DNA of 54,243 bases from an uncultured Bacilli bacterium (GCA_934148875.1 CAKPDJ010000003.1:1-54243); one strand, 5' to 3'; shown: positions 1 to 54,243, counted from the first letter of the stretch. The notes: generated by a model from the letters alone, not told the origin. A program made the numbers and translations.

Positions 1-118
1 ATATATTAATGTAAAATGACCATTTTTAATAATTTAAGCTAAAATAAAAACCAATCTTAAAAATCTATTTACTAGAATTTTAAAATTGGTATTAAAAACA
101 ATCATTAATTAATTATAT

Positions 119-1207
119 TTATACTTTTTTATGAATTGTACTAATAATAGTAGTTTTACTGATTTTATCGCATATTAAATTTTTCTTTCTTATAATGCAT
201 ATTAAAAGTAACAAATAATAAATCACTGTGAATATAACTATTAATATAACTAAAATATATAGATGTGCTAATAATAAATTTATTGATAATCTAAATAGTA
301 GATATGGAATAACAAACATTTCTGTAAGCCAAATTGATTGTCTTATAATTATTTGACGTTTTGGAAAATTACTACTAGTCTCGATTTTTAAATTAACAAA
401 ACTATATGCTAATGTTTTTCCTGAATAAATAGTAGGAATTAAGATATAATAAACAATCATCTCTATTAGTTGATAATAGTGGTTATTATTAGTAAACATT
501 GAAATAATACATGACATAATTATATATAATATGAAATCAATATTAAAGGCAACAAATCTCTTGAGAAATGATACTCTTTGCCCAAGTTCATATGCCCTAT
601 CATCTATTTTGTTTCTGTTTGGCAAAAATTTTATGAATAATGAGCCAACATAATAACCTAGAATACCACCTAAAGTATTTAATATTAAATCATCTACGTC
701 AAATAAACGATACCCTCTAGGATAAATAAAATATAGACCTGATAATTGTGTTAATTCAAAAAACAAACTTAATAAGAAAGTATATAAAATGGTCTTTTTT
801 AAATCTTTTTGAAAATAGTAATGTAAATATACTCCAAATGGTAAACATAATAAAATGTTGTAGGCTACTACATAGAAGCATGGTTCTAATAATGCCTTTA
901 AATATGTGTTTACATCACTAATAGATAAAGACGTTTCTCTAATAAAATCATTTATAAAGCTAAACGGAATCAACTGCATTCTTGGGGTTGTCAATCTACT
1001 TACTTCTTCAATGGTTGGCAAAGGTAATATTACTAAAAAATAAGCAGTCATTAAATATAAGATAAATGAATATATTATGATTACTCGCAGATAATAAATT
1101 GAACCATATTTATGATATTGATATAAAATGTATGGTACAGTAAAAATAAATGCTATTACTGGAAAAAAGTAAATTGAAGTTTTAATTATTTCTAGATATT
1201 CATTCAT
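119..1207 (-). CDS. Polytopic membrane protein, VanZ-like N-terminal half fused to an RDD-like C-terminal module
   Basis: 362-aa ORF with many hydrophobic segments. The N-terminal half shows a VanZ-like pattern (ELTQLSGLY...FDVDDLILNTLGGILGYYVG). The last ~150 aa resemble an RDD-type module (KRFVAFNIDFILYIIM...). Family calls by eye only. Confidence 0.5.
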   Translation of the reverse strand: MNEYLEIIKTSIYFFPVIAFIFTVPYILYQYHKYGSIYYLRVIIIYSFILYLMTAYFLVILPLPTIEEVSRLTTPRMQLIPFSFINDFIRETSLSISDVNTYLKALLEPCFYVVAYNILLCLPFGVYLHYYFQKDLKKTILYTFLLSLFFELTQLSGLYFIYPRGYRLFDVDDLILNTLGGILGYYVGSLFIKFLPNRNKIDDRAYELGQRVSFLKRFVAFNIDFILYIIMSCIISMFTNNNHYYQLIEMIVYYILIPTIYSGKTLAYSFVNLKIETSSNFPKRQIIIRQSIWLTEMFVIPYLLFRLSINLLLAHLYILVILIVIFTVIYYLLLLICIIRKKNLICDKISKTTIISTIHKKV

Positions 1208-1264
1208 AAATAAATCACCACATCAATATTATATAACATTAATGTAGTGATTTTTTATGACAAT

Positions 1265-1582
1265 TCAGTAATTTTTATGATAATGTTGATAACCGCCTAT
1301 TAAATCAACCGTTTTATAACCTAATTGATTTAATAATAAACATAATTTTCGACTTTTTTTTCCGCTATCACAATAAATGTAATAAGTTGACGATTTGTTT
1401 AGATAGTTTTCTGGTAATAGTGCTAAATAATTATAGGGAATATTAACAGAATTTCTAATATTTTCTATTATATATTCATATTTATCTCTTATATCAAGTA
1501 AGATCCTAGAGTTTGCTGTTAAAGTGTTGGTAGTAGAAATATGAATTTGATCTATTTCATTAATGTCAATAGAATCATACAT
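1265..1582 (-). CDS. Single-domain rhodanese-like sulfurtransferase
   Basis: 105-aa ORF with a rhodanese-fold pattern: LLDIRDKYEY, active-site Cys loop IYCDSGKKSRK, C-terminal DLIGGYQHY. Confidence 0.7.
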   Translation of the reverse strand: MYDSIDINEIDQIHISTTNTLTANSRILLDIRDKYEYIIENIRNSVNIPYNYLALLPENYLNKSSTYYIYCDSGKKSRKLCLLLNQLGYKTVDLIGGYQHYHKNY

Positions 1583-1626
1583 ATAATCAGCTCCAATATA
1601 TTATATTCTTTATGTGTACAATTACC

Positions 1627-1663
1627 ACAAAAAAATAGTTAATGCATAAGCACTAACTATTTT
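1627..1663 (-). terminator. Rho-independent terminator closing the T4SS operon
   Basis: Read on the minus strand: 12-bp stem (1634-1645 pairs with 1650-1661, one mismatch) and a 4-nt loop. A T-rich tail follows (complement of the A-run 1629-1633). It starts 10 nt after the coupling-protein stop codon (1671-1673). Confidence 0.6.
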
Positions 1664-1670
1664 AAATATA

Positions 1671-3995
1671 CTAATCATCAAAGAAATCATCGAAAAATTG
1701 ATCATCGCTAATGTTATCGTTCTTAGGTGGCATCTTTTCTTCATGTATTATTGGTTCTTTTACTGATGGTTGTTCTAGGGACACCATTTCATTAGAAGGT
1801 GAGCTAGAAGGCTCAGTAACTGGTGTTTCTTTAGAACTAATATTAGTAATTTCAGTATTGGTTGATTTAGGTTTTAATAAATCATCAATAGATATTTTTC
1901 TCTCCTCAACTGGTTTTTGTTCATTTTTAGGGTTAATATCAATTGTTGAAGGTTTTGGTTGAGGTTCTGAAATAGGTTCAGTTGTTTGTTTTGGTTCACT
2001 AGCTTTTTCTTTTTGTTGTTTTTCTTCTTGTTCAATTTCAGCAATTTTTGCATCAATTTTTTTGATTATATCATCTACATTAAGACCAGCACCTGTGCTA
2101 GTATTATTTGGCATATTATGATTATTAGGCATATTGCCCATCATAGGATTAGTTCTAGGTCCAAACATATTATTAGGTTGTTGGAAACCATTCATTCCTC
2201 CAGGCATTCCTCCAGCAACTGGCATTCCCATAGGCATACCACCTGGTGGATTTGCAGTAGGATCATTCATCATTTGCATTAACTTTTCTTTTTTCTTTTC
2301 CTTAACAAATTCCCTTAAATCGAAAGTATGAACTTCTTCCTTTTCACGCTCTGGATATTCAGCACTTGCATATTTTTTTCCAAATTCCATCTGATAATAT
2401 GGCACAAATTTAGTTTTGAATGGATTTTTACGCATACGTAATATTATAACTTCAAATTGTTTCATACGTTGTAAATCACTAATAGTTACAAGTGGTGTTG
2501 AAGCTGTTTTATCATCTTTTTTAGATTTTACCTCACCACACATTTTACTAATTTCTTCAAGAGCTTTCAATTCGGTAGTAATCAAATATATAATATTACC
2601 GCAGTTACCTTTGATAGTTTCTGCATTTTCTTTTCCATATACTTGATCAAGCTGAGCAAAGTTTTGAATAATCATAGTAAAACGAATTTGACGACTACGT
2701 GCCGCTGTAATCATAGTAGTTATGTCTTTTAATGGTGGCATATTGGCAAACTCATCAAGTAGGAAGTTTGTTCTAACAGGAAGTTTTCCACCATGTTTTT
2801 GAGCAGTTGCGATTAATGTTTCATAACATTGTTTTAATAAGATAGTAACTAATGGGTGATAAGTCTTCTTTTCATCTTGAATAACGATGAATAATGCTGT
2901 AGGTTTTTCACCAATACTTTCTAAATCAATATCGCTATGGCTTAACATTTCGGAAAGATTTTCACGTGATGCAAATAGTTTTATTTTTTGTTTGAATACG
3001 GAAATGATACTTCCCTTTGTTTCACTTGGAGCCATGATAGTACCACTTGCATTGGTATAAGCAGCACTACTTGGATCTTTTAAGTTGAAGTATTCTTTTA
3101 TGTAGGTTGAACCACCAAATTTTTCTTCACCAACAGTAGTCATTAAACTAATACTGTTAATATTTACTTTATCTTCTGTAGTATCTTCAAACATACCAAG
3201 CGCAAGTCCAGCAAAATAATCGGCTGAAGTTTTTTCCCAGAATGGATCGGCATTACCACTTTTTTCCTCATACAGGATATTAGAAGCTAAGTCATCCAAT
3301 AACTCAATAGCTTTATCTTGATTGCCAGATTTATACATACGATATGGTAAAGATAATGGATTCCAAGCACTACCATTTTGTGGATCACGGAAGTTAAGTA
3401 CTAATACTTCGTAACCTTTTTCACGTAGCATGTTTGAAGTTTTTTCATAGATTTCACCTTTAGGGTCAGTAATAATCATTGACTCTTTTTTCTTAGCCAA
3501 AACTTCTACGGTTGGGAAAATTACAGTTTGGGTTTTACCAGAACCTGTTGCACCAATTACTAATGAGTGGTATTCACCATTATCTACCCATACTTCATCT
3601 TTCTTAATGATTAATGGAATACCGGCAACATCAGAGTTTTCAGCATTTGGTTTTACCATAGCTACACCCTTGTCTTCTTTTATTTCCTTTTCTTTAGCCC
3701 AGTGACTATAACCCTTTGAAGATTTTTCTGTTGAAAAACCAAAACCACTTTCTCTCTCAAAGAAATATGAAGAAACTGACATAAAGATTGCAGCTAAAAA
3801 TATAAGATAAAAAACAAGAGTAGCTACTATTCTATTTGGTGCTAGTGCTGGTAATGGATTAAGTCCATAGAAATGTCCTCTTAAGGCTAATTCTGGAAAA
3901 TTTAAAACTCCCAAACAAACTATATAAAATAGAAATATCGCAAATAAAATAAATATTAAAACATCTGTTGCATCAGCTTTAAATTTTAATTTCAT
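1671..3995 (-). CDS. virD4: Type IV coupling protein (VirD4/TraG family) with long low-complexity C-terminal tail
   Basis: Two N-terminal TM helices. Walker A VIGATGSGKTQ (nt 3531-3554). IITDPKGE and FLLDEFANMPPL (Walker B-like) motifs typical of TraG/VirD4. The probable start is ATG 3993-3995 with AGGAGGA 5 nt upstream; the ORF track starts at 4016. The last ~220 aa are P/M/G/N/E/K-rich and end in DDQFFDDFFDD. Confidence 0.85.
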   Translation of the reverse strand: MKLKFKADATDVLIFILFAIFLFYIVCLGVLNFPELALRGHFYGLNPLPALAPNRIVATLVFYLIFLAAIFMSVSSYFFERESGFGFSTEKSSKGYSHWAKEKEIKEDKGVAMVKPNAENSDVAGIPLIIKKDEVWVDNGEYHSLVIGATGSGKTQTVIFPTVEVLAKKKESMIITDPKGEIYEKTSNMLREKGYEVLVLNFRDPQNGSAWNPLSLPYRMYKSGNQDKAIELLDDLASNILYEEKSGNADPFWEKTSADYFAGLALGMFEDTTEDKVNINSISLMTTVGEEKFGGSTYIKEYFNLKDPSSAAYTNASGTIMAPSETKGSIISVFKQKIKLFASRENLSEMLSHSDIDLESIGEKPTALFIVIQDEKKTYHPLVTILLKQCYETLIATAQKHGGKLPVRTNFLLDEFANMPPLKDITTMITAARSRQIRFTMIIQNFAQLDQVYGKENAETIKGNCGNIIYLITTELKALEEISKMCGEVKSKKDDKTASTPLVTISDLQRMKQFEVIILRMRKNPFKTKFVPYYQMEFGKKYASAEYPEREKEEVHTFDLREFVKEKKKEKLMQMMNDPTANPPGGMPMGMPVAGGMPGGMNGFQQPNNMFGPRTNPMMGNMPNNHNMPNNTSTGAGLNVDDIIKKIDAKIAEIEQEEKQQKEKASEPKQTTEPISEPQPKPSTIDINPKNEQKPVEERKISIDDLLKPKSTNTEITNISSKETPVTEPSSSPSNEMVSLEQPSVKEPIIHEEKMPPKNDNISDDQFFDDFFDD

Positions 3996-4005
3996 ACCCT
4001 TCCTC

Positions 4006-4743
4006 CTAAATCTCATTCAATTGTTTGTTTTTATTTTTAATATAGAAGTAGATAATACTACCAACACCTAGTATTATACCAATTATTAGAATGATGTAAA
4101 TAATTTTTTTGATGAATTCATTTTCATAGTTGAAGATAAATTCATTTTTTTTGATAGTTAATGTAATAGCACTATCATTACTGCTATCTCTAGTTATGTC
4201 CCATGTATAATTATATCCTTTAGTTTTAGTAGCATTACTGCTTACTACTTTATGATTAGTTTTTATGTTAACAGTTATACGATCTAACAGTGGATATTCT
4301 TTGAAGCATAAATTTTCTAATGAAGTTGATAATATTATATTATCATCTTGTTCTATGACGTTAAAATACTGATAACATTTTTTTACTATTGATGATTCAT
4401 TAAAATTAGTTAAATCAAACTTATTATATTTTAATTTTTGTCCCAACTCAGTAGCATTAGATATTAAAGTGTTATCGTAATATTCAACTCCATCTAATTT
4501 AATACTATCATTTTCATCAACAACGGCATTATTAAATGCTGGATATGGATAATCTACTGATGCCTTCAGTAATTCTCGATAACTTAAATCATACTGAACA
4601 GTACTATCCCAAGTGGAAGAATCATTATTTATAAATTGCATGTTTTCTTTCACTTGGTTATTATATATTTCTAAATCATAATTGGCATGACATCCTGTTA
4701 TGCAAAAAAGAAGAATTGATAGTACACATATTTTTCTTTTCAT
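4006..4743 (-). CDS. Lipoprotein with C-terminal TM anchor, T4SS-associated, unknown family
   Basis: Signal peptide plus lipobox (MKRKICVLSILLFCITG-C). Soluble domain of ~190 aa. C-terminal TM helix (IIYIILIIGIILGVGSIIYFYI). Sits between the hydrolase and the coupling protein. Confidence 0.55.
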   Translation of the reverse strand: MKRKICVLSILLFCITGCHANYDLEIYNNQVKENMQFINNDSSTWDSTVQYDLSYRELLKASVDYPYPAFNNAVVDENDSIKLDGVEYYDNTLISNATELGQKLKYNKFDLTNFNESSIVKKCYQYFNVIEQDDNIILSTSLENLCFKEYPLLDRITVNIKTNHKVVSSNATKTKGYNYTWDITRDSSNDSAITLTIKKNEFIFNYENEFIKKIIYIILIIGIILGVGSIIYFYIKNKNKQLNEI

Positions 4744-4752
4744 AGTACCTCC

Positions 4753-7431
4753 CTATTGTGGATAATCTGTTACGGCTTTACTATTTGCATAGTAACTATC
4801 CATATTTACTAAGTAATATGAACCTGTACTTGTAAATGATATAGTGGTAATTCTAACACCATTTTTTCTACCACTTGCTTCTGCTACTACATAACCATCT
4901 TTGGTAACATCAACAATCATTCTGATATGTCCTGTTGTTCCATTAGCACTCTGTGGTGCATTATAAATTAAATCACCTGGTTTAGCTGATGAATCAGTTG
5001 TACCTTTAAACCATTTTCTTTTATCTCCTGAATCACCCCAACCTTTGGCACTTTTAACCTCGTATAGGTAACCTCCATTATGAACAGCCCATGATATAAA
5101 TCCACTACAATCAAGTCCGTTTGATGGATAGTCTGTTCTACCTGTGTTGGTACCCCAGCTTGGATCCATACCATATCCACTGTATTTTCCACTAGGATAT
5201 AATTCATAAGGGAGAATGTGTCCGGTTTGAGAGTAAAAGTTATTTATTAATGTTACACCAGCAGCAACAACACCAGCTCTAGTACTAACTCCTGCTTTTC
5301 TTACTTGATCATAAATAACTTGGTTCATATCATTAATGCTTACACCTGATTCATTTAGATATTGTGTAAGTGGACGATTAATGATTGTAGCTCCATCAGT
5401 AGTAGTTGGTGATAATACTAAACTAATAGTTACACCATCTGAATAGAAATAAGATAATATTTCTTGGTAATTTTTACCTTCTTTTGCCATTTGATATGAT
5501 ACTAATTGGCTCATACCATGAGCATGACCCTGACCATGAGTAATTCTACCATATTGTGCTGTATCACTTAATGTTACTACATGTTTTTCTCCATTTGGCA
5601 CTTTGGTATAGGTAACTGTATAAGTACCATCAGCATTTTTCTTAGCATCTGGACAATCTGAATCGTCATAACAGAATGAATCATATTGAGAAGCAAATAT
5701 TTTACCGTTTGAATCAATTAAAACCTCACCGGCTGTAGCATTTGTTGCTTGTCTCGCAGCATCATTAATATCCTTTGTAAATGTTTGAGCATTGGTACTG
5801 TTTGAAATAGTTTTTTGGCAGTAATCAGTTACTTTGATTGCATATGTACGTGCTGCAACTGCCTGAGCTTTTAAGGCCTCGATTCCTTCTGATGTATATG
5901 CTTCTCTAGATACAACACCAGCAACATATTCTTCAAAATCAATTGTTCCTTCGCCTTCAATAGTAATACCATTTGGGCACAAACTTGATGGGCCTTGATA
6001 ACTAGCAGCACAGGTTTGGCTTGGACCATATTGATCATATAATAAGTATATATCGTCTGCTATAGCAATAACTTTTCTTTCATAATCTTCAGCATCTGAA
6101 CTTGGCAAATAATCTTTATAATAGTTTGGAACAAAATAATTAATTAAATTCCAATAATATACACTTTCAGTTCTAGTACTGTAGTCACCAATACTAATTT
6201 CTCTTTGCGTTGGTGGCAACATATCCTTAGCATACTTTTCACTACAATTACCCTCTGAATCAAATGGAGGTTGATATATGTTGAATTCGTAATTAACCTC
6301 TTCATTAACTCTTTTCGTAAATAAACCATTTTTATCGTTTGATGCTACTAGTTCAGCACTTGAACTATCTAAAATTGTGTCTGTATTAAAGCCTGGTTTA
6401 TAATATGAGTCTACCGTATCCGCAGTAACTGGAGTTTGTAATGTAGGATTACTACAATAATAACCTGTACTATCTTTTAAATCTTTGTTTAAACCATACT
6501 TCTTTGTTTTAAATTGCATATTAGCAAGTAGTCTTACTTGTTTGTTCATTTTTTTGTACATTTTCTTTACACTACCCTCATCTTCTGAATCGGAATCAGA
6601 GTAAGAAACATCTTCTTCATCTATCGGTTTTTCACCGTCTATTAATGAATCTTCAAAATTATTTCTCACTAGTAATGTAGCTGTAATTAAATTGATATCA
6701 ATACAAATATCATATTTCTTGCTAATATCGGTTTGAACACTTTTTAATTCTTCATAATACTTTTCCTGTGCCTCTTGAGCAGTTCCTGTGAAGAAATTAA
6801 CTATGTTATCCCATATCCCTCTTATATACTCAATAGCCATTTCTATAGGGTACATAACCATAGCACCTGCAAAAAGAACTAAAACTATGGTAAAGAAGAA
6901 TGGCGCTACTGCACTTATGATTGTAATTATTTTTTTCTTTTTATTATTTCCAAATATTCCTGAAGATAGGCCATCACCGCTAATATTTGAGGAATTATTA
7001 CTATTTTCACTACTACTATTACTATCATTCGATGTATTATTACCATTTGATGTATTACTTTTATTATTCGTATTGCCAGTGTTTAAACCACCTAGGCCAC
7101 CGTTTGATTGAGAATTTATACCATTTTGAACTGGTAATTCACTTGGTGTACCACCACTTGCTAAATCCATTCCTTTATCAACCGCATCTAAAGCTCCAGA
7201 ATCATTTAATTTTTGACTAGCTTTATTTAGAGCTGGATTATTCTGAATTCTATTACCGGCTGCTTTTTCTAATTCTTGACCAACAGCAGTTTGACTAGCC
7301 ATATCGTAGGCTTTTGCACCAGCTCCTCCACCAAAATAAGTGGCTGCAGCTTTTCCAGCAACATGAGCTGTTTTTTGAGCAGCTTCCGCTTGTTTTTGTT
7401 GTTCTAAATCTTCTTCTTCCATACAGCTCAC
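4753..7431 (-). CDS. T4SS-associated bifunctional cell-wall hydrolase (SpoIID-like + NlpC/P60 domains)
   Basis: N-terminal A/G/K-rich segment, N/S-rich low-complexity linker, and one TM helix (IITIISAVAPFFFTIVLVLFAGAMV). SpoIID-type motifs: VVSREAYTSEGIEALKAQAVAARTYA and GHAHGMSQLVSYQMAKEGKNYQEILSYFY. C-terminal NlpC/P60 motifs: GLDCSGFISWAVHNGG and TGHIRMIV. The likely start is ATG 7420-7422 (AGGTGA 5 nt upstream); the ORF track uses GTG 7431. Confidence 0.8.
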   Translation of the reverse strand: MSCMEEEDLEQQKQAEAAQKTAHVAGKAAATYFGGGAGAKAYDMASQTAVGQELEKAAGNRIQNNPALNKASQKLNDSGALDAVDKGMDLASGGTPSELPVQNGINSQSNGGLGGLNTGNTNNKSNTSNGNNTSNDSNSSSENSNNSSNISGDGLSSGIFGNNKKKKIITIISAVAPFFFTIVLVLFAGAMVMYPIEMAIEYIRGIWDNIVNFFTGTAQEAQEKYYEELKSVQTDISKKYDICIDINLITATLLVRNNFEDSLIDGEKPIDEEDVSYSDSDSEDEGSVKKMYKKMNKQVRLLANMQFKTKKYGLNKDLKDSTGYYCSNPTLQTPVTADTVDSYYKPGFNTDTILDSSSAELVASNDKNGLFTKRVNEEVNYEFNIYQPPFDSEGNCSEKYAKDMLPPTQREISIGDYSTRTESVYYWNLINYFVPNYYKDYLPSSDAEDYERKVIAIADDIYLLYDQYGPSQTCAASYQGPSSLCPNGITIEGEGTIDFEEYVAGVVSREAYTSEGIEALKAQAVAARTYAIKVTDYCQKTISNSTNAQTFTKDINDAARQATNATAGEVLIDSNGKIFASQYDSFCYDDSDCPDAKKNADGTYTVTYTKVPNGEKHVVTLSDTAQYGRITHGQGHAHGMSQLVSYQMAKEGKNYQEILSYFYSDGVTISLVLSPTTTDGATIINRPLTQYLNESGVSINDMNQVIYDQVRKAGVSTRAGVVAAGVTLINNFYSQTGHILPYELYPSGKYSGYGMDPSWGTNTGRTDYPSNGLDCSGFISWAVHNGGYLYEVKSAKGWGDSGDKRKWFKGTTDSSAKPGDLIYNAPQSANGTTGHIRMIVDVTKDGYVVAEASGRKNGVRITTISFTSTGSYYLVNMDSYYANSKAVTDYPQ

Positions 7432-7450
7432 CTGCCTTTACTTCAAAATT

Positions 7451-9238
7451 CTATAGTCCTCCACCAGAACCGAACGATTCAAGTTCTTCTGGAGTTAAAA
7501 TAACATTTATACGCATACGACGATTTCCACAAACGAATAATGCTTCTCCTTGTGAATAACGTTTTATACTCTCTTTTTCATTTTCATTTAAATCAATTAA
7601 TCTACCTAAGTCATCAACAGCTTGCTTTTTAAGTCCCATTACTAAGTAATAAGAGGCATTATCGAAAATTGCTTTACCGTGAATAATAACATTCGGAGCT
7701 GCAAAGTCACTAGGTTGTTGTGTAATAATGATTGAACCTGTGTTATATTTACGAGCACGACGTTGAACTTGAGCTAAGAACTCAGCCCCTAGAGCATTGC
7801 TACCTGATAATAAGACATGAGCTTCATCTACCATTAAGCATGTATTGATACTTTTATCAAGACATAGTCCCCAAGCATATTTTAATATATTGAAAAATAG
7901 TGCATTACGTATATTATCTGCGGAATTCATTAATTCCTTAATATTAAATATAATAAAATCTGTATTGGGATTGACTGTTGTATGACCATCAAAATAATAT
8001 TTTAACTCTTGTGTTAATGGTCTTATCTTTAACTCAAGTTTTTCCATAATATCACGTTCTTGAGTTTTTTCTGTCATTGATAATAGTCTACCTTTGATAG
8101 TTGCATAAACATCAGAAAATGTTGGATAATCACTTGCTTGATAATTGTAAAAATTACTATTAAAGTCAATTCCAAAGCGACGATATGTATCTTGAACTAC
8201 TTCACTAAACATAGTTAGTACATCTTCTTCAATGGAAGGATCATAATAACGCATAAAACCTTTTAAGAACTGTAATGTTCTAGTTAAAACGGTATATCCA
8301 AGTCCTTCTTTAATCTCGTCTTCATCGGCATCAATTACTATTTGAAGTGGATTAACCATTCCATATTCTCCACCTTTACCTAAATCAATTGATTCTCCGC
8401 CAAAGTTAGTCGCCATTTCATACAACTCATTTTCTGGATCAATTGCTACTATTTGGTAACCATTACGAATATGACTTCTAATCATTAATTTAGCTGCTGT
8501 TGATTTACCTGAACCAGATGTACCTAAAATAATAAGGTTAGCATTATTACGATTATTTTCTTTTTTAATTTGATATAAGAATTGATTAAATAGAATAACT
8601 CCACCTGAAAAATCTACTCCAAGTAATGTAGATAAACCTGGATCTTTAATACTATCAAATATGAATGGGTACATAGCTGCTATTGTTGGTGAAGGTATTG
8701 GTGTACCAATACGATTTTCAACATCTTGTTTTGGGAATATTGGTACAATTGATTTTAATACCTTTTCTTGTTCAAAGCGTAGTGAAACACCTTTCATTTC
8801 CATAGCATCTAAGTAGTTTTTAACATTTATCTTTTTTAGTTCTAAATCTTCTTTGGTATCAGCTGTAATCATAATATGCATTTGATAGTCAAATATTTTG
8901 GCTTGACTTCCTGCGAGCATAGTTATGAATTGCTCTAATGATTCATAGTCTAATCTTATTCTTTCGCGAACAGTATTGTCTCTTTCCTCCTGATATCTAG
9001 TTTTTAAATCAGCAATTTGCTTATTTAACATTTTAGACATAGTTGAAAATGGAACTGGTATGTGTTTAGCTACAACTTTAATACCAGACATACTAGTTAG
9101 TGATGATAAATAACCAGGATAGATATATTTTGGATATGATACTATTGTTAATATAGTTGCATATTTACCACTAACAACAAAATCTCCCGCATTGAACTGT
9201 AGTCCCTTTGGAGCTACTTCAGATTTGAAAATACTCAT
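7451..9238 (-). CDS. virB4: VirB4-family T4SS ATPase (C-terminal two-thirds)
   Basis: Walker A ILGTSGSGKST (nt 8498-8524) and Walker B CLMVDEAHVLL. The motor-domain layout is typical of Gram-positive VirB4 (TcpF/PrgJ/Orf16-like) proteins. At 595 aa it is ~200 aa shorter than usual VirB4 proteins. Confidence 0.85.
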   Translation of the reverse strand: MSIFKSEVAPKGLQFNAGDFVVSGKYATILTIVSYPKYIYPGYLSSLTSMSGIKVVAKHIPVPFSTMSKMLNKQIADLKTRYQEERDNTVRERIRLDYESLEQFITMLAGSQAKIFDYQMHIMITADTKEDLELKKINVKNYLDAMEMKGVSLRFEQEKVLKSIVPIFPKQDVENRIGTPIPSPTIAAMYPFIFDSIKDPGLSTLLGVDFSGGVILFNQFLYQIKKENNRNNANLIILGTSGSGKSTAAKLMIRSHIRNGYQIVAIDPENELYEMATNFGGESIDLGKGGEYGMVNPLQIVIDADEDEIKEGLGYTVLTRTLQFLKGFMRYYDPSIEEDVLTMFSEVVQDTYRRFGIDFNSNFYNYQASDYPTFSDVYATIKGRLLSMTEKTQERDIMEKLELKIRPLTQELKYYFDGHTTVNPNTDFIIFNIKELMNSADNIRNALFFNILKYAWGLCLDKSINTCLMVDEAHVLLSGSNALGAEFLAQVQRRARKYNTGSIIITQQPSDFAAPNVIIHGKAIFDNASYYLVMGLKKQAVDDLGRLIDLNENEKESIKRYSQGEALFVCGNRRMRINVILTPEELESFGSGGGL

Positions 9239-9786
9239 AGAGGCATCACCGTCCCAAATGTAGTGGTTGAACCACCGTTTAAAAAGTTATCTAAAATTAT
9301 TCTTAAGTCTTCATTACTAGTTTGGCTTGCTATCAAACCGGCTGTTGATAGTCCACTAATAAGAGAACGTACTTTCTTTTGCATTAATTCAACATTTCTT
9401 TCTTTGAATAAAATATAATATTCTGTATCAACAACATTATTATTCATAAAGTAATTACCTTTTTGAATATCTTGACTGATTAATTTACGAATATGTTGAT
9501 TTTGTTGACTTTGATATTGAAGCTGTAATTGAGAAAGATATACAGAAATATCAACAGGTCTATCTGCAACTACTAACCAAAATTCGTAATCGATTGTGTT
9601 ATAAAAATTCTTAAGTGCTATTAATACATTTGCTTGTGAATCTTCATCCAAGATGAAGATATTGCGTGGAGTTATTTTTACTCCTGAAACTTTATCTTGA
9701 TTTGGTAAGACTATCATACCGTTAGTAATTGATTGTATATTTATCCAATCTTCTGTCCATTTACTTTGATTTATCTTCTGATTCAT
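9235..9786 (-). CDS. VirB4 N-terminal-domain-like protein (separate ORF, translationally coupled)
   Basis: 183 aa. The pattern IQSITNGMIVLPNQDKVSGVKITPRNIFILDEDSQANVLIALKNFYNTIDYEFWLVV...DISVYL resembles the N-terminal region of Gram-positive VirB4 proteins. Its stop overlaps the VirB4 start (ATGA, 9235-9238). Confidence 0.4.
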   Translation of the reverse strand: MNQKINQSKWTEDWINIQSITNGMIVLPNQDKVSGVKITPRNIFILDEDSQANVLIALKNFYNTIDYEFWLVVADRPVDISVYLSQLQLQYQSQQNQHIRKLISQDIQKGNYFMNNNVVDTEYYILFKERNVELMQKKVRSLISGLSTAGLIASQTSNEDLRIILDNFLNGGSTTTFGTVMPL

Positions 9787-10084
9787 CTAAGAAACACCAA
9801 CCCTTCCATACAAAACGATTTCTACCTGTAAAATACTTATATATTTCAATTATTAGTTGCCTAACGTTATGGTAATAAGCAACTGGTGCACATAGTAGTG
9901 CACAAATAATACCAGGAGTTATGGAAAGAATGGCGGCCCATAACTGCTGCATTGGCATTATCATAACTAATATTAGTGTTAATCCTACTCCACTGCAAAA
10001 GATAATTAAATCAGTTGGAGTAAAGTAACCTAATATTAATTGCCCTCGTTTAGTATTAGCAGGTATTAAATAATTTCCATTCAC
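9761..10084 (-). CDS. PrgI/VirB3-like small T4SS membrane protein
   Basis: 107 aa with two central TM helices. The N-terminal pattern KRGQLILGYFTPTDLIIF resembles the PrgI family, and the gene sits immediately upstream of VirB4. GTG start. Confidence 0.55.
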   Translation of the reverse strand: MNGNYLIPANTKRGQLILGYFTPTDLIIFCSGVGLTLILVMIMPMQQLWAAILSITPGIICALLCAPVAYYHNVRQLIIEIYKYFTGRNRFVWKGWCFLDESEDKSK

Positions 10085-10107
10085 TATATATCACACTTTC
10101 CTTTCTA

Positions 10108-12039
10108 TTACTTTTTAGTTTCTTTATCATCAGCCATTGCTGCTTTATAGTCATGACTAGCTTCTAAATCACGTTTCGTACCGGAAATATCCCCAATCGT
10201 CGGTTTAACTACATTACTATAGTTTGAAAAATCCAATGTATCTAAAGATATTGAAACAGGGTTTCCACTTGCATCCTTTACAAGTTCACCAAATTCATCA
10301 TAGTCATATACAGAAATGCCTTTAATAGAATCTTTCACTTCTGCTAATTTACCTAAAACAACAGAGTCTTTTGAGCCATTTACACCTGTTTTATTTACTA
10401 CTGCACTTGTAAATTGCTTATATCCCTCTTTGTGAATTTTTTCGTATTGTTCACGAGCCTGTTGAGTAGTTAATCCCCAACTAGATAGTGTGGAAATAGC
10501 ATCACTATCTCCATTATTAGCTGCTGTAATAGTCTTATCAAAATTTAACCAGTTAAAACTATGACCATTATAATTTATCATAAAGTCTTCATTTCCATCA
10601 AATCTAGATTCAATGGTTGATTTAAAATCTTTAATTTGTTTTTCAACATTATCCAAATCTTCTTTTCTTTTTCGAAATTTATCTGCAGGAGTTTGACCTA
10701 ATATTATTCCTGAGGCTCTAGATAATAATCTTCCTCCTAAAGTTGACCCAGCATTAATTCTTCTTAAAGCAGTTGCAGTATTTTTTGCCTGAGCATCAAT
10801 GCCTGTTAATAAATTAGGCTTATCTGCTGTTAAAATTTCATTGCCACCACTATTAACTGCTGCAGCTCCAGTGAATAGTGATGCCCCAAAATTTCTAAGT
10901 TTATGACTTCCATTACCATTTGCTTGATCATATTCATTTCTAGAACGATATGCAGAACCAATAGCTCCAATTCCACCTACTGCTGTAGCACCTAGACCTA
11001 GCATTCTAGTGAAGTTACCCTTGTTCTTTATTCCTAATGCATCAAATATAAATTGTGGTGCTTGTCTTGCAAACATTAATAGACCAATTAACAAGAACGC
11101 TAGTAAGAATACGCCATCAAGGAAGTTAACACCATCAAAGAAGCCTTTGTACATATCACCAGATAATAACATATCAATTATATATATGATGAAATAAATT
11201 AATCCTAAATTAATAAACAATTCTAACCAAGTACTAAAAAAAGTTTTTTTCCATGTACTAAATGCCCCACCATCTTTTTCAGCTTTCGGGTCAATATAAC
11301 TCAAAACTGGTATTGGTGAAATGCTCCTTAGTATTATTAATTTAAAGGCACGTATTGCTACTGATATACAGAAGGAAAATATTACATATATCATAATAAC
11401 ACCAGTTATAGTCGATACTATTGGCAAGTAATCGTATGCATAAGCATCAGAATTAGAATCATCAGTGCTCTCACATGAATCATTTACAACTTTCAGAAAA
11501 TCAAACGGTTTCGATATAGAAGCATTACTACATCCCTTTTTTACATGTGCAAAACCATTGAGCATTGTTGTGGCTAGCTTTTCAGAAATTCCTGTAACAT
11601 CATCACTACTTAGTGTAGTTGGACTATTGATTATAATTCTTGGAATTACTGGCAAAATCTTATTTTGAGCTTCCGTCATTAGACTAAAGAATGTTGGAAG
11701 ACCTATTAACATAACCATTACTGTTATAATTCTAGTAATCAACTTTGAAATTCCCTGTTCTTTATCATTTATCTTATCAGGGTCAGCAAGATATGTAATA
11801 AGTGATACTGTTATTTTAAATAGCATAAATATACCTAAAATAACATAAACACGGTCCATCATATCTTCATAAACACCATATAATTCAAAATTTGCTAAAT
11901 TAAATACTGCACGGAATAGCCAACTGATTAGTGTATATATAAGACTGTCAAAAAAGGCAAAAAGGCCTCTAAATAAACTTACAATCCAAGTTTTAGACAT
12001 ACTGAAACTTGTATCTAATGTTAAAAATATATTCGCCAT
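10108..12039 (-). CDS. VirB6-like polytopic T4SS channel protein with soluble C-terminal extension
   Basis: 643 aa with at least 6 TM segments in the first ~360 aa, then a G/A-rich linker and a ~250-aa soluble tail. Its position (pilin - VirB6 - VirB3 - VirB4) matches Firmicutes T4SS gene order. Confidence 0.55.
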   Translation of the reverse strand: MANIFLTLDTSFSMSKTWIVSLFRGLFAFFDSLIYTLISWLFRAVFNLANFELYGVYEDMMDRVYVILGIFMLFKITVSLITYLADPDKINDKEQGISKLITRIITVMVMLIGLPTFFSLMTEAQNKILPVIPRIIINSPTTLSSDDVTGISEKLATTMLNGFAHVKKGCSNASISKPFDFLKVVNDSCESTDDSNSDAYAYDYLPIVSTITGVIMIYVIFSFCISVAIRAFKLIILRSISPIPVLSYIDPKAEKDGGAFSTWKKTFFSTWLELFINLGLIYFIIYIIDMLLSGDMYKGFFDGVNFLDGVFLLAFLLIGLLMFARQAPQFIFDALGIKNKGNFTRMLGLGATAVGGIGAIGSAYRSRNEYDQANGNGSHKLRNFGASLFTGAAAVNSGGNEILTADKPNLLTGIDAQAKNTATALRRINAGSTLGGRLLSRASGIILGQTPADKFRKRKEDLDNVEKQIKDFKSTIESRFDGNEDFMINYNGHSFNWLNFDKTITAANNGDSDAISTLSSWGLTTQQAREQYEKIHKEGYKQFTSAVVNKTGVNGSKDSVVLGKLAEVKDSIKGISVYDYDEFGELVKDASGNPVSISLDTLDFSNYSNVVKPTIGDISGTKRDLEASHDYKAAMADDKETKK

Positions 12040-12044
12040 TCAAA

Positions 12045-13235
12045 TCACTTCCCTATTCCACAGGTATCAGTAAAGCTACCACTAACTTCATTAAATATAT
12101 TTAATAACCACTGTAGCACTAATGGTACAAAGAATAATGCAACAGCTATAATAAGTCTTTTAATAAATCTAGAGTTAGCTTTATTAAGTGCATCTTTATC
12201 ATCTTTTAAAATTGCACTTGCATATTCAACGCCACCCATAACTATTACGAATATTGGAGCTATAATGCGTATCCATTTAAAGATTTTGTTGATGAAGTCT
12301 AGTAAATCTTCTCCTAAAATACCTTGACAATTTCTGGTAACTTCATCTCCCCAATCTATTTCTGAATTACCATCTGATGAGCCACCACTAGGATTACTTT
12401 CATGCTTTGTATCATCAATTGTGCTTGAACCGGTACTATCGTTCCAGTATAATTTTTTGGTACATTTATTATAATTATCAATTAATTTGCTATATGTGAA
12501 ATTTGCATCAAAATGTGCTCCATCATTTAATACACTTTCAATATTGTTAGTAAGTATTTTTTCATTTTTTAAATCCACTGTTATCATAATATCTGTATAT
12601 TGATCATAGCTGCCAGTAAATTTCAATCCTTCGCTTGCTAACTCGAAATAACTTTTATCGCTTGAAAGTTTATATAAGCAATACTTAGAATTGTTGTCGG
12701 TTGTTGATGCACTAGAACTATTGTTAGATTGTAATGTAAATGTTGATGATTCTTCCCATCCATAAATATTAATGTTGCATAGGCTATAAGATGAAGGAAC
12801 ATTTGCATAAATTGTATCATATTTACAATATGCTTTATTTTCGTTTACTCCAGGTGTTACGAATGAATCGTATTCTGAAAATTGATTTTCTACATATTCA
12901 AGACAATTTTTCTTATAGCTCATAATTGGTGGATTAGAAATCGTTTTGGTGTCGTGATTAAGATTATAAGTTATTGTGTCACCATTACTATTTTTATAAG
13001 TACAAGTAGTCACATTAGAAGATTCTTTTACGGTTGATGAACAGTTAGAATTATCTACTTTTTTACAATTGCTTGTAATAAAACTATTATCTATAGTATA
13101 ATCCCACTGATTGAAAGTTGTAGCGCCTTGCGTACATTGATAACAACTTGGAGTTGCTGCATAAACGTTGTAGTTTATAGCAAAAACAGATATTAAAACA
13201 ATAGTTATAAATATATTTACTAATTTTTTATGCAT
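12045..13235 (-). CDS. Secreted Cys-rich ectodomain fused to a C-terminal VirB2/TrbC-like two-helix pilin module
   Basis: Signal peptide MHKKLVNIFITIVLISVFAINYNVYA and 12 Cys by hand count. The C-terminal module (RNCQGILGEDLLDF...IIAPIFVIVMGGVEYASAILKDDKDALNKANSRFIKRLIIAVALFFVPLVL...TDTCGIGK) is paralogous to ORF 14437-14769. Confidence 0.55.
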   Translation of the reverse strand: MHKKLVNIFITIVLISVFAINYNVYAATPSCYQCTQGATTFNQWDYTIDNSFITSNCKKVDNSNCSSTVKESSNVTTCTYKNSNGDTITYNLNHDTKTISNPPIMSYKKNCLEYVENQFSEYDSFVTPGVNENKAYCKYDTIYANVPSSYSLCNINIYGWEESSTFTLQSNNSSSASTTDNNSKYCLYKLSSDKSYFELASEGLKFTGSYDQYTDIMITVDLKNEKILTNNIESVLNDGAHFDANFTYSKLIDNYNKCTKKLYWNDSTGSSTIDDTKHESNPSGGSSDGNSEIDWGDEVTRNCQGILGEDLLDFINKIFKWIRIIAPIFVIVMGGVEYASAILKDDKDALNKANSRFIKRLIIAVALFFVPLVLQWLLNIFNEVSGSFTDTCGIGK

Positions 13236-13245
13236 TTTATCACTC

Positions 13246-14346
13246 CTAATCTATATCAAACCAGCAAGATTGCCAGCTATTAGTGTCATCTAATCCAGCC
13301 TCTGCAATTCTTCCGATTACTATAGTAACTATAGTGGTTACAAAGAAGAATAATACTGCGGCAATTATTCGTCTAATCAATTTTGATGTTGCATCTTTCA
13401 TATTTTTTTCATCATTTGACATAACAGCCTTTGTCATATCTATAGAGCCCATTATAATTAACAATATTGGGATAATAAATTGTAAACTGTTGACAGCTAC
13501 TTTTTTAATAAAAACTATAATAGGTCTTAATTCTTTTGGGCAATTTCCACTATCGGCATTTCCATCATCTGCGCCACATAGAGCATTTTCAACTTTACAT
13601 TCGCCACTGCAAAATTGTTCAACTTCTTTATACCTATTGCAGTAGTTAGCTATATAATTCTTAGCATACTTAGAATTTGCATCAACCATTCTTACTTTGT
13701 CTCTTGCATCATTCAAATAAAATATATCTTGGCAACTTCCAGTAGGCATTACATTACTACCTACTTTTGTAGAATCTAATTGTTCTGAAGTTCCATCAGG
13801 ATATTCAATAGTCCAAGCAGGTTCAGTTGACGTTTTAGTAATCTTTAATGTTTTACCACTTATTTGTCCTTTATATGTACAAGTATAGTTGGTATCATGT
13901 CGGCTTCCGCCACCACCATGGCTTGCATCAGTTATAGTCTTATTATTATTATTTGATTCTGATGTTGCCTCTAGTGGATTACCATCATTAGTTGTTAATT
14001 TTATATCTGTTTGACCAGCTACTTCCTTAATATCTTGATAAATAGTTGGACATTTTATTTTATTAGTACTGGTATCAGTAAAAAAACTATCTCCAGTTAT
14101 TTCATTTATTATATTTATTGCAGTTATCTCATTTATTTCGTTACGATTTTCTTTTGAGGAAAAAACGATATTTAGTTTGCCTTTACTAGTAGCAACAATA
14201 TCATACGTGTATTTTGCATATTCATCCTCATATATACATTTCGCGCATGCATAATTATCGCAATCATTTGCATAAACATTATTATCATTAAATAATGCTA
14301 TGGTCATTACTAATAAAAAGATTGATGTTTTGATAAATTTTTTCAT
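13246..14346 (-). CDS. Secreted Cys-rich ectodomain fused to a C-terminal VirB2/TrbC-like two-helix pilin module (paralogue 2)
   Basis: Signal peptide MKKFIKTSIFLLVMTIALFNDNNVYA and 12 Cys. The C-terminal ~95 aa (NCPKELRPIIVF...IPILLIIMGSIDMTKAVMSNDEKNMKDATSKLIRRIIAAVLFFFV...SWQSCWFDID) are highly similar to the 110-aa ORF. Shares a TCTYK motif with the 396-aa paralogue. Confidence 0.6.
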   Translation of the reverse strand: MKKFIKTSIFLLVMTIALFNDNNVYANDCDNYACAKCIYEDEYAKYTYDIVATSKGKLNIVFSSKENRNEINEITAINIINEITGDSFFTDTSTNKIKCPTIYQDIKEVAGQTDIKLTTNDGNPLEATSESNNNNKTITDASHGGGGSRHDTNYTCTYKGQISGKTLKITKTSTEPAWTIEYPDGTSEQLDSTKVGSNVMPTGSCQDIFYLNDARDKVRMVDANSKYAKNYIANYCNRYKEVEQFCSGECKVENALCGADDGNADSGNCPKELRPIIVFIKKVAVNSLQFIIPILLIIMGSIDMTKAVMSNDEKNMKDATSKLIRRIIAAVLFFFVTTIVTIVIGRIAEAGLDDTNSWQSCWFDID

Positions 14347-14391
14347 AAGTACACTCCTTGAATATATAATATACCAAGTTAATTATAACAT

Positions 14392-14427
14392 AAAAAAAAT
14401 AATAGTAAAATGATTTTACTATTATTT
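14392..14427 (-). terminator. Rho-independent terminator immediately after the small pilin-like gene
   Basis: Perfect 14-bp stem (14397-14410 pairs with 14414-14427) with a 3-nt loop. A T-run follows on the minus strand (complement of the A8 run 14392-14399). It lies 10 nt downstream of the stop at 14437. The stem is AT-rich with one G:C pair. Confidence 0.5.
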
Positions 14428-14436
14428 AATTCAAAT

Positions 14437-14769
14437 TTATTTTGTTAATTTTGTCCAACAATCTGCCCAGTTTGTTTCACCTGTTTCAATTTCAGATCCA
14501 GAACTATCAAACATGTTCATTAATAATGATACAACAGTAGCAACAAAGAACACAGCAACGGCAGCAATAGCACGTTTGATTAATTTGCTAGTTGCACCTT
14601 TAATTTCTTTGTCATCACTAGACATTACAGCTTTTCCTAAATCAATACTACCCATAATAATTAAAAGAATTGGGATACCAATTTGAATAATTGGGTAAAT
14701 TCCAAATCTTAAAAATTTAAAAATTGGAACTAAATCTTTAGGGCAGGTCATTAATTGTACTAAATCCAT
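14437..14769 (-). CDS. VirB2/TrbC-like T4SS pilin candidate (110 aa, two hydrophobic helices)
   Basis: Helix 1 is IPILLIIMGSIDLG and helix 2 is AIAAVAVFFVATVVSLLMNMF, joined by the basic loop KAVMSSDDKEIKGATSKLIKR. This is the VirB2/TrbC hairpin architecture. There are exactly two Cys, one on each side of the hairpin. Strong SD (GAGGAGG), with its own promoter and terminator. Confidence 0.6.
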   Translation of the reverse strand: MDLVQLMTCPKDLVPIFKFLRFGIYPIIQIGIPILLIIMGSIDLGKAVMSSDDKEIKGATSKLIKRAIAAVAVFFVATVVSLLMNMFDSSGSEIETGETNWADCWTKLTK

Positions 14770-14797
14770 AATAAATTTCCTCCTCGTTCATAACTAA

Positions 14798-14827
14798 ATA
14801 ATATACTAAATTAACTACATTAGTCAA
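14798..14827 (-). promoter_or_regulatory. Sigma-A-like promoter for the small pilin-like gene
   Basis: On the minus strand, TTGACT (complement of 14822-14827) is followed after 16-18 nt by TATATTAT (complement of 14798-14805), ~30 nt upstream of the ATG. AT-rich context, so chance matches are possible. Confidence 0.4.
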
Positions 14828-14863
14828 TATATTATAAAATTATTTACATTTTTTTACACATTA

Positions 14864-15835
14864 CTAGTAATTGTTAATTCCAAGTCTACTAAGCAAATCC
14901 TGCAAAACTTCTGTATTTTTGCTTCTCTCGTCTAGAGGTGGCATAACAAAGAATGCCTTGATATTAGCTTCGTATTCGAATTCTTTAATATCACTGCTAG
15001 ACAATATACTTTGGGCAATAACTACTTTCTTTCCAGCTAATTTTTCAAAAGCTTGACGATCACGTCTCATTAATTTATTTAATTTAATAGTTGATGGTTC
15101 AATTAGGTATAATACTTCATTACAAACATCAATATTACCTTCTTTATTTAAATCAACTAAAATGACGTTAGCGTCTTTATGTTTTAATACTTCATTAGCT
15201 AAATTATTGTTATCAACTGAAATCATGTCCTTATCGTTCAAATATACAAAATCCTTTTTATCAACTTCAATAGCTATAGTTCTTTTTCCCATATCTTTGA
15301 GAACATTTTTTAACATATATATAAGCATAGTAGCTCCTGAATGCTCAGTTACATTTTTAATACCTAAAATATATGTTCCTGTTGATACTATTGTTGTATT
15401 GGAACCACTTGCTGCTACTCCTATTATACCTCCTGGTGATGCTCCCTGTGGTTCTTCAATTTGATGTAGATGTGCTACATCACGATAAGTATTAGGATTA
15501 TTTAATAAATAATTAACTCCATCAAGATTAGTGGTAAAGTTATATATTCCCATTGAGATTAGTTTTGATAAAAATCTTGGTGCTAAACATTCAGGTGTAT
15601 CTGGAAGTAAAACAATTATTTTTTCAACATCTAAAGACATAGATAATTTCTGTAAATTACGAACATCCATGTAGTCTTTTAATGCTGTTAAATCTAATAT
15701 CATTCTTCCAAAAAAGAAGTTAGAGAACATTTGAATTAGTTCATCTGCTTCAAATACACCATTTATTGATTTTATAATTTCAATATCTAGATTTGCTAAT
15801 TCTGCTTGTCTTTCATTAGATATAATTACATTCAT
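14864..15835 (-). CDS. TadZ/CpaE-like protein (receiver-like N-terminus + degenerate ParA/MinD-type domain)
   Basis: 323 aa. The C-terminal half has a MinD/ParA-like layout, but the P-loop position reads ILGIKNVTEHSGATML with no KGGxGK(S/T). Gene context is next to Flp-like and TadE-like genes. Weak call, by eye. Confidence 0.35.
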   Translation of the reverse strand: MNVIISNERQAELANLDIEIIKSINGVFEADELIQMFSNFFFGRMILDLTALKDYMDVRNLQKLSMSLDVEKIIVLLPDTPECLAPRFLSKLISMGIYNFTTNLDGVNYLLNNPNTYRDVAHLHQIEEPQGASPGGIIGVAASGSNTTIVSTGTYILGIKNVTEHSGATMLIYMLKNVLKDMGKRTIAIEVDKKDFVYLNDKDMISVDNNNLANEVLKHKDANVILVDLNKEGNIDVCNEVLYLIEPSTIKLNKLMRRDRQAFEKLAGKKVVIAQSILSSSDIKEFEYEANIKAFFVMPPLDERSKNTEVLQDLLSRLGINNY

Positions 15836-15844
15836 AACATCATC

Positions 15845-16351
15845 CTATCTTCCACTTATGGAACAATTGCTTGGTAATCCGCTAACTGCACCAGATGAAT
15901 ATATAAGTGCTGTTTCACCTTTTACCAAGAACAAATTTCCTGCAAATGGTAATAAATTATTAACAAGTGGTATATCTACATTCACAAAGGTAGCTACTGT
16001 ATAGTAAGCACCTTTATATGTTGAAGATTCATTAGAATTGCCGGTAACATCTACCTTTTGATATTTATAGCAAAATTTACCTGCACCAGCATCAGCTACA
16101 GTATAATCGTTAGACTCGCACCATTCTTCAAATTCAGAATTCATGCCATAATTAGTCTTTAACATTAAATCATTAATTTGTGTTAGCGCCGAACAAGTAA
16201 GTCCCTCATTTTTCTCAATAATACTTCTAATTTCATTTTTAACACGAAAAGCTTTAGTGTAATTAACACTAAAAGCTAAATAACAGTTAATAATAATCAT
16301 AAATATTACGATAATTTGCAGTGTCATTGCACCACTTATAGCATCTCTCAC
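15845..16351 (-). CDS. Pilin-like / TadE-like protein with N-terminal hydrophobic helix
   Basis: 168 aa with N-terminus MRDAISG-AMTLQIIVIFMIIINCYLAF: a short polar leader, a Gly, then a hydrophobic helix. Four Cys lie in the predicted external part. GTG start 16349-16351; an ATG at codon 9 is an alternative. Confidence 0.35.
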   Translation of the reverse strand: MRDAISGAMTLQIIVIFMIIINCYLAFSVNYTKAFRVKNEIRSIIEKNEGLTCSALTQINDLMLKTNYGMNSEFEEWCESNDYTVADAGAGKFCYKYQKVDVTGNSNESSTYKGAYYTVATFVNVDIPLVNNLLPFAGNLFLVKGETALIYSSGAVSGLPSNCSISGR

Positions 16352-16368
16352 ACTATCACCACTTTTTT

Positions 16369-16575
16369 TTAATCGTCTTCACAATTTCCAGTAGCAGCGT
16401 TATAACTTTGACCTGCTGGACATCTTGTACCACTGCCTCCGCTGCTTATGTTTGACCAAGTGTTATTAATTGTATTCTTTATTTGTGGCCACATAAACCA
16501 GAAAAATGCAACAATTGCACCAATAGCTATAATAGTTACAACGGTCATGTTTAATTCTCCAGTCGCTTCTTTCAT
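16369..16575 (-). CDS. Flp-like small pilin candidate (68 aa) with C-terminal Cys-x12-Cys loop
   Basis: MKEATG-ELNMTVVTIIAIGAIVAFFWFMW is a short leader, a Gly, then a hydrophobic helix. The short tail ends in RCPAGQSYNAATGNCEDD. Very strong SD (AAAGGAGGAG) and an extended -10 promoter upstream. It is the first gene of the flp-tadE-tadZ-T4SS transcription unit. Confidence 0.45.
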   Translation of the reverse strand: MKEATGELNMTVVTIIAIGAIVAFFWFMWPQIKNTINNTWSNISSGGSGTRCPAGQSYNAATGNCEDD

Positions 16576-16607
16576 TTAATATCTCCTCCTTTATTATATA
16601 CACTTTT

Positions 16608-16616
16608 ATTATACCA
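16608..16616 (-). promoter_or_regulatory. Extended -10 promoter (TGGTATAAT) for the Flp-like gene / T4SS operon
   Basis: The complement of 16608-16616 reads TGGTATAAT, ~33 nt upstream of the ATG at 16575. No good -35 element. Confidence 0.45.
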
Positions 16617-16686
16617 TAAATTTTAATCATTACTATATTTTTTTATATTTTAAAAAAATTTTTTGTAAATATATGTTAAAATACAT

Positions 16687-18078
16687 TTGAAATGGTATGT
16701 GATTTGTATGAAAGATAATAAAAATAGAACTTTATTTTTTACCTTTACTTTAATTATTATGTGTAGTATTTTTCTATTTAATTATGGAAATGACTTCTAT
16801 TGGCATCTTAAAACAGGAGAATATATAATTAATAACTTGAAAATTCCTCATACAGGAATATTTTCTTATTATGCAGTAAATAATAATTTAAGTTGGATTT
16901 CTCATGAATGGCTATTTGAATTAATTATTTTTATATTTCAAACTGTTTTTTCTACTTACGGTGCTATCATTTATATTATTACTTCTTTACTGATATTTAG
17001 TTTTATACTATGGAAATTAAATAGACAAAACTTTATAAAATACCCTTTTTATACAATTATTTTTGCAGTAGCTTCTATGCTAATTCTTGCCAATAAGACA
17101 TTACCAAGACCTCATTTGATTAGCTATATCTTATTTGCGTTAACAATTTTTGTAGCTTTTGAAACCAGAAAAAATAAAAATAATAAAATAATACTTTTAA
17201 CTCCTATTATTTCCGTTTTATGGAGCAATATACATGGTGGAAGTAGTAATCTTAGTTATATTATTTATATAATATTTCTATTAGATAGTATTAAAAATAA
17301 GGATAAGAACTTATCAGTAAAATATTTTATTATGGCATTATTATCAATATTATCAATTATGATTAATCCTCATGGAATAAAGATGATTTTTTATCCTTAT
17401 CAAAATATGACATATAAAATAATGTTATCTTGTATTGATGAATGGCAGTCATTAAATATACTTAGTGTAGATGGTATCTTTTATTTATTATTCATGATAA
17501 CTATTATCTGCATTCTATTTAAAAATAAAAAGCAAGCAAATTTGCTTCATATTTTCCTAATTAGTATATTCGTTCTGTTAGCAATTAAATCAACTCGTTT
17601 TATGCCATATTTGTTAATAGTTGCCACTAGTATTATTCCAAATTACTTTCAAACATCAAAATTTAAGGTAGATATCGCTCCTATCTTTATATCTGTGATA
17701 CTAATCTTTATAACACTAACAACAACTATCGTCATTCCAAATGTAAATAATAGTTTTAAAATAATATCTGATGATATGATTAATTATTTACAAAAAAAAG
17801 AAAATTTAGTTTTATACAATTCTTATAATTTAGGCGGTTATTTAATTTATAAAGATATTCCTGTTTTTATTGATAGTAGAGCTGATATCTATATTGACTG
17901 TAATTTTTCAGATGTTTGTCAAATTGAAAAAGGATATCAACTAGATCTGTTAGAAAAATATAATTTTAACACTCTTATTATTGAAAATAAATCTGGAGCA
18001 TATTCTTATTTAAAAAACAATAATAACTACGAATTATATCTACAAGATGATAATAATAGTTTATTTATTAGAAAATAA
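16687..18078 (+). CDS. GT-C-like polytopic membrane protein (putative lipid-linked-sugar-dependent glycosyltransferase)
   Basis: 463 aa with ~12 TM segments. An acidic/aromatic first loop (NYGNDFYWHLKTGEY ... SHEWLFE) is followed by a soluble C-terminal ~110 aa. This is the only long plus-strand gene in the block. The ORF track uses TTG 16687; ATG 16708 is the more likely start. Confidence 0.4.
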   Translation: MKWYVICMKDNKNRTLFFTFTLIIMCSIFLFNYGNDFYWHLKTGEYIINNLKIPHTGIFSYYAVNNNLSWISHEWLFELIIFIFQTVFSTYGAIIYIITSLLIFSFILWKLNRQNFIKYPFYTIIFAVASMLILANKTLPRPHLISYILFALTIFVAFETRKNKNNKIILLTPIISVLWSNIHGGSSNLSYIIYIIFLLDSIKNKDKNLSVKYFIMALLSILSIMINPHGIKMIFYPYQNMTYKIMLSCIDEWQSLNILSVDGIFYLLFMITIICILFKNKKQANLLHIFLISIFVLLAIKSTRFMPYLLIVATSIIPNYFQTSKFKVDIAPIFISVILIFITLTTTIVIPNVNNSFKIISDDMINYLQKKENLVLYNSYNLGGYLIYKDIPVFIDSRADIYIDCNFSDVCQIEKGYQLDLLEKYNFNTLIIENKSGAYSYLKNNNNYELYLQDDNNSLFIRK

Positions 18079-18081
18079 CGC

Positions 18082-19416
18082 CTACTTATAATTAACATAT
18101 ACATCGTTACCGGATGTTAGTGTTTCTAAATAATAATAGTTTTCTCTAATATAATTTATAAATTTTTTATTAATCTGATTATAATTTTGATTACTTTCTA
18201 AAATGAACAAACATCTTTTATTTTGACAGTTAGAAATCATTTTTTCTAAATAGTAGTCTTCACTTTTTCCTAAATTTCCATTATTTATTAAATCATAAGT
18301 AGAATTATTTTCACCTAAATACATCCTAATTAAATATGCTCCACTATAAAATAAATAAACCTTATTATCTTCTTCTTTTTTGCTCACATAATTACTAAAA
18401 TTATTTATATAAGTTATATTAGTTGACAAATTTATATATTTTAAAAAACTATTACTTAAATATAAAATAGGAAAAGATAGTTTCATTATTAAAGTTAAAT
18501 TAATAATTAGCAGTGATATAGTAAGAACCTTACCCCAAAATAATATTATTATTTTATTTTCATAGTTTAAAAAATAGTAATAAATAACTGGTAATAATGC
18601 AACCATTATGTGATTATAATCAAAAATAGGAAAAATGATGATTTGAAAAGACAATAAATATATTATTTTTATGTCTTTACCAATTAAATATTTTTTTACT
18701 AACCAAAAGTCAACTAAAAGTAATAAAATAAATGCAAAAATATAAATTATAAAATTGTCCATAAAATTGCCAAGTCCCAGATAGCAAAAATTAATATATC
18801 CATATAAGGCATTATTTAAAATAAGATAAATAGTTACAGAAATGATAGGAATGATGCATCCTAAAATAGAAAATAATTTTTCTTTTTTATTAGGTACTAA
18901 TAATAAATTAATTATCATTAAAAATATTCCAATATTATGTTTAGTCATCATAATGGTACCAATTATAATACCAATATAGAAAGATTTGTATTTGATTTTT
19001 GAGTCTAATAAAATTAAGATTAAAATAAATAATAAACAGCAAAAAGTGTTATAACCAAAAATACAAGGTAGTACTCCTAAATATAATGGGATTATTACTG
19101 ACTTCCAACCTATCTTTTTAAACACTATTAATAAAACGAAACTAAACACTAGACTATTAATAATATTAAATATTATTAAATAATTACCAAATAACTTCAA
19201 AAAAATTGATATAAAAAGATTATAGAAGGGGCCAATTACCATATTAAAATCCACATAGGGAGTTAATCCTCTTACGATGTTGTAGGAAAAACCAAAATTC
19301 CAAATAGTATCTGCATCCAATTTGAAAACGAAACAAGAAAATATCATCAATAAGATAAAACATATTATAAAAAATAAAGTATTTTTAATTTTATTATTCC
19401 AACCTAATTTTTTCAT
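18082..19416 (-). CDS. GT-C-like polytopic membrane protein (second copy, convergent)
   Basis: ~444 aa with ~12 TM segments. DxD-type first loop (FKLDADTIWNFGFSYNIVRGLTPYVDF) and a soluble C-terminal ~120 aa. The ORF track starts at TTG 19434; ATG 19414-19416 is more likely. Its stop codon lies 3 nt from the stop of the plus-strand gene. Confidence 0.4.
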   Translation of the reverse strand: MKKLGWNNKIKNTLFFIICFILLMIFSCFVFKLDADTIWNFGFSYNIVRGLTPYVDFNMVIGPFYNLFISIFLKLFGNYLIIFNIINSLVFSFVLLIVFKKIGWKSVIIPLYLGVLPCIFGYNTFCCLLFILILILLDSKIKYKSFYIGIIIGTIMMTKHNIGIFLMIINLLLVPNKKEKLFSILGCIIPIISVTIYLILNNALYGYINFCYLGLGNFMDNFIIYIFAFILLLLVDFWLVKKYLIGKDIKIIYLLSFQIIIFPIFDYNHIMVALLPVIYYYFLNYENKIIILFWGKVLTISLLIINLTLIMKLSFPILYLSNSFLKYINLSTNITYINNFSNYVSKKEEDNKVYLFYSGAYLIRMYLGENNSTYDLINNGNLGKSEDYYLEKMISNCQNKRCLFILESNQNYNQINKKFINYIRENYYYLETLTSGNDVYVNYK

Positions 19417-19640
19417 ACAAAAATCCACTTCCAAAATAAGATAAATTCTTTTTATTCCATTTTGATTATATCATACCATGTTAAATATCTGTTATTTTAT
19501 TATACTTTTTTACAAATTTATTCTTCCTATTTTAATCAAATTTTTCTTCCAATATTTTAAAATAACTTATACCATCATGCTATAATCACATTTTTAATAT
19601 CCTTGTGTTTTTACTTATATCATTATATTTGATAAATTTT

Positions 19641-19674
19641 ATCAAAATAAAAGAGTATTCATTTGAACACTCTT
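19641..19674 (-). terminator. Rho-independent terminator after tadC-like gene
   Basis: Stem 19651-19660 pairs with 19665-19674 (one mismatch). TTATTTTG follows on the minus strand. It starts directly after the stop codon at 19676-19678. Confidence 0.45.
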
Positions 19675-19675
19675 T

Positions 19676-20461
19676 CTAAATATTTGCAAACATATAAATC
19701 ATAGATATTAAAATTAGTAACATAACACCAGCACCGGTTGCAACTAACATGATCATTGTCTGACCTTCCATATGATTTAATCTTTCTTTATATTTTTGAT
19801 CTCTTGCCTTAGCTTGTAGATTAGATACAGTACGTGAAAACATTAATAATCTTTCTTGTTTGTCCTCTTGTTTACCTAAACCTAAACGATATAATAATCT
19901 CATCATACGCATTGAATCTCTAACTGGATATTGGTTAGCAAATTCCATATATGGATCAATACTATAGTCACCTGCATCAATCTTGGCAATTAATTCTCTT
20001 AATCCTGGTTTAAAAATATCAGGTGCATCATCAATTGACTTTGCTATTGCAACAGGAACTGTATAATGCTGAACTAGTATTTCTAATCCTTTTAAATAAT
20101 ATGGTAACATAACGTCAATATCATGTAGATGTTTTTTATAATATTTTTTTAATTTAGTATAGTTTGACTTAAATACTATGTAACCAACAAGTATTGATAA
20201 AACAATATTGATAAGTGATAAATCTGCTAAGAATATAAACAAAAATACTACAATTACGATAAATCCCATCTTTATTCTCTTATTAAAGAGTACATTAGGA
20301 TCAACTTTTTCACCATATCTTGCTGTAACTAGAAAGTCATAATCATCTTCTTTTAATAAATGAAAAATTGCTTCATTATCTTTAATAAATTTTTTACCAT
20401 CAACAGTCTGGTTATAAAGTAAAACACCAAGTATTAAAGCTCCACAAATAATTACTTCCAT
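19676..20461 (-). CDS. tadC: Tad pilus platform protein, T2SS-F family (TadC-like)
   Basis: 261 aa. One N-terminal TM and two mid TMs, then a cytoplasmic helical domain (LPYYLKGLEILVQHYTVPVAIAKSIDDAP...FKPGLRELIAKIDAGDYSIDPYMEFANQYP...MRMMRLL), then a C-terminal TM. This is the GspF/TadC-like layout. Confidence 0.65.
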   Translation of the reverse strand: MEVIICGALILGVLLYNQTVDGKKFIKDNEAIFHLLKEDDYDFLVTARYGEKVDPNVLFNKRIKMGFIVIVVFLFIFLADLSLINIVLSILVGYIVFKSNYTKLKKYYKKHLHDIDVMLPYYLKGLEILVQHYTVPVAIAKSIDDAPDIFKPGLRELIAKIDAGDYSIDPYMEFANQYPVRDSMRMMRLLYRLGLGKQEDKQERLLMFSRTVSNLQAKARDQKYKERLNHMEGQTMIMLVATGAGVMLLILISMIYMFANI

Positions 20462-21354
20462 TATTCAGCACCTACATTCTCGTTATAATATTTTTCTCCT
20501 TTTAGAAGAAAATAACTATTAATAAGTAGTATGCCATGTAGAATAATTAGCATTAATGGGTTTCCAAGAATAGCGATGTACGTTTCTCTACCTAATAAAT
20601 ATTGAACAAGCATAACCATTAAATAAAGCATAACACCATATTTTAAGAATGACTTATGAAAGTTTGCTCTATCGATACGATCACGATATACACTTTCAAC
20701 AAGCATATCTATATCAAGTTGCATATTTTCTAGGGATTCCCCAGAGTCCTTAGCACCTTCCTTAGTTATTTGAAGAAATAATTGGTGCATATTTTTTACT
20801 ATGTAATAAGGATATTTAGCACTCATAAATTCAACAGATTCATCTATTGAACCATTTTCATAGGCCATAGATATCATCATATTAACATCTGTTAATACTG
20901 GATCTTCAAGTACACCACTTGCTGCAACTCCTTCTAAAGATTTAACAAAGCTTTGAGTGGTTGCAAACTCCATAATAGTATTGGTTGTATATACTTGGAT
21001 TTGTTCAAATATAAATTCACTGTATACTCTCTTACATCTTAAGTATGCTAGATATGGAATACATGCATTAGCTAATAATATATATATAAGAGAAATAAAG
21101 ACATTATAGAAATACATATATGAAATAACACCAGCAAAAATTGTGAATACTACACTTTGGATAATATATTGCTTTGGTGTATATTCTTGTCCTAATTGTT
21201 TTGTCTTTTCTCTTACTACTTTAAAGGAATAAGGGGCAAATTTATCATAGATAACGCCTGCTTGTTCAGTAATAAACTTATATACGTTTTGGCCACGATA
21301 TTGTCTATATAATAATATAAACAAGGCAATGGCTAATAAAATAAGTAATTCCAT
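20461..21354 (-). CDS. tadB: Tad pilus platform protein, T2SS-F family (TadB-like)
   Basis: 297 aa with the same TM / helical-domain / TM topology as its neighbour. Its stop overlaps the tadC-like start by 1 nt, and it lies directly downstream of the CpaF-like ATPase. Confidence 0.6.
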   Translation of the reverse strand: MELLILLAIALFILLYRQYRGQNVYKFITEQAGVIYDKFAPYSFKVVREKTKQLGQEYTPKQYIIQSVVFTIFAGVISYMYFYNVFISLIYILLANACIPYLAYLRCKRVYSEFIFEQIQVYTTNTIMEFATTQSFVKSLEGVAASGVLEDPVLTDVNMMISMAYENGSIDESVEFMSAKYPYYIVKNMHQLFLQITKEGAKDSGESLENMQLDIDMLVESVYRDRIDRANFHKSFLKYGVMLYLMVMLVQYLLGRETYIAILGNPLMLIILHGILLINSYFLLKGEKYYNENVGAE

Positions 21355-21364
21355 AGTTACCTCC

Positions 21365-22735
21365 TTACTGATTATTATCCGGATTTGGTATGTTTGCTAA
21401 TATATCACTTATAGAAATTGTGCTAGGGTTTGAAAAGTTCTGATTTGGTACTGGTGGTGTAGGTGTAGGGTTAATACTTGGAGCAGATGGAATAGGAGCT
21501 GTTTGACTAATAGATTGTGTTGGTTCACTACTAGCAATAGGTACTACCCTTTCTGGAATGTTTTCTGGATTTGGATTAATTTGATTATTATCAACTACTT
21601 CAGAATTATTTGTAGTTACGTTATTAGTTTCTACAATTTTATCTAAGTCAAATTCACCATTTTCTTCTTTTCCTACATCATCACCAAAAGCTGTGTTTTT
21701 AACATCTATATTTTGACCAAGTAGATAATCTAATAAATGTTTACTTGGATTTTTCTTAACAATTTTACCTGTCATTGTTTTTTGATAGATTATATTGTAA
21801 ACAGGTTTGTTAGTTTCTTCATCAATATAGAATTCTGTTATCTCATCTATTTCACGATGAAACTTACCATATTTTTGACTATAATAAGCTTTGATGTGGA
21901 CACCAAGTTGTACATAACGATAAATAGTGTTTAAGAATTGATCTACATCAATATCTGTTTCCATAAGTGAATACATACGATGTGGTATTGCACTAGCTTT
22001 ATCTGAGTGGATTGTTGATAAGATATTGTGTCCAGATGAAATAGAATTACGTACAGCACTAACAGCTTCTGCACTACGAACCTCTGATAATAATATCCAT
22101 TTTGGATTTTGTCTCATACAGGTTACTAATACATCTGAATAAGAAGCAATATTATTGGTTTTCATTGCTACAATATCACGATGAGGATATATTTTGTCTA
22201 AGTGTAACTCTAGTGTATCCTCAATAGTAATTATCTTTTCGCTTTCTTTAGTATGGCTAGCTAGATACTTAACAAACTCTGTTTTACCACTACCAGTTTC
22301 TCCACATACAATGATGTTGCAATGTCCTAATACACATTGAATTAAAAAGTCGTGAATATCTTTTGTTACATAGTCTTCTTTTAATAGATTTTCTTCTTTC
22401 AAACGAATCTTTGCTGGCGTTTTACGAATAACTAACGCAATACCATTAGTAGCAATTGACTCATGAACAAAGTTCATACGAAGTTCAGGACTTTCAGCAT
22501 CTAGGAAAGGGTTAGCATTATTGAAAGTTGTACCCATAACGTTAGAACACTGAAACGCAAGCTTTTCAACAGCTGCATTAGTGATATTAGGATTTTCAAC
22601 CCTATAAGAGCCTTTTTCTAAGGAACGAAGCCAAATTTGACCGTTGTTTGTATATGAAATATCTGTGATATCATCATTATCAATGTATTCCTTAAAAGCT
22701 CCAAAGTCGAGTTGTTCAAACATGTTTTCTCTCAT
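21365..22735 (-). CDS. tadA: CpaF/TadA-family secretion ATPase with Pro-rich C-terminal extension
   Basis: Walker A IIVCGETGSGKTEF, Walker B/Asp box PKWILLSEVR, His box GHNILSTIHS. These are the T2SS-E / VirB11 / CpaF superfamily motifs. The last ~100 aa are low-complexity N/P/S/T-rich. Confidence 0.85.
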   Translation of the reverse strand: MRENMFEQLDFGAFKEYIDNDDITDISYTNNGQIWLRSLEKGSYRVENPNITNAAVEKLAFQCSNVMGTTFNNANPFLDAESPELRMNFVHESIATNGIALVIRKTPAKIRLKEENLLKEDYVTKDIHDFLIQCVLGHCNIIVCGETGSGKTEFVKYLASHTKESEKIITIEDTLELHLDKIYPHRDIVAMKTNNIASYSDVLVTCMRQNPKWILLSEVRSAEAVSAVRNSISSGHNILSTIHSDKASAIPHRMYSLMETDIDVDQFLNTIYRYVQLGVHIKAYYSQKYGKFHREIDEITEFYIDEETNKPVYNIIYQKTMTGKIVKKNPSKHLLDYLLGQNIDVKNTAFGDDVGKEENGEFDLDKIVETNNVTTNNSEVVDNNQINPNPENIPERVVPIASSEPTQSISQTAPIPSAPSINPTPTPPVPNQNFSNPSTISISDILANIPNPDNNQ

Positions 22736-22761
22736 AAGCTTTTCCCCTTTTTATCTTTTTA

Positions 22762-23583
22762 TTATTGTGTCACTGCATCATCTGTCCATACAGTTACTTT
22801 ATTAATGAAATCTTTTAAAGATTCATTTGCAATTGATACCTCTCCAGGATTTTCTTTTGTTGATTCTGCTGTTGGTACTGGAATTAATGTTACTTCATAA
22901 GTTCTTAAGTACATAGCCTTACGAAGTAAAATATGGTATTCTTCTGGAACAGCAAAGATAATTTGTGAGGGTACTTTAATATTCTCTGGATCTTCAAATA
23001 CACTATCACCATTAGCATCTACTACATCTAAAACTTTTACGTTTTGAAGTAGTTTTCCAACCATAATCTTATCTTTTGTATCACTAGTCATATTGTCTTC
23101 ATCAATTTTATTAACTGCTTTTAAATAAATATCAATATAATTACCTGGATAAACTTTATTACCATAGGTAGTTGATGTATTAACGCTCATATTAACGAGT
23201 ACATAACCATCAGTATAGTTATAAATAATAGAATCTGGCAAATCACTTTGTGATACTACACTACCACCATAGAATAAACTTCCTTTTGGAATAGTAGTAT
23301 TTATATTGGTATATTTACCAACAATTTGCGATACAGAAGTAATAGCATTTCCTTTTATCATAGCAGGTGGTACTTCAATACTTCCTATCATATCACTAGT
23401 AATTTTTGTTCTTGCAGGAATTGACTTTGTTGCATAGGGAACAGTAATTGGATTAATTGCTGATTTAATACGATAATTATATCCAACATATAAAACTACT
23501 ACTGCAAGTAGTACTCCTACTATTGTAACTGTATTTTTATTAGTAAAAAATTTTTTAATCGTTATTGACATATTTCCTTTCAT
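22762..23583 (-). CDS. cpaB: CpaB/RcpC-like Flp pilus assembly protein (SAF domain)
   Basis: 273 aa with an N-terminal TM helix (VTIVGVLLAVVVLYVGY), a SAF-like segment (VPYATKSIPARTKITSDMIGSIEVPPAMI) and a beta-rich C-terminal part. It is immediately upstream of the ATPase, as in tad/cpa loci. Confidence 0.6.
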   Translation of the reverse strand: MKGNMSITIKKFFTNKNTVTIVGVLLAVVVLYVGYNYRIKSAINPITVPYATKSIPARTKITSDMIGSIEVPPAMIKGNAITSVSQIVGKYTNINTTIPKGSLFYGGSVVSQSDLPDSIIYNYTDGYVLVNMSVNTSTTYGNKVYPGNYIDIYLKAVNKIDEDNMTSDTKDKIMVGKLLQNVKVLDVVDANGDSVFEDPENIKVPSQIIFAVPEEYHILLRKAMYLRTYEVTLIPVPTAESTKENPGEVSIANESLKDFINKVTVWTDDAVTQ

Positions 23584-23599
23584 TTTAATTTCTCCTTTC

Positions 23600-24028
23600 T
23601 TATTTATTAACCTCTTCTACTAATCTATCTTCTTCATATTTTGTTTCCAAAATAGCATCTATTTTATTTATAATATTAAAATCTTCTCCTGCAAATGTAG
23701 CAACAGTATTAGAACCAACTTGTACACTTACTTTTGGTGGAGTCTCATTTAAATCCAAAATCCTTATCTTATAATTACGATCTCTATTTACATTTTCAGC
23801 GAATCTTCTTACAAAACTTTCTACAAACTTTTCACGATCCATTCTAATAATGCCACTCAGTCTGTAATAGGAAGTGTCTACTGCATCAATCATAGCAGCC
23901 TCCGTTGTTTCTTCTAATAAATAATAATCTAGTTCATTACCTGTTTGATAATTTTGCACAATATTCACAACAAACAAAGTCAAAATTCCAATAATGATGA
24001 TACCGACTAAAGCCATACCTTTACTCAT
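23600..24028 (-). CDS. Small N-terminally anchored protein, possible minor pilin (TadE/F-like)
   Basis: 142 aa. The N-terminus MSKG-MALVGIIIIGILTLFVVNIV is a short leader, a Gly, then a hydrophobic helix, followed by a soluble domain. No family recognised by eye. Confidence 0.3.
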   Translation of the reverse strand: MSKGMALVGIIIIGILTLFVVNIVQNYQTGNELDYYLLEETTEAAMIDAVDTSYYRLSGIIRMDREKFVESFVRRFAENVNRDRNYKIRILDLNETPPKVSVQVGSNTVATFAGEDFNIINKIDAILETKYEEDRLVEEVNK

Positions 24029-24037
24029 ATATACCTC

Positions 24038-27000
24038 CTATTTACTAATAGTATCACATTCAGTGCCATTAATAGCATTATTACATCCTGCAATAGATTT
24101 TCTTTCTGTAATACCATAACCACTTACACTGTAAGTAATGAAATTAGAATTATCTTCACTACCAGAATTGCCATTAATGTTATCTAAGAATTTACTAGTG
24201 CAAATTTCTTGTCCTCTATTATTTGTGTAACAACTCATATTATAATCTAAATAATTTTTCTCACCATCACCATTATAGTCACGAATATTTTTATTATAAG
24301 AACGAATATTTCTAATATTATCCCTTGTTAAGACAAATTCGTAATCAATTTCTGATGAATCCGAACTAGTATTATAAATAGATTCACCTTTAGATTCAAT
24401 TGTTTTAATCAGTGTTTCTGGATCAATTGCGTCATTATAATATGATTTTTCTTTTAAAATAGCAGCACCGCTTGCACTATTATTATTCTTATCAATGGTG
24501 CCTGTCCAATTAAATCTAGGATTACGACCATTTGGAAACATATCATTTAAATTGATTGGCCTGAAGATATATCTAATACCCTCTTCTTCTTCATCAGGGC
24601 AGTCATCATCAGGGCAAACAAATCCAGGAGCAGTTCCATATAAGCAATCAACATTAACACCGTTACCAGTTGTTCCCCATTGATTCCAACTACCTATATT
24701 ATAAAGTCTTACATGAATGTTTTTAGTATAATTGGCTGTGGAATCACTTACAATAGAAAAATTATAATATGGCCAATTTCTATAGTTATTAATAATTCTA
24801 GTATCAAATTGAGTAAAATATTTATTTTGTGCCGAATAATATTTATTGTTCTTATCTAAAGTAGAATCTGTGTTTGAATTAGATTTATTATAAATAACAT
24901 CATTTCCATTAATTTTAGAAACATAAGCAGCGCCAATACCAATTTCTACTGTTCTAGAAATTTGATAACTATATATTGTTTTGTTAATATGTTCAGTTAT
25001 AAAATTCTGATCTAAACCTCCAACAGTAGGATTAGCTATATTAGTATTCGATACATATGTAGGCGCACTTTTTTCTGTAGGCTTTGTATTAACATAAAGC
25101 CTATTGTCACCATTTTTATTACTGAAAATAATTGTTTTACTTAAATAATTACCATTATTTTGTTTATTATAGTCTTCATCAATTATAATTTGGTATTTTT
25201 CATTATCTATTGTTGACGAACTGAATTCTTGAATTGCCGCTACTACAGAGTTATACTCGGCTTCACTAGCTCGTATATCTTTTTCATAATTAGCTCCATC
25301 ATTGCAAGGCCAATTAGTATATACTTCATAGCATTTTGTTCCAGATATTGTTCCATTGGCATTGCATGAATTTAAATATACAAATTCTATACCATGCTCA
25401 GTGTAGCAAAAACTTTGACCCGCACAATAGGTATTACATCCAGCACCAGTATCATCATTACCTGAAATAACACAACCACTACTAATTGGTAATTTTGTTT
25501 GTCCACCATCAGTAGTACCTATTAAGTTTGGATTTCCCTTATTATTAGATGATAATCTAGTTGCTTTTGAATTAATTTTATCGAATGTTAAGTATTGGGG
25601 ACTTGTTAGTTTATTATTATTGTTTGAAAATAATGAAGTTGTTGTTGAATTTTTGTAAATTTTTGTGTAGCATGAATCAATACAGTTTTGCGTATATGTC
25701 CCACCATCGCAAGTATTTATGCAATTATCAAAATCTTCATTTGGTCCGGCACCAGCTTCACCGCTATGATTTGCGGGACCTCCCCAGCATTCTACGCTGT
25801 AACTACAGTTTGGCAGATATTTTGGTTCTGCTATTTTCACTGGCGTGCAAGTTCTATTTATTACTAATTTTGCATTATAATTAAAACCTGCTCCAGCCTT
25901 TACTGCCTTTGGATCATCATATTCTATAGAGATTGTTTCAGTACATAAAGCCTTCCAATATGTACCTGTGCCAGCTATATCTAAAAATCCTGTTTTACTA
26001 CTAAATCCTGTTTGAGCATTAATTGTTTTACTATTGTTTTCAAATGAACAAGTAAAATTATTGGTTGGACTTACACTGCTTTCTATTTGCTTATGAATAT
26101 TCTCTACTTCTTTTATTTTTGATTGGATAGTGTCTCTGATAGTTCCAAGTTCACTAGCTTGTATAGTAGTTTCATCACATGCAGATACAATTATTCTTTC
26201 TATTGAACCGCTGGCATATTTTCCTCTGAATTCTGTACACATCTTATCACTATACATAGGATTATCAACTGTAGATGGTACTGCCCCCATTATGTAACCT
26301 AATCTAGAATTATTACATGAATCACTAATATCATTCAAATAAAAAATAAAATAAAATTCAGTACCAGGCGCAAAAGATATACCATTCTCTACTTCACTTG
26401 CACTATAATTCCCTATAATACTTTTGCTTTTATTTGGCAATCCATCTTCGGGATTAATATCAAAAACTGAAACTTTACCTTTTATTGTTTTCCCAATTAA
26501 TTTAGCAGAAATTTTACCTTTAAAGTTATTGGGCACGCTAAATGTTACTTTATATTTATTACTAGAAGCATCATATTTTATTTCCATGCTTTTTTGCATA
26601 TCTCCTACGACATTAGCACTATTAGGATCAGGGCAAACGATAAAATTATAGCTATTATCCATTCTTTCTTGAACCTTGCATGACTTTGCCTGAGAATTAA
26701 CTTCAAATTGATATTCACTAGCACACTCTGTGGTAACTGTGGTTATTGGTTTACCTGATTCGTCTAGTATAATATTACCATTATTGTCTTTCTTATTTTC
26801 TTTTTTTAAACAATTATCACCAACAGTACTGCAAAAACACTTTGGAGGATATTTATCAGTTCCTTTAATATCAGCATCACTAATATTAAATAATGAAACT
26901 TTACTACCTTTATGAGTAACTGTATAAAAATTAGAGCCATTACTAGAATCTATACATATTTCGTTGTTGTTAGAGGATCTAGCACTTGCCATTACTGGCA

Positions 27001-27058
27001 TTAATAAAAGTAGTATAAATATAGAAATAAGCTTTTTTGTTATTTTTCTTGCATTCAT
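24038..27058 (-). CDS. Large secreted cysteine-rich protein (1006 aa), unknown family
   Basis: Signal peptide MNARKITKKLISIFILLLLMPVMASA and ~33 Cys by hand count, in clusters such as NCINTCDGGTYTQNCIDSCY and GCNTYCAGQSFCY. There is no TM segment and no sorting signal at the C-terminus. Confidence 0.6.
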   Translation of the reverse strand: MNARKITKKLISIFILLLLMPVMASARSSNNNEICIDSSNGSNFYTVTHKGSKVSLFNISDADIKGTDKYPPKCFCSTVGDNCLKKENKKDNNGNIILDESGKPITTVTTECASEYQFEVNSQAKSCKVQERMDNSYNFIVCPDPNSANVVGDMQKSMEIKYDASSNKYKVTFSVPNNFKGKISAKLIGKTIKGKVSVFDINPEDGLPNKSKSIIGNYSASEVENGISFAPGTEFYFIFYLNDISDSCNNSRLGYIMGAVPSTVDNPMYSDKMCTEFRGKYASGSIERIIVSACDETTIQASELGTIRDTIQSKIKEVENIHKQIESSVSPTNNFTCSFENNSKTINAQTGFSSKTGFLDIAGTGTYWKALCTETISIEYDDPKAVKAGAGFNYNAKLVINRTCTPVKIAEPKYLPNCSYSVECWGGPANHSGEAGAGPNEDFDNCINTCDGGTYTQNCIDSCYTKIYKNSTTTSLFSNNNNKLTSPQYLTFDKINSKATRLSSNNKGNPNLIGTTDGGQTKLPISSGCVISGNDDTGAGCNTYCAGQSFCYTEHGIEFVYLNSCNANGTISGTKCYEVYTNWPCNDGANYEKDIRASEAEYNSVVAAIQEFSSSTIDNEKYQIIIDEDYNKQNNGNYLSKTIIFSNKNGDNRLYVNTKPTEKSAPTYVSNTNIANPTVGGLDQNFITEHINKTIYSYQISRTVEIGIGAAYVSKINGNDVIYNKSNSNTDSTLDKNNKYYSAQNKYFTQFDTRIINNYRNWPYYNFSIVSDSTANYTKNIHVRLYNIGSWNQWGTTGNGVNVDCLYGTAPGFVCPDDDCPDEEEEGIRYIFRPINLNDMFPNGRNPRFNWTGTIDKNNNSASGAAILKEKSYYNDAIDPETLIKTIESKGESIYNTSSDSSEIDYEFVLTRDNIRNIRSYNKNIRDYNGDGEKNYLDYNMSCYTNNRGQEICTSKFLDNINGNSGSEDNSNFITYSVSGYGITERKSIAGCNNAINGTECDTISK

Positions 27059-27074
27059 ATTGTGACCTCCTATC

Positions 27075-34592: not shown

Positions 34593-35594
34593 TTAATTTT
34601 TATTATGAATTATATATTGGTAACTGTCCCTTACCATGTCTTCTAACGATTTTTCAGCAACAAAGCCTAATTTTTCTTTAGCATATGTTGGATCTGCATA
34701 GCATTCTGCAATATCTCCGCTACGCCTTTCTACTATTTTGTATGGCACATCTACATTATTAATTTTTTTAAATAAGTTTACCATTTCTAATACACTGTAC
34801 CCGGTACCAGTTCCTAAGTTATAGCAATCAACACTATTTGTTTTTAATACCTTTTCTACTGCTTTAATATGACCTTTAGCCAAATCAACTACATGAATAT
34901 AATCTCTTACACCGGTGCCATCTTTGGTATTGTAATCATTACCAAAAATATTAAGATGGTCTAACTCTTTGGTTGCAACTTTCATTATATATGGCATTAG
35001 ATTATTAGGAATACCATTGGGATTTTCACCAAGTAAATAAGATTTATGAGCACCAATTGGATTAAAATATCTTAATATAGCTATACTCCAAGTTGGATCT
35101 GATTTATATAAATCTTTTAAAATATATTCTATAAATAACTTTGTTGAGCCATATGGATTAGTCGTTGATAGAGGAAAATCTTCTTTAATTGGTAAAGATT
35201 TAGGATTACCATATACTGTAGCACTAGATGAGAAGACAATTTTTTTACAGTCATATTGTCCCATTATTCTTAATAAATTCATTGTTGATACTAAATTATT
35301 TTGGTAGTAAAGCAATGGTTTTTCACAACTTTCTCCTACTGCTTTTAGACCAGCAAAGTGAATTACTACATCAATTTTATTTTCTTTAAATATCTTTTCT
35401 AAGTCTTCATAGTTGCATAAGTCATATTGATAAAATTTAGGTCTTTTGCCGGTTATTGTTTCTATTTTATCAAGTACATCTATTTTAGAGTTTACTAGAT
35501 TGTCAACTATTATTACCTCATAACTATTTTCTAATAACTCAATAACAGTATGACTACCAATATAGCCCATACCACCGGTAACTAATACTTTCAT
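34593..35594 (-). CDS. galE: UDP-glucose 4-epimerase
   Basis: Classic GalE motifs: VTGGMGYIGSHT, HFAGLKAVGES, SSSATVYG, YGSTK, LRYFNPIGAH, GIPNNLMPYI, FGNDYNTKDGTGVRDYIHVVDLAKGH. Confidence 0.9.
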   Translation of the reverse strand: MKVLVTGGMGYIGSHTVIELLENSYEVIIVDNLVNSKIDVLDKIETITGKRPKFYQYDLCNYEDLEKIFKENKIDVVIHFAGLKAVGESCEKPLLYYQNNLVSTMNLLRIMGQYDCKKIVFSSSATVYGNPKSLPIKEDFPLSTTNPYGSTKLFIEYILKDLYKSDPTWSIAILRYFNPIGAHKSYLLGENPNGIPNNLMPYIMKVATKELDHLNIFGNDYNTKDGTGVRDYIHVVDLAKGHIKAVEKVLKTNSVDCYNLGTGTGYSVLEMVNLFKKINNVDVPYKIVERRSGDIAECYADPTYAKEKLGFVAEKSLEDMVRDSYQYIIHNKN

Positions 35595-35623
35595 ACTTTC
35601 ACCTTCTTCCTAGTAGATATTAA

Positions 35624-35977
35624 CTATTTGCCTTTTATCATAAGTAATATACCAATAAGTATTAAACTACAACCTATTATTTTTGTAGTAGTTATTGGTT
35701 CTTTGAAAATAACAAATGCTGTAATCATTAGTAAGATGTAAACTAACGCAACTGTTAATGGTGATATAAAAGATAAATCAAATTTATTTAATAAAATTGT
35801 ATACAATAAAAAACTAGTACCATAGCAAATAAATCCAATTAATGTTACCCATGAAACACTGATATTAACAAATGGTACTGTAAATAAAGTCTTTACTTGC
35901 TCTAAACCACCATATTTTATTAAAGTTGAGCCTGTAACAGCAAAAATAACATATAAAACTATAAATACTATATTCAT
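35624..35977 (-). CDS. Small 4-TM DMT/SMR-like transporter (ArnE/F- or GtrA-role flippase candidate)
   Basis: 117 aa with four hydrophobic helices and an EamA-half-like layout. Adjacent to polyprenyl-phosphate GT2 and GT genes. Confidence 0.45.
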   Translation of the reverse strand: MNIVFIVLYVIFAVTGSTLIKYGGLEQVKTLFTVPFVNISVSWVTLIGFICYGTSFLLYTILLNKFDLSFISPLTVALVYILLMITAFVIFKEPITTTKIIGCSLILIGILLMIKGK

Positions 35978-37035
35978 TATTTATTTACCCTATCAACTAT
36001 ATCATTCATAGAAATAACTGTTTCTTTACCTTTCTCAGCTTGAATACTTGGATCATATTCTCCTGTACGTATTCCATCAATATATTTTCCTAAGACAATA
36101 TTATGTCCATAAAGTAAGTTACCAGTAATCATTTTAAATCCATTTTTAATAAATCCCAACCAATATTGGAATGTATAAGAGAAAGAATTTTTTAATATAT
36201 CTTTACTTAGATGTTCATTATCTGTAGGTAATTTTATTAAAATATCTTTAAAGAAATCATATATATAAATAACATCTTTGAAGCTAACCATATAATACCA
36301 TTCACAAACTGGTGCATTAAAATTAAGCATCATATGCACTGGCACTTTACCAGCGGTTGCATCAACATTTAAGGTTATTGGTGTTGCACCTTTTACTTCA
36401 TCGTATACTGCATGACAATTATTTATTTCTAATTTACCGCAATGTCTTTGAAGTAAATAAATAAAATGTGCAGCTTCATCAAAGAATAATCCTAATGGTA
36501 GGTCATTATACCACTCAGGTAACCTACGATTACGGTTTGTAAATTGAACTTCAGTTATTGATATAATATCACCATATTTTTTACTGTCAATAATGTCATT
36601 CAATTTTAACATTTGTGAAGCAAACTGAAAATTATGCATTACACAAAATTGTTTTTCCTTTTTCTTAGCAAGATTAATTAATTCATCACATTCTTGCTTA
36701 TTCATCATCATTGGTTTTTCAACTAATACATTTTTATCTAATTCCAAACACATTTTTGCTAATGGGTAGTGTTGTTTGGGTGGAGTTCCAATTACCACTG
36801 CATCTACCTCATTGAACCAATCACATTTTTTCAATTTTTTAATTGCTGATTCTGTATCATCAATTAACATACTATTAGAAATTTTCCATTTTTTTATAGT
36901 ACGATCAATATTTTTTTGACTATTACTTAATACTCCAATAATATTTACATTCTTTAATTTTTTTAAAGCTGGAATATGTCTAGAATTAGAAATATTACCT
37001 GCCCCTATAATACATATGTTAATTACTTTTTTCAT
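35977..37035 (-). CDS. Gfo/Idh/MocA-family NAD(P)-dependent oxidoreductase (sugar-nucleotide modifying)
   Basis: N-terminal Rossmann motif ICIIGAGNISNSRHIPAL and the EKP motif (VLVEKPM) typical of the family. Confidence 0.7.
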   Translation of the reverse strand: MKKVINICIIGAGNISNSRHIPALKKLKNVNIIGVLSNSQKNIDRTIKKWKISNSMLIDDTESAIKKLKKCDWFNEVDAVVIGTPPKQHYPLAKMCLELDKNVLVEKPMMMNKQECDELINLAKKKEKQFCVMHNFQFASQMLKLNDIIDSKKYGDIISITEVQFTNRNRRLPEWYNDLPLGLFFDEAAHFIYLLQRHCGKLEINNCHAVYDEVKGATPITLNVDATAGKVPVHMMLNFNAPVCEWYYMVSFKDVIYIYDFFKDILIKLPTDNEHLSKDILKNSFSYTFQYWLGFIKNGFKMITGNLLYGHNIVLGKYIDGIRTGEYDPSIQAEKGKETVISMNDIVDRVNK

Positions 37036-38176
37036 TTATCATTACCTCCAATTCATCAGATACCTGTTTTGCAGTTACCTTCCAAGTAAAATTTTTCATT
37101 ATTCTTTTATGAATATTTTCCTTTCTCTTATTAATTTCATCTTTATTATCTAATAAATAACAAATCTTTTCTGTAATACTATCTATATTTTCTCCTACAA
37201 TAATACCATATTTTTCATCATTAATTACTTCTATTGTTCCACCACGATCTGTTGCAATAATTGCACATTTCATAATTCCAGCTTCTAAAATGACTGTAGG
37301 TAATCCCTCGGGAAACATGGATGGATGTACAAATATATCTGTATCATTATAAAGTGACATAACTTCATTATAAGTTAATTTTCCTTCAAAATGAACATTT
37401 TTATGTTGATAATCCTTTTTTAATTGCTCTAGAATAGGACCATCACCAGCAATATATAATTCAATATTATCATATTTTTTAGTGATTTTTTTGTAAGCTT
37501 CTAATAATTCTATTATACCCTTTTCTTTAATAATTCTACCTGCAAATGTAATTACTATTTTATTTGGATTCTTTTTTAAATAGTGTTTATTTTTAAAATT
37601 ATTATATGCATTTTCATCTATTGAATTATAGAAAACACCATTTGCATTAATTTTAAAATGCTTTAACCAATCATTACATCTTTTTGAAACGCCATAGAAT
37701 TTATGGACAAATTTCTTTAAATGCATAGTTAGTCCATGCTCATAAATTGCACCAAAAATATCTAATATTTTATTATTTACTGTAAAATGGTTACTTCCAT
37801 GCTCAATAACTAAAACAGGAATTTTATTTTTTTTAGCAAATTTACCACCAATTAGTGAAGTTAAATGAAATCTAGTATTACAAATTACAGCATCTATATT
37901 TTCATTATTTAACTTATTCATAATTTTTTTATACTCTTTATTCTTTTTAGGAATTGGATATCTCTTATGAAATAAAGAATATATTGGTATACGAAAAATA
38001 TGATATTTACCTTTTTCTTCACTTTTGAAATTATCATAATTACTGGTTACAATTATAATTTTATAACCTAAACTTTGTAATTGATCTGCTAACTTATCTG
38101 TATACCTTTCAATTCCACCTAAAAATGGAAGAAAATATCCTGTAAATATTGCTATCTTTTTCTCATTTTTTTCCAT
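37019..38176 (-). CDS. Glycosyltransferase, GT4 (GT-B fold) family
   Basis: 385 aa with the E-x7-E region FPEGLPTVILEAGIMKCAIIATDRGGTIEVI and a GT1/GT4 C-terminal domain layout. Confidence 0.75.
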   Translation of the reverse strand: MEKNEKKIAIFTGYFLPFLGGIERYTDKLADQLQSLGYKIIIVTSNYDNFKSEEKGKYHIFRIPIYSLFHKRYPIPKKNKEYKKIMNKLNNENIDAVICNTRFHLTSLIGGKFAKKNKIPVLVIEHGSNHFTVNNKILDIFGAIYEHGLTMHLKKFVHKFYGVSKRCNDWLKHFKINANGVFYNSIDENAYNNFKNKHYLKKNPNKIVITFAGRIIKEKGIIELLEAYKKITKKYDNIELYIAGDGPILEQLKKDYQHKNVHFEGKLTYNEVMSLYNDTDIFVHPSMFPEGLPTVILEAGIMKCAIIATDRGGTIEVINDEKYGIIVGENIDSITEKICYLLDNKDEINKRKENIHKRIMKNFTWKVTAKQVSDELEVMINEKSN

Positions 38177-38522
38177 GTTTTTCTAACACCTCAACCCTAG
38201 ATTTTAGCATAGAAACTTCTTGAATTAATAGCCTGATTTTTTGTGTTTGCTTTGACACAATAATAGTAAATGAAAAGCTTATAGCAAATAAAACACCAAT
38301 GGCTATCATAAATATCATATTAGAAGCTAACTCAAATCCTAATATTTTACTTAATCGTTCTAAAAATTGAGGGACTAAAATAATAATTATACTAATTAAA
38401 CAACTTGCTAACCATATTAGTGAATATTTAATACTAATATTATCTTTTTTTATAAAAGCAATCATTATAATAACAAAAAATATTATTGCAATAATTAAAC
38501 TAAATCTTAATCGTAACTCCAT
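38163..38522 (-). CDS. DUF2304-type small membrane protein (GacJ-like GT2 partner candidate)
   Basis: 119 aa with 4 TM segments and a C-terminal amphipathic/coiled tail (IRLLIQEVSMLKSRVEVLEK). Immediately downstream of, and overlapping, the GT2 gene, as is typical for DUF2304. Confidence 0.55.
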   Translation of the reverse strand: MELRLRFSLIIAIIFFVIIMIAFIKKDNISIKYSLIWLASCLISIIIILVPQFLERLSKILGFELASNMIFMIAIGVLFAISFSFTIIVSKQTQKIRLLIQEVSMLKSRVEVLEKHGKK

Positions 38523-40630
38523 TATTTATTTCCTCCATTTTTTAAACTAGAAATTATAATTGATAAAGAAACATTTACCATATAATATACTGGTTTCCAT
38601 AAACTGCTTGTGATAGAGGAATTTCCTCCTTCTCTTTCATTCATAGAAACAGGAATTTCAATAGTTTTATATCCTTTTTTTGCAATAGCTACAAATGAAG
38701 CAGGTTCTGGAGAATCAATCGGATAGTCTTTTGCAAACTCTTTAATAATATATCGATTTGCTGCTCTAAATCCACTTGTAGTATCAGTTATCTTTTTATC
38801 AGTACAAGCTTTAATTAAAAATGAAATAAAATTAATACCAATTCTTCTTATCCATGTTGACTTGAATTTGCTTGAATCTTTATCTATAAATCTTGAACCA
38901 ATCGATAAATCGGCTTTTCCATCTAAAATAGGTTGAATTAATTTTTTTACATACCTAACATCATGTTGTCCATCACCATCATATTGAATCGCTATATCAT
39001 AGTCATTTTCTAATGCATATTTATATCCAGTTTGAACTGCACCACCAATTCCCAAATTATTAACTAAATTAATATGAGGAATATTGTTTTCTTCTAATAT
39101 TTTTTGCGTATTATCTTTAGAGCCATCGTTAATAACGATAACTTCATAATTTGTTTTATTCTTTTTATTATAATCAACTATCTTTTGATATGTTTTTTTA
39201 ATATTATCTTCTTCATTATAAGCTGGTATTATTAATAAAATTCTAGGATTTTTACTTGTTATTTGTTCATTGGATTCTATAATTTCCCCTTTATTATAAT
39301 TTTCTTTTTTTCTAAATAGCAAACTTCCTAATACTATAAAATTTATTATAGAAATTGAGTTAACATATCTAGAAAATGAGGCAGCTACCAAATACTCTGG
39401 TAATGTGAATCCAATAAATTGAGTAATTACTACCATACCAATATACATAAATTCAAATAACATTATTATACTAGCAGCAAAAACATATTTTTTGTCTTCA
39501 TTATTCTTCTTTTTAAAAATATTTATAATGATAAGTAATATAGTTATTATAAATATAACATATATAAGTACATTAAAATAATAATAGTCACAATTTAATG
39601 TTTGAATTTTTAAGTTTTCTAAATAAGAACGTAAATTGGAAATATCTAAACGAGTTGATAATCTTTCGATAATTGTATCGGTATTTCTAGTATCCATTAC
39701 TTCGTGATTATAGCCACCTATTTTTTCAAATAATTTCCATATAAAAGGAAATGCTATTAATATATTCATTAATATAAATTGTTTTTTATTTACTAACTTC
39801 TTATATAGAGAAATTATGGATATAACCAATAGAATTACTATCATTAAATATATTGCTTCTCTTCTTGTTAATAATGCTCCAAAGCATATAATTAAATATA
39901 ACCATGGTAAATCTTTATTATTGTTTACAATATAATGTTTAACTAATCCATATACACCAATTGTAAAATATAACATGAAGAAAATATTAGTATAAAAACT
40001 TTTTGCTAGCTGTAATATCTCAGAGCTTGACACTAAAAATAGCATTGAAATGAGAGCTGAAATATGATTATTTACATTGTCTTCCCTTAATTTTGAATAA
40101 ATACCTAGAGATAGTAAACCATAAAATATAACACTTATTATTCTAACTGAAGTTATGGATAAACCTGTAAATTCTAAAGACATTACCCCAGTAAAATAAT
40201 TAATTGGCGCATAAACTTTGAATAAATGTTCGAATCCATGTGATAAATAAATAATTGTTGACCCGGTTTGGTAAGCAGTAAATTCATCATAATTATAAAA
40301 TTCAAAAAAGCCTGTACTTGCCATCAATATTAATCTAAAAACTATATAACAAACAAAAATAATATAATATATAGGAATCTTTTTTAAGTCATTTTCTATT
40401 TTTATTCTTCTTTTTATAAAAGATAGTAATGAAATAAGTGATAATGAAATAAAAATATATTTATTATAATAAATTTTCAAAAATGCTAATAAAATAAATA
40501 TAACTGTGTGAAAAACTATACCTATTGGTAATGATAACACTATTATATTAGACAGTTTTTCTTTTTTACTAATAAAATTTATTATTGAAAATCCTGTAAT
40601 TAAACATAGTATTAAAAATATATACATCAT
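38522..40630 (-). CDS. Fusion protein: N-terminal GT-C-like polytopic domain + C-terminal polyprenyl-phosphate-sugar GT2 domain
   Basis: The first ~440 aa have at least 10 TM segments with a DE-containing loop (FYNYDEFTAYQTG). The C-terminal GT2 domain carries LLIIPAYNEEDNI, VINDGSKDNT, YDGDGQHD and TDTTSGFRA motifs plus a terminal TM. Confidence 0.65.
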   Translation of the reverse strand: MMYIFLILCLITGFSIINFISKKEKLSNIIVLSLPIGIVFHTVIFILLAFLKIYYNKYIFISLSLISLLSFIKRRIKIENDLKKIPIYYIIFVCYIVFRLILMASTGFFEFYNYDEFTAYQTGSTIIYLSHGFEHLFKVYAPINYFTGVMSLEFTGLSITSVRIISVIFYGLLSLGIYSKLREDNVNNHISALISMLFLVSSSEILQLAKSFYTNIFFMLYFTIGVYGLVKHYIVNNNKDLPWLYLIICFGALLTRREAIYLMIVILLVISIISLYKKLVNKKQFILMNILIAFPFIWKLFEKIGGYNHEVMDTRNTDTIIERLSTRLDISNLRSYLENLKIQTLNCDYYYFNVLIYVIFIITILLIIINIFKKKNNEDKKYVFAASIIMLFEFMYIGMVVITQFIGFTLPEYLVAASFSRYVNSISIINFIVLGSLLFRKKENYNKGEIIESNEQITSKNPRILLIIPAYNEEDNIKKTYQKIVDYNKKNKTNYEVIVINDGSKDNTQKILEENNIPHINLVNNLGIGGAVQTGYKYALENDYDIAIQYDGDGQHDVRYVKKLIQPILDGKADLSIGSRFIDKDSSKFKSTWIRRIGINFISFLIKACTDKKITDTTSGFRAANRYIIKEFAKDYPIDSPEPASFVAIAKKGYKTIEIPVSMNEREGGNSSITSSLWKPVYYMVNVSLSIIISSLKNGGNK

Positions 40631-41481
40631 TTTACCTCCATACTGTTCTTTATTTCTTTTGCAACTTCTTTATCGCAATCGGCTAGTGTATTACAATAAT
40701 CAATTAAAAATAATGAATTATTATAATCACCTAAATAAGAATATATTTTTGCTTTATTTAACACTATTTCAGTATTTATAAGAGGTAATTCTAAATATTG
40801 ATTATAAAAATCAATTGCTAGTTCCTTTTCATCGGTTTCAATTAATTTATTTGCATAACCATATAAATATTCATATGCTGCATTACCATATAAATAACTA
40901 TAACTATCTATATAATTTTTTATATAATTCATTACTTCATTATAATTATTATCATTATATTTACTTGAGTTTTCCCTAAGATCATAAAGATCGTTATTAT
41001 AATCAGCAACTAATTCTAATGTTTTTTCTTTTGTAACTCTATATATAGAAATATCTTTTAAAGTAGTTATATTTAATATGCTACTATTTTTACCTACGAT
41101 TACTATATAATCATTTTTATTTTCTATAATACTATTAAGAAAATGCTCATCTGTATAATTAGATAATTGCATACATCTATGATATTTTGGCATTTTTATT
41201 GGATAAAAAATTCTTGTGTTAAAATAATATTGAAGACAAATATCATACTTATTTTCTTCATTAGCAAACATTATACTCATTACAGTATCTTTGTTGTTAG
41301 GTATTATTTTATTTATAGTAGATAAATTATGTGCTAGAACCACATAGTCTATATTAACCTTTTCCACCTTATAATTTGGATTAAACATGTAACCAGAATA
41401 TGATTTTTTATATATATTATTAATTTGAACTACTAATAATATTATTAATAGTATTATTCCTAAAAGATTTCGTTTTTTCAT
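40627..41481 (-). CDS. N-terminally anchored protein with TPR-like C-terminal helices, unknown function
   Basis: 284 aa with one N-terminal TM. The C-terminal Y/L/N-rich helical repeats (AIDFYNQYLELPL...KAKIYSYLGDYNNSLFLIDY) are TPR-like by eye. Confidence 0.3.
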   Translation of the reverse strand: MKKRNLLGIILLIILLVVQINNIYKKSYSGYMFNPNYKVEKVNIDYVVLAHNLSTINKIIPNNKDTVMSIMFANEENKYDICLQYYFNTRIFYPIKMPKYHRCMQLSNYTDEHFLNSIIENKNDYIVIVGKNSSILNITTLKDISIYRVTKEKTLELVADYNNDLYDLRENSSKYNDNNYNEVMNYIKNYIDSYSYLYGNAAYEYLYGYANKLIETDEKELAIDFYNQYLELPLINTEIVLNKAKIYSYLGDYNNSLFLIDYCNTLADCDKEVAKEIKNSMEVK

Positions 41482-41512
41482 GATACACCTACTTATTGTA
41501 ATAATCTAATTA

Positions 41513-42628
41513 TTATTTTTTAGCCTCTATATTTTTTATTATAATGTCGGCAATTCTTTCACTAGTATGTCCATCTCCATAGGGATTTGAAGCATGACTC
41601 ATTCTTTCATATTCAGCTTTATTTGTTAATAGTTCACGTGTTAATTGATATATTGTTTCTTCATCTGTTCCGGCTAATTTTAATGTGCCCGCTTCTATTC
41701 CTTCAGGTCTTTCTGTTGTATCTCTTAGTACTAAAACTGGCTTTCCAAGTGATGGCGCTTCTTCTTGAATTCCACCACTATCACTAAGAATTACATAAGA
41801 TTTATTTTGAAAATTATGAAAATCAAATACTTCTAGTGGTTCAATCATTCTAATCCTGTCGCAATTTCCTAATACTTCATTAGCTATTTCTCTAACTTTT
41901 GGATTTAAATGAATTGGAAAAACAACTTTAACATCTTCAAATTCATCTACAATTCTTTTTACAGCTCTAAAAATATTATACATTGGGTCACCTAGATTTT
42001 CTCTTCTATGAGAGGTTAAAAGTATCATTCTATCATTTCCAACCCAATCAAATATTTCATTTTTGTAATCACTTTTTACTGTAGTTTTCATTGCATCAAT
42101 TGCTGTATTTCCTGTAACATAGATTTTATCTATATCTTTTCCTTCTTTAAGAAGGTTATTTTTACTCATCTCAGTTGGTGCAAAATAGAAATCTGCCATA
42201 CAGTCAACCATCTGTCTATTCATTTCTTCAGGAAATGGAGAATATTTGTCCCATGTTCTTAAGCCTGCTTCAACATGTCCTATTTTAATTTGGTTATAAA
42301 AGGCTGCTAGCCCGGCTGCGAATGTTGTCGATGTATCACCGTGAACTAAAACAATATCAGGTTTTTCCTGCTTCATTATTTCTTCTAGTCCTAGTAAAAC
42401 ATTAGAAGTAATTCCACTCAAAGTTTGTCCTGGTTTCATAATATTTAAATCATATTTTGGTGTAATTTGAAAAGTTTCTAAAACCTGATCAAGCATTTGA
42501 CGATGCTGTGCAGTTACACATACAATAGATTCTATTTCTTTTCTTTTTTCTAATTCCTTTACTAAAGGTGCCATTTTTATTGCTTCTGGTCTTGTACCAA
42601 AAATACTCATTACTTTAATTTTTTCCAT
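41513..42628 (-). CDS. wecB: UDP-N-acetylglucosamine 2-epimerase (non-hydrolysing)
   Basis: Motifs: MSIFGTRPEAIKMAPL, VHGDTSTTFAA, GHVEAGLRT, SDSGGIQEEAPSLGKPVLVLRDTTERPEG, NPYGDG. Confidence 0.9.
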   Translation of the reverse strand: MEKIKVMSIFGTRPEAIKMAPLVKELEKRKEIESIVCVTAQHRQMLDQVLETFQITPKYDLNIMKPGQTLSGITSNVLLGLEEIMKQEKPDIVLVHGDTSTTFAAGLAAFYNQIKIGHVEAGLRTWDKYSPFPEEMNRQMVDCMADFYFAPTEMSKNNLLKEGKDIDKIYVTGNTAIDAMKTTVKSDYKNEIFDWVGNDRMILLTSHRRENLGDPMYNIFRAVKRIVDEFEDVKVVFPIHLNPKVREIANEVLGNCDRIRMIEPLEVFDFHNFQNKSYVILSDSGGIQEEAPSLGKPVLVLRDTTERPEGIEAGTLKLAGTDEETIYQLTRELLTNKAEYERMSHASNPYGDGHTSERIADIIIKNIEAKK

Positions 42629-42629
42629 T

Positions 42630-44795
42630 TTATTTTTCCTCCAATATTTTAATATAATCTTTTAATCTATTATCCCATGATGAATCATGTATTATTTTTT
42701 TGTACTTATCGGTTTCTTTGAATTTTGATTCTAATGCTTTGTTCAAAACAGATTCAAAATTATCTTTGTTATAGAAATTAACTAATCCTTTAAATTGATC
42801 CAATTCATTCCAATAACTTGTTACTATTGGTTTTTTCATATATAAATATTCATAAATCTTTACTGGATCAACAAATTCAATAACGTCATTAAGTAAAAAT
42901 GGCATCATCATAACATCAGAATCATTGATATATTGTGGAACTAAATGGTGTTCAATAGGACCAGGAAATATTATATTTTTTTCCTTTATTTTCTCAATTC
43001 TATTTTTAACATTTGGATTAATCGGACCTATTATATTAAAGAACACTTCTTTATGTTTTCTGGCATATGATACTACATTATCAAAATCAAACCAATCATC
43101 GATTGTTCCAATATAAGTTACACATGGATGATTAAATTCTGTTTTTTCTTTTTTCCAGTTTTTAAATGTGTTTTTATCATATCCATTTCTAATTACTGTA
43201 CAAAAACTTTCATCAAGATTATACATATTCATAAATTTCTCTTTTAATTTTTCAGCACTTACAATTAGATGTTTAGAATTTCTAATTAGTTTTTCCTGCT
43301 TCTCAAGATATCCAGCTTTATTTGGTTCCCAAGCTTCATAGTTATCCATTGCTTCATAATAGAATTCAACTTTTTTAAGTTTATTTATCTTCATAAAGAA
43401 GAAGTCCATTTGATTAGGTTGAGTTATTATTATTTTGTCATAGTTCCAGAATGAAGTTCTTAAAATGGATCTTATTGTATTTTTTCTAATATTTTTTGGC
43501 GTATTTGCTGGTAATATTTTGAATGGAATGATTCTAAAATTTTTGTTTAATTCTACATCATTTTTAACATAGTTATTAGAATCTTTTGGCATGTACTTGT
43601 CATATAATGTCTGATATCTATAATCAACTTTAAATTTATTTGAATTTGATATTTCTAAGGGAACAAAATGTGGTCTTTGTTTTATCCATTTCCATGTTAC
43701 TAATGAAAAATATAATACTTTTGGCTTTCTTCTCAGTTTCCTTTGAATGATAGTTAATGGTAATAAAATTGTTTGTATTATCATAATAAACAATTTTACC
43801 AATTTTATTTTCAAATTATCTTTATTGATTGATTTTAGTTTTATAAATGGTTTCTTAATTTTATTTTTTAATCCTTTGAATGTAAAATATTTAATCTTTG
43901 TAACTAATTTGTTAATTTTTAACTTATCCTCAACTGGTCTAAGGACTGTGATTAAATACAATGCTATTAATTTCCATTTATTATAAAATTTATTACACCT
44001 AAAATTATATGTTTTATGATAATACATCTTACTTTTTTGAAGATTTTTAAACTTTCTCATATAATTCATATTTTTATCTATTGTTACTGATTCAAAATGT
44101 TTAAATTTGCAGGTATTTAAAACTACATTTTTATATTTTTTTGATTTTAGCTTATTTCCAAGTATATCCTCTTCAAAATAAAGAAATGTATTTTCATCAA
44201 AATACCCAACTTCTTTAAATGCAGAATGTCTAATAATAAAGAATGAACCTGCAACACAGTCAACATAAGCGACATCCCTGCTAAGGTATAATTCATCATA
44301 TCTTTCAATATGTGGTTTCTGAAAGATCGTAGTTAATGCTGGCGAAGAATCCATAATGTCACCTTTAAGTGATCTTAATTTCCATCCAGATAATTGATGA
44401 GGGTTATCATTTATATCGTACATTCTTGGGGCAGCTATTGCTACATCGTCATGTGCTTTTAGAAATTTTAAACATTGATTGTATGCATCTTCTGATACTT
44501 CAACGTCTGGATTTGAAATAGCTATATATTTAAATTCACCATATTTTTCATTTAAATATTTTATTGCAAAGTTGTTTCCATATGCATAGCCCTTGTTTTC
44601 CTGACTAATTATCACATCAACCTTGTTTGAAGATAATTTCTTTAATTGCTCGTATGAATTATCTGGTGATTTATTATCAATAACAACAATTTTGTCTATA
44701 CATTTATAGTTTTCTATTTCTTTTATATACCTGTTTGTATTATCTGGATCATTATAATTAAGTACAACTACTGCTAAATTCATATTATTTTTCAT
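42630..44795 (-). CDS. Bifunctional glycosyltransferase (N-terminal GT2, C-terminal GT-B/GT4-like domain)
   Basis: N-terminal GT2 motifs: AVVVLNYNDPDNT, VIDNKSPDNS, FFIIRHSAFKEVGYFDE. A central TM-like segment follows. C-terminal GT-B-like region: YIGTIDDWFDFD...FVDPVKIYEYLYMKKPIV. Confidence 0.65.
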   Translation of the reverse strand: MKNNMNLAVVVLNYNDPDNTNRYIKEIENYKCIDKIVVIDNKSPDNSYEQLKKLSSNKVDVIISQENKGYAYGNNFAIKYLNEKYGEFKYIAISNPDVEVSEDAYNQCLKFLKAHDDVAIAAPRMYDINDNPHQLSGWKLRSLKGDIMDSSPALTTIFQKPHIERYDELYLSRDVAYVDCVAGSFFIIRHSAFKEVGYFDENTFLYFEEDILGNKLKSKKYKNVVLNTCKFKHFESVTIDKNMNYMRKFKNLQKSKMYYHKTYNFRCNKFYNKWKLIALYLITVLRPVEDKLKINKLVTKIKYFTFKGLKNKIKKPFIKLKSINKDNLKIKLVKLFIMIIQTILLPLTIIQRKLRRKPKVLYFSLVTWKWIKQRPHFVPLEISNSNKFKVDYRYQTLYDKYMPKDSNNYVKNDVELNKNFRIIPFKILPANTPKNIRKNTIRSILRTSFWNYDKIIITQPNQMDFFFMKINKLKKVEFYYEAMDNYEAWEPNKAGYLEKQEKLIRNSKHLIVSAEKLKEKFMNMYNLDESFCTVIRNGYDKNTFKNWKKEKTEFNHPCVTYIGTIDDWFDFDNVVSYARKHKEVFFNIIGPINPNVKNRIEKIKEKNIIFPGPIEHHLVPQYINDSDVMMMPFLLNDVIEFVDPVKIYEYLYMKKPIVTSYWNELDQFKGLVNFYNKDNFESVLNKALESKFKETDKYKKIIHDSSWDNRLKDYIKILEEK

Positions 44796-46926
44796 TTTGC
44801 TTACTCCTACTTTTTTCTAATCTAAATGCTGATGTTAAACTATAATTTTCATTGTAAAATGGATCTTTTTTTATATAATTATTCCATTTTTCATACATAA
44901 AATTACTTTCTTTTAGAAATCTTTCATATTTTTCTCCTGTTGTATCTAAACCTCTACTCTTTGATTCGTGATGATATAGTTCAACCTGTGGTAAAAAAAT
45001 ATTATAATATCCTTTTTCTAATAATCTAATGTTTAAATCTACATCATTATATGCCACTTTTAATTTTTCATCCAACCCTTTTATTTCTAAAAATTTTCTT
45101 TTTTCTATCATTAAGCAAGCTGCAGTTACCGCAGCATAATTCGTTGGAACTTCTAATAAGCCATTAAAGGCCTTGTAGTTCCTTGGTTCCCCAATAAATG
45201 AATGTGATGCAACACCACCTAGTCCTAAAACAACTCCACCATGTTGAATAGTATTATCAGGATATAGTAGTTTTACGCCTACTGTGCCAATGTGCGGTTG
45301 CATTGCATAACCAACCATTATTTCCAACCATTCTGGTGTTATAACTTCAGTATCATTATTTAATAATACTATATATTCGCCATTACAGCTTTTTACTGCT
45401 TCATTATTTAAATATGAATAGTTAAATTCACAGTTTTTTTCAATAATTCTAATATTTTTGTTGTCTTTTAAATATTTTTTAAATAAATCAATTGTTGACT
45501 TTTCTTTACTTCCATTATCGACAATTATTATTTCGTAATTTCGATATTTTGTTTTTTCTAGTATTGAATCAATACACTTTTTTAATATATCCGCATAATC
45601 CCTAGTTGGAATAATAATAGATATTTTAGGTTCTTTTTTTACTAAATACTTTACTGTATAAAATGAACTATCTTTTTTAGTCTCTACTATTGCCTGTATT
45701 TTTCTTCTTTTTAAAGCTTGCTCAATGGCCTTTTTGCCATTATCAAATGCATAATTTTTTTGGGCTTTTTTCCCTGAAGTTGAATTTTCTGACATTCTCC
45801 AATGATAAAGTATTTTTGGAATATGATATATTTTATTTGTTATTTCTGATATTTTTAAATATAAATCATAATCTTGTGCCCCTACTAAATTTTCATCAAA
45901 GCCGCCAACCTCATTAATAATACTCTTCCTTATTAAATTGAAATGACTTAAATAATTAAAACTTAACAAGGTATCAGGAGAATAATCTGGTTTAAAGTAT
46001 GGATTACATCTCAATCCATTTTTATCAAGCTTATCAAAATCACTATATATAAAATCGATGCTTTTATCATTATTTAGCACTTTAATACATTCTTCCAAAG
46101 CAATATTTGATATTGTATCATCATTATCAATTAAAGCTATAAACTCTCCACTACACATTTTAAGAGCATCATTAGATGTCTTTGAAATGTGTTGATTTTG
46201 TTTATGATATTTTACTTTAATACTTTTGTCATTCGTTTCAAGAAATTTTAAGTATTCAATTATTTCATTATTTGTTGAGCAATCATCTACTATACATACT
46301 TCATAATTCTTATATGTTTGATTTTTTATTGATTTAATACATTCTTTAAACTCCTCAATTTTAGGGTTATATACTGGAATGATAAATGAAATTAATGGAT
46401 TATATGTTAACTTTTTTTGACTTTTAGGGCTTTTAATTTCATTTTCCATAATCCATTCAATATACTCTCTTTGATCAAACGGATTTAATGTTTTATCAGT
46501 GTTATTATCATTATATTTTTTTTTAAATACACCTATATATTTTTTTAATAATTTTCTTGAAAATAATATTTGGGGATTTTTTATAATTATCTTTAATGAT
46601 TTTAGGCATAAACTAAATATTTTTTTGATTTTGAGTTTAATTTTATTAAGTATACCATTATTTACATTGTTATCATATAGTATATTATCTTCTTCAATAA
46701 TTCTTATTTTGACTTTTGATTTTGAAATTGGTATTTCGTATTTAAATCCATAATTTGAATTTGCCTTTCCAAAATAATCGCATAAGTCTTTTCTAAAAAT
46801 ATTTAATTTATATTTTTTTATTTTCTTTCCATCTTTTATTTCAATAAAGGCATTGGTGTTTGATACCCATCCTTCTAAATACAATATTTTTCCTTTTATT
46901 TCTGCCTTTTCAATATAATAATTCAT
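44785..46926 (-). CDS. Glycosyltransferase with two tandem GT2 domains
   Basis: First GT2: ISFIIPVYNP...VCIVDDCSTN...LIDNDD. Second GT2: ISIIIPTRDY...IIIVDNGS...LLNNDTEV. An N-terminal domain of ~170 aa is of unknown function. Confidence 0.75.
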   Translation of the reverse strand: MNYYIEKAEIKGKILYLEGWVSNTNAFIEIKDGKKIKKYKLNIFRKDLCDYFGKANSNYGFKYEIPISKSKVKIRIIEEDNILYDNNVNNGILNKIKLKIKKIFSLCLKSLKIIIKNPQILFSRKLLKKYIGVFKKKYNDNNTDKTLNPFDQREYIEWIMENEIKSPKSQKKLTYNPLISFIIPVYNPKIEEFKECIKSIKNQTYKNYEVCIVDDCSTNNEIIEYLKFLETNDKSIKVKYHKQNQHISKTSNDALKMCSGEFIALIDNDDTISNIALEECIKVLNNDKSIDFIYSDFDKLDKNGLRCNPYFKPDYSPDTLLSFNYLSHFNLIRKSIINEVGGFDENLVGAQDYDLYLKISEITNKIYHIPKILYHWRMSENSTSGKKAQKNYAFDNGKKAIEQALKRRKIQAIVETKKDSSFYTVKYLVKKEPKISIIIPTRDYADILKKCIDSILEKTKYRNYEIIIVDNGSKEKSTIDLFKKYLKDNKNIRIIEKNCEFNYSYLNNEAVKSCNGEYIVLLNNDTEVITPEWLEIMVGYAMQPHIGTVGVKLLYPDNTIQHGGVVLGLGGVASHSFIGEPRNYKAFNGLLEVPTNYAAVTAACLMIEKRKFLEIKGLDEKLKVAYNDVDLNIRLLEKGYYNIFLPQVELYHHESKSRGLDTTGEKYERFLKESNFMYEKWNNYIKKDPFYNENYSLTSAFRLEKSRSKQNEK

Positions 46927-46930
46927 TTTA

Positions 46931-48748
46931 TCACTTCCAAAACATTATTTTTCTTTTTATTCCTTTTATTATGTTTGTTAATCGTGTATTTTTTGAATCC
47001 TCTAATTTTTTAATTTTGTCATTTAAAGCTTCAATTGTTAGTTTATTTTGCTCATTTTCCTTATTTAATTCTTCTATAGCATGTTCCTTTTCAGCTTTTA
47101 AATTTTCTATTGTTTTGTACTGTTCTTCCTGTTTTAAATTTACTGTTTTTCTATCAAGTAATGTTTTATAATTTTTATAATCGAATATGTTATTAATGTC
47201 AAAAAAGTATTTTTCACTGGCTTTATCAAATTCATTCATCATTTCAGATGAAATTTCATATTTATCAAACATTTCTATTCTAGGAATAATCTGTTCCATT
47301 TGTGGAAGTTGTTCATATAAAATTTTTATTGAGAAATATTTAGCATAATCAAATGATAACAATTCATCAGTATACCATTCTTGATCAAATAAAATAAATT
47401 CATTATTGTTTACAAATATATTTGAAAAATTTAAATCTATTAATCCTATTTTTAAAAATTTGACTTCATTTTTATAGAATGAAAAATTAAAAATACTGTT
47501 ATTCACTTCATCTATTTTCTTTATATCTGTAAGATTTTTTTCAATATATGTAAAAACATTATCAATTAAACAATTAATTTCTTTTTTCATTGCCTTTTTA
47601 GCATACTTTTCAATTAAACTTGTTACTGTATCATATTTATAATAATTCATTTCAAGTTTTCCATTTTTTATTTCAACATGTGCACAATTAATTCCAATAG
47701 CTTCCATTTTTTCATGAACTTTTTGAATATTTAGCAAATGCTCTTTTCCTTTTTGCGATACTGCCTCTTTTATTACTTTATCTTCACATATTTTAGTTAT
47801 AGTTGCATATTCTTCATTTCTATTTGTATTTAATTTGGCAAAATCAACGATCTTTTTTATTTCTGAATCAACAGATGCTTCAACTAAAAATGAATTTGAA
47901 AACTCACCTAATAAATTATTATCTAAAATACAATCAACCGCTTTGGTTGGATCAAGAAAATATCCGTAATCATCGTGGTTGAATATTAAATCATGTTTAA
48001 CTGTAAAACTTGATGGAATATATTCATCAGTATATATTGAGTATGGTAATTTATAATCTGGAAAAGGATAATAATACCTTTGGTATTTAAAACCTGAACT
48101 CTCTAATAGGTCTGATAATTCTTTTTTACCGAATGTCTTGACTTTATAGTTATCGTAACCCATTATTCCAACATATGGTAATGATAAATGGTCTTCACTA
48201 GCTCCACACCAATATTTCAAGCCATTTCTATTTTCTATAGCAACTAAAAGTTTTCCATTTTTATTTAGATGGCTTGCTATTGTTTCTAGAAATGTTTTGT
48301 AAGGATTATCCCCTGTTGAAAATATTTTTCCATATTCTAATACTCCAATCATAACAATATAGTCATACTTTTTTTTGAATGGTATAGAATTAAAATTACC
48401 AACCATTATCTCTAAATTATTTCTATTGTTATGTCTTTCATATATTAATTCAGCTCTTCTTTTTGATGCTTCTACTACTGTAACAGATTTTGCTTTATCA
48501 CAAAGCATGCCTGTTATTGTTCCAGCACCAGCTCCTATTTCTAATATATTTGAATTTTCATTAAATGGATACCAATTTAAGATATTTTGTCTTATTGGAG
48601 TTAATAAATAAAAATAAGCTAAATCTTGATACTCTTTTGGTGAATAATTTCTATTTTTCTTAAATTTGTTAATTAAATCTTGCTCAATATCACCATCATT
48701 GTATACATCTTTTCCCTCATAATATTTATAATTTATTTTGGCTGACAC
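46931..48748 (-). CDS. WbdD-like chain terminator candidate: SAM methyltransferase + kinase-like domain + C-terminal coiled coil
   Basis: SAM motif I ILEIGAGAGTITGML. Mid-protein kinase/APH-like loop GLIDLNFSNIFVNNNEFILFDQEW. C-terminal heptad-rich segment KTIENLKAEKEHAIEELNKENEQNKLTIEALNDKIKKLEDS. Confidence 0.55.
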   Translation of the reverse strand: MSAKINYKYYEGKDVYNDGDIEQDLINKFKKNRNYSPKEYQDLAYFYLLTPIRQNILNWYPFNENSNILEIGAGAGTITGMLCDKAKSVTVVEASKRRAELIYERHNNRNNLEIMVGNFNSIPFKKKYDYIVMIGVLEYGKIFSTGDNPYKTFLETIASHLNKNGKLLVAIENRNGLKYWCGASEDHLSLPYVGIMGYDNYKVKTFGKKELSDLLESSGFKYQRYYYPFPDYKLPYSIYTDEYIPSSFTVKHDLIFNHDDYGYFLDPTKAVDCILDNNLLGEFSNSFLVEASVDSEIKKIVDFAKLNTNRNEEYATITKICEDKVIKEAVSQKGKEHLLNIQKVHEKMEAIGINCAHVEIKNGKLEMNYYKYDTVTSLIEKYAKKAMKKEINCLIDNVFTYIEKNLTDIKKIDEVNNSIFNFSFYKNEVKFLKIGLIDLNFSNIFVNNNEFILFDQEWYTDELLSFDYAKYFSIKILYEQLPQMEQIIPRIEMFDKYEISSEMMNEFDKASEKYFFDINNIFDYKNYKTLLDRKTVNLKQEEQYKTIENLKAEKEHAIEELNKENEQNKLTIEALNDKIKKLEDSKNTRLTNIIKGIKRKIMFWK

Positions 48749-49341
48749 TTTTCATCATCCTTCTTTCTTTTTTTGATTAATTTTGCTGGTACACCGCCAT
48801 AAATACTATATGGTGGAACATCTTTTGTTACTACAGCACCAGCTGCTATAATTGATCCATCACCAATGGTGACTCCTTTTGTTATTATTGCATTTGCACC
48901 TATCCATACATCTTCACCAATAGTGACTTTCTCTGTTGTTATTCCTTGAGAACTAATCGTTTGACTTAAATCGTCGTATTTATGATCTGTATCTCTTATC
49001 GAAACATTGCTTGCAATAATTGTGGCAAAGCCTATATCTATTTCCGAACTGCATCCTATAATTGTCTGTTCACCTATGGAAACCCAATCGCCTATCTTCA
49101 AATTTCCTGACCCTTGTATGGTAATATTTGGCTCAAAGTTAACATGCTTTCCTAAATTAATTTTTAATAGGTTGTTATTATATCCTAGCATTGGATTAAT
49201 ACGGAACCTTTTTTTGATTACCACATTTTTACCTACTTTTTCAAATACAAAAAAATATCTCAATTTGTAATAAAATGTAGTTATCTTATTTTGAAGATTT
49301 AAAATTTTTTGATTTAATAAGTAAATTTTTCTATATTTCAT
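48733..49341 (-). CDS. Hexapeptide-repeat (LbH) O-acetyltransferase
   Basis: Left-handed beta-helix repeats: IGDWVSIGEQTIIG, IGEDVWIGANAIITKGVTIGDGSIIAAGAVVTKDVPPYSIYGGVPAKLI. Confidence 0.8.
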   Translation of the reverse strand: MKYRKIYLLNQKILNLQNKITTFYYKLRYFFVFEKVGKNVVIKKRFRINPMLGYNNNLLKINLGKHVNFEPNITIQGSGNLKIGDWVSIGEQTIIGCSSEIDIGFATIIASNVSIRDTDHKYDDLSQTISSQGITTEKVTIGEDVWIGANAIITKGVTIGDGSIIAAGAVVTKDVPPYSIYGGVPAKLIKKRKKDDEKCQPK

Positions 49342-49351
49342 AAGTTCCTCA

Positions 49352-50623
49352 TTATTTATTAATTATATTTTTTTCTATTTTTGAATTAAGTTTAAATAAT
49401 CCTAATAATCCTTCATCAGAAGTTATTTGAAATAAAATACAATCATACATTCTGTCAAATATTTCTACTTCACCATTTTTTTGAATTTTACCACATCCAA
49501 GCGATAATGTATATCTTTCTGGTTTTAGTGGAATTTTTTGTTTGTAGCTTATTTCTACTATCTGGCCACTTTTAAAGTCGATATATTCAGAAATTCCGCA
49601 ATATTCTATTCCATTAAAATCCTTAATTGAAAAAGTTACCATTACGTTTTCAGCATCTATATCTGACCTTAATTTTATATAAACTGTTACTTCTTCATTA
49701 TTATCAATAATATTGGATATTTTATTTTCTTCATTAAAAATACAAAAATCAACTATTTCAATTTTTTTATTTCCATATCTATCCATATTTGGATTTAATT
49801 CTATTTCTTTTTGATAAAGCTTTTCCTTTTTATTATTCTTATTACTTGAACTTATTTTATCGATTTTTGTTGATTTTTTTTCTACACTTTCAGCCATTCT
49901 TTTTTTGTAAAAGTCAACACCATCCTTTGTTGAACCGTCAAATATTTTTGTACCATTTTCTAATACTATTGTCCTAGTGCAATTTGCCAAAATATCACTA
50001 ATATTATGTGATACAAAAATTATAGTCTTCCCTTTTTTCTTAAACTCTTCAAATCTTTTGAAGCACTTTAACTGAAAAGCAATATCACCTACTGATAACA
50101 CTTCATCAACTATAAGTATATCTGGATCTACATTTATAGCACACGCAAATGCTAATCTAGCAAACATTCCTGATGAATATGTTTTTACTGGTTGGTATAA
50201 ATGATCACCAATATCTGCAAAATCTATTATATCTTTTTCTCTTGCTTTTATTTCTTCATTCGTTAAACCCATGACTTGTCCATGTTGGTATATATTTTCT
50301 ATTCCTGTTAAATCTAAATTAAATGCTGCTCCTAATTCTAGTAATGAACTTATTTTACCTTTAACCATTATGTCGCCACTTGTTGCTGTTACTACACCTG
50401 TTATTATTTTAAGTAATGTGCTTTTTCCTGCGCCATTTTTGCCAAGGATTCCTAAGACTTCTCCTTCATTTATTTCTAAATCAATATTTTCTAGTGCTTT
50501 AAATGTTTTGTGTTTTTCTTTTCTAAAGAAAACTGTTTCTAACATCTTATCCTTTTTACTATCAAACATTTTATATTCTTTATTTAATTGTTTTATTTCT
50601 ATTACTTTATTTGTCATATACAC
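49352..50623 (-). CDS. wzt: Polysaccharide ABC exporter ATPase (Wzt/TagH type) with C-terminal beta-rich extension
   Basis: Walker A GILGKNGAGKSTLLK, signature YSSGMFARLAFA, Walker B ILIVDEVLSVGD. An extra C-terminal domain of ~170 aa (IEIVDFCIFNEE...VTVYIKL...YTLSLGCG) resembles Wzt carbohydrate-binding domains. Confidence 0.8.
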   Translation of the reverse strand: MYMTNKVIEIKQLNKEYKMFDSKKDKMLETVFFRKEKHKTFKALENIDLEINEGEVLGILGKNGAGKSTLLKIITGVVTATSGDIMVKGKISSLLELGAAFNLDLTGIENIYQHGQVMGLTNEEIKAREKDIIDFADIGDHLYQPVKTYSSGMFARLAFACAINVDPDILIVDEVLSVGDIAFQLKCFKRFEEFKKKGKTIIFVSHNISDILANCTRTIVLENGTKIFDGSTKDGVDFYKKRMAESVEKKSTKIDKISSSNKNNKKEKLYQKEIELNPNMDRYGNKKIEIVDFCIFNEENKISNIIDNNEEVTVYIKLRSDIDAENVMVTFSIKDFNGIEYCGISEYIDFKSGQIVEISYKQKIPLKPERYTLSLGCGKIQKNGEVEIFDRMYDCILFQITSDEGLLGLFKLNSKIEKNIINK

Positions 50624-50625
50624 CT

Positions 50626-51417
50626 CTATAGTACATCTGCAAAGTCTTTACGATTTTTATTAAATACAGCATTTCCCCATACATAAATTATTATTGTGAA
50701 ACTCCAAAATACAATTGTTGGAATTAAATTTGTCCCTAAAATGACATCATTTCCAGTAAACACATTTCTGATACAATTAACTAGATATGTAAATGGAAAA
50801 CAATTCATTATATTTAATAATATTTCATTACCCTCTAACATGTCTAAATTCCAAACAATTGGTGTAAACCAGAAAAATAATTGCATTACTACACTTAACA
50901 ATTGAGAAAAATCTGGGATTATTGTGCATATCGTTGATGTGAATCTATTAATTGATAATATTAAAGAGTAAGCTGCAATTAAAATATATATTAATAAAAT
51001 AAAATTTGGTATAAAGCCATATATGCAGCATACAATAGTTGAAATTATAATCAAAAATAATCCAATAATACTAGAACTACAAAGTGAAATCACTGGAATT
51101 ATTTCAACAGGGAATACTACTTTTTTTACTAAATAACTATAATTTCTTATTGAAGAACTGCCTGATAAAATACTTTCATTTATAAACATCCACATTGCCA
51201 TTCCTGGTAAGAACCATACAATATATGGTAAATCACCCGAACTTCCTATTTTTAATATATATTGAAATACAATAACATATGTAATCATAAAAACAAATGG
51301 ATTTACAAAGCCCCATATTGCCCCTAGACTTGTATTTGCAAATTTATTTTTGAATTCGTTTTTTCCCAATTGAATTATTAATTTTCTGTTATTTTTTACA
51401 CTTTCGAAAAACTTCAT
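50626..51417 (-). CDS. wzm: Polysaccharide ABC-2 exporter permease (Wzm/TagG type)
   Basis: 263 aa with 6 TM segments and an ABC-2-type layout. Directly upstream of, and nearly abutting, the ATPase gene. Confidence 0.8.
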   Translation of the reverse strand: MKFFESVKNNRKLIIQLGKNEFKNKFANTSLGAIWGFVNPFVFMITYVIVFQYILKIGSSGDLPYIVWFLPGMAMWMFINESILSGSSSIRNYSYLVKKVVFPVEIIPVISLCSSSIIGLFLIIISTIVCCIYGFIPNFILLIYILIAAYSLILSINRFTSTICTIIPDFSQLLSVVMQLFFWFTPIVWNLDMLEGNEILLNIMNCFPFTYLVNCIRNVFTGNDVILGTNLIPTIVFWSFTIIIYVWGNAVFNKNRKDFADVL

Positions 51418-51540
51418 TTTTTCCTCCTATTTTATATTTCGTCTCTTTTAATTATAACTTAAAAAGTGTTATATTACAAATAATATAATACTTTTTTCCT
51501 ATAGTTAATTTTATAAAAATACAATTGGTTTGTTATAAAC

Positions 51541-51575
51541 AAAAAAATAATTATGGTTTTATCCATAATTATTTT
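51541..51575 (-). terminator. Hairpin terminator/attenuator between rfbC-rfbD and wzm
   Basis: 13-bp perfect stem (51544-51556 pairs with 51563-51575) with a 6-nt loop. TTTGTTTAT follows on the minus strand. It lies in a 179-bp intergenic gap that probably also holds a promoter for wzm. Confidence 0.5.
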
Positions 51576-51596
51576 AATAAACGTACAAAATGCTAT

Positions 51597-53051
51597 TTAA
51601 TTTTCTAGTTCTTTTTTATATTCATCAACTGCATCATGCCAATCTTGTAATTCTTTAAAACCATTTTCTGTTAATTTACTTTTATCTAATTTAGATACTA
51701 ATGGCCTTTCTGCAATATTTAATATTTTTCCTTCTTGCTTAGCCTTTTCATATTGTGGCTTATAGTATTCTTCTGTTGTAACATAATTTACTTTTGTATT
51801 TGTATCTTTTAAAATGTAAGATGCAAATTCAGCCCATGATGTATAACCACTATTAGTAGCATGATAAATACCATATTTATCTGTTTTGCTCATATCAACC
51901 AGCAATCGTGCTAAATCAACTGTATAAGTAGGTGAACCTATTTGATCACTAACTACATTTAAATTATTATGAGTTTCAGATAACTTTAACATTGTTTTAA
52001 CAAAATTATTTCCATTTATTCCAAATACCCATGCTGTTCTTACTACAAACGTTTTTGGATTTTCTAAAGCTGCTAGTTCACCTAAATATTTTGTTTTACC
52101 ATAAACACTTAACGGATTAACTTTATCTTCTGGTTTATAAGAAGCAGTTTTTTCTAATTTACCATCAAAAACATAATCGGTAGATACATAAATAAGTTTT
52201 GCTCCAACTTTTCTACAAGCTTCAGAGATATTCTTAGTTCCCTCAACATTTATTTTATAAGCAAGTTCTTCACTTTCCTCTGCTTTATCTACTGCTGTAT
52301 AGGCAGCACAATGAAAAACATACTCAGGCTCATATTCACTAATAATTTTATCAACAATTCTTTTGTTAGTTATATCCATATCATCAACATCTAGAGCTAA
52401 AATATCATATATACCTCTTTTATTAAGTTCCCTTACAATATCATATCCAAGTTGTCCTTTACAACCTGTTACTAAATACCTCTTATGCATATAAAAATTA
52501 GGATTAATCTCTGACATTTTCTTTCTTACTTTATCCTTATCACTTAAAATAGGTTCGGTTATTCCATATTTTTCGAATTGCCAATCTATATTAATTTCAG
52601 GATCATCCCAGGCAAAACCATTTTCATGACTAGGTTTATAATCACTATCAACTAAATATTGAAATAAAGTATTATCCTTAAAACTTACAAACCCGTGTGC
52701 AAAACCACGTGGTACATATAACTGTCTACCATTTTCAGGAGTTAGCTCTACACTTATCCATTTCTTATAACTTGGAGAATCTTTTCTTAAATCTACAACG
52801 ACATCTAATACTCCACCAGATAAACATTCAACTAGCTTTGCTTGACATAATGGATCTTCTTGAAAGTGTAATCCTCTTACTATTCCCTTTCCACTTAAGC
52901 TTCTTGCTCCCTGAACTATACCTTTTAAAGTTAGACCTTCTTGGTTATTTTTTTCTTCTATAAAAAATGGAGAGTAATATCCTCTTTCATCTCCAAATTT
53001 ATCTGGTTCAATAATATAACAATCTTTTAATTTAGTTTCTATTTTTTTCAT
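51597..53051 (-). CDS. rfbC-rfbD: Fused dTDP-4-dehydrorhamnose 3,5-epimerase / dTDP-4-dehydrorhamnose reductase
   Basis: The N-terminal ~180 aa carry RfbC motifs (KFGDERGYY, RGLHFQ, VPRGFAHGF). The C-terminal ~290 aa carry RfbD motifs (LVTGCKGQLGYD, HCAAYTAVDKAE, STDYVFDG, YGKTK). Confidence 0.85.
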   Translation of the reverse strand: MKKIETKLKDCYIIEPDKFGDERGYYSPFFIEEKNNQEGLTLKGIVQGARSLSGKGIVRGLHFQEDPLCQAKLVECLSGGVLDVVVDLRKDSPSYKKWISVELTPENGRQLYVPRGFAHGFVSFKDNTLFQYLVDSDYKPSHENGFAWDDPEINIDWQFEKYGITEPILSDKDKVRKKMSEINPNFYMHKRYLVTGCKGQLGYDIVRELNKRGIYDILALDVDDMDITNKRIVDKIISEYEPEYVFHCAAYTAVDKAEESEELAYKINVEGTKNISEACRKVGAKLIYVSTDYVFDGKLEKTASYKPEDKVNPLSVYGKTKYLGELAALENPKTFVVRTAWVFGINGNNFVKTMLKLSETHNNLNVVSDQIGSPTYTVDLARLLVDMSKTDKYGIYHATNSGYTSWAEFASYILKDTNTKVNYVTTEEYYKPQYEKAKQEGKILNIAERPLVSKLDKSKLTENGFKELQDWHDAVDEYKKELEN

Positions 53052-53076
53052 TTTTTCCTCCTAAGTTTTATTGCTA

Positions 53077-53958
53077 TTATTTTTTACTTTTTTCATATGT
53101 TTTCATTAAATATTTTCCATAATCATTCTTTTTCATTAATTCTGCTCTAGTCAATAATTCTTCATCTGTTATCCAACCATTTTTGTAAGCTATTTGTTCT
53201 GGACAGCTTATGATGGAAGCTCTTAAATTCTGTAATGTTTTTATGGTATTGCTGGCATCTAATAAACTATCTGTTAATCCCGTATCAAACCAAGCATATC
53301 CTCCACCTAAAAGTTCGGCCTTTAATTTTCCTTCCTCTAAATACATTCTGTTTAAATCAGTTATTTCATATTCTCCACGAGCTGATTTTTCTATTTTAAA
53401 AGCCTTATCTGCTACTCTATTATCATAGAAATATAGTCCAGTTATAGCAAAATCACTTTTTGGCTTTTCTGGTTTTTCTTCTACGGAAACGACATTATGC
53501 TTTTCATCTATTTCCATAATTCCAAATCTTTCTGGATCTTTTACTTGGTAACCAAATATTGTTGCATAACCATTTTCAGCACTGATTCTAGCATTTTTTA
53601 ATTTTTCTACCAAACCTTCTCCAAAGAAGATGTTATCACCCAACACCATGGCACATGTATCATTTCCAATAAAATCTTTTCCTAAAGTAAATGCTTGGGC
53701 AAGTCCATCGGGTGACGGTTGAACAATATACTCAATATTTAAACCAAGTTGTTTTCCTGTTCCAAATAATCTTTTAAAACCCGGTTGATCCTGCTCAGTT
53801 GTTATTAAAAGTATATCCTTTATTCCAGCTAACATTAATGTTGATAGTGGATAATAAATCATTGGCTTGTCATATATTGGGATTAATTGTTTACTAATTC
53901 CCTCAGTTATTGGATAAAGTCTAGTTCCAGACCCTCCTGCTAATATTATTCCTTTCAT
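53077..53958 (-). CDS. rfbA: Glucose-1-phosphate thymidylyltransferase
   Basis: Motifs: [61 protein letters not shown]. Confidence 0.92.
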
Positions 53959-53990
53959 ATCAAAACCCTCCTATATTAAGTATAAAACAA

Positions 53991-54024
53991 AAAGCAGCGT
54001 ATCTCAACAAATACGATGCTTTTT
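53991..54024 (-). terminator. Rho-independent terminator after the Rpn-like gene
   Basis: Stem 53991-54002 pairs with 54011-54022 (one mismatch) with an 8-nt loop. TTGTTTTATA follows on the minus strand. It begins 9 nt after the stop codon at 54031-54033. Confidence 0.55.
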
Positions 54025-54030
54025 GTTAAA

Positions 54031-54243
54031 TTATTTTATTTCTAATGATAATTTTTTTAGAGTATCAACATCAAGTCCAGTTATACGGGAAATAATAGAA
54101 ATATCCATATTTTCTTTCAACATATTCTTAGCTATTTCTGATTTTTGTTGTGCAATACCTTGTCCTATTCCTTGCTCAAGTCCATCTTTATAGGCTATCT
54201 TCTTTTCTGTATTTTGAATTAATCTTTGGTCTTCTTCATAACT
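54031..54243 (-). CDS. Rpn/YhgA-family PD-(D/E)XK nuclease / putative transposase, C-terminal fragment (5' end outside window)
   Basis: My own translation of the minus strand gives ...SYEEDQRLIQNTEKKIAYKDGLEQGIGQGIAQQKSEIAKNMLKENMDISIISRITGLDVDTLKKLSLEIK*. The GxExG-repeat + IAKNML + ITGL tail is characteristic of Rpn-family C-termini. Not in the ORF track. Confidence 0.55.
   Translation of the reverse strand, partial: SYEEDQRLIQNTEKKIAYKDGLEQGIGQGIAQQKSEIAKNMLKENMDISIISRITGLDVDTLKKLSLEIK

Follow-up and report, generated by a model that had tools for sequence, protein, structure and literature searches.

Three tandem genes in a chromosomal T4SS locus of an uncultured low-GC gut Bacilli bacterium encode paralogues of one helical-hairpin membrane module, which stands alone in a small protein (A) and forms the C-terminal part of two long proteins (B and C) with cysteine-rich ectodomains. 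The locus lies in a 54,243-nucleotide stretch of DNA (the window) and is related to the ICEs of Mollicutes. We lean, with little more than even confidence, towards an interpretation in which these proteins comprise the major hairpin subunit and the hairpin-anchored, disulfide-stapled surface adhesins of this T4SS.

The hairpin module and its three genes

The genes and their products are as follows.

14437-14769, minus strand: small hairpin protein A, 110 aa; PF18895 at 17.9 bits; 806 close homologues
13246-14346, minus strand: protein B, 366 aa; signal peptide ending NVYA/N; PF18895 at 19.5 bits
12045-13235, minus strand: protein C, 396 aa; signal peptide ending NVYA/A; PF18895 at 26.1 bits (E 9e-6)

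A first-pass annotation of this DNA had described three tandem ORFs in which the C-terminal ~95 residues of both long proteins align with the entire 110-aa protein, and BLASTP bears this out, with 51% identity between A and B (E 9e-28) and 41% between A and C (E 5e-16). The match between B and C (E 2e-12) is confined to the hairpin module, and BLASTP found no significant likeness between their ectodomains. The annotation was also correct in its hand count of 2 (C9 and C104), 12 and 12 cysteines, in the signal peptides on both long proteins, and in the CAKC and CYQC starts and TCTYK motif. Its consensus for all three copies, CPK[ED]L..P ... W..CW, holds for the 110- and 366-aa copies and fails for the 396-aa copy, which is of a diverged CQGIL ... 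CGIGK type.

Protein A consists of an N-tail with C9, a hydrophobic helix 1 (~26-42), a conserved charged loop (43-66), helix 2 (~67-87) and a C-tail with W..C104W; sequence features and hydropathy gave no signal peptide. Its AF2 model (pLDDT 73) has helices at 11-50, 53-89 and 101-107. In protein B, the ectodomain comprises a variable distal beta domain (~34-135) followed by a more conserved stalk domain (~153-250) with the motif YTCTYKGQISGKTL...VEQFC.SG.CK, and the hairpin module begins at residue ~268 (coordinates 13249-13545, with C269 and C361); the AF2 model is beta-rich (pLDDT 72). Protein C has a Cys-rich ectodomain and, starting at residue ~301, the hairpin module (coordinates 12048-12335; C303 and C392). 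A profile search with the hairpin matched 8870 cluster representatives at E<=1e-3, of which 3269 remained at E<=1e-10, and the bracketing cysteine pair, whose conservation had been proposed as a check, is kept in 167 of 175 diverse representatives; the shared module and its cysteine pair are therefore far above chance.

Relationship to T4SS pilin families

The module had been called VirB2/TrbC-like; its matches are to pilin-like T4SS families and not to the TrbC/VirB2 family itself. Against a PF18895 (T4SS_pilin) gathering cut-off of 26.6 bits, the score of protein C is just under the threshold and those of A and B are lower; PF18895.6 is a precomputed match of P0136, a 99%-identical protein in the database. 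The alignment covers residues 27-83 of protein A and model positions 16-71 of 71, that is, both helices and the loop. The two hydrophobic helices and polar or basic loop of this family are seen in model coverage, hydropathy and AF2 helices alike. The hairpin genes also lie in a T4SS gene cluster, with the VirB6, VirB3-like, VirB4, hydrolase and VirD4 genes immediately downstream, and 60 of the 72 informative loci show the same arrangement. Of 131 diverse relatives, 16 match NCBIfam NF045849 ("Mbov_0395 family pilin-like conjugal transfer protein") at E<=0.05 (best 3.9e-6). None of the three window proteins does so at E<=0.1, so that their link to this model is at superfamily level only. The hairpin genes do share its position directly upstream of an Mbov_0396-type VirB6-like gene and an Mbov_0397-type VirB4. 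PF04956 (TrbC/VirB2) was matched by 0 of 131 members at E<=0.01 and by none of the window proteins at E<=0.1; the only related match was TrwL for protein C (E 0.065), and no solved conjugative pilin was retrieved from the PDB by sequence or profile search. Structural similarity to VirB2/TrbC pilins did not emerge either: Foldseek with the hairpin model against the PDB gave nothing at E<=0.001, the best match being ATP synthase subunit c (E 2.6) with no pilin in the best 50, which formally counts against the claim, in a test to which a bare helical hairpin gives little power.

These generic Foldseek hairpins, the sub-threshold Pfam scores of two of the three proteins (17.9 and 19.5 bits) and the spurious TM-driven matches in the same scans (GPCR families, MscL, MamI) would all be expected if the pilin likeness were a compositional artefact and the gene an unrelated small membrane protein (holin-like or immunity-like) located near a T4SS by chance. 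We consider this very improbable. PF18895 is the dominant match, found in 51 of 131 members at E<=0.01 (best 1.9e-7), with no other family found in more than 8, and it spans both helices and the loop; an independent pilin-like model built from Mycoplasma ICEs matches as well; 59 of 60 loci keep the place beside VirB6; and conservation peaks in the polar loop and not in the TM segments, the tails being variable. The module thus appears to be a divergent branch of the PF18895/NF045849 "T4SS pilin-like" lineage, a family whose pilin-like label is already established in Pfam and NCBIfam.

The T4SS locus and its conservation

The neighbouring features in the window include the following.

1671-4016, minus strand: VirD4-type coupling protein (PF02534, 7.5e-62)
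4753-7431, minus strand: cell-wall hydrolase, SpoIID and CHAP/NlpC-P60, a VirB1 analogue
7451-9786, minus strand: split VirB4-like ATPase, with an N-domain ORF of 183 aa (9235-9786) and an ATPase ORF of 595 aa (7451-9238)
9761-10084, minus strand: 107-aa protein with two TM segments by hydropathy, in the VirB3/PrgI position
10108-12039, minus strand: VirB6/TrbL-like polytopic membrane protein, 643 aa (PF19597 TrbL_4, 2.4e-8)
14392-14427, minus strand: terminator-like hairpin just past the gene A stop, AT-rich, 14 bp plus a U8 run
14798-14827, minus strand: promoter-like site upstream of gene A, TTGACT-N16/18-TATATT/TATTAT, a consensus match only
14864-16575, minus strand: upstream block that always accompanies gene A
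19676-24028, minus strand: pilus-motor-like block with DUF5411, an RcpC/CpaB-like protein and a CpaF-type T2SSE ATPase
31372-31785, plus strand: lipoprotein thioredoxin, lipobox ITGC, active site CSAC (PF00085 4.7e-11; PF13728 TraF 2e-6)

VirB4, VirD4, a VirB6-like protein and a cell-wall hydrolase, the set that identifies a monoderm (MPF-FATA-type) T4SS, are all present. The two VirB4 ORFs match NF045975 ("Mbov_0397 family ICE conjugal transfer ATPase") at 4.9e-13 and 2.5e-102 over model positions 99-276 and 297-893, and the VirB6-like protein also matches the Mycoplasma ICE families NF045848 and NF045889 (Mbov_0396/MMCAP2_0566). The 107-aa protein has no family match, and its putative VirB3/PrgI assignment follows from its place immediately before VirB4. 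A conjugative system of this type would also have a relaxase and an oriT; no relaxase family match was found in the scanned ORFs of at least 100 aa of the window, a set from which the ORFs at 35624-35977, 38163-38522, 48733-49341, 50626-51417 and 53077-53958 were left out. Three proteins are encoded in the upstream block: one of 68 aa that is pilin-like and has a Cys pair in its C-terminal part, one of 168 aa that is anchored N-terminally, and one of 323 aa for which the scan gave a weak MinD/Wzc-like match; the pilus-motor-like block also contains two membrane proteins without a family match.

We compared 84 related loci, of which 80 come from species-representative genomes of uncultured gut Bacilli/"Tenericutes", and in most of the 84 the same layout recurs, with hairpin genes just upstream of the T4SS genes and the CpaF/RcpC block further upstream. 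Informative loci were the 72 with at least 4 kb of downstream sequence. The gene directly upstream of VirB6 carries the hairpin module in 59 of the 60 loci that have VirB6, the adjoining gene being ectodomain-fused in ~49 cases and small in ~11.

Gene A appears to form its own transcription unit. In addition to the promoter-like site, it has a ribosome-binding site (GAGGAGG) 8 nt ahead of its ATG, and the terminator-like hairpin has a fold energy of -12.6 kcal/mol (z = -4.8); after it comes a -10 element for gene B that resembles TGnTATAAT. In 83 of 83 related loci, at least five T in a row are found within 75 nt past the gene A stop, and in the example loci listed a hairpin folds directly ahead of it. 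Genes B, C and VirB6 are 5-10 bp apart, and the stop of C precedes the VirB6-like start by 5 bp; expression of the 396-aa type is probably coupled to that of VirB6.

The ~90-bp gaps and the terminator that separate A from B, C and VirB6 would also suit an arrangement in which A functions with the upstream CpaF/RcpC-type (Tad-like) pilus block and only B and C are parts of the T4SS. Consistent with this, A ends the upstream block with no adjacent VirB6/VirB4 in 12 of the 72 loci, where it is followed by a 370-aa protein or by housekeeping genes, and the 68-aa, 168-aa and 323-aa genes stay together with A in loci that lack the CpaF part, such as L085. Gene A may thus serve the upstream block or have a T4SS-independent role. 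We nevertheless regard its assignment to that block as improbable: A shares 51% identity with the hairpin of B and matches the same T4SS_pilin and Mbov_0395 models, we know of no Tad or type IV pilus system with a two-helix hairpin subunit of this type, and a T4SS could be located elsewhere in the genomes whose locus lacks one; one MAG has two such loci (L014 and L035).

Cysteine pair and topology

Both tails of the hairpin had been placed outside the membrane, and the signal peptides on B and C, together with the two hydrophobic helices and K/R-rich loop in the hydropathy profiles, do point to an N-out/C-out topology. Among close homologues (n=120) the cysteine pair occurs in essentially all, with the N-terminal cysteine in 116 and shifted by one residue in 5 more, and the C-terminal cysteine in 119 of 121 aligned rows (query counted). 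One lineage has no canonical cysteine at either position; P0206 lacks both, P0241 lacks the C-terminal cysteine and has the N-terminal one displaced, and both read SWKYYW. The sole beta-bridge in the AF2 model of protein A joins residues 8 and 100, close to C9 and C104. Most likely, the two conserved cysteines are linked by a disulfide and so staple the hairpin tails together, which may mimic the cyclisation of pilins. Two observations count against a stapled hairpin: the anaerobic gut is a reducing environment, and the number of cysteines is odd in 46 of 116 long relatives (>170 aa). The lipoprotein thioredoxin, homologues of which lie inside five related loci, is a candidate extracytoplasmic disulfide oxidoreductase.

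Ectodomains of the long proteins

The ectodomains diverge far faster than the hairpins. Only 159 of 1830 ectodomain pairs are alignable, compared with 1824 of 1830 hairpin pairs, and homologues of protein C span only its C-terminal 24-45%, mostly 26-30%. In a close relative whose VirB4 is 95% identical, the C-type hairpin is 90% identical and the ectodomain unalignable, and B- and C-type proteins of different genomes share some ectodomain segments. Cysteine content is 2.9% in the ectodomains and 1.17% in the other ORFs of the window. An adhesin or VirB5-like role had been suggested for the long proteins. Such rapid evolution is as expected of adhesins and points to an adhesin function for the fused ectodomains, and the VirB5 part of the suggestion finds no counterpart in family or fold: the ectodomains have no Pfam match, VirB5 models included, and Foldseek with the beta-rich 366-aa model found nothing. 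Any relationship to VirB5 would be an analogy of role only.

Comparison with known systems

Canonical VirB2/TrbC-type pilins polymerise with phospholipid into an extracellular pilus, with head-to-tail cyclisation in Agrobacterium T-pilin and RP4 TrbC. The predicted module resembles the VirB2/TrbC/TraA pilins in its two-helix hairpin, basic loop, external termini and place beside VirB6/VirB3/VirB4, and the ends that are tied together in the mature canonical subunit would here be joined by a disulfide. It differs from them in having no PF04956 match, no likeness to solved pilins and, in the model of protein A, helices ~38 residues long with a long polar tip. Canonical pilins have a signal peptide directly before the hairpin, whereas A has none and B and C carry ~240-275 aa of ectodomain in between. 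No sign of a cyclase or processing peptidase was found, and head-to-tail cyclisation is impossible for the fused forms B and C. To our knowledge, no N-terminal ectodomain fusion has been described for a characterised VirB2 pilin.

By analogy with the VirB5/TraC tip adhesins, the R64 PilV shufflon and phage pIII, the long proteins may be low-copy, variable target-recognition subunits, whose exposed part evolves fast and which would enter a filament or channel through a module common to, or docking with, the major subunit and VirB6. They have no sequence or fold relation to VirB5, a helical bundle with a globular appendage, and their attachment would be through a pilin-type hairpin.

In Mycoplasma ICEs, Mbov_0395/MMCAP2_0565 (NF045849) lies upstream of VirB6-like CDS16 (NF045889) and VirB4 CDS17 (NF045975). 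The VirB4 and VirB6 of the window match these families best, a hairpin gene is likewise directly upstream of VirB6, and the family members that match NF045849 were noted above. Unlike the bacterium studied here, mycoplasmas have neither wall nor hydrolase, and their adhesin is a separate lipoprotein (CDS14) instead of an ectodomain fused to the hairpin. In M. agalactiae ICEA, transfer is lost or strongly reduced when CDS15 is disrupted, whereas CDS14, the surface lipoprotein, is essential and was proposed to promote donor-recipient contact (PMC6030558). By locus-tag order, CDS15 is probably the neighbour of VirB6-like CDS16 and hence Mbov_0395.

Among the closest known systems are the VirB2-like pilin arrays of Patescibacteria T4SSs (PF18895/PF04956; Wang et al. 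2023, via PMC12857230; Quinonero-Coronel et al. 2025, PMC12102498). These too are tandem, divergent two-helix pilin-like genes of the same Pfam family beside a monoderm (MPF-FATA-related) VirB4/VirB6/VirB3/VirD4 set, and are chromosomal, usually with no relaxase nearby and with a co-occurring type IV-pilus-like system. Here, in contrast, the host is a walled low-GC Bacilli lineage, PF18895 scores are only borderline, and most arrays combine one small subunit with one or two others that carry large Cys-rich ectodomains; a term search of PMC12857230 and PMC12102498 found neither ectodomain fusions nor the hairpin Cys pair. In archaeal Ced/Ted DNA import, VirB2-like CedA1/TedC pili act with VirB6-like CedA, a VirB4/HerA-like ATPase and Ups type IV pili. 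The window system is similar in combining a relaxase-less chromosomal VirB4-type ATPase, which weakly matches CedD (1.3e-9), with a VirB6-like protein, small hairpin subunits and a type IV-pilus-like partner, and differs in its VirD4 coupling protein and wall hydrolase. No similarity was detectable to solved pilin chains, CedA1 and TedC being covered if within the PDB copy searched.

Proposed role of the hairpin proteins

In 24 of 131 members the hairpin also matches the VirB6-like family model, in its N-terminal region (E 0.0046 by hhalign), a hint of an intramembrane docking element. This would fit proteins that are membrane-embedded translocon parts and build no filament, pilus or extracellular polymer, the hairpin being a plain two-TM anchor docked in the membrane complex of VirB6, VirB3 and VirB4 and the ectodomains wall-spanning scaffolds or adhesins, functionally like PrgB, CDS14 or VirB8-type scaffolds. 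The literature names Mycoplasma CDS13 and CDS15 "VirB3-like", reviews give walled Gram-positive T4SSs no VirB2, VirB5 or pili, and there is no specific structural or sequence tie to solved pilins. We hold such a purely membrane-embedded role to be possible but rather unlikely. The family matches Pfam and NCBIfam pilin models and not VirB3 or VirB8 models, and the VirB3 position is already taken by the 107-aa protein; gene A, with its own terminator-like hairpin, resembles a highly expressed stand-alone structural gene; and the extreme conservation of the loop beside variable tails suits a repeated subunit-subunit or lumen surface.

In the subunit-and-adhesin interpretation that we favour, the 110-aa protein would be the abundant basic subunit, as its promoter-like site, strong ribosome-binding site and terminator-like hairpin suggest. 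The 366- and 396-aa proteins would be exported by Sec, remain anchored by the same hairpin at their C-terminal end, and display their Cys-rich, fast-evolving and sometimes swapped ectodomains at the cell surface. The common hairpin would let them join the small subunit and VirB6, by docking or by co-assembly. They may in this way provide the T4SS with its target-recognition or adhesin subunits, VirB5-like by role and not by ancestry. The hairpin tails, both outside the membrane, would be stapled by the disulfide of the Cys pair, a solution that tolerates N-terminal fusion. The subunits may polymerise into a pilus or conduit. According to the reviews, walled Gram-positive T4SSs have no VirB2 and no VirB5, and no pilus has ever been seen on one; a pilin-like hairpin with two ectodomain-fused copies would matter because these reviews deny pilins to Gram-positive T4SSs.

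A hairpin module common to three tandem proteins

The locus encodes three consecutive minus-strand proteins, as the first-pass annotation had proposed for the interval 12045-14769, and these are referred to here as A, B and C:

14437-14769, minus strand: A, a small hairpin protein of 110 aa
13246-14346, minus strand: B, 366 aa, an ectodomain with a C-terminal hairpin
12045-13235, minus strand: C, 396 aa, an ectodomain with a C-terminal hairpin

BLASTP alignment confirmed that the C-terminal ~95 residues of B and C correspond to the whole of A, with 51% identity between A and B (E 9e-28) and 41% between A and C (E 5e-16). Similarity between B and C is confined to this module (E 2e-12), and BLASTP gave no significant likeness between their N-terminal ~270-300 residues. 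Other features originally noted by eye were also recovered: typical Sec-type signal peptides on B and C, ending in NVYA, the CxxC starts and TCTYK motif of the long paralogues, and cysteine counts of 12 in B, 12 in C and exactly two (C9 and C104) in A. No signal peptide is present in A.

Hydropathy and an AF2 model (pLDDT 73) together predict that A is a helical hairpin, with hydrophobic stretches at ~26-42 and ~67-87, helices at 11-50 and 53-89, a short C-terminal helix at 101-107 and a charged tip carrying six K/R. An exported N-terminus combined with two membrane passes would place both tails outside the membrane. Long antisense reading frames lie over the hairpin-coding regions of the window (14513-14686 and 13283-13645, both plus strand), and the database protein P0233 looks like a similar antisense translation of a pilin gene. 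Another database entry, P0132, joins a SNF2-helicase N-terminus to a stalk and hairpin like those of B, probably as a chimera produced in assembly or gene calling.

Family assignment

The sole consistent Pfam match of the module is PF18895 (T4SS_pilin), which spans helix 1, loop and helix 2. The cut-off of this model is 26.6 bits; the window proteins reach 17.9 (A), 19.5 (B) and 26.1 (C), and a database copy 99% identical to C carries a precomputed PF18895 match. Among 131 diverse members of the family, 51 matched PF18895 at E<=0.01 and no other family was matched by more than 8. The NCBIfam model NF045849 ('Mbov_0395 family pilin-like conjugal transfer protein') was matched by 16 of the 131 members (best E 3.9e-6), with no match for A, B or C of the window. 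None of the 131 matched TrbC/VirB2 PF04956, and no solved conjugative pilin appeared in the PDB sequence search (A) or in the profile searches (A2, A3). The proposed VirB2/TrbC-like nature of the hairpins thus holds in part: the family is linked to the PF18895 and NF045849 models, but not to PF04956 or to a pilin of known structure. Taken together, these matches place the module, by sequence, as a divergent branch of a database-defined 'T4SS pilin-like' lineage.

The same set of matches and non-matches bears on a different reading, in which the hairpins form only a membrane-level assembly with no extracellular pilus or conduit; we regard this as rather doubtful, while still giving it real weight. 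Foldseek comparison of the 110-aa model with the PDB returned nothing at E<=0.001 and generic hairpins only, a bare hairpin giving this search low power. The PDB sequence and profile searches gave chance-level matches only, among them Insig, CD79b and CD9.

A conserved cysteine pair brackets the hairpin

The family is large, with 806 close homologues of A, none of them named, from 'Bacilli bacterium' MAGs, and with 8870 representatives of 50%-identity clusters matching the module profile at E<=1e-3 (3269 at E<=1e-10). The module stands at the C-terminus of a 200-760-aa protein in 109 of 177 diverse sequences inspected, and 61 are small proteins.

The suggestion that a cysteine pair brackets the hairpin is borne out across this family, as both cysteines are found in 167/175 diverse homologues. 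The first precedes the invariant helix-1 Pro by 21-24 residues, and the second follows the helix-2 FF by ~24-31. Exceptions within the set of 175 are mostly truncated fragments, together with the antisense-like P0233 and the related proteins P0206, without either cysteine, and P0241, without the C-terminal one and with its sole N-terminal cysteine displaced, both of which have SWKYYW in place of the usual W..CW. Among close homologues the N-terminal cysteine is found in all 120 (shifted by one residue in five) and the C-terminal one in 119/121 aligned rows, query counted; the surrounding tail residues are free to vary while the cysteines themselves are constant. The AF2 model of A contains just one beta-bridge, which joins residues 8 and 100 and is predicted to bring C9 and C104 next to each other. 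Conservation, topology and model combine to give good support for a putative extracellular disulfide.

Genomic context of the hairpin genes

Downstream of C, genes on the same strand follow one another closely, either 5-24 bp apart or overlapping slightly:

10108-12039, minus strand: VirB6/TrbL-like protein
downstream of the VirB6-like gene, minus strand: two-TM protein of 107 aa in the VirB3 position
7451-9786, minus strand: VirB4-like ATPase, split into 183 aa and 595 aa
downstream of VirB4, minus strand: SpoIID+CHAP wall hydrolase
between wall hydrolase and VirD4, minus strand: 245-aa protein
end of the series, minus strand: VirD4 coupling protein

The best matches of VirB4 and VirB6 are Mycoplasma ICE families, Mbov_0397 (2.5e-102) and MMCAP2_0566/Mbov_0396, respectively. 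A was rejected as a candidate VirB3, since the 107-aa protein already occupies that position by VirB4 and the family of A matches pilin models. The two VirB4 reading frames overlap; on the VirB4 model of Mycoplasma ICEs they cover positions 99-276 and 297-893. Related loci with listed gene calls (L001-L004, L085) show this 183+595 split as well, and both parts were detected in most other T4SS-bearing loci. The N-terminal hairpin of the VirB6-like protein (residues ~55-111) resembles the pilin hairpin (…DPDKINDKEQGISKLITRII…). Pilin modules of 24/131 members cross-match positions ~52-119 of the VirB6-like NCBIfam model, single-sequence tests of homology between the two hairpins were negative, and hhalign of the two profiles gave a weak in-register alignment (E 0.0046, probability 7.6%). 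This VirB6 segment may be a pilin-like docking element.

Upstream of A lies a second group of genes, which includes a pilus-like block:

upstream of A, minus strand: 323-aa protein
15845-16351, minus strand: N-terminally anchored 168-aa protein, following the 68-aa gene
16369-16575, minus strand: 68-aa pilin-like protein with an N-terminal hydrophobic helix and a C-terminal Cys pair (RCPAGQSYNAATGNC)
16687-18078, plus strand: 463-aa polytopic membrane protein, mid-cluster on the opposite strand, with no family match
farther upstream: CpaF-type ATPase, RcpC/CpaB-like protein and DUF5411

The helix and Cys pair of the 68-aa protein give it a resemblance to type IV pilins; the canonical prepilin motif is absent from it, and no prepilin peptidase or T2SSF-type platform was recognised in the cluster by Pfam. 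The 463-aa membrane protein has an 81% identical counterpart in L001 and a distant one in L085.

Judged from its signals, gene A forms a unit of its own. A promoter-like site and a GAGGAGG ribosome-binding site precede it, and its stop codon is followed directly by a terminator-like structure:

14392-14427, minus strand: AT-rich hairpin and U8 (z = -4.8)

Past this hairpin lies a TGnTATAAT-like extended -10 for the next gene. A T-run of at least 5 follows the A stop in 83/83 loci; in the listed examples a hairpin comes before it, and the sequence of the stem varies between loci. An own promoter, a strong ribosome-binding site and a terminator are a common expression mode of major structural subunits.

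The rest of the window is chromosomal and, besides wall-polysaccharide genes, contains these features:

27075-34502, minus strand: sortase-dependent pilus/adhesin locus adjacent to the cluster, encoding two sortases, an Ig-like surface protein and a SpaA-fold protein that has a thioester (TED) domain
31372-31785, plus strand: lipoprotein thioredoxin with lipobox ITGC and active site CSAC

The thioredoxin has a secondary Pfam match to the F-plasmid TraF family and homologues within five related clusters; in L028, for instance, the homologue adjoins the 323-aa gene. Searches of the window for ICE boundaries, by relaxase and integrase matches among the scanned ORFs and by tRNA genes, found none. 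Megablast of 7000-17000 against plasmids and phages and tblastn of A against plasmids gave no match, so that no cultured or annotated element serves as a reference.

Distribution and modularity of related loci

In a scan of GTDB species representatives, tblastn confirmed 202 matching stretches. Each of them comes from a MAG of uncultured Bacilli, 'Tenericutes' or Mycoplasmatota, with Clostridium sp. CAG:710, Ca. Scybalousia and Ca. Faecimonas among the sources; we take this group to be the one that GTDB calls RF39. Where enough downstream sequence was available (72 loci), 60 had the order 323-aa gene, small A, hairpin-module gene or genes, VirB6, VirB3-like, VirB4, hydrolase and VirD4. The gene touching VirB6 has the hairpin module in 59 of these 60, with about 49 ectodomain fusions of the C type and about 11 second small proteins. 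The additional B-type fusion occurs in only 8 other loci, which makes the three-module array of the window an elaboration of a common two-gene theme.

The cluster is modular. In 12 loci (L005, L013, L018, L019, L021, L023, L024, L033, L038, L054, L076 and L083) A, the small pilin, closes the upstream CpaF block, and no T4SS is adjacent. In the closest relative, L085, A and the T4SS are kept together with the 168-aa and 323-aa genes, and no CpaF/RcpC genes lie within 10 kb. A role of A with the upstream pilus-like block and not with the T4SS seems to us improbable. In several of the 12 loci the small pilin is followed by a conserved, N-terminally anchored protein of ~370 aa. Four contigs from independent samples (L001-L004, 33.4-34.8 kb) have the same small pilin, P0086, and all end at ~33-35 kb, which points to assembly repeatedly breaking off at the edges of a repeated or strain-variable region.

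Variable ectodomains

Essentially no Pfam domains were found in the ectodomains of diverse members. The AF2 model of B (pLDDT 72, pTM 0.34) has two beta-rich domains with linkers to the hairpin, and Foldseek of this 366-aa model against PDB and BFVD gave nothing at E<=0.001, with ectodomain TM-scores of ~0.1. Among 61 fused proteins the hairpins are alignable in 1824/1830 pairs and the ectodomains in 159/1830. Between the window and L085, VirB4 is 95% and the C hairpin 90% identical, the C ectodomain is not alignable and only 33% identity is left in the distal half of B. The B type has a conserved membrane-proximal 'stalk' and a variable distal part, and segments of the C-type ectodomain of L085 have counterparts in B-type as well as C-type ectodomains of another genome. 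Cysteine makes up 2.9% of ectodomain residues against 1.17% in other window ORFs. The combined pattern is that of a putative exposed, diversifying, modular recognition domain.

A model for hairpin-anchored surface subunits

We propose, at somewhat better than even confidence, that A is an abundant hairpin subunit and that B and C are adhesin-like surface subunits anchored by the same hairpin. B and C would be exported by Sec, inserted through this hairpin, recruited by it to VirB6 and A, and would display their adhesin-like domains outside the wall. Production of C is probably stoichiometric with that of VirB6, and C could cap or nucleate assembly by analogy with the action of VirB5 on VirB6 in the diderm model summarised in PMC12857230. 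The disulfide would tie the two external tails together, and such a staple would allow an N-terminal fusion, which head-to-tail cyclisation does not; the CSAC-containing, TraF-like lipoprotein thioredoxin could supply the oxidoreductase.

A broader reading joins several propositions, and as a whole we put it forward only tentatively. A large clade of walled, genome-reduced gut Bacilli ('Tenericutes'/RF39-like MAGs) would equip a Gram-positive T4SS with a VirB2-type pilus or conduit, with tip or minor subunits that are pilins fused to hypervariable disulfide-rich adhesins in the diderm role of VirB5, and with subunits closed by a disulfide staple and not by peptide cyclisation. The relaxase-less chromosomal cluster, joined to a type IV-pilus-like block, would serve contact-dependent exchange with other cells and not classical plasmid conjugation, and would be a Bacillota counterpart, possibly the evolutionary source, of the T4SS/pilin arrays essential in Patescibacteria.

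Relation to known systems and significance

The closest systems are the pilin arrays of Patescibacteria T4SSs and the CDS15/CDS16/CDS17 module of Mycoplasma ICEs, in which the surface lipoprotein CDS14 is separate. Current reviews describe Gram-positive T4SSs as lacking VirB2 and VirB5, the recently found Patescibacteria arrays being the sole exception (PMC12857230, PMC12102498). Both Pfam and NCBIfam already have entries for the hairpin itself. Full-text searches for PF18895 or T4SS_pilin gave only the Patescibacteria paper and one structure-clustering preprint, and those for RF39 with T4SS nothing relevant. In the literature searched we found no description of an ectodomain-fused hairpin at the VirB6 position, of the conserved Cys staple or of a wide occurrence in walled gut Bacilli.

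The locus places a PF18895-type hairpin family by VirB6/VirB4 in ordinary walled gut Bacilli, where the family member at the VirB6 position most often combines a pilin-like hairpin with an adhesin-like ectodomain. If these proteins assemble, they would be a concrete candidate for the means by which a Gram-positive T4SS reaches its target and recognises it, might link the ICE machinery of Mollicutes in evolution to the pilin arrays of Patescibacteria, and would give a natural example of a pilin whose ends are tied by a disulfide and not by cyclisation. If they do not assemble, they would still form a widespread class of uncharacterised surface proteins, anchored at the T4SS, in gut bacteria that are abundant and uncultured.
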